A DNA stretch of 64,000 nucleotides, from contig OZ176052.1 in assembly GCA_964247055.1 (NCBI GenBank), positions 8,742,001-8,806,000 on the forward strand, written 5' to 3'. Under the pieces are notes generated by a model. It was not told the DNA's origin, ran no database searches, and saw only the letters and a program-made list of their open reading frames with translations. The stretch is from Paragordius varius (taxonomy: Eukaryota; Animalia; Nematomorpha). Positions 1-64,000 of the stretch are shown here, piece after piece (the stretch's first letter is position 1; each line of letters opens with the position of its first letter). The translations under genes were made by a program, and so were the position numbers.

Positions 1-16
1 GATAACTAATAACAAC

Positions 17-159
17 CTCTAATCCTAAAATTTTTTCTATCCTTCCCATAATCATTTTTACCGACACATCTATAAATCCCAGAAAGTTGTGGATGTCCCT
101 TGGGTATGTGCAAAACTGTCTCCATGACATCCGGTGATAAATGACGGTTATATATCATT
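17..159 (-). CDS. DIP-like exon 6: Ig3 second half
   Basis: METVLHIPKGHPQLSGIYRCVGKNDYGKDRKNFRIR. Confidence 0.87.
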
Positions 160-3100
160 CTAGATTCAAATTTTTTTATTTTAATTTGGTAAATATATAT
201 ATATATAGGTATATAATTTTCCTTATGGTTTTAAAAATAAAATTTAGTTTGTTAATTAACAAATTATATATACATATCACGTTGGAAATCGACTCTTTAA
301 ATTAAACTTATGACTTTAATACTTTGTAAATTTGACTAATTAAATATATTTAAAGTAAACACTCTTACATAAAATTAAAAATACTATATAAATGATTTTT
401 TAATAAGAAAATATTTAGAAAAATATAAAATTAATAAATGTTGATAGACTTACATGTGTATATTGTTAGTAATTTTGACCCTATCTTTGAGCCAAATTGT
501 GTTTGGAGAAGGGTAGCCCTTAAACAAACAGCTAATGTTAATAGAATCACCTGTGTAGGAGATATCATCGTTGATAAGGCCCAAAGTATGAGCTTTGTTT
601 GATGGCTCAATATCCACAATTTTCGGTGGATCTATAAATTATCATTAGTAAAAGTACTTCTAGTATTTTAATAAAATAAATTATTGGTGACATTTTTTAT
701 TTTTACCTGAAATCGACGCGGTATATATTTAAAAAAACAATTTCAAAGATCTTTCTTGGACAAGTAAGCAGTACCATAAAAAATAAGGGTATTATTTATT
801 TTTAGAGTTTTTATTTTTATAAAATGTAGTAGACAGGTTAGGGTTTGGGATTATACAAATAAAAAGTAAATGGACTGATTTTTTTGTTAATTTAAAAATT
901 AACCGTTGTGATCAATTAATTTAAACTTATAATATTACTATATCTTAACACTCAACCTATGTGATATGATTTAATTTGTATCGCATGATAAGCTTATGTC
1001 TAATTTTTTAGAGCTTCAAAGCTACGGTCCAACCAGGACAGACCTAGCCCACTCTAGCACATTATAAAACAAAAAAATTTGATTTTTGAATTTTTTATTC
1101 TTTTTCATGTTTGTTACTGTAGTAAAAAACACAATTTTAATTATTTTAATCAATTTATTCAAAAAATAGTGATTCTAGTTAAATACCAAATAAACAGATT
1201 GAAAAACTCGTCCAATAATGATCACAGTTAAAAATATTTTAAAAAAAAATATTTTTCACTGTAAAAATGGTAAACCTCATATAATTTATATTAATAATTT
1301 TACATTTTATGTTAACTTGAATTTGACGGCTTACACTTGGTTGAATTCCATTTTCTGCCAAACAGACATAAATTCCAGCATCATGGCTACTAACATTGTT
1401 TAAAATAAGTTCTGTCCCTTGCTTGTTTAGGAGAACTATATAAATTATATATTATAAAATCATTGTGGGAAAACTGAAAATAATTTAATTTGGATTATAT
1501 ATATAAATTTGATTTTATATAGCGAGTTTTATTTTATTTTCTAATTTTTTTGGGAAAAGCTTTTTATAGATTACAGATAGTACAAATTGTAATTACTGAA
1601 ACTCCTTTCTAGCAATGTTTTAGGAAAAGTTTTATTGTCATACACTTTGATGGGCGTATCGACGAATCGGGCCCAACTTATGTTGGGAACAGGATTACCA
1701 TGGCTTAAGCATCGTAAAACCACATTTTGGCCAGTCAAACTTTGAATATCTTGAGATGTTTCGTCATTTATAATCTTAGGTGAATCTAAAAATATATCAG
1801 TTTAAGTAAGTTGATTTTGGCAAATATTTGAGCAAAAAAATAATTAGACTTAATGACTAAGCAGTTTCATTTTAGATCAAGGGTTGTAGAAAGAAAAAGA
1901 GTATTTTTGTTTGCAATACAGCAGCTTTTTTCTCTTCTATAGATATAGCCGCTTAATATAAGTGAATATATTTTTCGAAAAACTTGATTGTCAAACCAAT
2001 CTTTTGTCACCTACCACTTACTTACACACATTTAATTATGTCCTTATACATTTTTTAATTGCAAACAAACAAACTAACAACTTTTTCTATTAAAATACTT
2101 TGATTTGACTTACGATAAACAGTTAGATGTGTAGTTTGTGTTATGGGAGGAAATCCATTAATTTGACACATGTAGAGGCCCTGATCAGTCGTGTGGACTG
2201 GTGAAATGCGTAAAATCCATTTCATCCCATCCATCTCTTGTATGCCTTTGTACCGTCTATCCTTGGTTAATACGCGATTTCGGAATACTAATATGGTTTG
2301 CGAATCTACCCTGAGCCAAGCAATCTATCATTTTTATAAATATATATATATATATATATATATTATCATCCTAAATATTGTTTATCATGCATGCATGCAT
2401 ATTTTGTAAATACGTTAAGGTTGATAGATTTTTTTATGACTTAACAACGCTTATAGATCAGAATGATCCATCATTTTAAAAATATGCATATTTATTAGAA
2501 TACTAGTTTTAGGTGTTGACAAACCAAAGGGGTCATCCTACCAAAACGATTTTTTCTGATATATATATGATTTCTAGTTAAAGAAAAGATTTATGAAATT
2601 ATAAAGACCATAAACAGACTAAAGAAGAATATAATTGAATGCATAAATTTTGGATTATATTATGTGATTTAGATTTTTTCATTTTATTCTAATACAGTAT
2701 AAATGCATAAATTTTTGGATTTTATTTGGTGGACCTTTATACAAAATGTATGGGGAGACAACACAAAGTTTGACAGTTTTTTGCATTTATAAAATTAGAT
2801 AATATCATTTTTTGAATCATAACTTGGGATGCCATAACTAGAACTAAGAGTCCAATTTTATTCATATATTTTAATAATAATCACCATATTTATTATAGGC
2901 ATCATAATTTCATTTTTTTATTAACAGATTGTATTGATTATTACTATTTTGTCAGCTGAAAGATAATATTTTCAGATAGTTGGTTAATAATATAATGCGG
3001 ATTATTAATGGTAGTAGCAGCGTTTCAGGTTAATTGGCAAAATATTATCACTTTCATTTTTAGTCGTTTTGTGTCAAAGTTTGGGGTCAGTTAAGTTAGA

Positions 3101-6100
3101 CTCAAATTTTTAGACAGAATAATGTTTCGCCTTCAAAATCAAAAAAATCAGAGGATCACATAATTTAAGAGATATAAATACAAAAACTAAAATACGCCTA
3201 ACAGCTGATTCACGAAAGTAAAATTGTGAAAGTAATCATATGTTATTATAAATTTTAGGTTATTCAACAAGGTAAAATTTTATTAAACATTATCTATTTT
3301 TAATTTCATAATTTTGCTTGCCCAAGTTCATAATTATTATGCTTCAAGTGTTCTGCATAAATATCTGGCTATCTCTTAGTGGCTTCATCAAACACTATTC
3401 ATTTTAGTGCTTTCTTACTGAAATTTAAAAATTATTTCTAAATATGCCATGTCAAACGCGAATTCCCATAATAGTTTGTAAACAATTTAATAAGATTATA
3501 TTTTTTATCTTTTAATATAGTAATAACATTATAAATATATGAAAAATATGAACGACATTTATAAACTTGAATATACCGAGAATCAACTGTTAAGCGCAAT
3601 TAACTTTTTTACATTCATTCTTATTTCAACCTCCAACTTTTCCCGTTAAAATTACCATTATATTTATTAATTAACTTGCAGTCAACAAATATTGGAGCAT
3701 TTCACAAAAATTGTTGTAATGTATTCTAACCATTTTATTTAGTGTAATAAATTGCAATGATATTATGGTTTAAATTATAATTTTGTGTAATGTGTTAATT
3801 ATCGGAAAAGAATACTTTTAGATTGCATTTAAACCTTTCATTTTACACCCCCTACAACCTGCATGTTTGTTTTTAAAATTAATATTACATTTGATAAATT
3901 GGTGAAACCATAAATTGGTAATTGGCGCAAGCAGAAAAACAGCCTTAAATTTTGCGTTTAAATTATTTTTAATTTAAAAATCAATCAGATTGGAATTAGT
4001 TACTATCGTTAACATATGCTAGATTATTTATATTTAATATTATCATGTTAGTGGTCTTCAAAAATGATGATAGAAGTCTCTCACCAAATCACATAACCAT
4101 AATCCAATAAATCATAATCCAATAAATTTTACAATTTTAATTAATCTGCAAATTAATCAGGCGAAACATTTTAATTAAAAATTTTGTGAAAAAAATTCTT
4201 TAGAATGGCAAAATAATTTTAAACAAGTGGCTTATCACTTGGCAAATTTAAAAAACAGATATTAATCCCTAAGATGGTGTCTATAATAATCTGAAAATAT
4301 GTGTTATCTCTTTTTTAACCAACAAAGGCCCAAATTAAAAATTATATTTTAATATTAATTTTTAAATAAGTTAACATAGTAACAATAAATACATTTTACA
4401 TAAAGTAATTAAAAAATTGTGATATAAATAATTGAGTATATTAATCATTACGTCTCTGCGACCCAAAACGATAGTTATTTTAAAAATGAAGGTTTAAATC
4501 GGGGATGGCCAACCCGCTATTTTCGGTACGCAAAAGTGCTCAAAAACATGATAAATAAAAAATTGGATTTCAATCAAAAATTTACGATTATTTAGAAGAA
4601 ATATCACCCGAAATTTCGCTCTCCAAATTAATAAAAAAAACCAAAAATTATCAAAGCAGCCGCAAAAATATTTGTATTTGACACCCCTGGTTTTATTTAT
4701 ATATAAAATATTTGTCTTTATATTTTTACATGTTGTTGTCCGTACAATTTCAATTTTACTGTATATTATATTTAATTATCAATATTTTTCATATTACAAA
4801 ATGTTAAAGGTAAATTCTAATTGCTCCGTGTGTTGACATCATAGAGTAAACTTTCCTCAAAAAAAACAGACAAGTGACAGAGTTAAAAGCTTTTACCTAC
4901 AATTACTCTTCTTAGATATAGTAGTATACTAATTGCACCTTATTTCATAATATTTTTTTGCTATAAATGCTGTATCATTTTACAATATAGTAATTTGTGT
5001 GATGTATAAAGTTTGGCTTGGAATTATCAAAAATCTGGATAAAAACATAAAAATCAATAAATTTTTTTGATTTTTACCTAATATTATATGTATTATTTTA
5101 TTGTGAGAAATATATCAGGGTATTCTATCCTATATTTATGTTAGTGAAGCAAGTTTTTTTAGTGGCAAAATTATTTCTAAAATTATGTAAAAAAAACAAT
5201 TTTATTATAAAAGATAATTCATTTTCTCCATAAAACTCCGCATAAGGATTTTAAGGGGATTATCATTTTTTTTATAAATACTAAATGAATAACTAACATT
5301 TGATAAATCAAAATAAGGAATTAATTTTTAGTGTCCCCCCTCCCTTCTTTCTCCTACTCTTACGCTTCTACCATGATTGATAAGCTTAAGCTATATAGCA
5401 CAAAATAAATTTCATTAAATTTTATAATATTATATGAAAGTTTTCGCGTATATAAAAATGTCAAAACTAGGAATATTTAATGTCACAAAAAAATTGCGCG
5501 CTCATTTTAAGGCCTAGGACGACAGATTAATTCTGATGTAATTGCTTATTTCCTTCCGAAATGGCTCTCTAAATGTTATATATATAGCAAAAACATTTTT
5601 TTAATATTTCAGGGAGATTTTTCAAAACGAATAGATTGGTTTTCATAATAATTTTTATATTTTAATAAAAAATGTGTGCTTTTTTTAATATTTCAAATTT
5701 TTTAAAAAATTTGTTTTAATAATTGTAACTAATCGTTAATTAATTTTTAATGAAAAAAAACAACGATTTAATTTTAACAAAAAAAAGAGAGGTATAAAAA
5801 TTAGAAATCAATTCTCTGACCACGATTGGCAAATAAGCTATAATAATAAATATTAAATATATATTTTATATACTGCATTTTATTGACATAATAATAAAAA
5901 ATAATTTAAACGAACAATCTCTACACACGATAATTATGGAACAAAAAGGATTATGATTTATTAATACGATGCAAGTTAAAATGTTAATTGGCAATTAAAG
6001 TTAAATATGAAATGCCATATTGTTAAGTGGGGGTCTCAATCAATAAAGTAAGGATATAAATTATTTAATCGTGAGCCATTTAAAAAATTATTTAAGTTTC

Positions 6101-8495
6101 ATCTATAATATTTCCATCATTAATGATATTATGTGTTAAGTATGCTGATATCTGTGATTATGGCAACATATTTTTTTGATTACTAAAAATCATGGTTAAC
6201 AATTTACTTAAAAATCTTTTTTTTAAGGATAATTTTTAAATATTATAAAAAGTTACCCAAAAAATTCCTTTCTAGAATATGATACATACTTTAAATTATT
6301 AGCTGACGCGTTATTTTTTATTAAACCTTATTTTCAAAATATGAGTTCTCGCTTTGGGCTAATAGCAGTCAAATCAAAACATCTTATTGTTGGATTTTAA
6401 ACGCATTTATTTCTATTTCGTTTTACGAAGTTTTCCGATATGGTATGATGTATAGATAGACCATAATTTATTGTCTTCATTTGTCGCACAATGAAATATA
6501 GTTTTAAATCAGTTTAGAAAATTTATTTAGGACCTTAATCAAATAAGGTTTTTTCAAACTATTTTTTTACTCAATTAAACATACCTCTAAATTTGTCATT
6601 TATGGCTTCTAGAGACACAAAATATGACATATATAAAAATAAGAAGAATTTAGTTTCACGATTGACATAAATGAAAAGAGAAAAATAGAGCCTATAATCT
6701 TAGTAATTATAGAACAGATATGGAAGAAAAAAATAAAGGTAAAATGTTAATGCATCTAGCTGCGCTGTTTCACAGTTAAAACTGTTGTGACCAAAAAATA
6801 GGTAGTACTTTGTGTTCATTTTTTGTTTTAAAAGCAAAATAATTTATAATGTATAAAATTTTTACTTTAAACCTTGTATAGTATATAAGTAAGACAGACA
6901 TATAACAAAATCAGTTAAGTAAAGGAAGTCCTGGTGTGTCTGTGACACTTTAAAGATAAAAATAGTTAAGTGAGACAAATGGTTCCTGAGGAATATCATG
7001 TCGTTTCAATAATAATAATAAAAATGGTAGTAGCAATGATTTTTAACAAAAAACTAAGTTCTAAGGTCTGATTACGTACCTGGAAAATTTTTAGTGGTTA
7101 TATCCACTTAAAAATATATTATGGGTAAAATAATATGGTATGTAAAATTTTGTATAAATGGTTATGGTTACATATTTTAGCCTATGCATGTAAACTCTAA
7201 AAGAAGTTTTAAGTTAAAAGATTCATTATATTATGCGGTCAAAAGGCCCATAATAAGCAACGATTACTTTGATAGTAATATTAAATTATAAATATGGTTA
7301 AAATGGTGGAAATAAATTTATATCAGAATTTCTGTTATATTGACAATTATAAATCCATTTTCACATTAGGTCGAATAAAAATGGAAACAGGTAAAAAAAG
7401 CGTCAGCTAAACCCAAATATATCACGTTTAAAAAATAAAGAAAATTTCAAAGTTTTGTACAACTTTTACTGAAAACCCATAAAAAATAACTTTAATTCCT
7501 CTTTCGATTTTAAATTTTTTTTGTGTGCGAAATTTAATTGAGTATTTGGTTCCACTATTTAAGTACAGCCATTGATTATCTTAACAAATATGTTAATTCA
7601 CAATCGTTTTCCATTGGTAGATTTAAAAGCCTATAAATTAGACTGAACTTCTATATGATTAGTTTATCAAAAATGGCTTTTTTCTATAAAGAGTTTAAAT
7701 TATTTTTTGAACGCGATATATTTGGTTACCCTTTATTTTATAGTAATAGAAAATAAATTATTCTCAATATCGGATATATGTTAAGCCGAATGGGGGCAGC
7801 TAAACTTAATATATATTTCTTAGTTACATACCAAATAAAATTAGACTGGCATGATATTTTATTGTATCTATTTTCATTAAACTAATATGCACAAATAATG
7901 GTGCGCAATACTACTTAAATGAGTTAGAAAATTATTTTTCCCACTATTTTAGGGCTATTGTCATTTCCATATTTTTCAATAAAAATTATAAATTATATAC
8001 ACTTTACATACATTATGTTTTGGTCGCACATTATAATCATATTTCAATCCAACTAAGTAGCTAAGGGGGAATATTAATGCTTTTTTCATAAACGTTGATT
8101 CTAAGTGCACCCCTTCCCCGAATTTAAATTTTATGAACTATATATAAAATCTATAAAAAAATAAAATATATTTTTTCATTCACAATTAATATTACCTTAA
8201 CGGGTAAAACCGATTGAGGGTTAGTTTTTAAATAACTTTCTTCCACATTATTCCCATATTTTCCTTGTGCCAGGATACTTTGATTATTGTTACCATTAGA
8301 ATTTTCCTGTTTAAATTTTACACGACACTCCAAGACTGCAACTGAACCCGCGATAGCGGTAACATTTTGCATTGGTTCCAACATTATGTCATCCGTATTA
8401 TCCAGATTCGCCGCCATAAATACCACCGAAACCAAATAAACTATTATATTGGGATAAAAATATTGACTATTAGAAATATTTACAAAAATCAACAT
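17..8495 (-). CDS. DIP-family (Dpr-interacting protein / IgLON-like) three-Ig cell-adhesion protein, 5' six exons; continues beyond the window
   Basis: Ig1 IAWLRVDSQTIL..W.LRI..DQGLYMCQIN and Ig2 DAGIYVCLAENGIQPSVSRQI match DIP signatures (VAW.R.D.QTIL, YMCQIN, NGVPPSVSKRI). Ig3 has GIYRCVGKN. Phases are consistent across five GT-AG introns. The paralog cannot be assigned. Confidence 0.88.
454..631 (-). CDS. DIP-like exon 5: Ig3 first half
   Basis: PPKIVDI..GDSINISCLFKGYPSPNTIWLKD; donor gtaagt. Confidence 0.9.
1304..1435 (-). CDS. DIP-like exon 4: Ig2 second half
   Basis: GTELILNNVSSHDAGIYVCLAENGIQPSVSRQIQVNIK. Confidence 0.92.
1597..1785 (-). CDS. DIP-like exon 3: Ig2 first half
   Basis: SPKIINDETSQDIQSLTGQNVVLRCLSHGNPVPNISWAR. 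Confidence 0.9.
2114..2324 (-). CDS. DIP-like exon 2: Ig1
   Basis: IAWLRVDSQTILVFRNRVLTKDRRY..WILRISPVHTTDQGLYMCQINGFPPITQTTHLTV; donor gtaagt. Confidence 0.92.
4500..4689. mobile_element. hAT-type MITE in DIP-like intron 1
   Basis: Ends cggggatggccaac / tttgacacccctg; degenerate TSD gtttaaat/gttttatt. Confidence 0.6.
8196..8495 (-). CDS. DIP-like exon 1: signal-like segment + start of Ig1
   Basis: EPMQNVTAIAGSVAVLECRV; donor gtaata. The start codon is uncertain and an upstream exon is possible. Confidence 0.78.
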
Positions 8496-11400
8496 TTTAA
8501 TATAAATAAGGAACAAGAACAATTAATGGTCATTTAAAATACCGAGACGGTCAGTAATAACTATCGTTGTTATATTTACAAATATATATTTTAAGTCGAT
8601 AGTTCAATCATCAGCTTTTAGTTTAAACCACACTAACATGTTTTCAATTATTGTAAAATTTATGGGTGGAAAACATAAAAACGGACCCGGTTTGATTGGT
8701 AATCTATTGTTGGCAATATAATTTGTAAAAAGATCCTAGACTTAATAGCTCCCTTATTAAATGTGAGTATGTAGCGTTGATAGCATTCTGAGCCTAAAAA
8801 ATTGTTTTATTGGTATATTTGACATTAAGTTATTAAAAAATGCCTTTTTTAAACATAAAAGAGGTTTTCTTTTTTTTTTCTTTTGAGAGTTTCAAAATAA
8901 TTTTATTCATGATTGTAGCTAGGTTAAACCCGTATAATAGATTTAAAAAACATGCTCTCTTTAAAGAGACGATAATTGGTAACGAAAAAAGTCAAATAAA
9001 AAATAAAGTGTTAATTTAGAAATATGTTTTATAACTTCTGCAATAATAGTTATTTAATAAAGTCTAAAACAAAATGATTAGACGATCGATTGTCTAACTA
9101 TTCCTTCAAATTTCTCTTCTTTGATGAGATTATCCTTTAATGAATTATTATAACACTCAACTAAAAGACAATCATCAAATTATGATGTTGACACAAAGAT
9201 CTTTATCCAATAATAAGGAACAACAAATTCCTCCATAACTTCTTATAATTTAACATAACATACATACATAAATGTGAAATAGAAATTGCGAAAAGGAATC
9301 AAATAAATTATGTAGTTTATAGATAAAATTTGACTCTAAGTATTTTAGCATTCTTTTCTCTATTGCAAAAGAGTGTCTAGTTAAGTTCCATATTTTATGG
9401 TTTATTAAAGACATCATTATATAACTTTCACAGTACTAATAACGCGCCTATAAAAATGTAAATTTTTTGCCTTTTCCACCTCCTTTTTTTAGGAATTAAA
9501 TGACACGCTAACAACACCACTCACTATATATATCTTGAATATATAGAAAAAAATGGAACTCTATTGTGTTTGAATGTGTGGTTTAAATTTAGTCAACAAA
9601 ATTTAAGATGGGACGAAATTTGCATTTCTTAACTTTTAAAATTTATACATGGTAAAGGAAGATTTTTATTTAAAGCTTTTAGTAGTTTTAGATAAAAGTA
9701 CATCTAATAACAACATTTTAAAAATATGCAAGTCATCGGCGAAATCAGCTTGAAATTTAATTTCTCTTAAATATTTTATGAGTTGCATTCAATATGAAAA
9801 TATCCAAACAAAATACAAAAAATATTTAAGCGAATCGAGTATATGCATGGGCAAGCAGCCAGAAAAAAAAATATGCATCAACATGAAATAAATTTATAAA
9901 AATCATCTAAATTTTGCGCCCTATAATTTGCATTACCAGGGGCTGATGTTATTCCTTTCACACCCTTATTACGAAACTGCATTTTTTAATTAAATATTTA
10001 AGATATATTAAAAATAATGGTTTAAACTAATAAAATAGATTAAAATATTTTTATTATATGATATAATATATGTGATAGTAACCCAGAATTAGAATTGGAA
10101 TATCCAAAAACCGCATTTGCAAAAACATATTGATTGTGTGGTGCAAAATAAATTCTAGAAAATTCAACTTCAAAAATAAGGATATATAAGTCAAGATGTA
10201 TGTTGGGAATTAAGTCGAAGTTAAATTTTAATTTAATTAAATTAAAAAATCTGTAATAAGAATATTTTGTTAGGAATACACAATGTTTTCACTTTTATTA
10301 TCTCAGTTGTTTTTGAAATTAATCAAAGCGTTGGAATAGTAAGGCTCCAATAATATTTATGTGTATATATAATTTTTTCCCGAACCAGAAAATGCGTAAG
10401 GTAATAAAAACGTAGCCAAATTAAAAAATCTTCTAGAGTGATGCCAAAAGAATTCGACTCTCCCTCAGTAATAATTTATATTATAAGAAAGATTCGTTCT
10501 TTTCAAAAAAAAGTTACTAACGAAATATGCAAACACAAATTTTTGGCGTTTGTTAAGTGGTGGTGCCTACTCACTCACTTCTTTTCTTAAAAGGATAAAA
10601 ATTTGTGGTAAAAAATAATCAACAAATAAAAATATGGAATTTCCAAACCAATCTCAATCTCAATGTGCAGAATAAAAAGGTATTATTATAAATGCGAATA
10701 AGGATAAATATTATTTATTGTAAATTAGTCGTAAAAATTATCCAAATTTTAATCAATAAAATATTAAATTAGGAGGAGATGTGTCAAAATAAACAGATTC
10801 AATCAAAGCAATAAGGAATGCGGGCAACTAAATTTTTTTCTTGCAAAAATAAAATAATTTTGAATAAAAATGTATGAAAAAGTGGAATACAAATTTTGCT
10901 TGCAATAAGAATATGAAAATAAAAGAGGGATTTCCTGGATTCTCTACTATATGTGTATTTTTGTCACACAATAACGCTTAATATATTTTTTTATTCTGTT
11001 CCAATGTTTAAAGTATATAATAATATATATTGAGAGAAAAGAAAATTTATATTTATTTCAAATATTTTATTAAATAAAATCAATCAATATGTTTGATTAT
11101 ATAATTTTTTTTAAATAAGGTTCCTCATTGTTTAATTATTTATACTACGTATGATATGTTTGAATGATCACTTTCCATATATTAAATCGAGTAAAAAAAA
11201 ATATTTTAAAATATATATTGAAATTAATAAATTGTATTGTTGTAATTTATCATTTCTATCTTTTTTGCAAAAGCAATTTTGTGATGTTTATGATATATTG
11301 CATATGCAACTTTGCAAAACAAAAATGATTTTGATTAATTACGATTTAAATTTATTAATAAATATTGATTTGTATTTTGCCTAAAATATAATTAACAATA

Positions 11401-11872
11401 TTGTATAATAATTATTAATTAATAAATTAATTTTAATACAGCATTTATGCCTATATTAATATGGCATAATATAGAGCTTTTTATAATCCCCCCTTTCCCC
11501 CTTTCCTAACTAAATTATGTTTTTCCACAATCTGTTGCAGAATTAAGCTTTACACGATTCCATTAAAATGCTAATATTCATTTTTCCTAACTTTACTCAT
11601 AAATGGGCATTTCTTTTTATAAATATTATTAATAAGCCAATTTATTTCATAGCTGTAGACATAAAAATCTCCTGTATAAAATAGATAAGTTAAGCTCAAC
11701 TTTAAGGATACACGATCAAACTTTAATACATTATAAGCGCTTATATAAATAATATGAAATATTGCGCAACTTGCGATATTTCATATTAAATAATTTTAAA
11801 AACCTAAATTTTTAGCTACGTCTCTCATTAAATATATCCTTTGTGTCATGATATAGTTTGTCATTTTCCAAT

Positions 11873-12046
11873 CAGTGGCTCAATCCAAGTGCACAAAATC
11901 GATCGTTTAAAATAAAAAAAGGATATATTACGCCATTAAATAATGGCTATGGATTTAAAACATGGCTCCAAACTGGAACCAGAAACCGGTTTAATTGGGT
12001 TGTAACCACCCCGGTTCCATTTTTTTCGAAACGGTTCGAAGCCCTG
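11873..12046. mobile_element. Possible hAT-type MITE with AACCG-like subterminal motifs
   Basis: Right end ttcgaagccctg with clustered gaacc/aaccgg motifs; the left end is weak and no TSD was seen. Confidence 0.35.
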
Positions 12047-14082
12047 ATCTAAAATATTTAAATTTTTTTTTGAAAAAAATCTAGTTACTAAAAATTTAAA
12101 ATTAAGTTTACGCCCCAAAAGATTTCCAAAAAAAATATGAGCTATAACGAATGAAAGCAATTTCATGGAAACTTCGCCTGCGTCTAGGTGATTAATAACC
12201 TAAAATAAAAATAATAGGACACACTTTAACCACGTAAAAACTCGAAACTTATTTTCTTTAAATAAATGTTTAAAAATTATTATATAACGCATTGAGTATA
12301 ATGATGTTTCGTATAAAATACCTCTTTATCGTTGAGGATCAAACATATAGTATTTCTAGTTTTACTATAAATATAAAACTCACAAAATTCGAAAATATTT
12401 GTTGTTCCCATTACCCATAAAAAGGAACATACACCCAAAAATATCCTTTAATCAGTATACTGCTCTGTAAATTTTTCATATATAATTTACAGTAGATAAT
12501 AGTATATGTGCTTTCGCACAAATTTTTCGGATTCTGAAAGCTGGTAAATTTTTACCAATAATAACCCAGAAATATATGTTTTAATTGGAATATTCCATAT
12601 TTTCAAATAACAATTAAAAAATATGCATAAGCTTCTTTTTCATTTTTTTATTATAAGATACGAATTTAATATTGATTCATTAAAGATTCAACTCTCGCAC
12701 CCTAAGGCTGACAGTGGAAATAAAGAAGTCGAATAATTTGAGGTAATGAACTGTAGCTAATAGGTATAAGTGTGAGCCTTAAACAATATTTAAATCTACA
12801 AAAAATGCCTAAAATTTTCTAATTATTTGTTGTACAAAGAGAATTGGTTTTTCATATGCAAACATTTCATTTATCGAAGTTACCTCAATTTTTAAAAATG
12901 GATAATTGCTTACACATAAACTTAACAGTTTTTAAAATGATATTCTAAATCCTCATTTCAGGTTGTTTCGTATCTTAAACTAGATTTTCTAAATGATTTA
13001 TAACTATATTTTTGATGAAAAATACCATTATAATATATATAAAATCATCACAGATACGTGATTATAGTAAAAATTATTTTGTAAATATGTCAAAATAGCT
13101 TTGGGAATCAAACAGGAAGTCAGAAAAGTATGGATGTATGATATCGTCATTTGTTATTAACAAAATCTCCATTTTTTTGTTTATCAAGCGTTTAAAATTT
13201 GGATATAATCAATTAATATTGTCTTAATATTCCATCTATCAGTAGTTACTTGAAATCATTAATAGTTTTAAAAAAAAATTTAGCCATTTTCTCTTTAACC
13301 TTTTTATTAAATTTAGTTGGCTTTTTGGTCAAATTAATATGTCTAAATTGATATAAGCTTCTAGAGGGATGTAGTTTTTGAATTATATATTTCTGACCTA
13401 TCATACTATACGGCAAATTAAAAAGGTAAACTGGTATCTTTTTTCTTGTATAGAGGCAATTTTCCTAGCGAACAATTGACAAAAGTGTTTTTTTATTGAT
13501 TTAACCTTGGATTTTAAGCATTAATTTTTCATCACACCATAATTTTTGAGTATAATAAATCTGTTCATTGACCACAAAAATTTTAATTAAAAAATTTGTG
13601 TGACAAAGCCGTGTTGGTTTTTTAAGCCGTTAAGATAAAGAATACACACGAAAACATTCTAAATATTTGCAGGTATATTTATCTTATATATATGTATCCT
13701 TCATACCGAAAATCCTAAATAAAGATTAGTAAGAACTTCACACAATATGTATGGCCTGTGAAAAAAAGATAAAACCATCCAACATTTTTCAATCAATGCA
13801 ATTTATAAAATGGTAAACTCTGTCTGTAGACAATAAAAAAATAATATAAATTAAATTTAAAATGTGATTTAATTGAAATTAATATTTTTGTCTTCTCTCT
13901 GTTACTACCAGACTTAGTTCATAACTTTGTTTTGTGTGTGATAGTGGATGAAGAAAACGTGCGGTTTTATAAATTTTATTGATATTTTATTTGCACCAAT
14001 ACTAAAGAACATTCTTTTATAAATCAATATTTATTGGTATTTTAAGAAAAGGAATTCATATAGTACATAGAAATTTATACTA

Positions 14083-14117
<35 letters not shown>

Positions 14118-14923
14118 TAAATTAAAAACTTATTAATAATTTGGGTAAATAATTTTTTTTAGCTCAGTATGGAAGGATGGAAATACAGAAGGCCTCAAAT
14201 ATACAACATCATAAACTTAATAAAGTTTAGATTTTTTGGGGTAGTCATAAAAGAGATTTTATCTAAAACGGTAATTGTTACTCTTTCAGGCGTATCTGTC
14301 TACACAGAAATGGTTTTAGGATCATGCGCTTAGAATTAAACAAATTTCCATATATTTTTTCAAAAAATATTTTAGTTATGTTATTGCCCAACCAATTATA
14401 TTTTTATTTACAACATATAGATGCAGATTGATTCTGTAAACGATAGCATATTAGTAATAATATCGAGTATTTTCGACTTTTAAAGAATCGATTAACTATC
14501 ATTTTTGGTTCACCTTTTCACCGTATAAAAATTGAGTAAAGAAAGAGTGCTAAGTTATAAACTAGTAAATTTTTTTATAATTTTTGTAGAATGTAAGAGA
14601 AAAATACATTTAGATATGCATTAAAAATAGGTAAGGCGTGGTTAGTTATTAAGTAAAGGAGCGGCAAATAGAGATTGTTATAGAAGTTTTGTAAGAAAAT
14701 GTCAATTTCATTAGTGTATTTTTTAAATTACTTTTACTTTGCTATTATTAAACATTAATACTGCCCTTTGTTATATTAAATATTTGGCAATAATTAATAA
14801 CTTTCTAGCAATGTATACTTACTCATACTGTATATCATTTTAACTATGGATAACAATTATTTTTCTATAGATTTTGCATATATAGATTCTTAAAGTTTTC
14901 TTTAGTAAACCATGTGTTCTTCA

Positions 14924-14931
<8 letters not shown>

Positions 14932-14961
<30 letters not shown>
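14932..14961. repeat. (TA)n microsatellite
   Basis: Read directly; similar tracts near 2340, 14090, 39470 and 53960. Confidence 0.9.
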
Positions 14962-14970
<9 letters not shown>

Positions 14971-16339
14971 GAAAATAGATGAGGATCTAAATGTTAACCA
15001 ATTTTTAACATTTAATGAAAATTAATAAGGATGTTTCCTATATTCCCATATTCAATATCTTTTTAAGAAAAATGTTTAAGCATGATATTCTTGTTATTAT
15101 TTTAACCTTGGATACCTATTAAAAGTTGTATTGAAAATACAAGATATTCGGAAGAATATTTTGTTTTATATTAGCATAATAATGAATCATATATGCAATC
15201 GAGGTTAAAGAAAGACAGGAATAAATGCGACCTAACTTCTCAAAACGTGATCATAAGCATGTAAAATCTGGATAATATTACAAACTACTTGTTAAAACTT
15301 TAAAAGAGTCCAAATGATAATAATAGGAATACCTTTTTACAGTAAATGCTAAAAGATCTTATTCACTAAAATTATTTATTGATTCTATCTTTACAACAAA
15401 TAATTATTATTTTTGTCTTTTATAATGTGTAATCATCTAAGGGAAGCAGCGATTTTCATTGATTTTCTCAATTTTACTCATATTTGTTGGTTATTTTATA
15501 ATATTGGAAAGCATAAAAATAAGTTTTTTATGGTTTATTGAATCCATCTTTCCCAGTTAGTTAATTTCACTTGAAAATTATGTGAATGGTAAAGAGCGCA
15601 TAAGAACAAATTTTTTAAATTAAAAAAATGATTAATGAAAAAAGAGAAGATATATGGACTGGAACGTTCCAAAAATTTAATTTAAATAATGGATTAATAC
15701 TTCTTAAAATTAATAATATTTTATGGTTAAAAGGCAGCAATTTCAGTTTTATGCAATTGTGTTTTTGATTATTTAAAATATAATGACTGAATGTGTATTA
15801 ATATCATATGTGTAATCCTTAAAAGAAAGAATTTTTTATTATTTTGAATCTAGCTATGACTAATGATCTGGACAAAAGTAATTTTCCATTTCCAAATGTC
15901 GAAAAGTAATTGAAAGACGATAGCCATGAAACTCGCATTGTTATGAGGAAACCTTCCGTTATTATGATAACCAAAATTTTGGCTCAATTAAGAAATAATT
16001 TTGACTCTAACCATATATAGTAGAATGAAAGCATACAGACAATAAAAATTAAAAGACAAATATTTTGTTAAAACACAATCACTCTCTTGTACCTAAACTG
16101 TTCCTCTATAAAAGTTTTAATGGATTACAATAGTAAAATGTTAATAATGTGTGATACCATTTATATCTCTGCTAGCGTAAATCTCGTGCTGTTACGCAAC
16201 CCGAGGAAATCCTTCGGACTTGTGGGAGGCTATCTAAAAAAGGGACAATAAAAGGATCCATATATGTGGATTATTTTGAAATATAATTTAATAGCTATGA
16301 TCTCATAGGATTTTCAAAACGGTGAATTCCTACTGATAT

Positions 16340-18070
16340 ATTGTTTACTGATGTAAAGGCCCCAAATTGACGGCTAACGGAAAAAACCGTTATACTATAA
16401 TTTTAACCTTTTTTGGGTAATATAAGCCTTTATTCAACTCGTATAACTTCTTAGGTTTTTTGAAAATCAGCTCCAAAGCCACGCTATTTTTGTATGGCGT
16501 TTCAGTTATAAACCGGTAGACCCCTACCATAGACCTATATGGAAAAAGCGCTAAGTTAATTTTTTAGCCTTTATAGGGAAAAAATTTGGAATCATCTTGG
16601 AGAACATCGTCTCATGGGTTATTCGAAATAATACCTCAACACTAAATAATCGTTATATGATGGCGTATTTTTAGGGCATAAAGGCCCCAAATTAACGGTT
16701 AATAAAAAATGACCTGACCAAAATTTTTACTTACGGGTAATATTTCAAACTTTAAATGAGCGCATATGGCATAAGTTTTAATAGTTCCAAAACAACGCAA
16801 TTTCTATATAGTGGCGCAGTTTTTGGCGGGTAGCTTCTTACCCAGAGGCAGGTATAAAAAAGCGTCTAACAAAATGTTTGTCCTTATATGGGGAATATCT
16901 GGAATTATAACGTCCATATGTTCCTATTCTTGGAATTGCTTCAAAACCAAAAAATTGTTCTATGGCGGCGAATTTTTCAGGGCATATTTTTAGCGACTCA
17001 TTAAAATAACCCCCTATACTAAAATATTTGTTTTTTAAGGGGTAAAATATTTTAGGCCCTTATTAAACTCACACGGTCTCATAAGTTTTTTGAAATTTGG
17101 CTCCAAAGGCATGCTGTATCAATATAGTGACGCATTTTTACGCTGGTAGCCCCCTACTCAGAGCCTATTTAACCGCTAATTTAAAAAATCCGCTCGACAT
17201 AAATTTTTGCCTTTTTACGGGTAATATTTCAAGCCCTAATAAATCTTATATGGCCTGATTTCTGAAAATTAATCCTAAACAACGCAAGTTTGATATGGTG
17301 GCGCAGTTTTAGGCGGGTAGCTCCCTATCCAGAAGCCAATATAAAAAAGACCTTCGAAATTTTTTTTTGCCTTTATATGGAAACACCTGGATCATCATTC
17401 ACTCCATATGCTCTTAACAGTTTTCGGAAAAATTGCCTCAAAACTAAATAATAGTTTAATGAAGCGCATTTTTTAGGGCGTAAGGGCCAATTTAGCCGCT
17501 AATTTAAAAAATCCGCTTGACTTAAGTTTTTGACCTTTTACGGGTAATATTTTAAGCACGGATTGAAATCATATGGCCTGATAGGTTTTCTGAAAATTAA
17601 CTCCTAAACAATGCAATTTTAATATGGTGACGCAGTTGTAGGCAAGCTTCCTACCTAGAGGCTGATACAAAAAAAGCGCTTGATCAAAATTGCCTTTTTA
17701 CGGAGAAAACCTGGAATCATGATTGATTCCATATGCTCCCATTAGTTTTCGGAAAAATTGCCTCAAAACTAAATAATAGTTCAATGATAGCGCATTTCTT
17801 AGAGCGTAAAGGGCCTATTTAACCGCTATTTTAAAACATCCGCTCGACTTAAATTTTTGACCTTTTACGGGTAATATTTTGAGCACGGATTGCATATGGC
17901 ATGATAGGTTTTTTGAAATTTAGCCCCAAAAGCACGCTATTTCGATATGACGGGTCAGTTTTTAGCGGGTATCTCCTTACCCAACAGCTATCATCAAAGA
18001 AACGCCTGACTAAAATTTTTGCCTTTTATCAGGAAATATCTGGAATCGTTATTGAATTTTTACAGTCTTA
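16340..18070. repeat. Tandem array, about 320-bp unit made of two related roughly 160-bp halves, about 5 units
   Basis: Anchor gggtaatat recurs near 16417, 16736, 17039, 17219, 17543 and 17869. Blocks tggcgcagtttt..gggtagct and aaattgcctcaaaactaaataatag also recur. Confidence 0.88.
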
Positions 18071-18074
18071 TACT

Positions 18075-18480
18075 TTGGGCGAAAAATAGTTTCAAAAAAT
18101 TATTTTTGCGGACTTAATTTTTGAAAAAAATGTTTACGAGGGGAGCGGGTAAAAAGAGGGCCTAAATTAAAAAAGCGAGCCAAATATGTTCGGCGCAATC
18201 GAAAAATAAGTAAAAGAAAATCATATTTGAAATCAAATTAACACGTTTTCGGGTGAATTGTCTCAAAGACACTTTTTGTGGACTTGTATTTTCAAAAAAA
18301 CCCGTATTTAACATGGGGTGGGCCCGAACTGGGAGCCTATTTCAAAAAGGCGAAGCTACTGTCAGAGCATTCATTAATGATTATATTTTTTCGATATTTG
18401 GATTTGAATGGGTCTACCGGTTTTCTGGAAACAGATAACAAAGCCACCACTTTCCATTTTTATAAATAAATAGATTTCTT
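18075..18480 (+). repeat. Dispersed repeat, about 400 bp; inverted copy at 39050-39430
   Basis: tatgttcggcgcaatcgaaaa, ggggtgggcccgaactgg and gggtctaccggtttt are found as reverse complements at 39105-39315. Confidence 0.85.
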
Positions 18481-20120
18481 ATTTATTATCCAAAACGATA
18501 GGTTATCATAAAAAAGTGAAAAAATATGTTAAAAAATATTTGTCTTTTATTTTTACGTTTTGTCTGTAGTCAAGTTTTACTGTATATAAGATGTCGTTCT
18601 TTCCTAGTCCCACTTCTGATTTCATGTGTTTTTCATAAAACTGAAACACTCTTTGAGTATTTCTGCCCTCAAGATTTTGGGACAAATAAGTTTTTTTACT
18701 TTCAGATAATATCAAAAATCAGTTGGCAGATATCCAAATAATTTGAAATAGTTAGCTTTTATATAATTTCTATAAATTATGTAAATGGTTAATAATAATG
18801 ATACACTATAAAATCCCTTAATTAATTATAATGAATTTTTATATCATAAAATCGCCTCTATGAAATATATTTTGAAAGAATATGATATTTAACCCCCTTT
18901 TGAAGGCGGACAAATTCTCTAATTAACAGAGGTGATAAATATGTTTATTACCATTGAATTATGTGGAAAAAATGTTTTTTTAAATATTTTAAGTGATTTT
19001 ATACCGTTTCCATCATGGTTTACATAATATAAGCTTCAAGAAATTTCGCCAAATATAACTATGTATGCTTTTCTTTTTAAAATATTTTTTTAACATATAT
19101 ATTAAAAATACCAATCCCACAATCTCTGCTCTTTTTCATCTATATAAGAAATACACATTTTTTAGAAAAGTCCGTGGGCTTTCCGCGCTCACGCATAATT
19201 ATTAAAATAAATACAATTGATTTGCTTATTAAATATATTTTATAAAATATTGCACTAATTCTGCGATACAAGCAAATACCAACAAGAAATATTTTTAATA
19301 AACGAGTCGCAAATCCCAAAACCAAACAAACATGTCTTTCTCTAAGGAATTAAACCCCATAACATGACTATATGAAAACCTCAACACCATCTAATATAGC
19401 GTTTATAATAAAAATTATTTTCCGATATTGATAAATAATATTAAAAATTATATAATTTATTTGATTATATTTATATATATCATAATAAAAAGCTTTATAT
19501 AAATCTTTAAACAAAAGAAAAATTGATTGGACGGAATGTATTTGTGAGAGAGGTGTGTGGTTTTTTAAAAGTGTGACCAAATTTATGATATGTAACCACT
19601 TTTAAATATTGGTCATCAGATATATAAAAATAAGATATTTTTCTAAAAAATTTAAAGGGAAAAAGATTATCACATTTAATAATCATTAAGTGTAAATATA
19701 TTTTAAAGTTATATATGAATTTGATATGAACACTTCGCTACATATTGCATAGATATTAATTATTTTGTGGGCATGACGCGAATTACCAATTTGTTTTTTT
19801 ACCTAAGATCAAATTTCAATTTATTTTTTATTGCTCAAATATTTTATTAATTCCTCTGTAATAGTCGCATTTATACAAATAAGGCTTATGTTAATGCCAT
19901 GCGTTAATGGGTAAGGACAGGTAGTTTATTTTAAAATGCATATTTAAACTTTTTATTATTGCTCTTAAATGTTATTTCCCTTCAAAAATTTTGCCTTATT
20001 TTTTAAATTCTCGGTATAGTTAAGCGCGTAATTAATTTCCGTTTGCTATACACTGCTGTAACCCTTTTTGGATATATTAACTTTTTCGAAAGTTAGAAAG
20101 GTACGCATTGGATAAGTATT

Positions 20121-20354
20121 TTAAATTAATCGTTCCTCTGGAGGTGGTTTGAGCACATGTTCCAATTCAACTCGTGAATTGGTAACTTCTTGTTTGGAGG
20201 GACTGTAAGCACCACGCGTAGCTCGTTTTTTCTTAGCTGAAATCATGAAGGCAATTAAAGCAACAATCGCTACGGCTAAGAGGACACAAACGATTGGAGC
20301 AACGATAGTTGTCATTTTACGTCGTGAGGACATGAGAGCTTGAGCAGTTGGATT
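20121..20354 (-). CDS. crb: crumbs exon 33: TM helix + 37-aa cytoplasmic tail
   Basis: [24 protein letters not shown], then [22 protein letters not shown]-stop; acceptor ttttttgcag. Confidence 0.97.
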
Positions 20355-23300
20355 CTGCAAAAAATAAAATATTTTGTAGCTACTTAAGTTAATAACTAAC
20401 ATGAATTGACGAAACCGTTTTTGGTTGGTTACGGTTCCGTCAATTATTTTATATCTAATTCTGGTTTCAAAATATCTATAAAAACGGTTCTGAATCAAAA
20501 GGATTCAATGTCAAAAAATTTTCTGCCACTTGGTGCCATTGTTTTTCAGTTAAATGATTCTAATTCGGTTTCATTATTATGTTTATACCTAATAATTTGA
20601 TATTATGTTTAAAAAATGTAACACAAATACAAACATTATAATGCAGTTTTTTTTCCTGAAAAATTTGAAAAACAGATAATAAATTAATTTTTGTTAAACC
20701 GTTTTGAAACCGCCGTTCCATTTTTAAAAAACATACACTGGATTGTTTTGGATATTATTTGGTTTTAAAACATATCCACAGGGTAATAGTAAAAGTTTCG
20801 GTTACATAAAAACGGTTCTAATCTATAGTATAACTATGCTTTAGTAAGGTCATCCCACTTGATATAAAACAAATTTTCATATTTATAATATCTTGGCTAT
20901 TTTTAGCGGCCCAACTTTAATATCTAGACGAAATAGAAATATAGTGTATTTTATTTTTTTCAATCTTATGGTAAAATAAAAATACCATAGTAAATCCAAG
21001 TTTTTTAATATAAATCAGTTGGAAATTAAATTATCTAGTATTGAATGTACATCCATAAAATAATAAGATTACAAGTTAATGTTTGCATATTTACAGTAAA
21101 GATTGGAGAAAACACGGTAAAAAATATTTAAAATAGCATCTACCGGTAATTTAGGATTATATCCTTAGTTGTGATCAAATCATAAATAACTTCTAAAAAC
21201 TAAGCAATTTTTATCTTAGTCATATCATACAAAACTTACTATTTGACAGAATTCACCGCGAAACGGATCTTTGCAAGTGCATTCCGCCACGGCAAAATCA
21301 TTTGAGAAAATGGCTTTGCATGTGCCCTCGTGTTGACACGGATTAACTGGTTCACACGGGTTTATAAGCTCGCATTTTTCCCCAAGATATCCAGTTAAAC
21401 AGTCACATTTATATCCTCCAACTTGGTTGACACATGTCCCATTATTCAGACAGGGATTAGGTTTATCGGGGGAACATTCGTTCAAATCTTCGGAACAATT
21501 TCGTCCACCAAAGCCTATTTTATTTTAACAAATTGTTAAAATTTCGCATATTTAAGATTATTGCTCGTAAATTAAGTTCAAACATTAGTCAAAATAATTG
21601 GGAAAAGAGTTTTATGAAATAAATTCAAACGACATATCATAAGAATAATGCATCAGGATTATTTTTTTAAGAATCTTTATTTGTTAATATAAATAATACT
21701 AAAGATATGCAACAGCCCTTTTTTCATTTAAACTCAACACTTTTTCAACCAAAAAAACTTTTTCAATCAAACTCAACACTATATTAATAAAACTCAATAC
21801 ACTAGAAAAACTCGACTAATAAATAATTTTTAAGTATTGGAATTTATTAACATATCTATTAAAATGTATTTAATAGGTTTTGGTCCAAAAATGGTTGTTA
21901 TAAAATTTTACTCCTGAAGCAAGTTTAGTTTAATATTTTGACTGAAAATTCAAAAATAAAATCAAATTTAAGATTAAGGGTTATTATTTAAACCGGGGAT
22001 GTCGAACACAAATGGCTTCTCGAACCACATTCGCAAAATATATGGGCATTGACAAATATTTTATAGATTTTAAACATGACTGTAAACACTATTATTTATT
22101 TCCAATATTCGGAAAGATTTGATCAAAATATTGACTCAGAAAACTAAATGTACTTAGATTTTGTGAAATCCTGCACTTAAAATTTCCTGCGGGGTGATAT
22201 CAAAGGTCCGCACGCAGCTTGGTTAAACATACCTGTTTTAAACGATAAAAATGCTCAAATTTTTTTAAAAGGTTTGTTACAGTCATTTGTCCTTTATTTT
22301 ATCCAAAAATTATTTTTTTGTTTAAAGAATGGAAAAAATAATAAAATAGTGTCGGAGAAGGCGAAAATTTTATATGGTAAAAATATGTTTATGTAAAAAT
22401 AAAATACACTAACAATAACAACTAACCTTTCATCTTAAAATTGTTAAAAGAGTTGAGAATCGTAATAAATTTTTAAGTATTTATTAATTCTTTTAACTAA
22501 TTTTAAGATGACGGGTTAGTTCGTGTATTTTCATTATACATAAACCATTTTTACCATATATGATTTTCGACGCCCTTCCCCAGACTTTTTACTTTATTAA
22601 TGAATATGATATTGTTAATACCATAGAGCTATTGTTTTTGAATTCTTTAACAAATATTTATACCCATTAAACAAAAAAATAAATTTTTGATAAAATAAAA
22701 GAACTGTAATAAAAATATGTAAAGTTTCCATGAAAAAATTGTTGAGTGTTGAGTTTGTTAGTAAAAATAAAGAATTCGAATAAAAAGGTGTGGAGATGAT
22801 AAAGAGATATTTATTTTGGTTTATTTACTCAAAAATAAGGAAAACAAAGATTGTCTCTTAAATATAAAATCCATATTTAAATGGCAAATTAGTTTATATT
22901 GTTGATTGTAAGAAAAATGATTCACAACTATTTAAAAACATTAATAATCCTGTAAACAAGATAAAACAATCTCTGCATATCAATTAAATTTTTACAAGTA
23001 AAATATACGAAATCCAAAAAAGTAAAAACCTGTTCCATCACAAATACATCGATACGAATTAATTTCGTCAAAGCATTTCCCACCATTTTGACATGGGTTG
23101 GGATCACATTCATCCGTATTGATGGAACAATGTATACCTGGAGACCATGTCAAAGTTGGTATTAGAATTGAGGTAAAACTCGTAAAAATAAAAATAGCAA
23201 CCGAATAAAGTGACAATAATGTATAGATAGTATGTTGTTGCATTGATAAAAAATATGCATTTTGACTTTTTTTGTACACGCGACAATACGTTTTTTGTAA

Positions 23301-26300
23301 ATTACAATATCAATCTCAATCAATTGTTTCAATTTTTGATTGCAAACTAATGTATAATCATTTAAACAAAAATAAGGTTAACGGTATTTACGCCTTTTGC
23401 AAATTGTAGGGAAACGTAGTTTAATTTTATAAAAAACATATCTTGTAGGTATATTATTATAGTGTTCATCTACCTGAACACAAAAAGTTTAAAAAAATAT
23501 TTTTGTTGTTGAATTAAATTATGGTGGATTACTATTGTCACACTAATATATTTATATTGCGCATGCCTATTAACATGACTTATAAAAAATCGATAATATT
23601 TTTTAAAAAAAATAAAATAAGGTAAAAAAAACTTTTCAACGTAAAAATATAATTGGGTGTTTGTGATGTTACAGTTTATCTATCAATTTTTTATGAGACA
23701 ATGATAACATACAAAGTTTAATGGTATAATTATAATTATATACATATTTGATGTTGTCTTTTTTGATTTAAGTTCAAGGATTTTACAGCTTTAGTTAACG
23801 CAATTTTTTTATTACCTATTAATTATCATAAAAAATTAGGCATCATATTTGCTATTACACAATTTAACATGGAGAACCAATTGTCATAAAATTATCGGCA
23901 TATGTGATGTACGAAAAATAATAAAATGGTGCAATGCTATGTTAAAATTATTGATCAGATATCGCATGAGTAAAAGACTAGATATGACTAAAAAATTCTT
24001 GTTTCAGCAGGGATAAGGGAATGTAGCAAATTTTGTGAATCAACATTTCAGACAAAACATCAGTTATTAGCGATGTAATATTTTATTAAAAATTTATACT
24101 GAAAACCAAAATTAATACTGATATAAATTATTAATATTATTTTGGAACGGATTTAACCTTGATAGGGCATATTAAATTAGTTGGATTTTTAATAAAAAGC
24201 ATAGTTAACAACAAGTATAATATCGCCTTCCATTATTCTTTAAAGGAAATAAGGAAAATTTCAAGTTATATTTGAGCCGCATCTTTAAAACTCATCTTCA
24301 AAATCTTTAAAAAATGTCAAATACATTTTAAATCTTCTCTCTTCTAACCTAATCTAGATTAAACATAAAACATTTTGCATTGCGAATTAATATAATATAC
24401 CTGAATATCCGGGTAAACATTTGCACGTGTAATTATCAATTTGATTTATGCAATCACCATTGACACAAGCATTGTCTAAACAATGGTCGATAGGTTCACA
24501 CAAAGGTTCAGTCCGATTGGGTGGGCAATCGCATGTAAAGTTAAGACCAAAAGCCATATTGGGTTTATTAAGGCATACGCCTCCAACGAAGCATGGATTA
24601 TTTTCTTTTGTACATACCCCAATGTCCGAACAATTGGGGCCAATGTGATTGGCATCGCATTCACACGTATAATTTAGGCCATACATGGGGTTAGGCTTAT
24701 TGTAACAGATACCCGAAACACACGGGTTGTAAAGGCAAAAACTTAGATTTTCACAAAACAATCCTGTATATAATAAATGATGGTTAATTAAATAAGTCTC
24801 TTATAGATAGCAAAACTTGTATAGGTAAGACAGTGTCCTCGAAGATGTCTCCTTTATGCTTTTGCCCAGGAGTGTCAAAACTAATAGCTTCGCAGGCCGC
24901 ATTTTTGACTAAAACTGGGGGAAGGGGCGATTCGAAATATATATGACATTCGCATTCATAAATATTTTATTAGATTTCAAACATAAGGCTGTAAAATGCA
25001 GACAGTATATAATATGTTTTTTAATTTTGCCAATTGGATATTCTTATTTAGAAAAATTGTTTAAAAAATATCAATTTTGGTAAGATTTTGTGAGCATATT
25101 TTTGCAAATTATGGATTTAAAATATTTCGCGGGCCTTGTGTTGACCACCCCTGCTTTTTCTTAGTTTTGTTGTCTTTGCGGATGATTTTTTCTTGTTTTG
25201 TTTTTGGTTTGTACGTTTAAAAAAAATTTGGAGTATTATTATTGCAATTATAATACAGCTAAAATTATATGAATTTATTGTGAATTTTCGATTACTATTA
25301 GTAATCTTTGTCAAACGTACAAAATAAAATTAAAATATAAACTAAAAATTAAAGTATAAAGTAAAAATATTTAATGAGATATGAAACTAAAATAGCCTAC
25401 CATAACTATTTTGGGCACAATTGCATCTCCATGTATTTGTTAATTCATCAATCACGCAAGTACCATTATTGTGACATTGTATGAGCGAACAATTAGCTTT
25501 CTCACATTTGGGTCCAGAGTATCCTGTGTGACAATCGCACATAAAGGAACCATTTGTATTAACACATCTACCATTCTCTCCGCATTCAGAGGTATTGGGT
25601 TGAGCACATTCGTCTATATCCTGATCACAGAATTCTCCTAAAAACGTAAATCAAGTGTTTATGGTAAAATAAATGATTTATAAATTTAAAGAAAAGGTTT
25701 ATAAATTATTGAGCTTCGTCATTATTTTATGTGAGAATAAAAAAGCAGTTCTTTTTCCTAAACCAATAACAATTAACCATTACCAAACGTTACTGATTTT
25801 ATATTTTAGGATCATTTCTTTATGTTTATTCTTAGTAACCTGTTCTCATAATAAAAAATGAATTTTTACGCAAAAATTAAAACATTATTTGAATTTGCTA
25901 CCTAAGAACTTGCACACAAAATCGAAAGACATAACCAATCAATCATCGTAAAATATTGCTTTTGCCTTCATATTAAAGCATTAATTTATAACGTTAATTA
26001 ATTTAAATTACAAATTTCCTGTATTGCATATAAATATCTTTTAAGTGGTAGTTTAAAATTTATTATCTCAATTATTGAACACCTGCATAAATAGATGATC
26101 CATAATTATCCGACATAATAATTTAATATTTAACAAAAATTAATAATTTAATTTGTTAGGTAAAATTTATTAAGTGGTAAAACCTTCAAATCCTGTTCCT
26201 TGACAATCACATTTAAAACCACCCGGAATATTTTGGCACGATCCTCCGTTCTGACATGGATTTTGGCCAGTGATTTCGCATTCATTTATATCCAAATCGC

Positions 26301-28404
26301 AAAATCTACCGGACCATCCTAAAAATATATTTAATCATTTTTTGCTATAATTGTTCGAAAAAATGTGTAGGAGGATGTAAAATAGTTTTGATATGCGCCT
26401 GTTTAGTTTTTTATGGAAATACAAGTTTTTGACGTTGAAATATTTTAATTGTTAAAACTGGTGTAACAAGAAAAGCCACAAAACTAGATTGAATATACAA
26501 AGCTATGCAAATATTTTGAAAGATATTGCTTAGTTATAAATATCATATTGGTTAAATAACTAAAATTTTGTCAGTATCAAAAAACTTTGGCATTTTTTAA
26601 TATTACTAACCTGATGGGCAATGACAACTGAAGTTTCCTATTTCATTGAGGCATATACCCCCATTTTGACACAACCCGTTAGGTAAATTTGATTGTGCAC
26701 ATTCATCAATATCTGCTTCACAGAATTGACCCTGGAAGCCAGGATGACACTTGCATCTAAAATTTATAGATATAGGGCTAATTATAAGTTAATATATTTT
26801 TTCAAAAATTATTTTTAAATAATTATTTATAAAATGTTCATTTAATTGTAAAATGTTACATATAATTGTCGTTAATATTATTTTCATCCGGTATGCAAGT
26901 TCCGTTGACACATTTATGATTACGACAAAAATCTTTGCGATGTTCGCATAAAACACCTTCAAACGCTGGTGGGCATTTACACACGAATGATACATTTTTC
27001 TAAAGACAAAAAAATGGATTAATGTCATACATATATTAATAAATTTCATAATATTTTTTATTTGTAATGTAGTATACGCTGAAAAAAAATGATTTATATA
27101 TATTTATATATATTAAAAACATTTTTTATATTAAGGTGTGAATATGTAGTACTTTAAAGCCTTATTGTTAAAGAAAGACTTTGAATGACCGTTAAAAAAT
27201 GTATGATTTATTTCATTAAAGAGGAATTTGGATAAAATTTGCATATATACTTTATTATAACAGTTTATACAGTAAACATGGTGTGTGCCTTGTCTCCAAA
27301 ACAAAATATAAAGTAAAAAAAATGTTTTAGAAAATGCAAAAATTTACATAATAATAAGTTCACATGGATGAGAGAACAAATTACTTACTTATTATGACAT
27401 TAATTTATATCCGATTTTTGAGACATAGAAAAGGAACCAGTTGTTAAAAAATGAAAAAGGCAATGGCAAAGTTTTGTTATCCAGTATTATCATTTAGATA
27501 AAATTTAAACCCAAAAAATGGAAATAAAACTTTGAATCAATATTCGGATTTATCAATATTTATTAATAATTAATTTTTTGACAAAACTATACAACTCTAA
27601 AAAATGTTAGAAATTATTGGGAAAAAAAACAACCTTTTCACCAGCCAAGTAATGAGATTCAGGTTGACATTGTCCTTCATTGTGACAAATGTTCCCTGTG
27701 GTGCAATCAAATGTGGTAGGGATGTCGCAAAAGTCCCCAAAAAAGTTTGGTATTTTGTCACAATCACACGTGTAATTAGATGGGCCTTGAGGTACGCACT
27801 GAGCCCCGTGAGAACATTTGTTGTTTTCGCATGGATCAATTTTTATTTCACATCTAATATGTCCAAATCATAAAGGTATAAATCGTGGAGGACTTTGTTA
27901 AAAAACTATTAAAGGGCTTTAGAGTAAAGAATGATGTAAAAACTATATTAAAAATTTAACCTATTAAATATTTTTTTTCTAATGTGAAAAAGCTAATTGC
28001 AATCATTGTAATACAGTCCACAAAAAAAGTTAATGCTAAAGTTTAGAAGAAAAAATGTTATATCATATTAGGATTGAATCCATACTGTATCTTATAAACC
28101 TTAACATTGGTCGAATGATGTGAGGAGGATTATTGCGCTAAATTTTGTAAGGCCTGATTTTTGTATACGTGATTATAAAATTACAAATTGTTTAATTTAT
28201 CTGGACTCATTCCAATTTATCATATGCATTTGCTTAAATATATATTTTTGTAAAAACATAATATTTTATCATTGGATATTTTTTAGAATAGTAATTAATT
28301 TTTTATGTGGTTTTTTTATTCAAAAGTTTTTATATCACGGATGTAATTTGATTTTGACCAAAAATCAGATATAATTATCATCCTTGAAAAAACGCCACAC
28401 TATC

Positions 28405-28445
<41 letters not shown>

Positions 28446-31400
28446 CAAGTTTGTACTTTTTTGAAGAAAAAATTATATAAATGCGACACAAAATATTTGT
28501 TAGACTTATTGATTACCAACTCTACCTATCTTATAAGCTTGTTGTCAAAAAATGTGGTTAACGCATTTTTATAAAAAAGCATAAATCATATTTTTTTTAT
28601 TCGTAGAAGATTGTCATAAAAAAATAAGGATTCGCAATCACAATGTTTCTTAAAGTAAATTAAGGAATTTAAACCGTTTAAAATTCACATTATGATATAC
28701 AAATATAAAACTTGAAATAGTAATTAAATACTTTATATTTATGGTTAGATAAGAATTATAGGTTAACGATATTGAAATTATCAATTAATAATGCTTAGTT
28801 TAATTTTTATATTAAATGGTTGCGTACCTATCTATATCGATTAGGTTAATGCGATAAATTTTGCGAAAGAAAGAAATTTAATATATAGGCATAACGTAAT
28901 AAAAATGGGTTTAATTGCATAGAAATTATGTCTTATAATAAATGTATTATTATGTATGCTCTTAACTGTTTTCACTCACTTATGTAATATAAAAATAAAA
29001 ATATTTCTGTTTACGCAACAGTACCTAGCGCCTTTGAAACTAGGCAGACATTCGCATTCAAACGTATTGATCCCATCTATGCATGTGCCATTGTTTTTAC
29101 AGGCGTCGGGAAAACAGTCATTTATATTATTTTGACAGACTGGGCCATCAAAACCAGGGGGACAGGTGCAATTGTATGCGTCAAATATATCTGTGCATAT
29201 GCCTAAAATTTTTTACAAAATAAAGTTAAATACAATGTCATATATGTAATTTACAACGAAATCACGTTTTAGATATAAAAAAGGGGGTGTTTTGGGGTAA
29301 CAAGAGGCAAATCTGTACTATTTACAGATTAATTTATATGGGTGTTTTAGTGCTACAAATAGATGCACTACAGGTAAAAAATCTTATGTTTAACAAAACA
29401 TAATAAAAAAATGAAATAATATAGTTTACTGCAATTTTGTTTGCCCCTAAAATGATAGTAAACCATAAAACTAAGCATTGTTTGATACATAAATTAACCT
29501 ACTAATAATATTTCGATTGAAGGACAATTCCTATGTAGATACTAATTATATATAATTAAAATATTAGATAATTGAGCGATGTAAAGGCGAAAAAAGAGCA
29601 GTATTAGAAAAAAGGCAACAAATATATATTGACTCTTGATATTTAGTATTTTTTAGGACGATAGATATTAAATTTTAGGTTTATATTAGTTTTAACCGAT
29701 TTTTGGGTGAAAAATGTAATTTAAAATGAAATCAATAATTTAATTTATTCAAAATATTGTTCAACGGCTTCTACGCATTCTGCTCATCTCTCAGGTAATA
29801 TTAATGCTGTGTCAAAAAATTAATTGTATTTTGCGGAGAATCGTTCGTCAAGCCATTTTCAACGTCTTCCAATTTACTGAAGTGCTCCTTTGCGAGGATG
29901 TGATTGTGCCCCATTGATGTTAAGTTGTGTCAGCGCCAGATCACAAGAGTTCAGCGGATGGCAGAAGATTTTCCGATGGAAGTAATCAAGGTGGGTTTTG
30001 CTGTGTAAGACGGATTGTCATGTACCAAAACAGTTAACAATGTGTTCTGACCCACAGTCGTTTTTTGATTAATGCATGGTTTAAATTGATCATTTGTTGG
30101 ATAAGTTTGTGTATTAACGGTTTCACCGGGTTAGTTAACACTAAACCGCTCTGGTCCAACCAGACACAGAGAATGGTCCATCTTTGCAAAGCGATTTGGT
30201 CTTGATGTTGACGGACAGATTTGTCAACCTTCCACAAAATAAAGCCATTTCTCATCACCTGTCCCAATTTGATGCTAATCTTTTTTTGTGACGTTGAAGC
30301 AGTATTTTACGAGTCACTTTGAGTTTCGATTTTACGTTCATTAATATCGTGTGGAAATCCTTTACCGAGTTTATTCTTTCCAATCATTGAAGATATCTAT
30401 TGATTGTTTTTTGTAATTCATATAATCTCCCAATTGTTGTCAAATTTGAATTGGGTCATCAATAACTCTTGCACTTTAGCGTCTTCGTAGTTGTAGTTAG
30501 CGGCTGCTCTCTTTCATTAAATCACAATTTTTAATATTTCTAAAGCATGCTTCATATATGTTAAGAGAATGTTCACCATATGTTTATACCAGTATACAAT
30601 AACTTTCAACAGCTTTTTTCCTGATGGTATAGCGTGTAACAAATTTTACTTTTTAAAACACAAATTTCAACATGATTATTAAATCAAAAAAGATAAACGC
30701 TAGTTTCTGGCGAAATCAACTTGTGTGGTCGTTTGATGTCAGATAAAAAATGCGGTGTGTATGTAATCGTCTGCGTACTCTTCGCGTCTTCTCTTAGTTA
30801 AACCTATAATAAATTGTGAATGCGCCTACTAAATGCTAATACCGGCATCTATAAATAAAAAATCAATTATGAATATCTTGTGATAAAAAGAGCTAAATAT
30901 ATTTTATATATTTTTTTATATTTCAATCGACCCTTGCAATCACTATAGAATTGAAATGGGGCCACGGTGAAATGAAATATATTTCTATTTTGGTTGAAGA
31001 AAAGGGCAGTTTTTTGCTGAAAATTAGTTTATTTAAATTTTTTTAATAAAGGATGTATGGTAAGTTGATTACATAATTGTTTAGAAAAGGTCACCGTACT
31101 ATATCTACCGAAAAGTGTGTCATAAATAATCGTTAAATCTTTTAACCTGTTTTATTGGCGTAATTAAAAAGAGGTGATATAATTTCAGCATATTATTATA
31201 ATGAAAAACCATTTAAATAAATTTAAAAGTATAGCCAAAATCGATGACTTTTAATTGGTGAGCAATTTATGGCATTATTAAATTTGATGTTCCATGAAGG
31301 AAACCGAGATTTAAATTCAAATGTTTACACATAGAAATAATAAATAATTGTTAACAAGTTACGTTGTGAAGTTGGACTTAGAGTTTGGTTGTGGCTTATC

Positions 31401-34400
31401 AGTGATGGAGTCGTATCCGTGGTTTCCATATTGGTTGGCTCCGAGAATACTGAAGTATCATTCGAAAATAGTGTTTTATCGCTATTAAGTGTCGTATTTT
31501 GTTGTAAAGGCGTAAATGGGGAATATGAATCATACGGACTTGATAAATATGTTATGGGCTCGCTAGTTTGATCGGTAATAAAAATTGTGGTTAAATTTAA
31601 ATGTTGTGTCCCTAGCGAATAAAGGTATTTAGGGCGCCATGCCTGGGTCGTGAATGTATTGGTGTTGTTTTCGTTGTTGTTTAGATCGTTTACATCAGTA
31701 TAATCAACATCTCTATAAAGATCAGGGTGATCATATTGGAGAGTTTCATTGCCAGTATCATAATCCCCAAAGGGTGTTAGAGTATTGTGAGTTGTTCTAC
31801 TTGTCTCTATAGGATTTTGGTTATTTATCAACATACTTTCAAGGACAGTCATTCGAGTAACAACGCTACTTTTTACTTTGGTATATTCAATATTCGATAC
31901 TGAACTTTTTTCTTCTGATAATATTCCTTGTGTGGTGTACCCATGCTGGGGATACGAATTTGTGTTATAGTTTACGATATTATCAGTTGGTTTAAATTGA
32001 GTTGATGCGGTCAGAGTTTGTTCCCTCACGTTTTCTAGAGACTGTTCAATTTGCTGGGTATCGGGTTGGGGAGAAGAAAATAAAGTGTTGTTTGAGTGAT
32101 CCACGTAAATTATATTGAGTTTAGGGTCATGAATTAGGGGTGATGAAATGGGATTTATTTGAAAGTTACGGGTTTGAGAATGGCTTTCTAAAGATCGATC
32201 TTGATCATATTTGGTCTCATTAGTCGGTAAATTAGATTTTGAATAAAAAGTTTTATCTTGTATATCTCCATCACTCAAATGATTAGCTGAATCATTTGTT
32301 TCCGTTTGATTTTTAACAGGCGCGTCATTGCTCTCTTGGCTGTGCTGAACTTTCACAGATCCCTGGACTTGAGTATTTAAAATTGCTAGAGGAGAATTTG
32401 CATAGTTATCACTTTTGTTTGAATTATTTTCTTCTTCTTGATTTAATAGAGTGGTAGGCAATGGCAGATTTGTTGTTGTAACTTCTAACGTCGTCGAATC
32501 TCCCAAATGGAAAAACTGTGGTCCTGAATAAATGGTTTCATTAATTTTAACTGGATCCAAATTTTCTTGGGGTGTGGATCCATTTTGTTGAAGCAAGTAG
32601 AAATTATTATAATTATGAAATAATTGTCCCCATAAACATTGGTATTGTAAATTCAAGATTAATAGAACTTGAAGAATACACTGTATTCGCAGCATAGTTA
32701 AAAAAATTTAAATATATCTTTTAAAAGTGATGAAACGGATCCATATAACAATTAAAACAATCAGACACTCAACATTCGAATTCCATACAATCGGAAAAAA
32801 GAAACACCATTTAAATTACCATCATATATATATAAGTAAGACGATATAATAATGTGAAAACGGATATTTAGATTTTGTGATTTAATAAACGCCCCTTTTT
32901 TATCGTAAATATGTGCGACGCCGAAAGTTTAGTCAGATAAAAATTATTATGCTAGATAAAAACCAAAAAATACCAGTTAGATATATATTTAAAACTAGTC
33001 AGTAAATTGGAATCAATGATTGTAGGAAAATGCGATAAAAAATATAAAATTATTAACTATTTATAATTGTAATATTATGAATACGCACTGCGTAAATGTG
33101 GTATACTGCTGATTATGTATATTGAATATGCATAGAGAGAGAGTCGATTTTGTCAATTAAAATTTACGACAAGTTGAATGCGAATATGCGACTTTTTCTA
33201 GAGGAACGAACATACAAATTGCTATGTAGTGTGAATGATCTCTTTCGATGACTTTATAAATTAAAAACAACAAGAGTGCTTTTTTGTAAATTTATATGTG
33301 AAGAAGTTTACTCTAAAGACGACACAGGATAAACACATAAGATAAGTATAAGTATGAGTAAAAATTATGTAGTAATTTATTTTTCCTGTTGTTTTATCAT
33401 GTAAAGAAAAGGTGAGTTTTTTTTTCAAGTTAAACAAATAAATTTAAAGGTGTTGTTTGTATTTTGTGTACATATATGAGTATATGTGTGTGTGTGTGTG
33501 TTTTGGAGTCTTTTATGTTGTTTGAAGAGGTATGTATGCATATATATATGTATGTTTATATAAAAATACATATTCAGGTAAATATATAAATATTTTTAAT
33601 TTTTTAATGTTTTCTTTTTTTATACTTTTTTACGAGGTACATTACTGACTGTATAATTTAATGTTATTAGATAGATAGATGCTTTTTTGCATTTTGACTT
33701 ATAGCTAAACGCTGGTACAGGTGGGTGAATTTATAAATGTTTATAATAAAAAAAGTATAGTATAAATTTGAATATTTTGAAAAGATTTATTATATATCAC
33801 GAAATATGAAAGGTATTATTTATAAATTGACCAAAATTCAATTTATATATATATACATAATAAACTATTGTTTAGCTCATTCTATGTCAAATCTATATCA
33901 ATATTTTTGATTATCATTTATTCATAATAATACAATTAAACAAAATTACAAATATTTTCATTAGTATATTTGAAGGTGTATTTATTGAGTTAATATGTGT
34001 TATATATTACAAAACTTTAATGGAATTAACTCTTTTTTATAATAAAAATAACCATTTCAAATCTGTGAGTTAATGCAGGATAATCCAGTTTTCATTTAGA
34101 GCTTTTGTTATCTTCAAATAGAATTATTTAATATTGACTTTGAAAATATGGTTTTAGCTCTTGGCAGTTAAATGAGGTTTAAAATCATATAGGAAAGGTG
34201 TCATTTAAAATAAAATTGTTAAATCCTTTGGCCATATTTCATTGCAATTAATAAAATGATTTTTTTAAAAAAATTTAATATATCGTGTTTCCAAGTAAAA
34301 GCTTGAATAAATATTTGTGGATAATCTCATAGATGATAAAGATTTTAATTACAAATAATGATAATTCGAGGGAGGTTCCCCCAATTAAACATTTAGGTTG

Positions 34401-37400
34401 TTGTTCATATTTAACGGTAAAACTTTTTTATGATAATATAATTTTTATGTTTCACAATGGGATAAAAATAAAATAAAATCCCAGTATAAATGTGTAAAAT
34501 TATATAAGTTATGAATCTATTAATAATAACAATAAAAAAATATGGAAAATGGATGAATTAAAAATGAATAGTTATAATGGTTTTAACTGTGCTTTTCCTA
34601 AACCTCCTCTTCCTTTGTTATATATTATAAGAAAAATTTGATTATGAATTTTATGCTAAATGAATACATATATGTATGCCAAAACACTTTTCTAAGTATT
34701 ATGATTTTATGTGCCAAATATTCTTTTCAACTTGTCTTTGTAGTGTTAAAGTTAGGCGGTGTATCAAAAATACTTCTGTTTCATTATTCTTTTCTAACAT
34801 CTCGATTCTTAAAACAATAGCATATCAAGTTCAGCTAATTACTTTTTTCTTATAGATGCTATTAAGAAAACTTTACGAAAAAAATAAATTAAATATTAAA
34901 GGAAAACTATAAATTAATTAACCTGGACTATCAATTTGATCAAATATTTGACTTAATGGGCTTTAAAATAAAAATAATTTCATATGTATAGCGCAATGTT
35001 GGGGTTCTCATAATTTAAAAAAGGCAAGGAGCAAACGCCATAGAGAGAAAAATCAATGCAATACATCATAATGTTTCAAACAGGCACCGAACGGGTAAAT
35101 AACATGTTAAAATATTCGGCTGAAATTTGGAGAGTTTTTCTGCCAAAAAAGGCCAAGATTAGAAACATATTTTTCACTTTAAATTTGACCCTCTATGCAT
35201 TACGTTAAAGAATGGAGTTTTAATGACAATGGTAAAGTGTGCGATGGTGGAAAAAACCAGATATGGTAACAACCGTTTTGGTGGAACCGAAACCTGAGAC
35301 AGCTAATCGGGATTAGAACAAAATCTGAGGGAATTTATAGTAATCCCTACCCATAAATTCAAATAATTAAAATTTTAGATTATGGTTGTCTATAAAATAT
35401 CACAAAAAATATAAATGCCGCCTTTCTTTTAATTTAACAAAAAATGCGGTAAAATTGATTGTGCCTTTTGTTATGGATTTTACAAATTCAAAGATTCCTG
35501 CGAAACGTCGCCTTTACTGAAGGAAAACGTTAAAGAAATGGGAACCCTGAGATTACATCAAAATTTTTAATCTTGGACCATAACACTGATCACGTGCGGC
35601 TAAATTATCAGTAGTTATACAATTTACTTTGTTTGAAAACAAACCTCTTTGTAAAAATAATAATGGTTTAATGAGACTTACATGGTATTTTTTACATAAA
35701 AAGCCATTAAAAATTTTAAAAAGAAGAAACATTATAAAAACACTATTACGCAAATAACATACACAGTCTATATAAAGTTTGGACAATAAAAACAGCTGAG
35801 TGTGTCACGAATTACAAGAAAAATGCGACGCGTATTTTTAAAACCACCAACCACTTATAAACGAATGTAATTTTTTACAACGATAAAGACGTTTGATGTG
35901 GCTTTTTTGCAAAAATAAAAAAATGTTAAAAAAAGCTAAAAAACATGTGGACATGGTTTTTTATGCAGTATTATTAATATGAATAATGCAAAAGTAATTT
36001 TAAAAAAATGTCACATACAATAATGATAAATAATAATAAATTTACAAAAATATATATAAAAATATATATTATGAATGAAATAAAACAGTGTTATGAAACG
36101 ACCGCCATATGTGTCCTTAATTTTTTGTCGCAAACATTGTTGCCAAACTTAGTCATAATATATTTACATAATAATTTTGATCTCTATCTATGACTTTGTA
36201 TAAATATTTACCATAATATAATATATATTCAAATCTGGAATCACAGAACCGAATGATAGTCTATTTTTAGTTAACAAATTTAGTGTGAATATTTATTTGT
36301 GATGAATATCACAATCAAGAATATAAAGGGATTGCGGATTCAGCCTAAATATTTGCAATGCTTATTACGATTTCCTAAACAATAGAAAATAATTCTAGGA
36401 TTTTTAAGAGACACATTATATATTAAGTCATATTCTAAGATTTCTTTTTTAGACAATACAGTATAAATTGATTACTAAAATAAGATTACTTTATCGACTC
36501 AAATGAGGACGAATGTGGAAAATTAATTAACACTTTCTTAATTTGTTAGTTGTACCAAATGTTTATCCCCTTTTCTTGCCAGTGGTATGGCCACAGCCCG
36601 CAAAATGTTTGCGGATATGGCAACATAAAAAAGCCCTTTTTATTTTTTTTTATTTTAAAGAAATAGGACATTTTCGGTTTTCCGGAGAAGGAGGTATAGG
36701 GATAAGCCTTGGGGAGTTCGAATTCCTACTGCCTTCAGTGCAAAAATTAAGGACTATTGATTATTATTCCAAAAAATATTTTTTATATATTTTAAAAAAT
36801 TGTATTTACCTTTATTTAGGCAGGAATCGGGTTTACAAGCGTTTGGAAGAGAGCAACCTTTTTTAATATCAGAATTTTTCTTTAAATTGGCTAACTCCAC
36901 GTATTTGTCATCTTTAGACCAATCGTGTCTAAAATAATTTATAATTATTAAACACTTGTTTGATTTAAAACTTTATATTCATAAACATGTGTATAATTTT
37001 AATAACTAAACAAATAAAATTTGAAATTACTGCGAAAAGGGTAATATGGTAGCAATATTTTCAATCATAATAACTGGATTTCTCAGACATCCTTTGAAGG
37101 GATGAAGCTTTTTAGCCACCAAAGTAGTTACATCATTCATGGTTCCTAATAAACGATTAAAAATTGAATGCGGTTGCTCTTGAAAATTAAAAATCGTTTC
37201 AAGCTAATAATAATTTTAATGGGAAAATTATGTTTTTAATCGTAACCGGTGGAATTAATGAATATTATGTAAAAAACTGTCCAAATTTGGTTTTAGTGTA
37301 AGTTTTAATGAAAATGGTGATAATCGAGATATCGACTACCAAAAATACCATGTAATCTTATGGGAAGAAATCTTTTTTAAATTGATGTCTGATTTTACAT

Positions 37401-40400
37401 AATTTTTATGATTTGTTAAATAAAGACATAAAAATAAAAAATTCGAATTGAATGAGGTCTAATATTATTATATTAATATATATGAACTCTGCTCAATTTA
37501 GTTTTAAATCGGCCATAAAATATGTCGGTTCTATATACAATCGCATTTATAAAGTGGGTTGAAGCAAATTTTGTTTTTAAAAAATTATATCGGTTTCGGT
37601 TTAGGCCTTAAGGTGCGGTTTCTGGGAAATTATGGCTACTTTGTTTACAAGCAACATCATTATATTGTTAGAAGTTTTTCTTTGACTAAACAGGTAATAG
37701 GCATATTCAAACGTTAAGGGAACAAAACTGAAAAGTATAATTATTTTTTTATTTGTAATCTTATAACATTTTTACATTTTTTAGAAATGCCCATTTATAA
37801 AATATTCAGCGATATTTACTGGCCGATTTTTTTTAAGTGATAAAAAATGGTCTACTATGATTGCTGAAAGAATTTTAGCGTGCAAAATAGCAATATTAAT
37901 TTCAAATATATTTAATTATATTATAAATCTAAAAATAAAATTCATGATATATACCGATTGAAAGAAAGGAACTGTCCCTTAACCATTGTAATAATTTTTG
38001 AGGTAAACTAAAAAACGTAACATTGTATTCAGTGTAGGAGATATCGGTGTAAATTTTCATATGATGTTGAGACAAAGTAATATTTAGCGTTATCCATTCA
38101 CCCTTGGAAACAATGTTGGGTGAAATATATGTTTGAGCGTTTGGTGACACTTGTCGCAAGTACCACTAAGAATATAATTTACAAAATTATTAGCGTCGTT
38201 TCGTAATGAAATAATCTTTGAACAGTTAATACTATATAGACAAAATTGCATAGAATTCGAATTGTATATTGGTACCTCAACAGTGGTTTTGCCTTCATGA
38301 ATAAAGATGGCTATGTAATTTCTTTCGATGGCTTCCAGGCCAGATCTTATAACCGACTCTTGAACATAAAACAATATGCAATCCGAACACCGAGTTCGAA
38401 ACTCCAAATTTATTGTTATAATCTTATCATTTTCGTTGGTTGTTTGTTTTGGGAAAATGTTTTCCAAATTTTGGTTTTGTTTGCTAATTTCATAGATCAA
38501 ATTTTGGTCAGGTTTTCCTTCCAATGTTATGACCTCAAAACCTATATATCAAAAAGATTATTAAAATACCATATCAGGATTTACAAAAGGCAAAATCAGT
38601 TCACTTAATGGAAATGCAATTAAATTATAATCAAAAAAATCTTTGTCTTAAATATATGTGTTTAATTTAGAGGTACCCTCTGGTTTAAGCTATATTTAGA
38701 TAGGGTCAATGATGAGCTATCATCCAAAAACTGTGAGTCAAACGTCATTATAAGAGATACCAATGTAAAAATTCAAGTAGAAAATATAGATTTATTAATG
38801 ATGCTATAACATATGCAAAAGGGAAAAAATTACCATATATTTCGGAAAATTCGGAAAAATCAAATCCAAAACTAAAAATATTCGAAAAATAAGATTTTAA
38901 AAAACGCTTTAAGGCCCCGGAAAAAATTTTTCACAAAAATATAGAAAATTTGAGTAATGGTAAAATTCCTGTATAGTTTGAAATTCGCTAAATTAGTGTT
39001 TATCTCTAGAAAGCTCGTCAAACAAAAAATCTTAGGGTGAAAACTTAGAATAATCTATATATTTATAAAAATGGAAAATGCTGGCTTTGTGATCTAATAC
39101 CGGAAAACCGGTAGACCCATTTAAATCCAAACTTCGAAAAACTATAATCATTAATCAATGCCCCGACAATAGCTTCGCCCGTTTTTTGAAATAGGCCCCC
39201 AGTTCGGGCCCACCCCGTGTGAAAAACGGGTTAAGTCAATTTTTTGGAGAACGTGTTGGACCATTCAATTTCAAATATGATTTTTGTTTAATTATTTTCG
39301 ATTGCGCCGAACATAGTCGTCTCGCTTTTTTGATTTAGGCCCTCTTTTTACCCGCTACCCCCGTAAAATGCCATTTTTTTCAAAAAACAATCCACAAAAA
39401 TAATTTTTTAAATCTATTTTTCCGCCAAGTAAACAAGGTATTAGTATGAATGCACCGTTTTAAAATTCCTATATATATATATATATATACATATATTATA
39501 AAATCTCAATTGACCAGTGTGGCCAATTTCTGCACAGAATGTGACTTAGTTTTTTAGCAATATAAAACGAGTTGTTAGCAAAAATAATTCATGATAATAT
39601 CAAACAATCAAAATATACAAATCGTACAAATAGGTCTCTCCTTGCTAATACATTGAGTTCCTAGGGGGCATGAAAGTTGTTGACAGGGATCATAGTTTTC
39701 ACAATTACGACCAGAATATCCCGGAGCACAGCTACACCTGTAATAAATTTTAAACGATTGGCATAATGATTTTGACAAAATGCATATATATTTGGGGCAT
39801 AACTTAACTAAGGGAATTAATTTGAAATAAAGAATATTATAATTCCACTGTAATATAATTGTCAAATATTAAATAAAAATAAAAAATATCTGTTTTTTCA
39901 TTGCAATTTTTACAAATTCATTAGAAAATTTCTACCCATTATTTAATTACAATTTAATGATAATCATGTGTTGCACTTGTTTTTTTGCATATTTCTTTAA
40001 TATGGAGTTTAAAACACACATTGCTTTTAAATTTAAAACATTATTTTATCTTATGAATTTAATTATATGAATTCTATGACACATAATATATTTATACATG
40101 GTTTTTCTGAATTTTGCAAATAGTTTGATATAAAATATAATGTATTTTGAATATTACTTGGCCTAAAAAACATAAATGCAAAAGATAGAAGAGTTATTTT
40201 TTTGGATTATTTTAAAATCGTTTAGGGCTAATTAGCAAAGTGTTAACTAAAATTAAAAAGGTTGATATAAACCGATTGGACATACATAGCTCATGTTTTT
40301 TAATCTATTAAGAGGTTCCACAAAAATATAAATAAAGAATGCGTTTATACGCATAATCGTTCCAAATCGTAAAGCACTCAGCCCCGTTTTTACATGGATG

Positions 40401-43400
40401 GTTGGCGCAAGCGTTATCAGATGGGGATCCTTGTGTCACGTTTGCGATTTCGACCAGTTTCATTCTTGGGGTTAGCCATTGATTACTTCGATGCTCTACG
40501 CCATTTTCCAAAGTGTAAAGGGTTAAGTTAATCGGTTCATTCCCCAATCGTAAATCCCATAAAGCACCTGATTTACGAAAATATGTATTATAAGACTATA
40601 AGAGCTTTAAAATTTTATTTTCCCCGGATATGGAATGTGTTAAAGAAAGGGAGAGTTAAAAAACATCTATTACAATATGACTATAAACTACCTTTGAATC
40701 CTTGAACATAATGTTGTCGCATAAATTGAAGTAACGCAGTATCAATACCGTCGGTGTAACCGATAGAACCCAAAAATATTTGAGATACATTAAGATCTAA
40801 CCAAGTTGGAAAAAAATATTTTTTCTTATAATGTTTGGCGGATGTTATGATTTGTAAGTCCTCCGCCACTTTGGCTATTTTAATAAATGGATAATTTTCC
40901 TCATTAACGTTGAAATCAGTTGTTAAAGATGAGAGTGTTTGATTTAATGGAACGTCATTGAAATCTATCTATTAAAGGAAATAGATTTTTAAATATATTT
41001 AAAATGTATAATCAAATTTTATGTCAAGGTTCATCATTACTAAATATTACAAATAAAATCGGAACCAATTAAACCAGAACCTCAACCATTCAATTTTTTA
41101 CCGTTACCGCAATAACGATCCTGGAATTGCTTTTGGAACTGGACTGTGGATGATTTTTATATTTTTTATAATTTCATTTACGATGCCAAAAATTATTGAT
41201 ATAATATTCGATCATCAATTAAAATACATTTAGATTTTCAGGAGAATATCATGCATGTATTTTTTTAGCAGTATAACAATTAGTAGAAAAAACAGCCTAT
41301 TCTATATTCTTGCAACAAATTCTTTGGAATCTGAACCATAACTGTTTTATATGGAACCGGCTTTTTCCGAAAAAAATATATGGAAACGGAACTAAAATCG
41401 GTTCCAATTCTTATGTTTAGGATTTCGATTGCCCTCAAATGTTTGATTTTTTATATGTTAATCAAACATTATTGCACCGATCAACACTAAATAAATGGTT
41501 TTAATGTTGGTACTTTTTGATTACCTTTATAAAACCCGAAGATAGAGATATAACAAATAGATAAGATTTTGTTGGGAATGTAGTATCGTTTGTAGTGTTT
41601 AGTAAATGTTCTATCGTATCCAACATTAAAAACATAATAGTAGAGTTTGTGGACCTTGTTTTCACCAAAAAAGATATTTCAAAATCTGATTGAATAACTC
41701 CAAATTTCTGAGTCTTGTGAGTATAGTTTGGGACCAACCATACATAGGATATATTGCGTTCATGATTCAATGTAAATTCATCGAAACCTGTCATTTTTTT
41801 ATAAAATTAGTTTAATTTATAGATTTGATTCAGCAGAGAAAAAGTAATATATATTTTATGAAAAAACCCAACTAAAGAATTTAAAAAATATTGAATATTA
41901 ATTTTGATGAGGTATGTATTACTCTTTTCGCAATCATTGCCCAAGTATGGTCTACGGCAATTGCAAACATATGAATACCATTGGTCTACACAATGGCCAT
42001 TTGTTTTGCAACTTGATTCATAACATTGTCGAGACCGTGTACATGATTTATTTACCGCATTACTTGTAATATTATATTGCATATTTTTATCATCCTCGTC
42101 TAGGAGTATCAAATTGTCGTTGACAAACACATCCTAATATAACATTGAAAAATTTTAAAAACACTAAATTAAATTTTATTCTGTTTGCCTAAAACATTGA
42201 TGTAAAATTTTAACTAGGTCGCAAATTGAATGGAGCAGTGCTACAAATAGATATAAACTGTAATGTTTTTTATGATTGTAAATCATACAATAAATTAGAT
42301 TGTAGCGAGTCAATTTAAATTTTTTTAATAAGAATCACAGATTTTAAGGCAAATGAACGAATTTAATTAAATATACCCTCATGCATCCAATGTAATTCGT
42401 AGTATCAAATAGGCTGTTTGTTTCATTAGTACCTCCAAAACTAATTTGTGCATTACACGGCTTTTCCCAATTTAAAAAGGCCCGATTATCTTCCCTCCAA
42501 ATATCAATGTTGATGAAACCATTGGAGGTCAAATTTATTTTGAGACTTTGCCATTCAGTTTTGTCCACTCGTGAAACTAATTGCGCATAAAAACGAAATT
42601 ATGAATGGTGCGATTTTATAAAAATATATAAAGTATAAATTATTGTTTTTGCCATAGTATGCTTTGCTGTAACTGAGTCGAGACCGATAATAAACTGCTA
42701 AATTTTGATAAGACATAAGATAAATGATTTTATTAGTAACAACAATATATCGTTTTCCATCTGACCAATTTACATAGTTCGAACCCATCTAAAATTATTC
42801 ATGTATTCCCAAATAGTATTCTAATGCTTATATACAGGCGTTTAAACATCTTTTATACATGGCGTATATTTTTGAATATCCTAATCTTCTCCAATTTTAA
42901 TCCGTTTGCTTTGTGAACTATACCTAAACTATTTTTTAGATTTGCCTAAAACTTAGTGGAGTGGCTAAGAGTGAAACAAGGGGTTGTAACTTCTTATAAA
43001 CCTATTCAATATTCTTATTAGGGCTTCATTAAAATATTTATATTTTATTATCAAAATTATGTGCCGAAAATTTGGTAGTTTATTGCAAATGATTACATTT
43101 GTTATGCATAAAAATATTCGAGATTTTCTTTGCAAACTCTTTAATTTTATTTTTTGCCCTATTAATGTATTTAAAATAAAATAATATAGTAAAGTTATTA
43201 CTTGATATAAATAAGGGATCATATTTTATAGAATCATTTGAATGTGAAATTAGTGTTCCAAAGAGTCTTCCATTATCGATTCTAAGATTTATTATATAGA
43301 TATAATTCACAGCCAGGCTAGGCTCATCTTTATTTTTATTGTATAATGTTATATCTATCAGGTTAACGTTTCTAAGGCTAGTGGCGAATTCTAAAGAAAT

Positions 43401-46400
43401 ATTTAAGGTGTCAGTCTCACATATATCCATGTTGCTTATTGATATATAGGATGATACAATCTTTGGTTTGATTAAAAGAGGTGCTGAGTGTAGTATAGTA
43501 GGGGGCTTAGTTGGCATACCCACAACTTCAACAATTCCTGGCACGGCTTTATCATTATCGATTGAAGATTTTGTTGTATTTTTCTTATCTATAACACTTG
43601 GTGAAATGATAGAAAACGATGTATTTGATGTGAGATTCATCATTTCATTATTGATAATTGCACTAGTATCTAGAAAACTTTCTCGAATCCTTCTATTTAA
43701 TGATGAATGCTCATTTGGATCATTCACTAATCGTGTGCCATCTGGAGTGTAATGTATTGTCTCATATGTAAGATTAGTACCATAAAATGAGTAGGACGTT
43801 CTGATTTCACAATTCTTTCCGGTTCTTCCGGCTTCACATCGACATTCATAGTAGTGTTCTGAGCCATTATTCCTAATCAAGGGGATACAATCCATCCTCT
43901 CTGGGCAAAAGTAATCTGAACAGCCAGTTAACGGGATTTCACAATTTAATCCACCATACTCTCGGCTACATCGACATTCATACCCATTCAATAAATCGTG
44001 ACATCTCCCATTATTTTGGCATGGCCTGCTCCTACATGAAAATTTTTATTGTTAGTATGTTTTAAGATGAATTAACTTTTACCAATAGTATAGAACAAAG
44101 AAACATACTTTTATATAGTAATATAATATTTTTTATCGTAAATTGGAAATGGATCTAAATTATATTAATGGGTGTTAATTTAAATTTCAAAAGGTTGTGA
44201 TAGGGTTAATTACTTGCATTCATCAATTTCTACATTACACAATTTCCCCTCGTAGCCTGCAAAACATGCACACTCGAAATCGTTAATTTTGTCCGTGCAA
44301 TTTCCATACACGCATGGATTAAGGAAGCATTCATCCACATCAATTTCGCAATTTAGACCTGCATACCCTGGCTGACATTTGCAGTCATATCCAGCTGCTG
44401 GAACACTCTCAAACTTGGTCCCGTTTTCGCTTGATTCGTCTAACAAATATATACGTATAGTGATGTTTTTCTTAAATGGTAAAATTTTAAATGTATAAAA
44501 GCCCGATAAAAGCTTAAGCACTTGCCTACTCAGGGCTGACAGTGTGATGGATAAATACCGAGCTTCGGGTATCAAACTCTATTCGGGGTATATTGTAAGA
44601 GTTTGAGCCTTAATGTTTATCCCCACACCTTCAAACTTGATTAATCTGAGTTTAATTCAGAATAATTTCTTAACCATACGCATACTATCAATCAAAAGTT
44701 TTTGAGAAAAAAACCAAATCAACTTTGCACACATTTTCTTAACAACATCTCTAAATGGCGGATAATTTTTGAATCAATTAATATAACATTATCGAAACCT
44801 GAAACATTAACAATTATATATCGTTGAGTACAAACTCCTTTGTTGAGACAAGGCTCAATGGCGCATTCATTAATGTCTTGAGCACAGTTTTTGCCCTCAA
44901 AACCTGGTTTGCATTCGCAGCTATAATCATTGATTAAATCGGTACATGTTCCGTTGTATTTACACGGGTTAGGTTCACAATCATTTATATTAACATCACA
45001 AAGTGTCCCTTCATAACCGGTGCCTTCACATTGACACTCGAATCTTAACATAAAGTCGTATATTTATTGTACATATTCAATACGATATATTTTTTATAAG
45101 GATTATATAATTTTCTATAACCATATAGTATTTGGACAAATTAAAAAAAACCTGTTTAAAATTAAACAATTTAAATTAATCCCATGCCTTATCAGCCCTA
45201 TGCCACCGATAACTTACATCTTTGACAAAATTAATTAATTAATATTTAATTACTTACCCATTTACTTTGTCAATACATATTCCACCATTTTGACATAAAT
45301 TATCTTTGCAATTATCAATATTGATCTCGCAATGTCGTCCTTCGAACCCAGGGACGCATTCACAGCGGTATTCATTGACTAGATCGGTGCAATTGGCATC
45401 ATTAAGGCATGGATTTGGAGAACAATCATCAATGTTGATTTCACATTGTTTACCCGTAAATCCTGCACACGCACAAAATATCAAAGTAAAATACATTTGT
45501 AAAAATATATTTTAAGGGCCTCATAAACTGCAAATGCTTTATGCGGCAATGTAGTTAAGCGATTTTATTTATGGGTATCCTATAGTATGATTTAAGGTAA
45601 CGAGAAAAAACTGGCAAACTGATGAAAATATTTCCAATTTAAAAAACAGTTTATTTTATTCGTTACACAATAAATGTTACCTTGTTTACATTGGCAGACA
45701 TATTTATCTATGAGATCGGAACATATGCCCCCATTGTGACACGGCTGAACTGCACAATCATTGTAATTTACATTACAATGTTTTCCGGTAAAACCAGGGA
45801 TGCAGTAGCACATATAAGTTCCGTGACTGTTAGCACACATACCTACAAATACAATTTCCCACAATAATTAAAAATAAAATATCCATTATAATTATTATAT
45901 AAAATATTATATAATTTAAGGGTAAAGTTGGATTCTATTCACAGAGGGGATAATAAAATGGTAAAATTATATAACAAAGAATTTCAACGACAAACAAGGA
46001 AGGATTATGAAGAATTTCTTAATAAAATGTCTGGAAGTGGAATTAAATAACAAAAAAGGGTTAAAGCAACCAATGTTCCAGAAACTGAAGCTAATGACTC
46101 ACAAACCATATATATCATCCCAAAAGATTAAATAAGAGAATGGCACCATATTGTGCAAACAAACAGAAGTACGAGAAAGATGAAAGGAATACACCCAAAA
46201 ACTCTATCTGGCCCCTCAAGCAAAAGTGTCGCAATTAAAGGAACAACGTGATCCAGATATACATAGAGAGGAGGTTGAATTAGCATTAAAACAAATTTCT
46301 AATAACAAAGCGATATGATTAGACAATATTTCAATAGAATTCATAAAAGCTATTCCTGTAGAAACGTTACACAAGTTATGTCAAAAGGTGTGGGAAACAT

Positions 46401-49400
46401 TGTGAGTGGCCAAACGACTGGATATCATCAGTATATCTCCCAATATACAAAAAAGGTGATGCACTCCAGTGCGCAAACTACCGAAACATAGCTCTTATTA
46501 GCCACGCTAGTAAGGTCTTGCTAAAAATAATACAAAACAGGATGCACAGTATTATACAGTCAGAAATACCAGAAAATCAAGCCGGATTTATCAAGGGAAA
46601 AAGCGCAAGAGACCATATATCAAACATGAGAAGAATAATGGAAACATTTAGAGAGTTTCATAAAGAATTATACAAGTGTTTTATTAATTACAGACAAGCC
46701 TTCGATTCGATTAATTATGACTCCTTGTGGAAAAAATAAAGTTAGTAGGGGTATCATCCCACTTAATAAGATTGATTAGCTCTCTCTAAGTAAAACAAAG
46801 AGCGATTATAAGAACATCAGCGGGGGACACAGAATACCTATCTTGAAAGGAGTCAGACAAGAGTGTTGCTTATCCCCTTATCTGTTCAATATGTGCACAA
46901 AAATGATAATGATAAAGTTAGATGGTAAAAATATTGGAGTATGAATAGGAGGGAGAACAATCAATAATTTAAGGTTTGCAGACGATACCACTCTTATAGC
47001 TGAAAGAGTAAATGATTTAAAGGAATTGATTGAAGAGATTCGAAAGGAAAGTTTGAGTTATGGTCTTGTGCTTAACCCTAACAAAACCAAAATATTATGT
47101 ACTGGAGAAAAGCCTACAATTATTATAGATGAAGGGAAAATAGAAAAAGTTAAACAACTAAGGTTATTGGGTGCTATCATTTCCGAGGATGGGTCTTAAA
47201 CTCATGACATCAGAAAGAGAATAGGATTGGGTAAAGAAGCGATGACCAAATTAATAAAGATTTGGAAAACAATGGAGTTGAAACTAAAAAAAGATTACTC
47301 TACTTGTTCTCCCGATCATCACATATGGTAGTGAGAGCTGGACTCTCAGAAAATGAGACAAAGAAAGGCTGGCTTTCGAAAGGAGCTGCTGGTGTAGGAT
47401 GCTAGGATACACCTGGAAGGATAAAATAAGAATGATTCAACTACAGAAATAAAGCCTAAAACAAACATCCTGGAGATAATTCGAAAAAGAAAGTTAACAT
47501 ATTTTGGTCATGTCATGCGATCGAATTCTCTAGAGAAAGACACAATGTTTGGGAAGGTAGAAGGACAAAGAAAACGAGGCCGACCACCGATGAGGTGGTT
47601 AAATATGATAAAAGAGGAGACAAAAATGACATTAACGATCTCAATGTAGCGGTAAAAGATAGATAAAAGTAGAAAGAAATAGTGAAAACTATATCCAAAA
47701 AGTCGTTTACGATTAGGAATAACCAACCAAAAAATATTAAAAATTAAAATCTCTAATTTATTATATTGTGGTGGTATGAGTAAGGCCTCTGACAATGCTT
47801 TCTCCGGATGAACTACACAATCATCATTATCAGCCCAGGTGCTTTACAGCCTTTGGGTCATTAACACAAACCTCTTTAAAAATATGGAATGTTTTATATA
47901 TTGTTTATTTCTTGGATGTAATCTTCATTATTTATTTAATAATAAACTTTAAATCGTATCCGAATTAAATAAATTTCTATTTACTGCACTAGTGGCGATG
48001 AGCAACTAGAGTTAAGGAAAAGGGGGGAAAAGGTTGGGGCCTTTTTCGGAAAATTTTTAATTTTATCGTCCTAAAAAAGGCAATTGGTGTCGAGAATCAT
48101 TTTGCTAATACTACATGACTTTACCATAATTGCAGATGTTTTCATATTCAACACATTCATTGACGTCATCTTGACACATGATTCCCTTATATCCTTTAGG
48201 GCATTCACATTTGAAGCCTTCAACTTCGTCTATACAAGTTGCATTGTTATAACAAGGATTCGGTTCACAATCATCAATATTGTGATCGCATTTTACACCC
48301 TCGAATCCAGGTTTACACACACATTTGAAATCATTTGTTCTGTTAGATATCACATTATTTAGTAGTAAAAATATATTTAATAATAATAAATTGACATAAC
48401 CTATTTTATACCTATACTTCGATTTAAATTGGGGTATCTAAACATCGCAGAGTCTAGTTAATATTTTTGGAAAACTATTGAAAAAAACGGTCCCAATTCA
48501 AATTCATGCTTTTATCCTAATAAAAATTATATAAATAAGCCGAAATATCTAAATAAAATGTAATTTTGAAAAAGAAGATCCATATCAAACTACTTCGACG
48601 CCATTTTTATTTTACAAAATTTTTGCAATATGTGCTTATTTGATTTGTGGTTATTTAATTTTAAAGCTAAAATTAAAGCTAATTTTACAGAAATCACACC
48701 ATTGATCCAAACAGAAAAGTGGTTTTTTTGTATAATTCCTTAATTTAGCTAATGCACAAATGTTATGTTGACAAAATAAAATAAATATTATCAAGTTTTT
48801 TGAATGATTTTTTTTTATATTTGTCCAACAGTAATGTTATATAAGTGCAACCTTTTGTTATGGTTTTAATCCCATAAGTTTAATTTTAAACAGGCCTGGA
48901 GTATCCAACGACCCCAATTTGAATCGAAGGACTGAAATGAATGTGTTGTAGCCAATTGTTAAAATAGGAAATACGGAAATCGGATGTTTATAAAATCATG
49001 AAATATTTGAGGGCAAAATTAGCTAATTTTGCAATGGGTGGTATATTTTGAAAATTCGGACAGAAAAATTTATATTAAAGTTATATTTTAGGCAACCCCA
49101 AAATGTTCAATGTTAATATTAAAACAAAATATTTTATATAACATTTGGCAAAAATTATAAAGCAATAATTTAACAAATATATGAATCACATCATAATTGC
49201 GGATTACTACCATTAATCCAGCACCATGCATTTTAACATAAGATATATATCCATTGAGCAAAATTTTTTTACTATATTTTTTACTTAATTTTTAATATCC
49301 TGACAACAGCTGAAAATCAATTATTTTCACTATAATACAATTATAGTTATTTAATTCATAATATATGTCCAAGTTGTATAAGTAACAAAACACAAAAATA

Positions 49401-52400
49401 TAATGCGGCAAAATTTCATAGACGATCTTTTTTTGGATAACTGATCGAAATCAGTAGTTTTTTATAAATTATAGCTTGCAAGCTATTTTCACAGATGTTA
49501 ACGATTCAATTAAAAGACCACAGAATTAAAAAGTTTTTTATTATATATATATATATATATTTGAAACTTTTTGGCAGAGTTAACTCTAAATATAATATTT
49601 GTGTGGTTATAACAAATTAAGTGTCATTTTACACTGCGTCCGAAATCGGGGTAATGAAAAAATCCAGATGATATATATGAAAAAGGTATCAAGATTATCA
49701 TGGTTTTAGCCCTAACTATGATTTAATAGTTGTTTTTACTTTTGTGGTAGCTGCTCCATATCTGAAAATGGCAAAACTTGCGCATTTTATAAATAATAAT
49801 ATTAAAATATATCAGACACTACGTATAAAAAACAAAAATTATTTTATTGGTGGGAGATGAAAGTCTTATTTTCGCTCGTCTTGGACTAGTTCTCTTTAAA
49901 TAAAGGCAAAAATGCGAGTTGTGCGATAATATTTTTCAAGTTTCATTTTAAGCAAAATTTATTGAAGCGTATTTTATGCTATTTTATGAATTACATTAAA
50001 AAACGCCTTAAGATACCATAAAACAATACTATAAACAATTTTACTTTATATGATGCTTAAACATTTATACCGCTTCAATTAAAAGATTTGTTATCGAATT
50101 CTATAAATTGTTTATAATATCTTAATTTTATAAAAGTATGCATTTTTTAAATTTTTGGGATACATTAAATCTAGCATATGCTTAAAATTTTTATAGCGCA
50201 ATCTTGAAATTTTTGCTTTAGTTTTAAAGGATCTAGCCCATTTTAGAAGATCAGAAAAATAAGACCTTTAACCAGATAAAAATTCAAATCTTTTCAAAGT
50301 ATTGTTTTGCTTTCTATGTAGTTTATGATTCGAGATATTTTAAATTAAAAAACTAATAATACCAATTTATTGGCCGATAATGTAGATTCTATTACTCTCT
50401 AGGTACAATCTAAAAAGAAAAAAGAATCCTTAAGCAATTTTGCCACCAACTCGCTTTAGATTATAAATTTTTCACAAATAAAATTAGAATTTCTATTTTG
50501 CTGATACTTTAAAAGAATTACCTTAACATAGATAACTATTAATGTTAAGGTGTTAATATTGAAGATATATCCGTAACTATATATATATATATAAAAAAAT
50601 TTAAGGGTTTAGGGTTTAAAATACCACTTATTTTGATGCACATATGATATTTCTTACAGCCTAAAAACAGCCCCTTTTGCCTCATGGATAAATCCCCGCC
50701 TATAGATCCCAAAGTTCTTTTATGGTATAATGAACCTATTCCCTTTGACGACATTAGTATGCCTTTTTTTGCTCCCTCTTACAACGAGAATATTCCTATG
50801 TAATTTAAATTTATTACTTACCCGTCGATACAAATTTGCCCGGTTGGACACACCACGCCATTACAATCATCATTGTTAAGTTCGCAATTTTTGCCGGAGT
50901 AACCCATTGGACATTTGCAAACAAAGTCTAAATGATAATAAATGTTTAATATGCATAATTACTTGTTTGATTTCTTATACATTCACCCTTGAGACATGGT
51001 TTGTGTGCACAAGGGTCGGTATTGATTGCGCAATTTTTTCCACTCCAGTTTGGCAAACATTCGCATTTATAGGATCCGATCTCATTAATGCAGGTTCCTC
51101 CATTTTGACATAAGTTTCCTGTTTCACACTCGTTAATATCAACATTACACATTTCACCTAAATATAATGTCATATATTTAGCGGTAAAATTATCATTAGT
51201 AGATGGTTTACAATCTAAATTAAAACAATACCAGTGAATCCTGGTAAGCATTTACAAATTATTTCATTATTATTGTTATTAGCGCAGTAGGAATTGGTTT
51301 GGCATTTAATATCTTTGCAGGGCTTCTCTTCAATTTCACAATTAAACCCATTGTAATATTTATTGCATAGGCAGCTATAACCATCGTTTGTAATATTTCT
51401 TGAGCATATGCCATTGTTTAAACATATATCTATCAAACAATTTTTTTTTGTAAGATATATTATTTAAAATAAGTTGCCATGATTAAACTAACTCGGCCTA
51501 AAAATAATGTCGCAGATTTTTTAAACTCTCGTCTGTGACGTCTAATATTCCATATTTCAATATTAATGACTAAGTAGATTAAACTGTTAAAGATGATTAA
51601 AAATTTTAGCTTGAATAAAAGTGATTTAAAAAATGTGGCTTATAAGTTGAATAGAAATTGTTTGAATAAAAAAATATATTCACAGATAGGCTGATATGCA
51701 CTATGACTATAGGTATCTAAAAGCATTTCTAATTTTGCCTTAATTATTGCCAGAGAGCATTTTCTAGTTAAAGATAGTGCAAATGCATTTTGTACACATT
51801 TTCTTGATTTAGCAAATAATATTCGTTACTATTAATGCTATCTGGAAATAGTTATACAAGAAATGTATTATTACTTATATATCAGACTTGCAGATTTGAG
51901 ATTAGAATTATCAATAATTTCTAAGAAACTATTTTAATAACAGCTAATATCTGCACTAAAAAATAAAGCTGTAGCATATGCGTATAGGAGTCGGAACTAA
52001 AAATTGAGAAAAAAAGGAATAACATTATATAGATCATTTCAAATTGTTAAAAAATATGTATAGGCTAAAAATAAAACACTAAAGATCGATTTTGAAATAG
52101 TTAAATGATCAAATTAAGATTGGGAAAATGGTTTTTTTGACCTGAAGATGGTTACTTTAAGATGTAACATTGCATATATTAATATCAATATCAAAATTTA
52201 TAGAGTTACCTCATTTGATATTATTCGTTAAAAAATACAATTAAATTTAATGAATTAAAAGAAAATCGGGAAAATGGATACAAAGCACATGACTGGCAAG
52301 AAGGGTTAAATAGAAGATGGGGGCTTTTATTACTTAACTATATTTAGCCTACTATTCTTTTCTTGTTTTCGATATTATCATCATGATGGGAGAATTTGAA

Positions 52401-53959
52401 TTAATATGGAATAAAACCAATTTTTGATGGCTAAAAAATTATAGATCTTTAAACCGACATATCTATTAAGAAGAGTGTTACTAAAACCGCAAGAATGGCG
52501 GTGTATTATTTTAATGTTGGATATCCTTATTTGGAGTATTAATATCTGCTGTGTCAAACAGCTAAAAATATTTATCGGTATTATATGAGCACAGTCCTCG
52601 TAACAAGAAAAATATTTTTCGGATCCTCTTTAATGGCACTGTTCAAAAGTTAAACGCTTGTTTCAATGATTCTCATTACCCCTTACTGTTTCCGCTAACA
52701 TTGAATTGATAGATATTAGGCGTTTTTAAAATAACTATTACAAAAATACTTTTAGGTTTTTTCAGGGATTAAACGGCATGTAAACTTTTCATTTTTGAAA
52801 CATAAATTAATTATTTATTTTTCAATTTTTGACACTATCCAAACCTTTGTTAATACTGTTTTCCACTTTATTCGAACCATAAAAAATTTTTTTTATATTT
52901 TTCAGTGAGAACAATAAATTTTTGTTTATCTGTTTAAATATTTGGCATTTATCCGTATGGGTTAGGATATCCATAAATTTAGATAATGGACGAAAATCAT
53001 AAATATTTGACCAAGAAACATTGTTATTTTCTATCAAAGAAATCCTTGGTGTACCTAAACCATTTTTCCAAATTTATATATAACCTTAGCCAAAAATAAA
53101 AATGGCCCAGAAACAGAATCGAAACCAAACGGTTCCAATCACCGCTTATATTAAAGTGACCAGATAAGCTGTTTTTAGCAGTACTATGCTGTGTTTTCGA
53201 AAAAAAACCGAGCCTGTACTGCGCTGAATTTTGTACAGCTTTTTGAAATACAATTTTTTTCAATAAATATGTCTTAATTACCTTTTATTTTAATTATTTT
53301 GTAAAATTTGATAAAGTTCCTTTTGTTAAAATAAAAAAAAATGGTTCCTTTGCGGTAAAAAACTATGTTTTTTTTAATTTTAATATTTTTTTGCTCTAGG
53401 AATTTGGTTTTGGACCCGTCACCTATGAAGGCAGCCATTCGCACAGTGGCTGAACAATAAATATCAGACTCCCGATTTAGGTAGCCCTTTCACTCAGGGC
53501 TTCCGCAAAAGCGACCTCAAATTTAAAATGAACACAAAATTAATTTATATTTCCATTATAACATTAATATATATCCATATATTTAACATATGATATAATT
53601 ATATATCGATTCTATAATAAATTTTTAATAAATTTATTTTTTGGATATTTTTAATTGTTTTTAATGAGCTTATAAATAGTAACGAACAATACCATTTATT
53701 ATAACACACTGAAAATCTGGTAAAAAATAGGCAAATTATATTTAATTTTGTACTGCGTCAGGGTTCTAAATATCTGGTCACATTAGCTTATATAGTAAAA
53801 TCATTACTTTTTACACAGGGATCACCGGAGTATTCGCAAAAAGTACCATAATGGGGAAACGGGCATAAACATTCAGAGTTAGATTGATTATTTGTGTAGC
53901 AATATCCTCCATTTAAACATGGCGCGGCTTCGCAATCAATTTCTAATGATTAAATTGGA

Positions 53960-53990
<31 letters not shown>

Positions 53991-56900
53991 GCTTTAACCA
54001 AATATACAATTTACACCTTTAATTCACACTTAAACTATTAAAGACTATGATTCACCCTTGAAAATTTCAAATTTACCCTTAAACACACTAAAAAATTATA
54101 TGTTTTTTGGAGGAATCTAACTTATTTCAGATATGTAATATTTCTTTATGACATAGCCATTTTTACTGGATAATTTTTAAAAACTAATAAAAGTAGGGTA
54201 GATTTATAACTAAACTTTTGGCAATACAGGTATAGTTGGGTTCATGGGCTGAATCATATAAACAAAGCTCCGTATTTTTATTGCATTGAACAGTTTTACA
54301 TGGATTGTTTTCAGAAATTATCTCACAGTTTGTGCCTTGATAGCCTACGAGACATTGGCAATGCTGTCCAGTTTCATTCTTGATACATATTCCATTATTT
54401 TTGCAATAATTTGTGACTCTACATTCAGCTATCAATCAATTAATTTATATATTTATTAAATTTTGTGTTTTTCATATATAATTCTTATCGAAATCGGTAT
54501 CTTAATTTTTTTAATTCATTATGTGATTTTTAATAAGATTAGTTTCAAATTTGTTTACAAAAGAAATTTAATTAATAAATTAATAATACTATAATAATAA
54601 TATATTTAAAATGACATATGCAAAAAATAGCTTTAGAACAATCAGTTAATACTTCGATTTAAAATGGGGTATCTAGGGACCCATGCTACATTTGTTAATA
54701 TTTTTAAATAACTACTGAAAGAAACGGTTTTAATTTTAATTTTATCCTAATAATTATACCAATAAGCCAATATATCTAAAATAATTAGTTTTGAAAACAA
54801 AGTTCTAGATCAAACTACTTCGATGCCATTTTTATTTTACAACATTTGTGCAACATATCGTGTTCAGTTCTTAACGCTAAAATTAAAGCTAATTTTTAAT
54901 TAAGTCACATTTAACATGGATATACACAGAATATTGTCCTATTTTTATATTTAGCCAATTCTGAATGAAATTTTATATAAAGTTTTTTAAGTGAATCTTT
55001 TTTCATATATTGGTGCATCAATGTTATATAAGTGCGCACTTTTGCAATGGTTTTAATTTGGTTTATGTTTTTAGAAATAAATTTAAACAGGTCTGGGGTC
55101 CCCAAAGAACTTAATTTGAATCGGAGGACTGAAGTGATGTCTTCTATGTATGCATTTCGTTTTACACAAAGATATTACGTTTTGGTTAGCAAAAAAACCG
55201 TTTAATTCAATATTTTTTTCTATCTATATTATGAAAAATTTTTACAGCAAGCATCGTCATGGTAATGTGAGCAATCATCCCAAGACACATTTCGACTTGC
55301 AATCTCCTGTGAATTGAAAACGATATTAGCACCTTGGCGGATACATCCTTTAAAGTGTTTACCAAACTCGATAAAATTTTGAACATTGTCGGCATGTTTT
55401 TCTGGTATGGCAAACTCTTTTAATTCATAAGGCAAGTTTAGTGTTTCGTGATACGAATGATCCACTGATACTGATAATTCATCTTTTTAGTAAACATTAA
55501 ATGATATAATAACAAATAAAATTTATGAAGTAGTAATTGGTAGAAAACGATATAATTATTTTGATTTAGTTAAAAGCAAAGTGTAATAATTTATTTTATT
55601 TTCAAATTTCAAACAAAACATTTTTCATATTCCTACCAAAATATTTAATGAAAAAAATTACCACTTTAAAACATAGGTCCTTGGGTGGAACCGTCCTGAT
55701 TTTGTTTTAAATTATAATACGACTGCAGTTTAAGGCATCGCAGGTAAATAATAAAAACAATTCGATACCATGTAACACTTTACTGACAAAAGCAAGTTTA
55801 TTTTTGAAACTATATAAGGTATTGGACGGTTTTTAAAATTATATTAGCTGTTACATTTAACGCGGTCTACAGGCGCATTTGTATTTGGGCCTTAGAAGTA
55901 AAATCCTTTAAATTTTTTCACTTTTATCGCATTGGTTTGATATAAAAAATGCACAATATATGTACAATATGTTCAGTTTATGTTTTTGGTCAAAGGGCTA
56001 AGGCCCCAACCAATATATTTTGTTAATAAATATTTTATAAAAAATATAATTTAAAAAACAATTATATTATGTCATTTTAAGATGTGTCCGAAAATCTCAT
56101 ACTTTTGGCACCCGCTAAAATGGGCTCTAAACGTGAATTGAGGTGATTGGGTATCTATGCTAGCTATCAAACAAATTAAATTTTAATAAACGCTTATTTC
56201 TTTTATATATAAATTAATTTCATTAAGGAATTTTGTATTCTGATGCATGAGCTTAAAGATAATGAAAAACGCCTTTTCTGCATACAATGCTACTGAAGAT
56301 TTCTATCACGGTAGCTCAAAACGGTGTAAAACACATAACTAGGTGTAATCGTTAGATGATATTCGTTTTTTGGAAAGAAAATCTATTTTATTCAAAATAT
56401 TGTGCACAGTTTCCACACATTGCGCCCATATCTCATATGATATATGAATGTCGTGCTAAAAAACTGATTGTCTTTTAGGAAAACCAACTAAGTAATTTTC
56501 CACATCTTCACGATTATTGAAGTGCTGCTTTGGGAGGGTGTGTCCTATTGATGCAAGATATTAGTTAGATCGCGCCAGGTCGGAAAAGTTCAGCCGACGC
56601 GAAAGAATTTCCCATCAAAGCGACTTCCAGGTTGTCTTTCACTGGTTTTTCTGTGTTAGAAAACCATTATGCAATGTCTTCTGGCCAATTTCATTCGTTT
56701 TTTCCAATTAAGGCATGGCTGGAATAATCCATTTTTTGTCGATAACCTTGTGTATTAACGGTTTCATCAGGTTTAAAAGCTCATTTAATACACAATACCG
56801 GGTGCTACCTGATGGTCATCTTACCGAAACGATTTCACATTGGTGTTGAAGGACCGGCTTGGCAATGTGAAATCCCGAATTTTCTGCTTTCGATTTAAAA

Positions 56901-58743
56901 CTCACTTCTCATTACGCGTCGCAGTATAATGCAGAAATGATTTCCATTGATGATGTTCAAGAAGGATTTCACAAGCACTTCGCGATTTTCGATTTGACGC
57001 TCATTCGAATTGTGTGGAACCTTAACGAGTTTATTTGTCTCTACCATCGCTTGTAGTCATTGCGATACATGTGATTCTTCTGTCAATTACCGTTCAGTTT
57101 CAGTAGGGTCATCATTCAATATTCTTTGATCGTCCTTGCAGTTGTGCACCAAAGCGCCCACACTCTTTTACATTAAATAATAAGTTAATCGATGGCTTGT
57201 TCCCCATATGTTTCTTTCAGCATACGATAACTTTCAACAGCCTTTTTGCCTGATGCCAATCCATGCCGCATATGTTCTTTTTCCGGCAAAAAATAGGACA
57301 TGATTACTGAATGATAGTAAATAAGGCGCTAGTTTTTTGTTGGACTCAAATTGTGTTAACAGCGTAGGAGAAAAATATGATGATATTTATGAATTTTTTA
57401 AATTATTAAGAGGATTTTAATTTGTTTAAGAATCATCACAAAATTATTATCCTATTAAAAATCAAAATATCGATGATTAAAAAATATGATTATGCAAAAC
57501 TGTTAACATAATAAAAAATCAAATATATAAATAAAATTATTAAATGTTGCTTATTATCAAAATAAAATAAGGTTAAAATTAGTTTTAACTTGCATATTTT
57601 AAACTTACTTTGAACATATATTTTAGTGATTATCTTTAACTTCTGAAAATATAATCAGTAAGTTTCCTTAACAACAATTTAAGAAGCAGAGATTTTAAAA
57701 TCTGTCTAAAATCAAGTCCTAGATAAATATTATTTCTTTGCTCAGTATGGTAATAATAAACATTATGTCATTGGGTTTTTAAAGCACCGAATGAATAATT
57801 TATAATGATAGTAATATAATTAATTGTATTATTTTATTTTAATTTTTGTTTTATGTGGAAAATGACCTATTAACTATTTGGTTAATATTTACCATGTTAT
57901 AATAATTAATCATAAGGTAAAATACATTTTGATGATTTTGAAAAGGTGTAAATATAGCCTTTTTAAATAAAACTTCGCACAAATAGTTAATTCATTACTT
58001 TTCTTTAATCTAATATCTAAGGCATGCCATTTATTTTCGGTAAGGGATAAATTGATGGTAGAATTTACGTTTATATATCTATCCACCAATAATTTTGGTT
58101 TATTTTCATTAGTGACATCCTTTTTCTCTAATTGCACCCATATATTTAGACCACCCATGTTATTGATTGAAAGTTGAATGTAAAAATATGACAAGTCACG
58201 TTTAATCATGTTATGAATAATGGTAAGTTTATCGCGTCTTCTTTGTTCCACAGTAGTTAACGGTTTACTTGTTATAGGTGAACTTACTGTGCTAGAATAA
58301 GCATGGCTAGAAGTTATAAATCTTGATGACCCTGTTACACCCAACATGGAAGAAAGGGAAGATGCAGGAGTTGTCGTTACGATCGGTGACACATTTAAAT
58401 CTGATTTGTAAAGAGATGTGAGTATATTAACCTTAGTATTATTGTATTCAAGTAGAATGCCACCCCGTCTACACGTCCTAAAAGAGAATGAAATTCCTGA
58501 TAAAATTTTCAAGGGCTTATACAAAAGGATTTGTGAGGTGCCATTGAAATAGGCTTCACTGCCCACACTTTGCACTGTTTGGGTGTCAACTAAAGATTTT
58601 GATGTTGCAAAATGGTTGGGTAGAGTTGTCGTATAAATTAATGGGCCCTCTTTACGCCCTTCCCCACGCACAAGAATATGGAGAGTGGGCCAAAGTCCAA
58701 ACATATAGAGAAATGTTAGTGATAAATGTAGTAAAAATATCAT
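20121..58743 (-). CDS. crb: Crumbs apical polarity protein, 33-exon gene model, about 2590 aa
   Basis: C-terminal tail [37 protein letters not shown] (37 aa, GxYxPxxxE FERM motif, ERLI PDZ motif) after a TM helix. N-terminus has [17 protein letters not shown] as in the insect Crumbs N-terminal LamG-like domain. EGF arrays and three LamG domains are in Crumbs order. All 32 introns are GT-AG and exon lengths keep frame. Confidence 0.96.
21240..21514 (-). CDS. crb: crumbs exon 32: last EGF repeats
   Basis: [33 protein letters not shown]; donor gtaagt. Confidence 0.93.
21994..22235. mobile_element. hAT-type MITE
   Basis: Ends cggggatgtcgaac / gttaaacatacctg; 8-bp TSD atttaaac/ttttaaac. Confidence 0.65.
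23030..23137 (-). CDS. crb: crumbs exon 31: cbEGF
   Basis: [36 protein letters not shown]. Confidence 0.92.
24401..24763 (-). CDS. crb: crumbs exon 30: three EGF repeats
   Basis: [33 protein letters not shown]. Confidence 0.93.
24867..25153. mobile_element. hAT-type MITE
   Basis: Ends caggagtgtcaaaa / gcgggccttgtgttgaccacccctg (hAT-like CAGGGGTG..AAC). Degenerate 8-bp TSD cttttgcc/ctttttct. Confidence 0.7.
25401..25637 (-). CDS. crb: crumbs exon 29: EGF repeats
   Basis: [44 protein letters not shown]. Confidence 0.92.
26184..26318 (-). CDS. crb: crumbs exon 28: cbEGF
   Basis: [45 protein letters not shown]. Confidence 0.92.
26611..26756 (-). CDS. crb: crumbs exon 27: cbEGF
   Basis: [49 protein letters not shown]. 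Confidence 0.92.
26860..26999 (-). CDS. crb: crumbs exon 26: EGF
   Basis: [35 protein letters not shown]. Confidence 0.9.
27634..27853 (-). CDS. crb: crumbs exon 25: EGF repeats
   Basis: [35 protein letters not shown]; the phase-0 donor after 27634 is required by exon 26. Confidence 0.88.
28408..28443. repeat. (TA)n microsatellite
   Basis: Read directly. Confidence 0.92.
29025..29202 (-). CDS. crb: crumbs exon 24: EGF repeats
   Basis: [59 protein letters not shown]; not in the ORF track. Confidence 0.93.
29745..30855 (-). mobile_element. Decayed mariner transposon (Mos1/mauritiana-like), copy 1, in a crumbs intron
   Basis: Frameshifted remnants [53 protein letters not shown] and C-terminal QYFE-stop follow the Mos1 transposase motif order. 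5' boundary approximate. Confidence 0.9.
31363..32695 (-). CDS. Putative alternative first exon of crumbs (or nested gene): signal peptide + Cys-free S/T/N/Q-rich mucin-like segment
   Basis: 456-codon open frame in very AT-rich [26 protein letters not shown] signal-like start, many N-x-S/T sequons. Phase-1 donor c|gtaact at 31362 is compatible with the acceptor at 29203. Splicing is inferred. Confidence 0.7.
36810..36928 (-). CDS. crb: crumbs exon 23: end of LamG3 + first half of an EGF
   Basis: ..[19 protein letters not shown](G); donor gtaaat, phase 1; completes an EGF when joined to the exon at 29202. Confidence 0.88.
37031..37178 (-). CDS. crb: crumbs exon 22: LamG3
   Basis: [24 protein letters not shown], similar to the FKGC...LLPYF segment of Crumbs LamG3; not in the ORF track. 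Confidence 0.82.
37955..38165 (-). CDS. crb: crumbs exon 21: LamG3
   Basis: [21 protein letters not shown]; a 110-nt intron explains the two overlapping ORFs in the track. Confidence 0.87.
38276..38541 (-). CDS. crb: crumbs exon 20: LamG3
   Basis: [29 protein letters not shown]; donor gtacca. Confidence 0.87.
39050..39430 (-). repeat. Dispersed repeat, inverted copy of 18075-18480, in crumbs intron 19
   Basis: aaaaccggtagaccc, ccagttcgggcccacccc, ttttcgattgcgccgaacata. Confidence 0.85.
39628..39737 (-). CDS. crb: crumbs exon 19: EGF
   Basis: [31 protein letters not shown]. Confidence 0.92.
40351..40567 (-). CDS. crb: crumbs exon 18: end of LamG2 + EGF
   Basis: [32 protein letters not shown]. 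Confidence 0.92.
40692..40968 (-). CDS. crb: crumbs exon 17: LamG2
   Basis: [21 protein letters not shown]; phase 0-1. Confidence 0.87.
41525..41787 (-). CDS. crb: crumbs exon 16: LamG2
   Basis: [27 protein letters not shown]. Confidence 0.9.
41923..42133 (-). CDS. crb: crumbs exon 15: end of LamG1 + EGF
   Basis: [45 protein letters not shown]. Confidence 0.92.
42377..42576 (-). CDS. crb: crumbs exon 14: LamG1
   Basis: [28 protein letters not shown]; phase 1-0. Confidence 0.88.
43202..44031 (-). CDS. crb: crumbs exon 13: EGFs + start of LamG1 with a long insertion
   Basis: [55 protein letters not shown]. Confidence 0.9.
44214..44439 (-). CDS. crb: crumbs exon 12: cbEGF repeats
   Basis: [29 protein letters not shown]; matches the extended-loop EGF (..ASGYEC) known in insect Crumbs. 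Confidence 0.92.
44799..45043 (-). CDS. crb: crumbs exon 11: cbEGF repeats
   Basis: [37 protein letters not shown]. Donor gtttcg was chosen for phase compatibility with exon 12. Confidence 0.85.
45258..45462 (-). CDS. crb: crumbs exon 10: cbEGF repeats
   Basis: [44 protein letters not shown]; donor gtaagt. Confidence 0.93.
45681..45842 (-). CDS. crb: crumbs exon 9: cbEGF repeats
   Basis: [40 protein letters not shown]. Confidence 0.93.
45925..47730 (+). mobile_element. 5'-truncated, decayed RTE-clade LINE, antisense in crumbs intron 8
   Basis: [85 protein letters not shown] and [10 protein letters not shown] are RTE/BovB-type RT motifs. Stops and frameshifts present. Confidence 0.92.
48125..48339 (-). 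CDS. crb: crumbs exon 8: cbEGF repeats
   Basis: [46 protein letters not shown]. Confidence 0.93.
48417..48929. mobile_element. MITE family A, copy 1
   Basis: TIR cttcgatttaaattggggt / accccaatttgaatcgaag; interior shared with the 54652 and 63508 copies. Confidence 0.75.
50822..50927 (-). CDS. crb: crumbs exon 7: EGF
   Basis: [35 protein letters not shown]; donor gtaagt. Confidence 0.92.
50963..51157 (-). CDS. crb: crumbs exon 6: cbEGF repeats
   Basis: [42 protein letters not shown]. Confidence 0.93.
51232..51429 (-). CDS. crb: crumbs exon 5: EGF repeats
   Basis: [39 protein letters not shown]. Confidence 0.92.
53153..53784. mobile_element. MITE family B, copy 1
   Basis: Ends gtgaccagata / tatctggtcac. 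Interior blocks (ctgtactgc, tatgaaggca, aaaataggcaaattat) are shared with 60898-61308. Confidence 0.72.
53808..53942 (-). CDS. crb: crumbs exon 4: EGF
   Basis: [44 protein letters not shown]; not in the ORF track; AG/GT present, 135 nt. Confidence 0.9.
54216..54428 (-). CDS. crb: crumbs exon 3: EGF repeats
   Basis: [33 protein letters not shown]; phase 1-1. Confidence 0.9.
54652..55126. mobile_element. MITE family A, copy 2
   Basis: TIR cttcgatttaaaatggggtatctagggaccc / gggtccccaaagaacttaatttgaatcggag; shared caaactacttcga and gctaaaattaaagctaatttt blocks. Confidence 0.75.
55246..55470 (-). CDS. crb: crumbs exon 2: end of N-terminal LamG-like domain
   Basis: [24 protein letters not shown]. 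Two in-frame acceptors (exon start 55470 or 55464); donor gtaaaa. Confidence 0.85.
56338..57340 (-). mobile_element. Decayed mariner transposon (Mos1/mauritiana-like), copy 2, in crumbs intron 1
   Basis: [54 protein letters not shown]-stop. A Mos1-like TIR remnant (ctaggtgta) lies at 56339. Multiple stops and frameshifts. Confidence 0.9.
57981..58743 (-). CDS. crb: crumbs exon 1: signal peptide + N-terminal LamG-like domain
   Basis: [18 protein letters not shown] signal; [29 protein letters not shown]; ENKWHALDI. Donor is ambiguous: phase-1 GT after 57981 or after 57999. Confidence 0.85.
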
Positions 58744-59327
58744 TGAGATAGGACTTGTTAGTTCATAAATATTTTAAAGTAAAACGCTGAAATTTGTATA
58801 GATAGTAATCACATATTCAGATGGTGGTTATGTTTTGAAGAGGATTATAAATAACATTTTATTGTAATAATCTCATCCTTTTATTCAATCAATAACCGAT
58901 AATAGTACAATTATTATTGATACGTACTTTAGTAATTAGAAGGAAAGGCGAAAGGTGCGAATAAATAACTTTGTAAAATAGTAAAAAGGATACATTTACA
59001 TCAACATAAGGGGAAGAAATAAATAAATAAAAAATATTCGATATATTTCGTGCTTATTTATTACTAATCCTTTAGGTAAATATTTGATTTGGGTAACCAA
59101 AAGGGCCCCTTCACTATTTTAAAACCCGCTCTAAAAATATTGATTAATAAGAAATGAATTAATTAGATTATGTAATCTATAAATAAATTTAAAACATAAC
59201 TGGAAAACAGAATTTTTTGCGGAAAAAACGAATTTTTTTTGTTTAACTGTATAACTATTTATATAAATACACCTAAATATTTAAAGCAGGTCATTTTAAA
59301 AGAAAGAGAGGCTTAAATTTAAAATTT

Positions 59328-59329
<2 letters not shown>

Positions 59330-59381
<52 letters not shown>
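59330..59381. repeat. (TA)n microsatellite upstream of the crumbs ATG
   Basis: About 25 TA units read directly. Confidence 0.95.
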
Positions 59382-59384
<3 letters not shown>

Positions 59385-60897
59385 ATAGAAAGAAAAATTT
59401 GTATCTTTCTACACAACGTTTGAAATGTGTAAAAAATATAATTTAATATTATTATAATATATAAATATAATTGGAATTAAAATACAGGTATAAGTGTAGA
59501 AACAAACCTTAGCCTAAAATATTGTATAAAAATATGATATTAATTTATATACATAAAATTATCAGTTACCACAGGGCATACCACATATTTTACATCAAAT
59601 ATAACATGTATAGAGATTGGTGCATTTCAGAATATACTATATCAAAACTTATTATTATTAATTTAAATTTTCGAATCAAATGTATTTCTTATAGCCACTT
59701 ATTAAAGTATGCATTATTGACCAGCGGCCTTTTGCAATTTTTTTAACATACTATTAAATCACCAAACTTTTATGAATATCAACGGACTCAAAGAGTGACT
59801 AAGTTTAAATTTGGCCAGTGTGACCATAATGCGCGATAAAAGCATAGTGAGATGATTATTATTTAAATGGGCAAATTTTACCCCACTTCATAGCGAATAA
59901 TACGACACGGCTTGCCCAGCAGGTGCAGTAATTATTATTTCGCATTTTGGCATAAGCACGTTAGAATTTGCCTAAGTTTTACTCAATAGGTAATTTTTAA
60001 TTTGTTGTTTAAAGCTGGTTGCAGGCGGCCCAGTTTGAACTCTCTCATGTCCCAAAGAATTTTTTAAATGATTGTATTTTGATACGCTCTGTGAATATTT
60101 TATATTTTTTAACCAAAAGATGCCGATTTAAGTTAATTTTCCGAAATTAAAATATAAGTGTACTCTTATTTATTCACATAAATGCCGAACATAGACCACT
60201 TTTTTGAAATTGTTTGGTTTTTCCTGATATTAGGGTTTTTCGAAAAACTAAATTCTTAAAATTTTACCTGATTTTTGACGGATGCTTAAGTCGATTCAAC
60301 ACTTGACTACAAATCTACGTATTTTTCGATTTAAATTGATGAAAATGACGACTGTTTTATATCAAATAATAAAATATGAATTTAATGGAAGCCATTTCCA
60401 AAGCAATTATTTCACAATGGACTAAAATATAAAAAAAGATCCATAGAAAATGATTTGATATTATTAATTTGGATATAATGGCAAAAATTTACACAACATG
60501 GAGTGTAGGCATTAATCCTATACTGATATTCAACCATTTTATCTGCCAATGTTAATGTTAAACATGACTATAGTTAAGATTGATTTAGCGGGAATCTAAA
60601 AACACATGGCATTTTGCTAAAAATTGGAAAATAAAAATAGCGTCAAAGTTTGCTTTGGAACTTTCTTCGAAAAACTAAATTTTATTTTTGTTTTGGTATA
60701 TTTATATTATTTTATTAACAAATTTGAATGACAGCTCTTTTTAGCATTTTTCAAATATCAAATTAAAGTTGGTTTGGGGTAACCTGTTATCCCGATTGGT
60801 ATGAATTAAATAATTCATATCCATAAGGCAAAAAAATCTTGGTAAAATAGGAAAAAAAAATATATTAGGATTCTCATCGTGCTTTTGGTGATTGGCT

Positions 60898-61308
60898 CTA
60901 AGGTAATGTGACCAGATAGGCTGTTTTTCACAAACTGCTCCTGTACTGCCCTGACTTTTGTACTGCTTTAGAAATTTTTTTGTAAATATATTAATTATCT
61001 TTATAAAAAAAATTAATGTATAATTTTATAGAGTACAATAATAATTTGTAAATATAAAAGGTTCATTTTTCGTTCAATACTAAGATTGGCCTATTATTAA
61101 TTGAGTAACAATCAGGTTTCGGACCGGTTAAACTGCTTATGAAGGCAATCACGCAGTGGCGGAACTATAATTCTTTCTACTGTAAGATTTAGGTTAAAGG
61201 CCATTTAACCAGTGATAAACCGCTGCAAAAATCTGGTGTAAAAATAGGCAAATTATGTTTTAATTTTGTACTACGCCAGTGTTCAAAATCTAGTCACATT
61301 ACTCTAGG
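60898..61308. mobile_element. MITE family B, copy 2
   Basis: TIR ctaaggtaatgtgaccagat / atctagtcacattactctag. Confidence 0.72.
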
Positions 61309-61324
61309 ACTCATTTAATAAACC

Positions 61325-61888
61325 ATTTGCACTTCAAGAGTGTCCTTGAACACTTCAAGATGGTTGTTGAACATTTCAAGTTGGTCCTTTGACTTTTTTG
61401 TTTTGTTTTAAACTTTTATCAATCAAATCGTAAATCATTGATCTATTTTATCGTTTGACCGATTTTCAATTATTCAACATAAATTTTAAATCAATATCGA
61501 CCTTTAATCATTGAGAAACCGGATATCTTTTTTTAATTTCTTAAAATTTGTTTGGATATCATAAAATTTTAGTACCTAATTAAAAAATATATAAGTCTGG
61601 GTTATTATTTATAATTTTTCATATTTTAAAATTAATAATTTCGTTAAATTAAAAAAAAATTAATATGAAAAAAAAGTGGTTTTTGAATAAAAATTTTTAT
61701 TTTCAAATGAATAAATATATAATAAATAAGGAAAATTAGCTTAAATAATAAAATATAAATATAAATGCAAAAATTATGGTTAAATGAAAATTTAAAATTT
61801 TTTGGGACCAACTTGAAATGTTCAAGGACCAATTTGAAGTGTTCAAGGACCAACTTGAGGTGTTCAAGGACACTCTTGAAGCGCAAAT
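61325..61888. mobile_element. Foldback-like non-autonomous element with inverted arms built of 21-bp subrepeats
   Basis: Left arm atttgcacttcaagagtgtccttgaaca... is the reverse complement of right arm ...tgttcaaggacactcttgaagcgcaaat; 3 units left, 4 right; AT-rich core. Confidence 0.8.
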
Positions 61889-63507
61889 AGTATATAACAC
61901 TTTTGTGGCAATTCAATATGAAAAAATTTTAACATTTGAGCATTATGCCAAACAAATTGCGGTGAAGGCTATAAAATATTAATATATCATATACTCAACA
62001 CATTGAATTGTGTCTGGAAAGAAAATTATTCAGGATCATTATGGTGCATTTGGTTTGGGTTCTTACGAGAGAATATAAGATTATTACCACTTTTGTAGTT
62101 CTCTATTTATAACAGAAAATCGAAAAATTAGCGCCATTATGTTTAATAAAATTATTTTTGAGCTTAATGCTTTATTCCAAATAATATTAATAAATCATAT
62201 GATATACTATATTTAAAAAGCAGAACAATATTTTTATAAAACTTTGATTTTTAGATAGGTCTCCGAAAGCCTCAAATTCTTCCTCCCTCTAAAATGGGTT
62301 AATTCTTCTAAAATAAAGGCAAAATTTTGCGTTTGCGATATTGCTAGATTAGGCCAAAATATTTATGCATAATTTGTTTAATTTAATTATGGAAATTTTG
62401 TTGAAGCATATTTTATTTTTGATAGGAAATCGGTATAAAGACAATTTAACAATTCTTAAAAACAGTTTCTTATATTAATAAGGAACATTTCACTCAAAAC
62501 ATTAACCTAGAGGTAACATATATTTGAAGATCAACGTAATGAAAAATTGAGAGAAATGTTCATCAAGATCGAATTACATAGGAAAAGTTTAAAATATCTT
62601 GAAGCGTTTTGATAATTTTTTTTCATTCAAAATAGCATGAAGTACTGGTTAACAAAATTTTGCAAAAATTTTATAAGCGTGCATTTATTCAAAAAAATAT
62701 TTTTTAATGCCATAATATAGCACAGTGGTATTTACAAGCATATATTAAAGGGTCAAAAAAATATTTTTCTTTTCTCAAGGGCTATAATACAGATGTAATT
62801 TTAATGCTGTTTGATACCTTTGCAGATATTTATTATCGAAATAAGTAATTCAGACCCCTAAATAAGCATTTTCTCCGGGCCCGTGGGCAGAAGCTAAACT
62901 TTTCAAGCGATTAATCCATTATGTAGGGGGAAAAGTTTATGGTTTTTGGAGACCACATCAAAATATTAAAATTTTTATAAAAATGTTTTGATAAAATATA
63001 GTATATCATATATTTAACGATATATTTAAAATAAATCATTTAGCTCTAACCAATTTCAGAATAATGAGCGCTAATTTTGCGATTTTCCTATATCAAGCAA
63101 TTATCACAATCCAATTAACTTTCTATATCATATCCTTAACCACCATGAGTAACCTGAGAATATCTATCATAATATCTATATCTCGGAATATTTTTTCATA
63201 CCTTCTGATTGTGACAGTGCAAGAACCATTGTTTCCAATTTATAGAACCCTACGTAAGAAAACCTTTTTTGATCCCAAGAGCATGTTTACCAAATATTTG
63301 ATTTTTTTCACGACACAATATACAATCGAAATAAATTTGCCACTTTTATCAAAATGGTGAAAACTTAATTTAAATGTTTTTTTTTAATTTTATATATATT
63401 TCAAAGTATACCAATTGCGCCTTAATGAAGCTTTGAAAATATAATTTTAAAAGCTTAGTAATGCTTTAAGCGTATATTAATTATTTTCATCTGTTTATAT
63501 TTTAACA

Positions 63508-63948
63508 TTTCGATTCAAATAGAGGTAACTAGTGACTCCAGATCATATAAATTGATATTATTAAAAAACAAATGAAAAAGACGGTTCTGTTTTAAATTTA
63601 TGATTATATCCTAAATTACAAACTTAGCATTGAAAAAAATTTCCATATTCAACGCCATTTTTCACAATATTTTTGAAAAATATCGTCTTTATCTAAAATT
63701 GATAAAAACAGAAAACAGGTTTATTTGCATTATATTTATATTTAGTTAATCAAAACATGTCATGTTAGCTAAATTTTTACTTTTGGTTTTATCCATAAAA
63801 TAAGTAATATCAAGCTTTTTTGAATGATTATTTTTGATTGGTTTATCAATGTTATCATACTTTTGTAATGGTTTAAATATTTTCCATATTTTTTGGAATA
63901 TTTGATATTAAACAGGTCTGGGGTCACTAGTTGCTCCAATCATAAAAG
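63508..63948. mobile_element. MITE family A, copy 3
   Basis: Inverted ends taactagtgactccag / ctggggtcactagttg, followed by aggactgaaa as in the other copies. Confidence 0.65.
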
Positions 63949-64000
63949 GACTGAAATAAATGTGTTGTATCCAGGCGTTAAGGACACTAACTCATCTGTA

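Follow-up and report, generated by a model that had tools for sequence, protein, structure and literature searches.

An intronic exon of hairworm crumbs with its own ATG is transcribed, spliced to the downstream crumbs exons and probably begins a short Crumbs protein

The crumbs gene of the hairworm Paragordius varius raised the question of whether a single locus may give rise to two Crumbs proteins, a long one and a short one starting from an exon hidden in an intron. We analysed a window of 64,000 nucleotides, the whole stretch of DNA considered here, in which the 7.6-kb crumbs intron (36809-29203) holds a 456-codon open reading frame (ORF) at 32695..31325 on the minus strand, beginning with an ATG. 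Both the coordinates and the ATG of this frame, which the first-pass annotation had described as a same-strand 456-codon ORF in the largest crumbs intron, were reproduced. In polarity, Crumbs acts mostly through its tail, whereas far less is understood of what its ectodomain does. Judged from its sequence, the gene belongs to the Crumbs family, its predicted protein having a tail with a FERM-binding stretch and ERLI, a single transmembrane segment (TM) and an EGF ectodomain. The tail was identified directly: in the terminal exon its sequence aligns with that of the tail of Drosophila Crumbs (PDB 4wsi, 4yl8) with an E of 7.8e-12 over 36 residues, carries the conserved blocks RATRG-YSPS and LKPPPEERL(I) and ends in ERLI; a hydrophobic stretch of ~23 residues precedes KKKRATRG. 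The Pfam families EGF, hEGF and EGF_CA match the exons downstream of the intron above their cut-offs, and the candidate LamG exons of the long form, searched exon by exon, gave one faint match to Laminin_G_2 (E 0.026, 42568-42347) and nothing elsewhere, so that LamG domains were not confirmed. The hairworm genome yielded a single locus with a Crumbs tail.

Transcript evidence was taken from the contigs of one public run, X4, whose record carries no RNA label and leaves tissue and stage unstated. Since its contigs are confined to exons and leave introns bare, and since its joints are of the GT..AG type on the minus strand, we took X4 as cDNA-like; its haplotypes diverge from the reference by ~2-3%. 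Runs X1 and X5 cover introns too, so that they behave as DNA and are uninformative on expression, and run X6, guessed to be RNA, yielded nothing over the region, crumbs exons included, and is uninformative either way. Transcription of the ORF, which the first-pass annotation had proposed, was observed directly, as X4 contigs cover the coding part of this exon at a depth of 580-1020, and the span 31331-32723 at 660-870. The exact junction that had been predicted, from the donor at 31363 to the acceptor at 29202, was likewise observed in two alleles with depths of 524 and 500, which from a reading of two rows appear to differ by a synonymous SNP at 29201. Between 29201/2 and 31362/3 this joint leaves out 2160 nt, whose ends read CT..AC on the plus strand; the donor, c/gtaact, directly follows 31363 in phase 1, the acceptor AG lies at 29204-29203 and the shared exon begins at 29202. 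A further joint, 27853>29025, is also present, and a 1091-nt contig continues beyond 27634 with sequence that is identical to the exon starting at 26999. The resulting arrangement is as follows.

36810..36928, minus strand: long-form exon closing with the initial third of the split EGF (...CKPDSCLNK-g/gt), from sequence only
31363..32695, minus strand: protein-coding stretch of the alternative first exon (1333 nt, 444 codons and one further nt, ending in phase 1), from the ORF and X4
29203..31362, minus strand: short-form intron, 2160 nt, GT..AG, X4 joint
29025..29202, minus strand: first shared exon, holding the final two thirds of one EGF (4 Cys) and most of the next, borders by X4
27634..27853, minus strand: second shared exon (EGFs), X4 joint 27853>29025
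26999-26860, minus strand: shared exon, start RNA-supported (X4), end modelled
26756-26611, 26318-26184, 25637-25401 and 24763-24401, minus strand: shared exons, modelled
23137-23030 and 21514-21240, minus strand: shared exons, modelled
20354-20124, minus strand: terminal shared exon with TM, 37-aa tail and stop, modelled

The modelled borders (20124..26999, except the start at 26999) come from frame, GT/AG sites and EGF continuity. In the first shared exon, the first 19 residues match positions 13-31 of the 36-position EGF_3 profile and residues 29-57 form a full EGF. Thus, an intronic exon with its own ATG is transcribed and spliced to the downstream crumbs exons.

The ORF is the sole long open frame of the intron, the runner-up listed having 77 aa. 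When the intron was shuffled 300 times, its longest open frame measured 91 codons on average and 162 at most, compared with 460 observed. Its ATG (32695) has an A at -3 and is preceded by an in-frame TAA five codons upstream, at 32710-32708. Its allelic variation looks coding-like. Relative to the reference, X4 has indels of -9 and +3 nt within the ORF, while outside it one X4 allele lacks 1 nt at 32700, which fits a non-coding leader at that place; SNPs in the ORF comprise 12 synonymous and 17-18 non-synonymous changes where 6.5 synonymous ones would be expected (P=0.015, 30 listed SNPs), and zero stops are created by the listed SNPs. The allelic omega is ~0.4, a subset estimate from listed differences, 40 of the 117 X4 differences being listed. 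We weighed these data against the reading that the ORF is a nested single-exon gene ending at the stop at 31325, or else an unexpressed chance frame. The presence in the ORF of both an ATG and a stop of its own, and the hydrophobic C-terminus of its product, would suit a nested gene; however, X4 depth falls from 700-1000 inside the exon to ~2 beyond the donor (31132-31330) and the exon is joined to 29202, which contradicts such a gene for X4, and the length of the frame is far beyond that of the shuffles, which speaks against chance, so that this reading is hardly credible. A cassette exon of the long form, entered through the phase-1 AG near codon 10 (~32668) and placing ~435 residues between Cys2 and Cys3 of a long-form EGF, would agree in phase (1 in, 1 out), but the insert would split the EGF and the X4 contigs run unbroken and collinear across 32641-32756, this AG included, at full exon depth, making it very improbable. 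The first-pass annotation had itself named three outcomes that would count against it, namely silence over the ORF, read-through to the stop at 31325 and a junction into the AG near codon 10; X4 gave instead coverage of the ORF, a depth of ~2 past the donor and collinear contigs at that AG.

How the short form relates to the long one was judged at the shared acceptor. The exon ending at 36810 has the donor CLNK-g/gtaaat in phase 1, and together with the exon from 29202 it forms, in phase, a regular six-Cys EGF of which both halves are intact; the long form is accordingly predicted to splice from the 36810 donor to the same acceptor. The X4 junction contigs of the short form extend 42-44 nt into the shared exon without branching. 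X4 contigs appear to be built from ~31-letter words, and an alternative junction, if retained, would break them ~30 nt in; therefore, the short form appears to be the main transcript at acceptor 29202 in X4, the one RNA-like sample. The unbranched contigs would also fit a gene fission, in which the downstream unit is the only membrane-bound Crumbs, the upstream EGF and LamG-type exons form a separate gene with a probably secreted product, and 36810>29202 is rarely or never used. The summed depth of the two junction contigs, ~1020, which is no less than the 771 of the downstream exon contig, points the same way, and so does the upstream frame, which, read past 36810, closes after 22 more codons. 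Against this, the exons at 36810 and 29202 are still in phase and hold intact halves of one EGF, which suggests that their junction is still under selection, and a single sample leaves room for the long form, contigs dropping rare variants. We therefore consider fission unlikely.

Upstream of the ATG, the collinearity of transcript and genome was observed directly, and a leader could be delimited.

32696..33051, minus strand: transcribed leader (minimum 5' UTR), X4 contigs 32641-32756 and 32891-33051

The leader spans at least 356 nt, has stops in all three frames and holds six upstream ATGs with short reading frames of 3-13 aa. X4 depth is ~270 in bins up to 33121, and coverage is zero across 33122-33500, which is weak evidence only. 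The 5' end is placed at or beyond 33051 by contigs, which as such cannot reveal a transcription start. A TATA-like TATAAATAG at 33065-33057 was given no weight, as GC is ~25% there and the contigs already reach 33051. A literature search on spliced-leader trans-splicing in Nematomorpha found nothing. Adjoining the contig end at 33051, an AG at 33058-33057 could serve as acceptor for a further upstream exon, and this leads to the possibility that the ORF lies in an internal exon of transcripts from the main promoter: an acceptor at ~33056 would add a 1.7-kb exon, the leader stops would truncate the protein to a secreted ectodomain or make the transcript an NMD target, and there would be little or no translation of the 444 codons. 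The position of this AG just where the contigs end, a 5' end mapped by contigs only and the many upstream ATGs would all be compatible with it. However, the tract before the AG is A-rich and lacks the T-rich run that precedes two of the three acceptors with RNA support (29202 and 26999), and the lack of X4 coverage over 33122-33500 weakly argues the same. Moreover, the frame is unlikely to be untranslated, because it stays open for 456 codons at a GC of 32%, which an untranslated frame would not do, because indels inside it are multiples of three while a 1-nt indel lies just outside, and because synonymous changes are in excess. We thus hold an internal exon of the main transcript to be quite improbable.

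We consider it probable that a second transcription unit inside the 7.6-kb intron yields a short Crumbs with its own first exon. Transcription would begin within the intron, from a putative promoter at or slightly beyond 33051; the first exon would comprise the non-coding leader of at least 356 nt followed by the ATG at 32695 and 444 codons, presumably translated, and would be spliced in phase 1 from 31363 to 29202, all downstream exons then being common with the long form. The product would have 1121 aa, a length obtained by summing exon lengths (3363 nt), and would sit in the membrane as a type I protein; its domains were searched exon by exon. Its predicted order is a signal-peptide-like start, ~420 disordered residues, a 4-Cys partial EGF, 14 complete EGFs, the TM and the ERLI tail, and in both length and EGF count this agrees with the first-pass annotation, which had forecast a protein of about 1120 aa with signal peptide, new domain, half-EGF, 14 EGFs, TM and tail. 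The N-terminal element can be placed as follows.

32627..32695, minus strand: signal-peptide-like N-terminus, about residues 1-23, from Kyte-Doolittle hydropathy and AlphaFold

It has Arg3, a hydrophobic core at residues 4-16 (top Kyte-Doolittle window 2-16) and a possible cleavage site after LWG, where the signal peptide would be removed. In a single-sequence AlphaFold model of the exon product, residues 2-38 form a helix with pLDDT >90 and the remainder stays below 50 with no further folded domain, so that the ~420 residues of the new domain are predicted to be disordered. Cysteines occur solely at positions 6 and 20, bearing out the earlier remark that none follows residue 20, and the new domain is Cys-free, acidic and rich in S/T/N/Q. 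It is probably glycosylated. A mucin-like domain has a very high Ser/Thr/Pro content, usually tandem repeats, and dense O-glycosylation. The exon product has 23% S+T and 6% P (29% S+T+P), with ~43% S/T reached in its final ~44 residues, and neither tandem repeats in the ORF DNA nor internal repeats in its protein were found; given this composition and lack of repeats, the label "mucin" of the first-pass annotation is too strong. The many N-glycosylation sequons it had reported do exist, 14 of the N-x-S/T type, but their number is close to the 11 +/- 2.8 expected from composition and hence not an enrichment, and the "anti-adhesive brush" built on them was speculation. Like any Crumbs, the short form is expected to bring in the Pals1/Stardust-PATJ complex, along with FERM proteins, through its tail. 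What it presents outside the cell would differ, because the upstream EGF and LamG-type regions are all absent from it; no LamG-type region lies in the short form.

The first exon has no detectable relatives. Against 1.84 billion representatives, the 444-aa exon product matched one bacterial repeat protein only, a match rejected as chance since five repeated short matches made up its score. A Pfam search of the exon product returned no family, the look-alikes in the ESM Atlas had a top score of 0.81, which is chance level, a search of the hairworm's own genome with the ORF gave the self-match and no paralogue, and no similarity was seen between the ORF and the other open segments of the window. 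The ORF is thus single-copy in this genome, and, as far as these searches reach, its 444 codons are found nowhere else, which would make it an orphan coding exon within the intron of a deeply conserved gene. A wider proposal is that the short Crumbs is the main product of the only crumbs locus, its lineage-specific, intron-born exon being kept by purifying selection, and that this isoform fills the role which in other animals falls to separate short-Crumbs genes (CRB3, EAT-20); this we put forward tentatively, and if true, it would mean that a core polarity protein was rebuilt by a new exon together with a new promoter.

Short Crumbs forms are known from other animals. Zebrafish crb2b-sf arises from an alternative transcription start in intron 7 (Zou et al. 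2012, cited in PMC7044448). Like the hairworm form, it is a short Crumbs encoded at the locus of a long form, with which, according to a schematic legend in PMC7044448, it has the downstream part of the ectodomain in common. No report was found of a large new domain encoded by the unique 5' exon of crb2b-sf, whereas the hairworm exon adds ~420 residues without known relatives, its own start being putative. The first-pass annotation knew of no mucin-type alternative first exon in crumbs; as a claim to novelty this is tempered by the intron-7 start. Mammalian CRB1-B is transcribed from an internal promoter; its unique 5' exon, which supplies a predicted signal-peptide N-terminus, is spliced to the shared exon 6, and although no other isoform is as abundant in its tissue, annotation had overlooked it (PMC7335077). 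It resembles the hairworm form in joining a unique 5' exon with a signal-peptide-like start to a shared internal exon, but it has a unique 3' exon and is without the polarity-binding tail motifs, whereas in the hairworm form the canonical tail is retained and a long disordered domain is added. With crb2b-sf and CRB1-B the hairworm exon has in common that it is a unique 5' exon with its own ATG, a signal-peptide-like start and a splice to a shared exon; the hairworm short Crumbs would be a new version of the intronic-start trick known from fish and mammals, and it would extend such forms beyond vertebrates. Drosophila Crb_C includes an alternative 321-nt cassette exon that is T/P-rich, with 19 predicted mucin-type sites, plus an EGF (PMC5312091), and is similar in having an isoform-specific, probably O-glycosylated stretch from an alternative crumbs exon; however, the fly exon is an internal cassette of the long form rather than a first exon, and the full ectodomain is retained in every fly isoform. 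C. elegans EAT-20, of 808 aa with only three EGFs so that much of its ectodomain is non-EGF, and the CRB3-type proteins likewise combine a Crumbs tail with a reduced ectodomain (PMC4359734), but they are encoded by separate genes, whereas the hairworm short form comes from the single crumbs locus. Homology-based gene models would miss this isoform, in which a large orphan coding exon was apparently born in an intron of a deeply conserved gene. In the hairworm, the same tail and 14 membrane-proximal EGFs would be presented with the large EGF/LamG-type region or, in the short form, with an unrelated disordered domain in its place, a natural experiment on the purpose of the Crumbs ectodomain.

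The window contains a multi-exon gene on the minus strand, from about 58743 to 20124, in AT-rich animal DNA (GC 22-36% in 1-kb bins). Many of its exons encode EGFs, and the last one codes for a TM segment followed by a tail of 37 residues with the C-terminus EERLI. Since this tail matches the Drosophila Crumbs tail (PDB 4wsi, 4yl8) at E 7.8e-12, we identify the gene as a Crumbs orthologue. LamG domains were scarcely recognised in it by an exon-by-exon Pfam search, and the ectodomain of this Crumbs seems unusually diverged. The long-form exons 58743-57913 and 44045-43083 (minus strand) carry long Cys-free, S/T/N-rich stretches where LamG-like regions were expected. Searching the whole assembly (110.5 Mb, 44 contigs) with the TM-plus-tail peptide revealed no second Crumbs TM-plus-tail locus, the next match (E 0.43) lying in an unrelated 1555-codon open frame, and at the sensitivity of this search no gene resembling CRB3 or EAT-20 came up.

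The 7.6-kb crumbs intron holds an ORF of 456 codons (32695..31325, minus strand), while the second-longest ORF listed there has 77 aa. An in-frame TAA precedes its ATG by five codons, and the observed open frame of 460 codons compares with a maximum of 162 when the intron was shuffled 300 times. The first-pass annotation had predicted from sequence that this ORF is spliced to downstream crumbs exons, and the splice signals were as it described: the donor c/gtaact after 31363, the acceptor AG at 29204-29203, ahead of an exon whose first base is 29202, and an upstream long-form exon ending ...CKPDSCLNK-g/gtaaat at 36810 in the same phase as the ORF donor. Moreover, the first 19 residues of the exon at 29202 match EGF_3 profile positions 13-31 (of 36), and therefore its reading of a half-EGF at this acceptor is correct.

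Contigs from public sequencing runs were aligned to 27550-33500, a region that takes in the predicted junction, two exons downstream of it and the 800 nt preceding the ATG. Runs X1 and X5 behave as DNA, because introns are covered as well as exons; X6, guessed to be RNA, had no contigs aligned in this region and is uninformative on expression. Run X4, a 24-Mb contig set whose record is silent on sample type, behaves as cDNA by its spliced joints and exon-limited depth, which was 400-870 over exons versus 0-0.25 in the intron that separates exons 29025 and 27853; its joint 27853>29025 has CT..AC on the plus strand, that is, GT..AG on the minus strand. In X4 the predicted 31363>29202 junction was found, two contigs with depths of 524 and 500 skipping exactly 2160 nt. 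The joint placed at 29199>31360 is this same junction on the other allele, where G>A at 29201 makes the codon at the junction CGT instead of CGC, Arg either way. A 1091-nt contig runs from within exon 29202-29025 through 27853-27634 and then continues into sequence that matches, letter for letter, the exon beginning at 26999. Across 27550-33100, X4 shows two balanced haplotypes, each about 2-3% from the reference, coding sequence included, which reflects either very high within-species diversity or a diverged lineage under the same species label.

The whole ORF is covered by X4, so transcripts over it are not lacking, and a depth of about 2 in 31132-31330 shows that they do not read through to its stop. 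As inferred from difference-to-contig-end distances, contigs cross both the start codon and the AG close to codon 10 unbroken (32641-32756). Given these collinear contigs and the joint to 29202, a cassette exon is very improbable, and a nested gene or chance ORF is the most improbable reading of all. The junction contigs extend unbranched into the shared exon for 42-44 nt, and added together their depths equal or exceed the depth of the downstream exon; in X4, acceptor 29202 appears to serve mainly the short form. Because contigs can drop rare variants, these data leave room for the long form. Gene fission, with the long-form junction out of use, is unlikely, as both halves of the split EGF are intact and complementary.

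The same intron contains a high-copy repeat at 29740-30560, where X1 depth was 1300-3300 versus about 350 alongside and where variant joints and loose ends are numerous. The repeat is probably a decayed transposon; an open segment of 90 codons (30306-30037) gave a faint match to Transposase_1 (mariner-type, E 0.14). An RVT_1 reverse-transcriptase fragment in an upstream crumbs intron, on the strand opposite the gene (46518-46736, plus strand; E 4e-6), is probably a retroelement relic. Upstream of the leader, the transcribed stretch before the ATG, there are a (CA)n microsatellite (33483-33503, minus strand) and short tandem arrays of AT-rich sequence, at distances of about 430 nt or greater.

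Two allelic X4 contigs cover the leader at 32891-33051, and no X4 contig aligned in 33122-33500. The 356 nt from 33051 to the ATG contain stops in all three frames; thus no protein begun in an exon further upstream can continue into the ORF, and any translation of the ORF begins at 32695, with an A at -3. The six uATGs of the leader open uORFs of 3-13 codons, which may dampen translation. Differences between X4 and the reference look coding-like in the new exon. Among the substitutions listed, 12 of 30 were synonymous versus about 6.5 expected when the same mutation types were placed at random (P=0.015), the rough ω from the listed differences being 0.4; no stop was seen versus about 2.4 expected on average, two adjacent codon-6 changes being read jointly (Cys to Leu). 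The indels listed were of 9 and 3 nt within the ORF, and a 1-nt deletion lay at 32700, five bases outside. This coding-type conservation argues against an internal exon of main-promoter transcripts, entering long transcripts via the AG at 33058-33057, which we consider quite unlikely. We judge it likely that transcription from within the intron makes the ORF an alternative first exon and yields a short Crumbs with the canonical tail.

The first three junctions of this short form are RNA-supported and the remaining ones are predicted:

Exons of the short form
32695-31363, minus strand, new exon (coding part), RNA-supported junction
29202-29025, minus strand, shared exon, RNA-supported junction
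27853-27634, minus strand, shared exon, RNA-supported junction to 26999
26999-26860, minus strand, shared exon, start RNA-supported, downstream border predicted
26756-26611, minus strand, shared exon, predicted
26318-26184, minus strand, shared exon, predicted
25637-25401, minus strand, shared exon, predicted
24763-24401, minus strand, shared exon, predicted
23137-23030, minus strand, shared exon, predicted
21514-21240, minus strand, shared exon, predicted
20354-20127, minus strand, terminal exon as summed, predicted

Domain searches and folds were run per exon, and the protein length comes from the added exon lengths, 3363 nt, a multiple of three, as a coherent exon model requires; the resulting 1121 codons agree with the roughly 1120 aa proposed. 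The first 23 residues or so resemble a signal peptide, with Arg3 followed by a hydrophobic core, and AlphaFold placed a helix at 2-38 (pLDDT >90), the next ~420 residues being below 50 throughout. This stretch (23% S+T, 19% N+Q, 6% P, net charge about -28) has no repeats and, as claimed, no Cys. Its N-x-S/T sequons number 14, versus 11 ± 2.8 expected from composition, and S/T density is mucin-like in the last 44 residues only, so that the first-pass term 'mucin' is an overstatement. For the unique part we found no Pfam family, no relatives among 1.84 billion representatives, no look-alike in the Atlas and no paralogue in its own genome. The shared exons encode, in the order proposed, a 4-Cys partial EGF, 14 complete EGFs, the TM segment and the tail. 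The short-form ectodomain would be without all upstream EGF and LamG-type regions, and its flexible, probably glycosylated outer end could be a spacer or shield. Like other Crumbs, the short form should recruit the Pals1/Stardust-PATJ module and FERM proteins through its tail.

Short Crumbs forms have been described in other animals. Zebrafish crb2b makes long and short forms by alternative starts, that of the short form lying in intron 7 (PMC7044448), and in C. elegans short Crumbs are encoded by separate genes, EAT-20 having three EGFs in 808 aa (PMC4359734). Neither the principle nor a glyco-stretch specific to one Crumbs isoform is therefore new; the novelty is the combination of features: an ecdysozoan host outside insects and nematodes, an orphan large coding first exon, no separate short-Crumbs gene detectable in the genome, and a canonical tail kept. 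CRB1-B, too, is made from an internal promoter, and a 5' exon of its own encodes a new signal peptide, but its tail is different (PMC7335077), whereas the hairworm short form keeps the canonical Crumbs tail.
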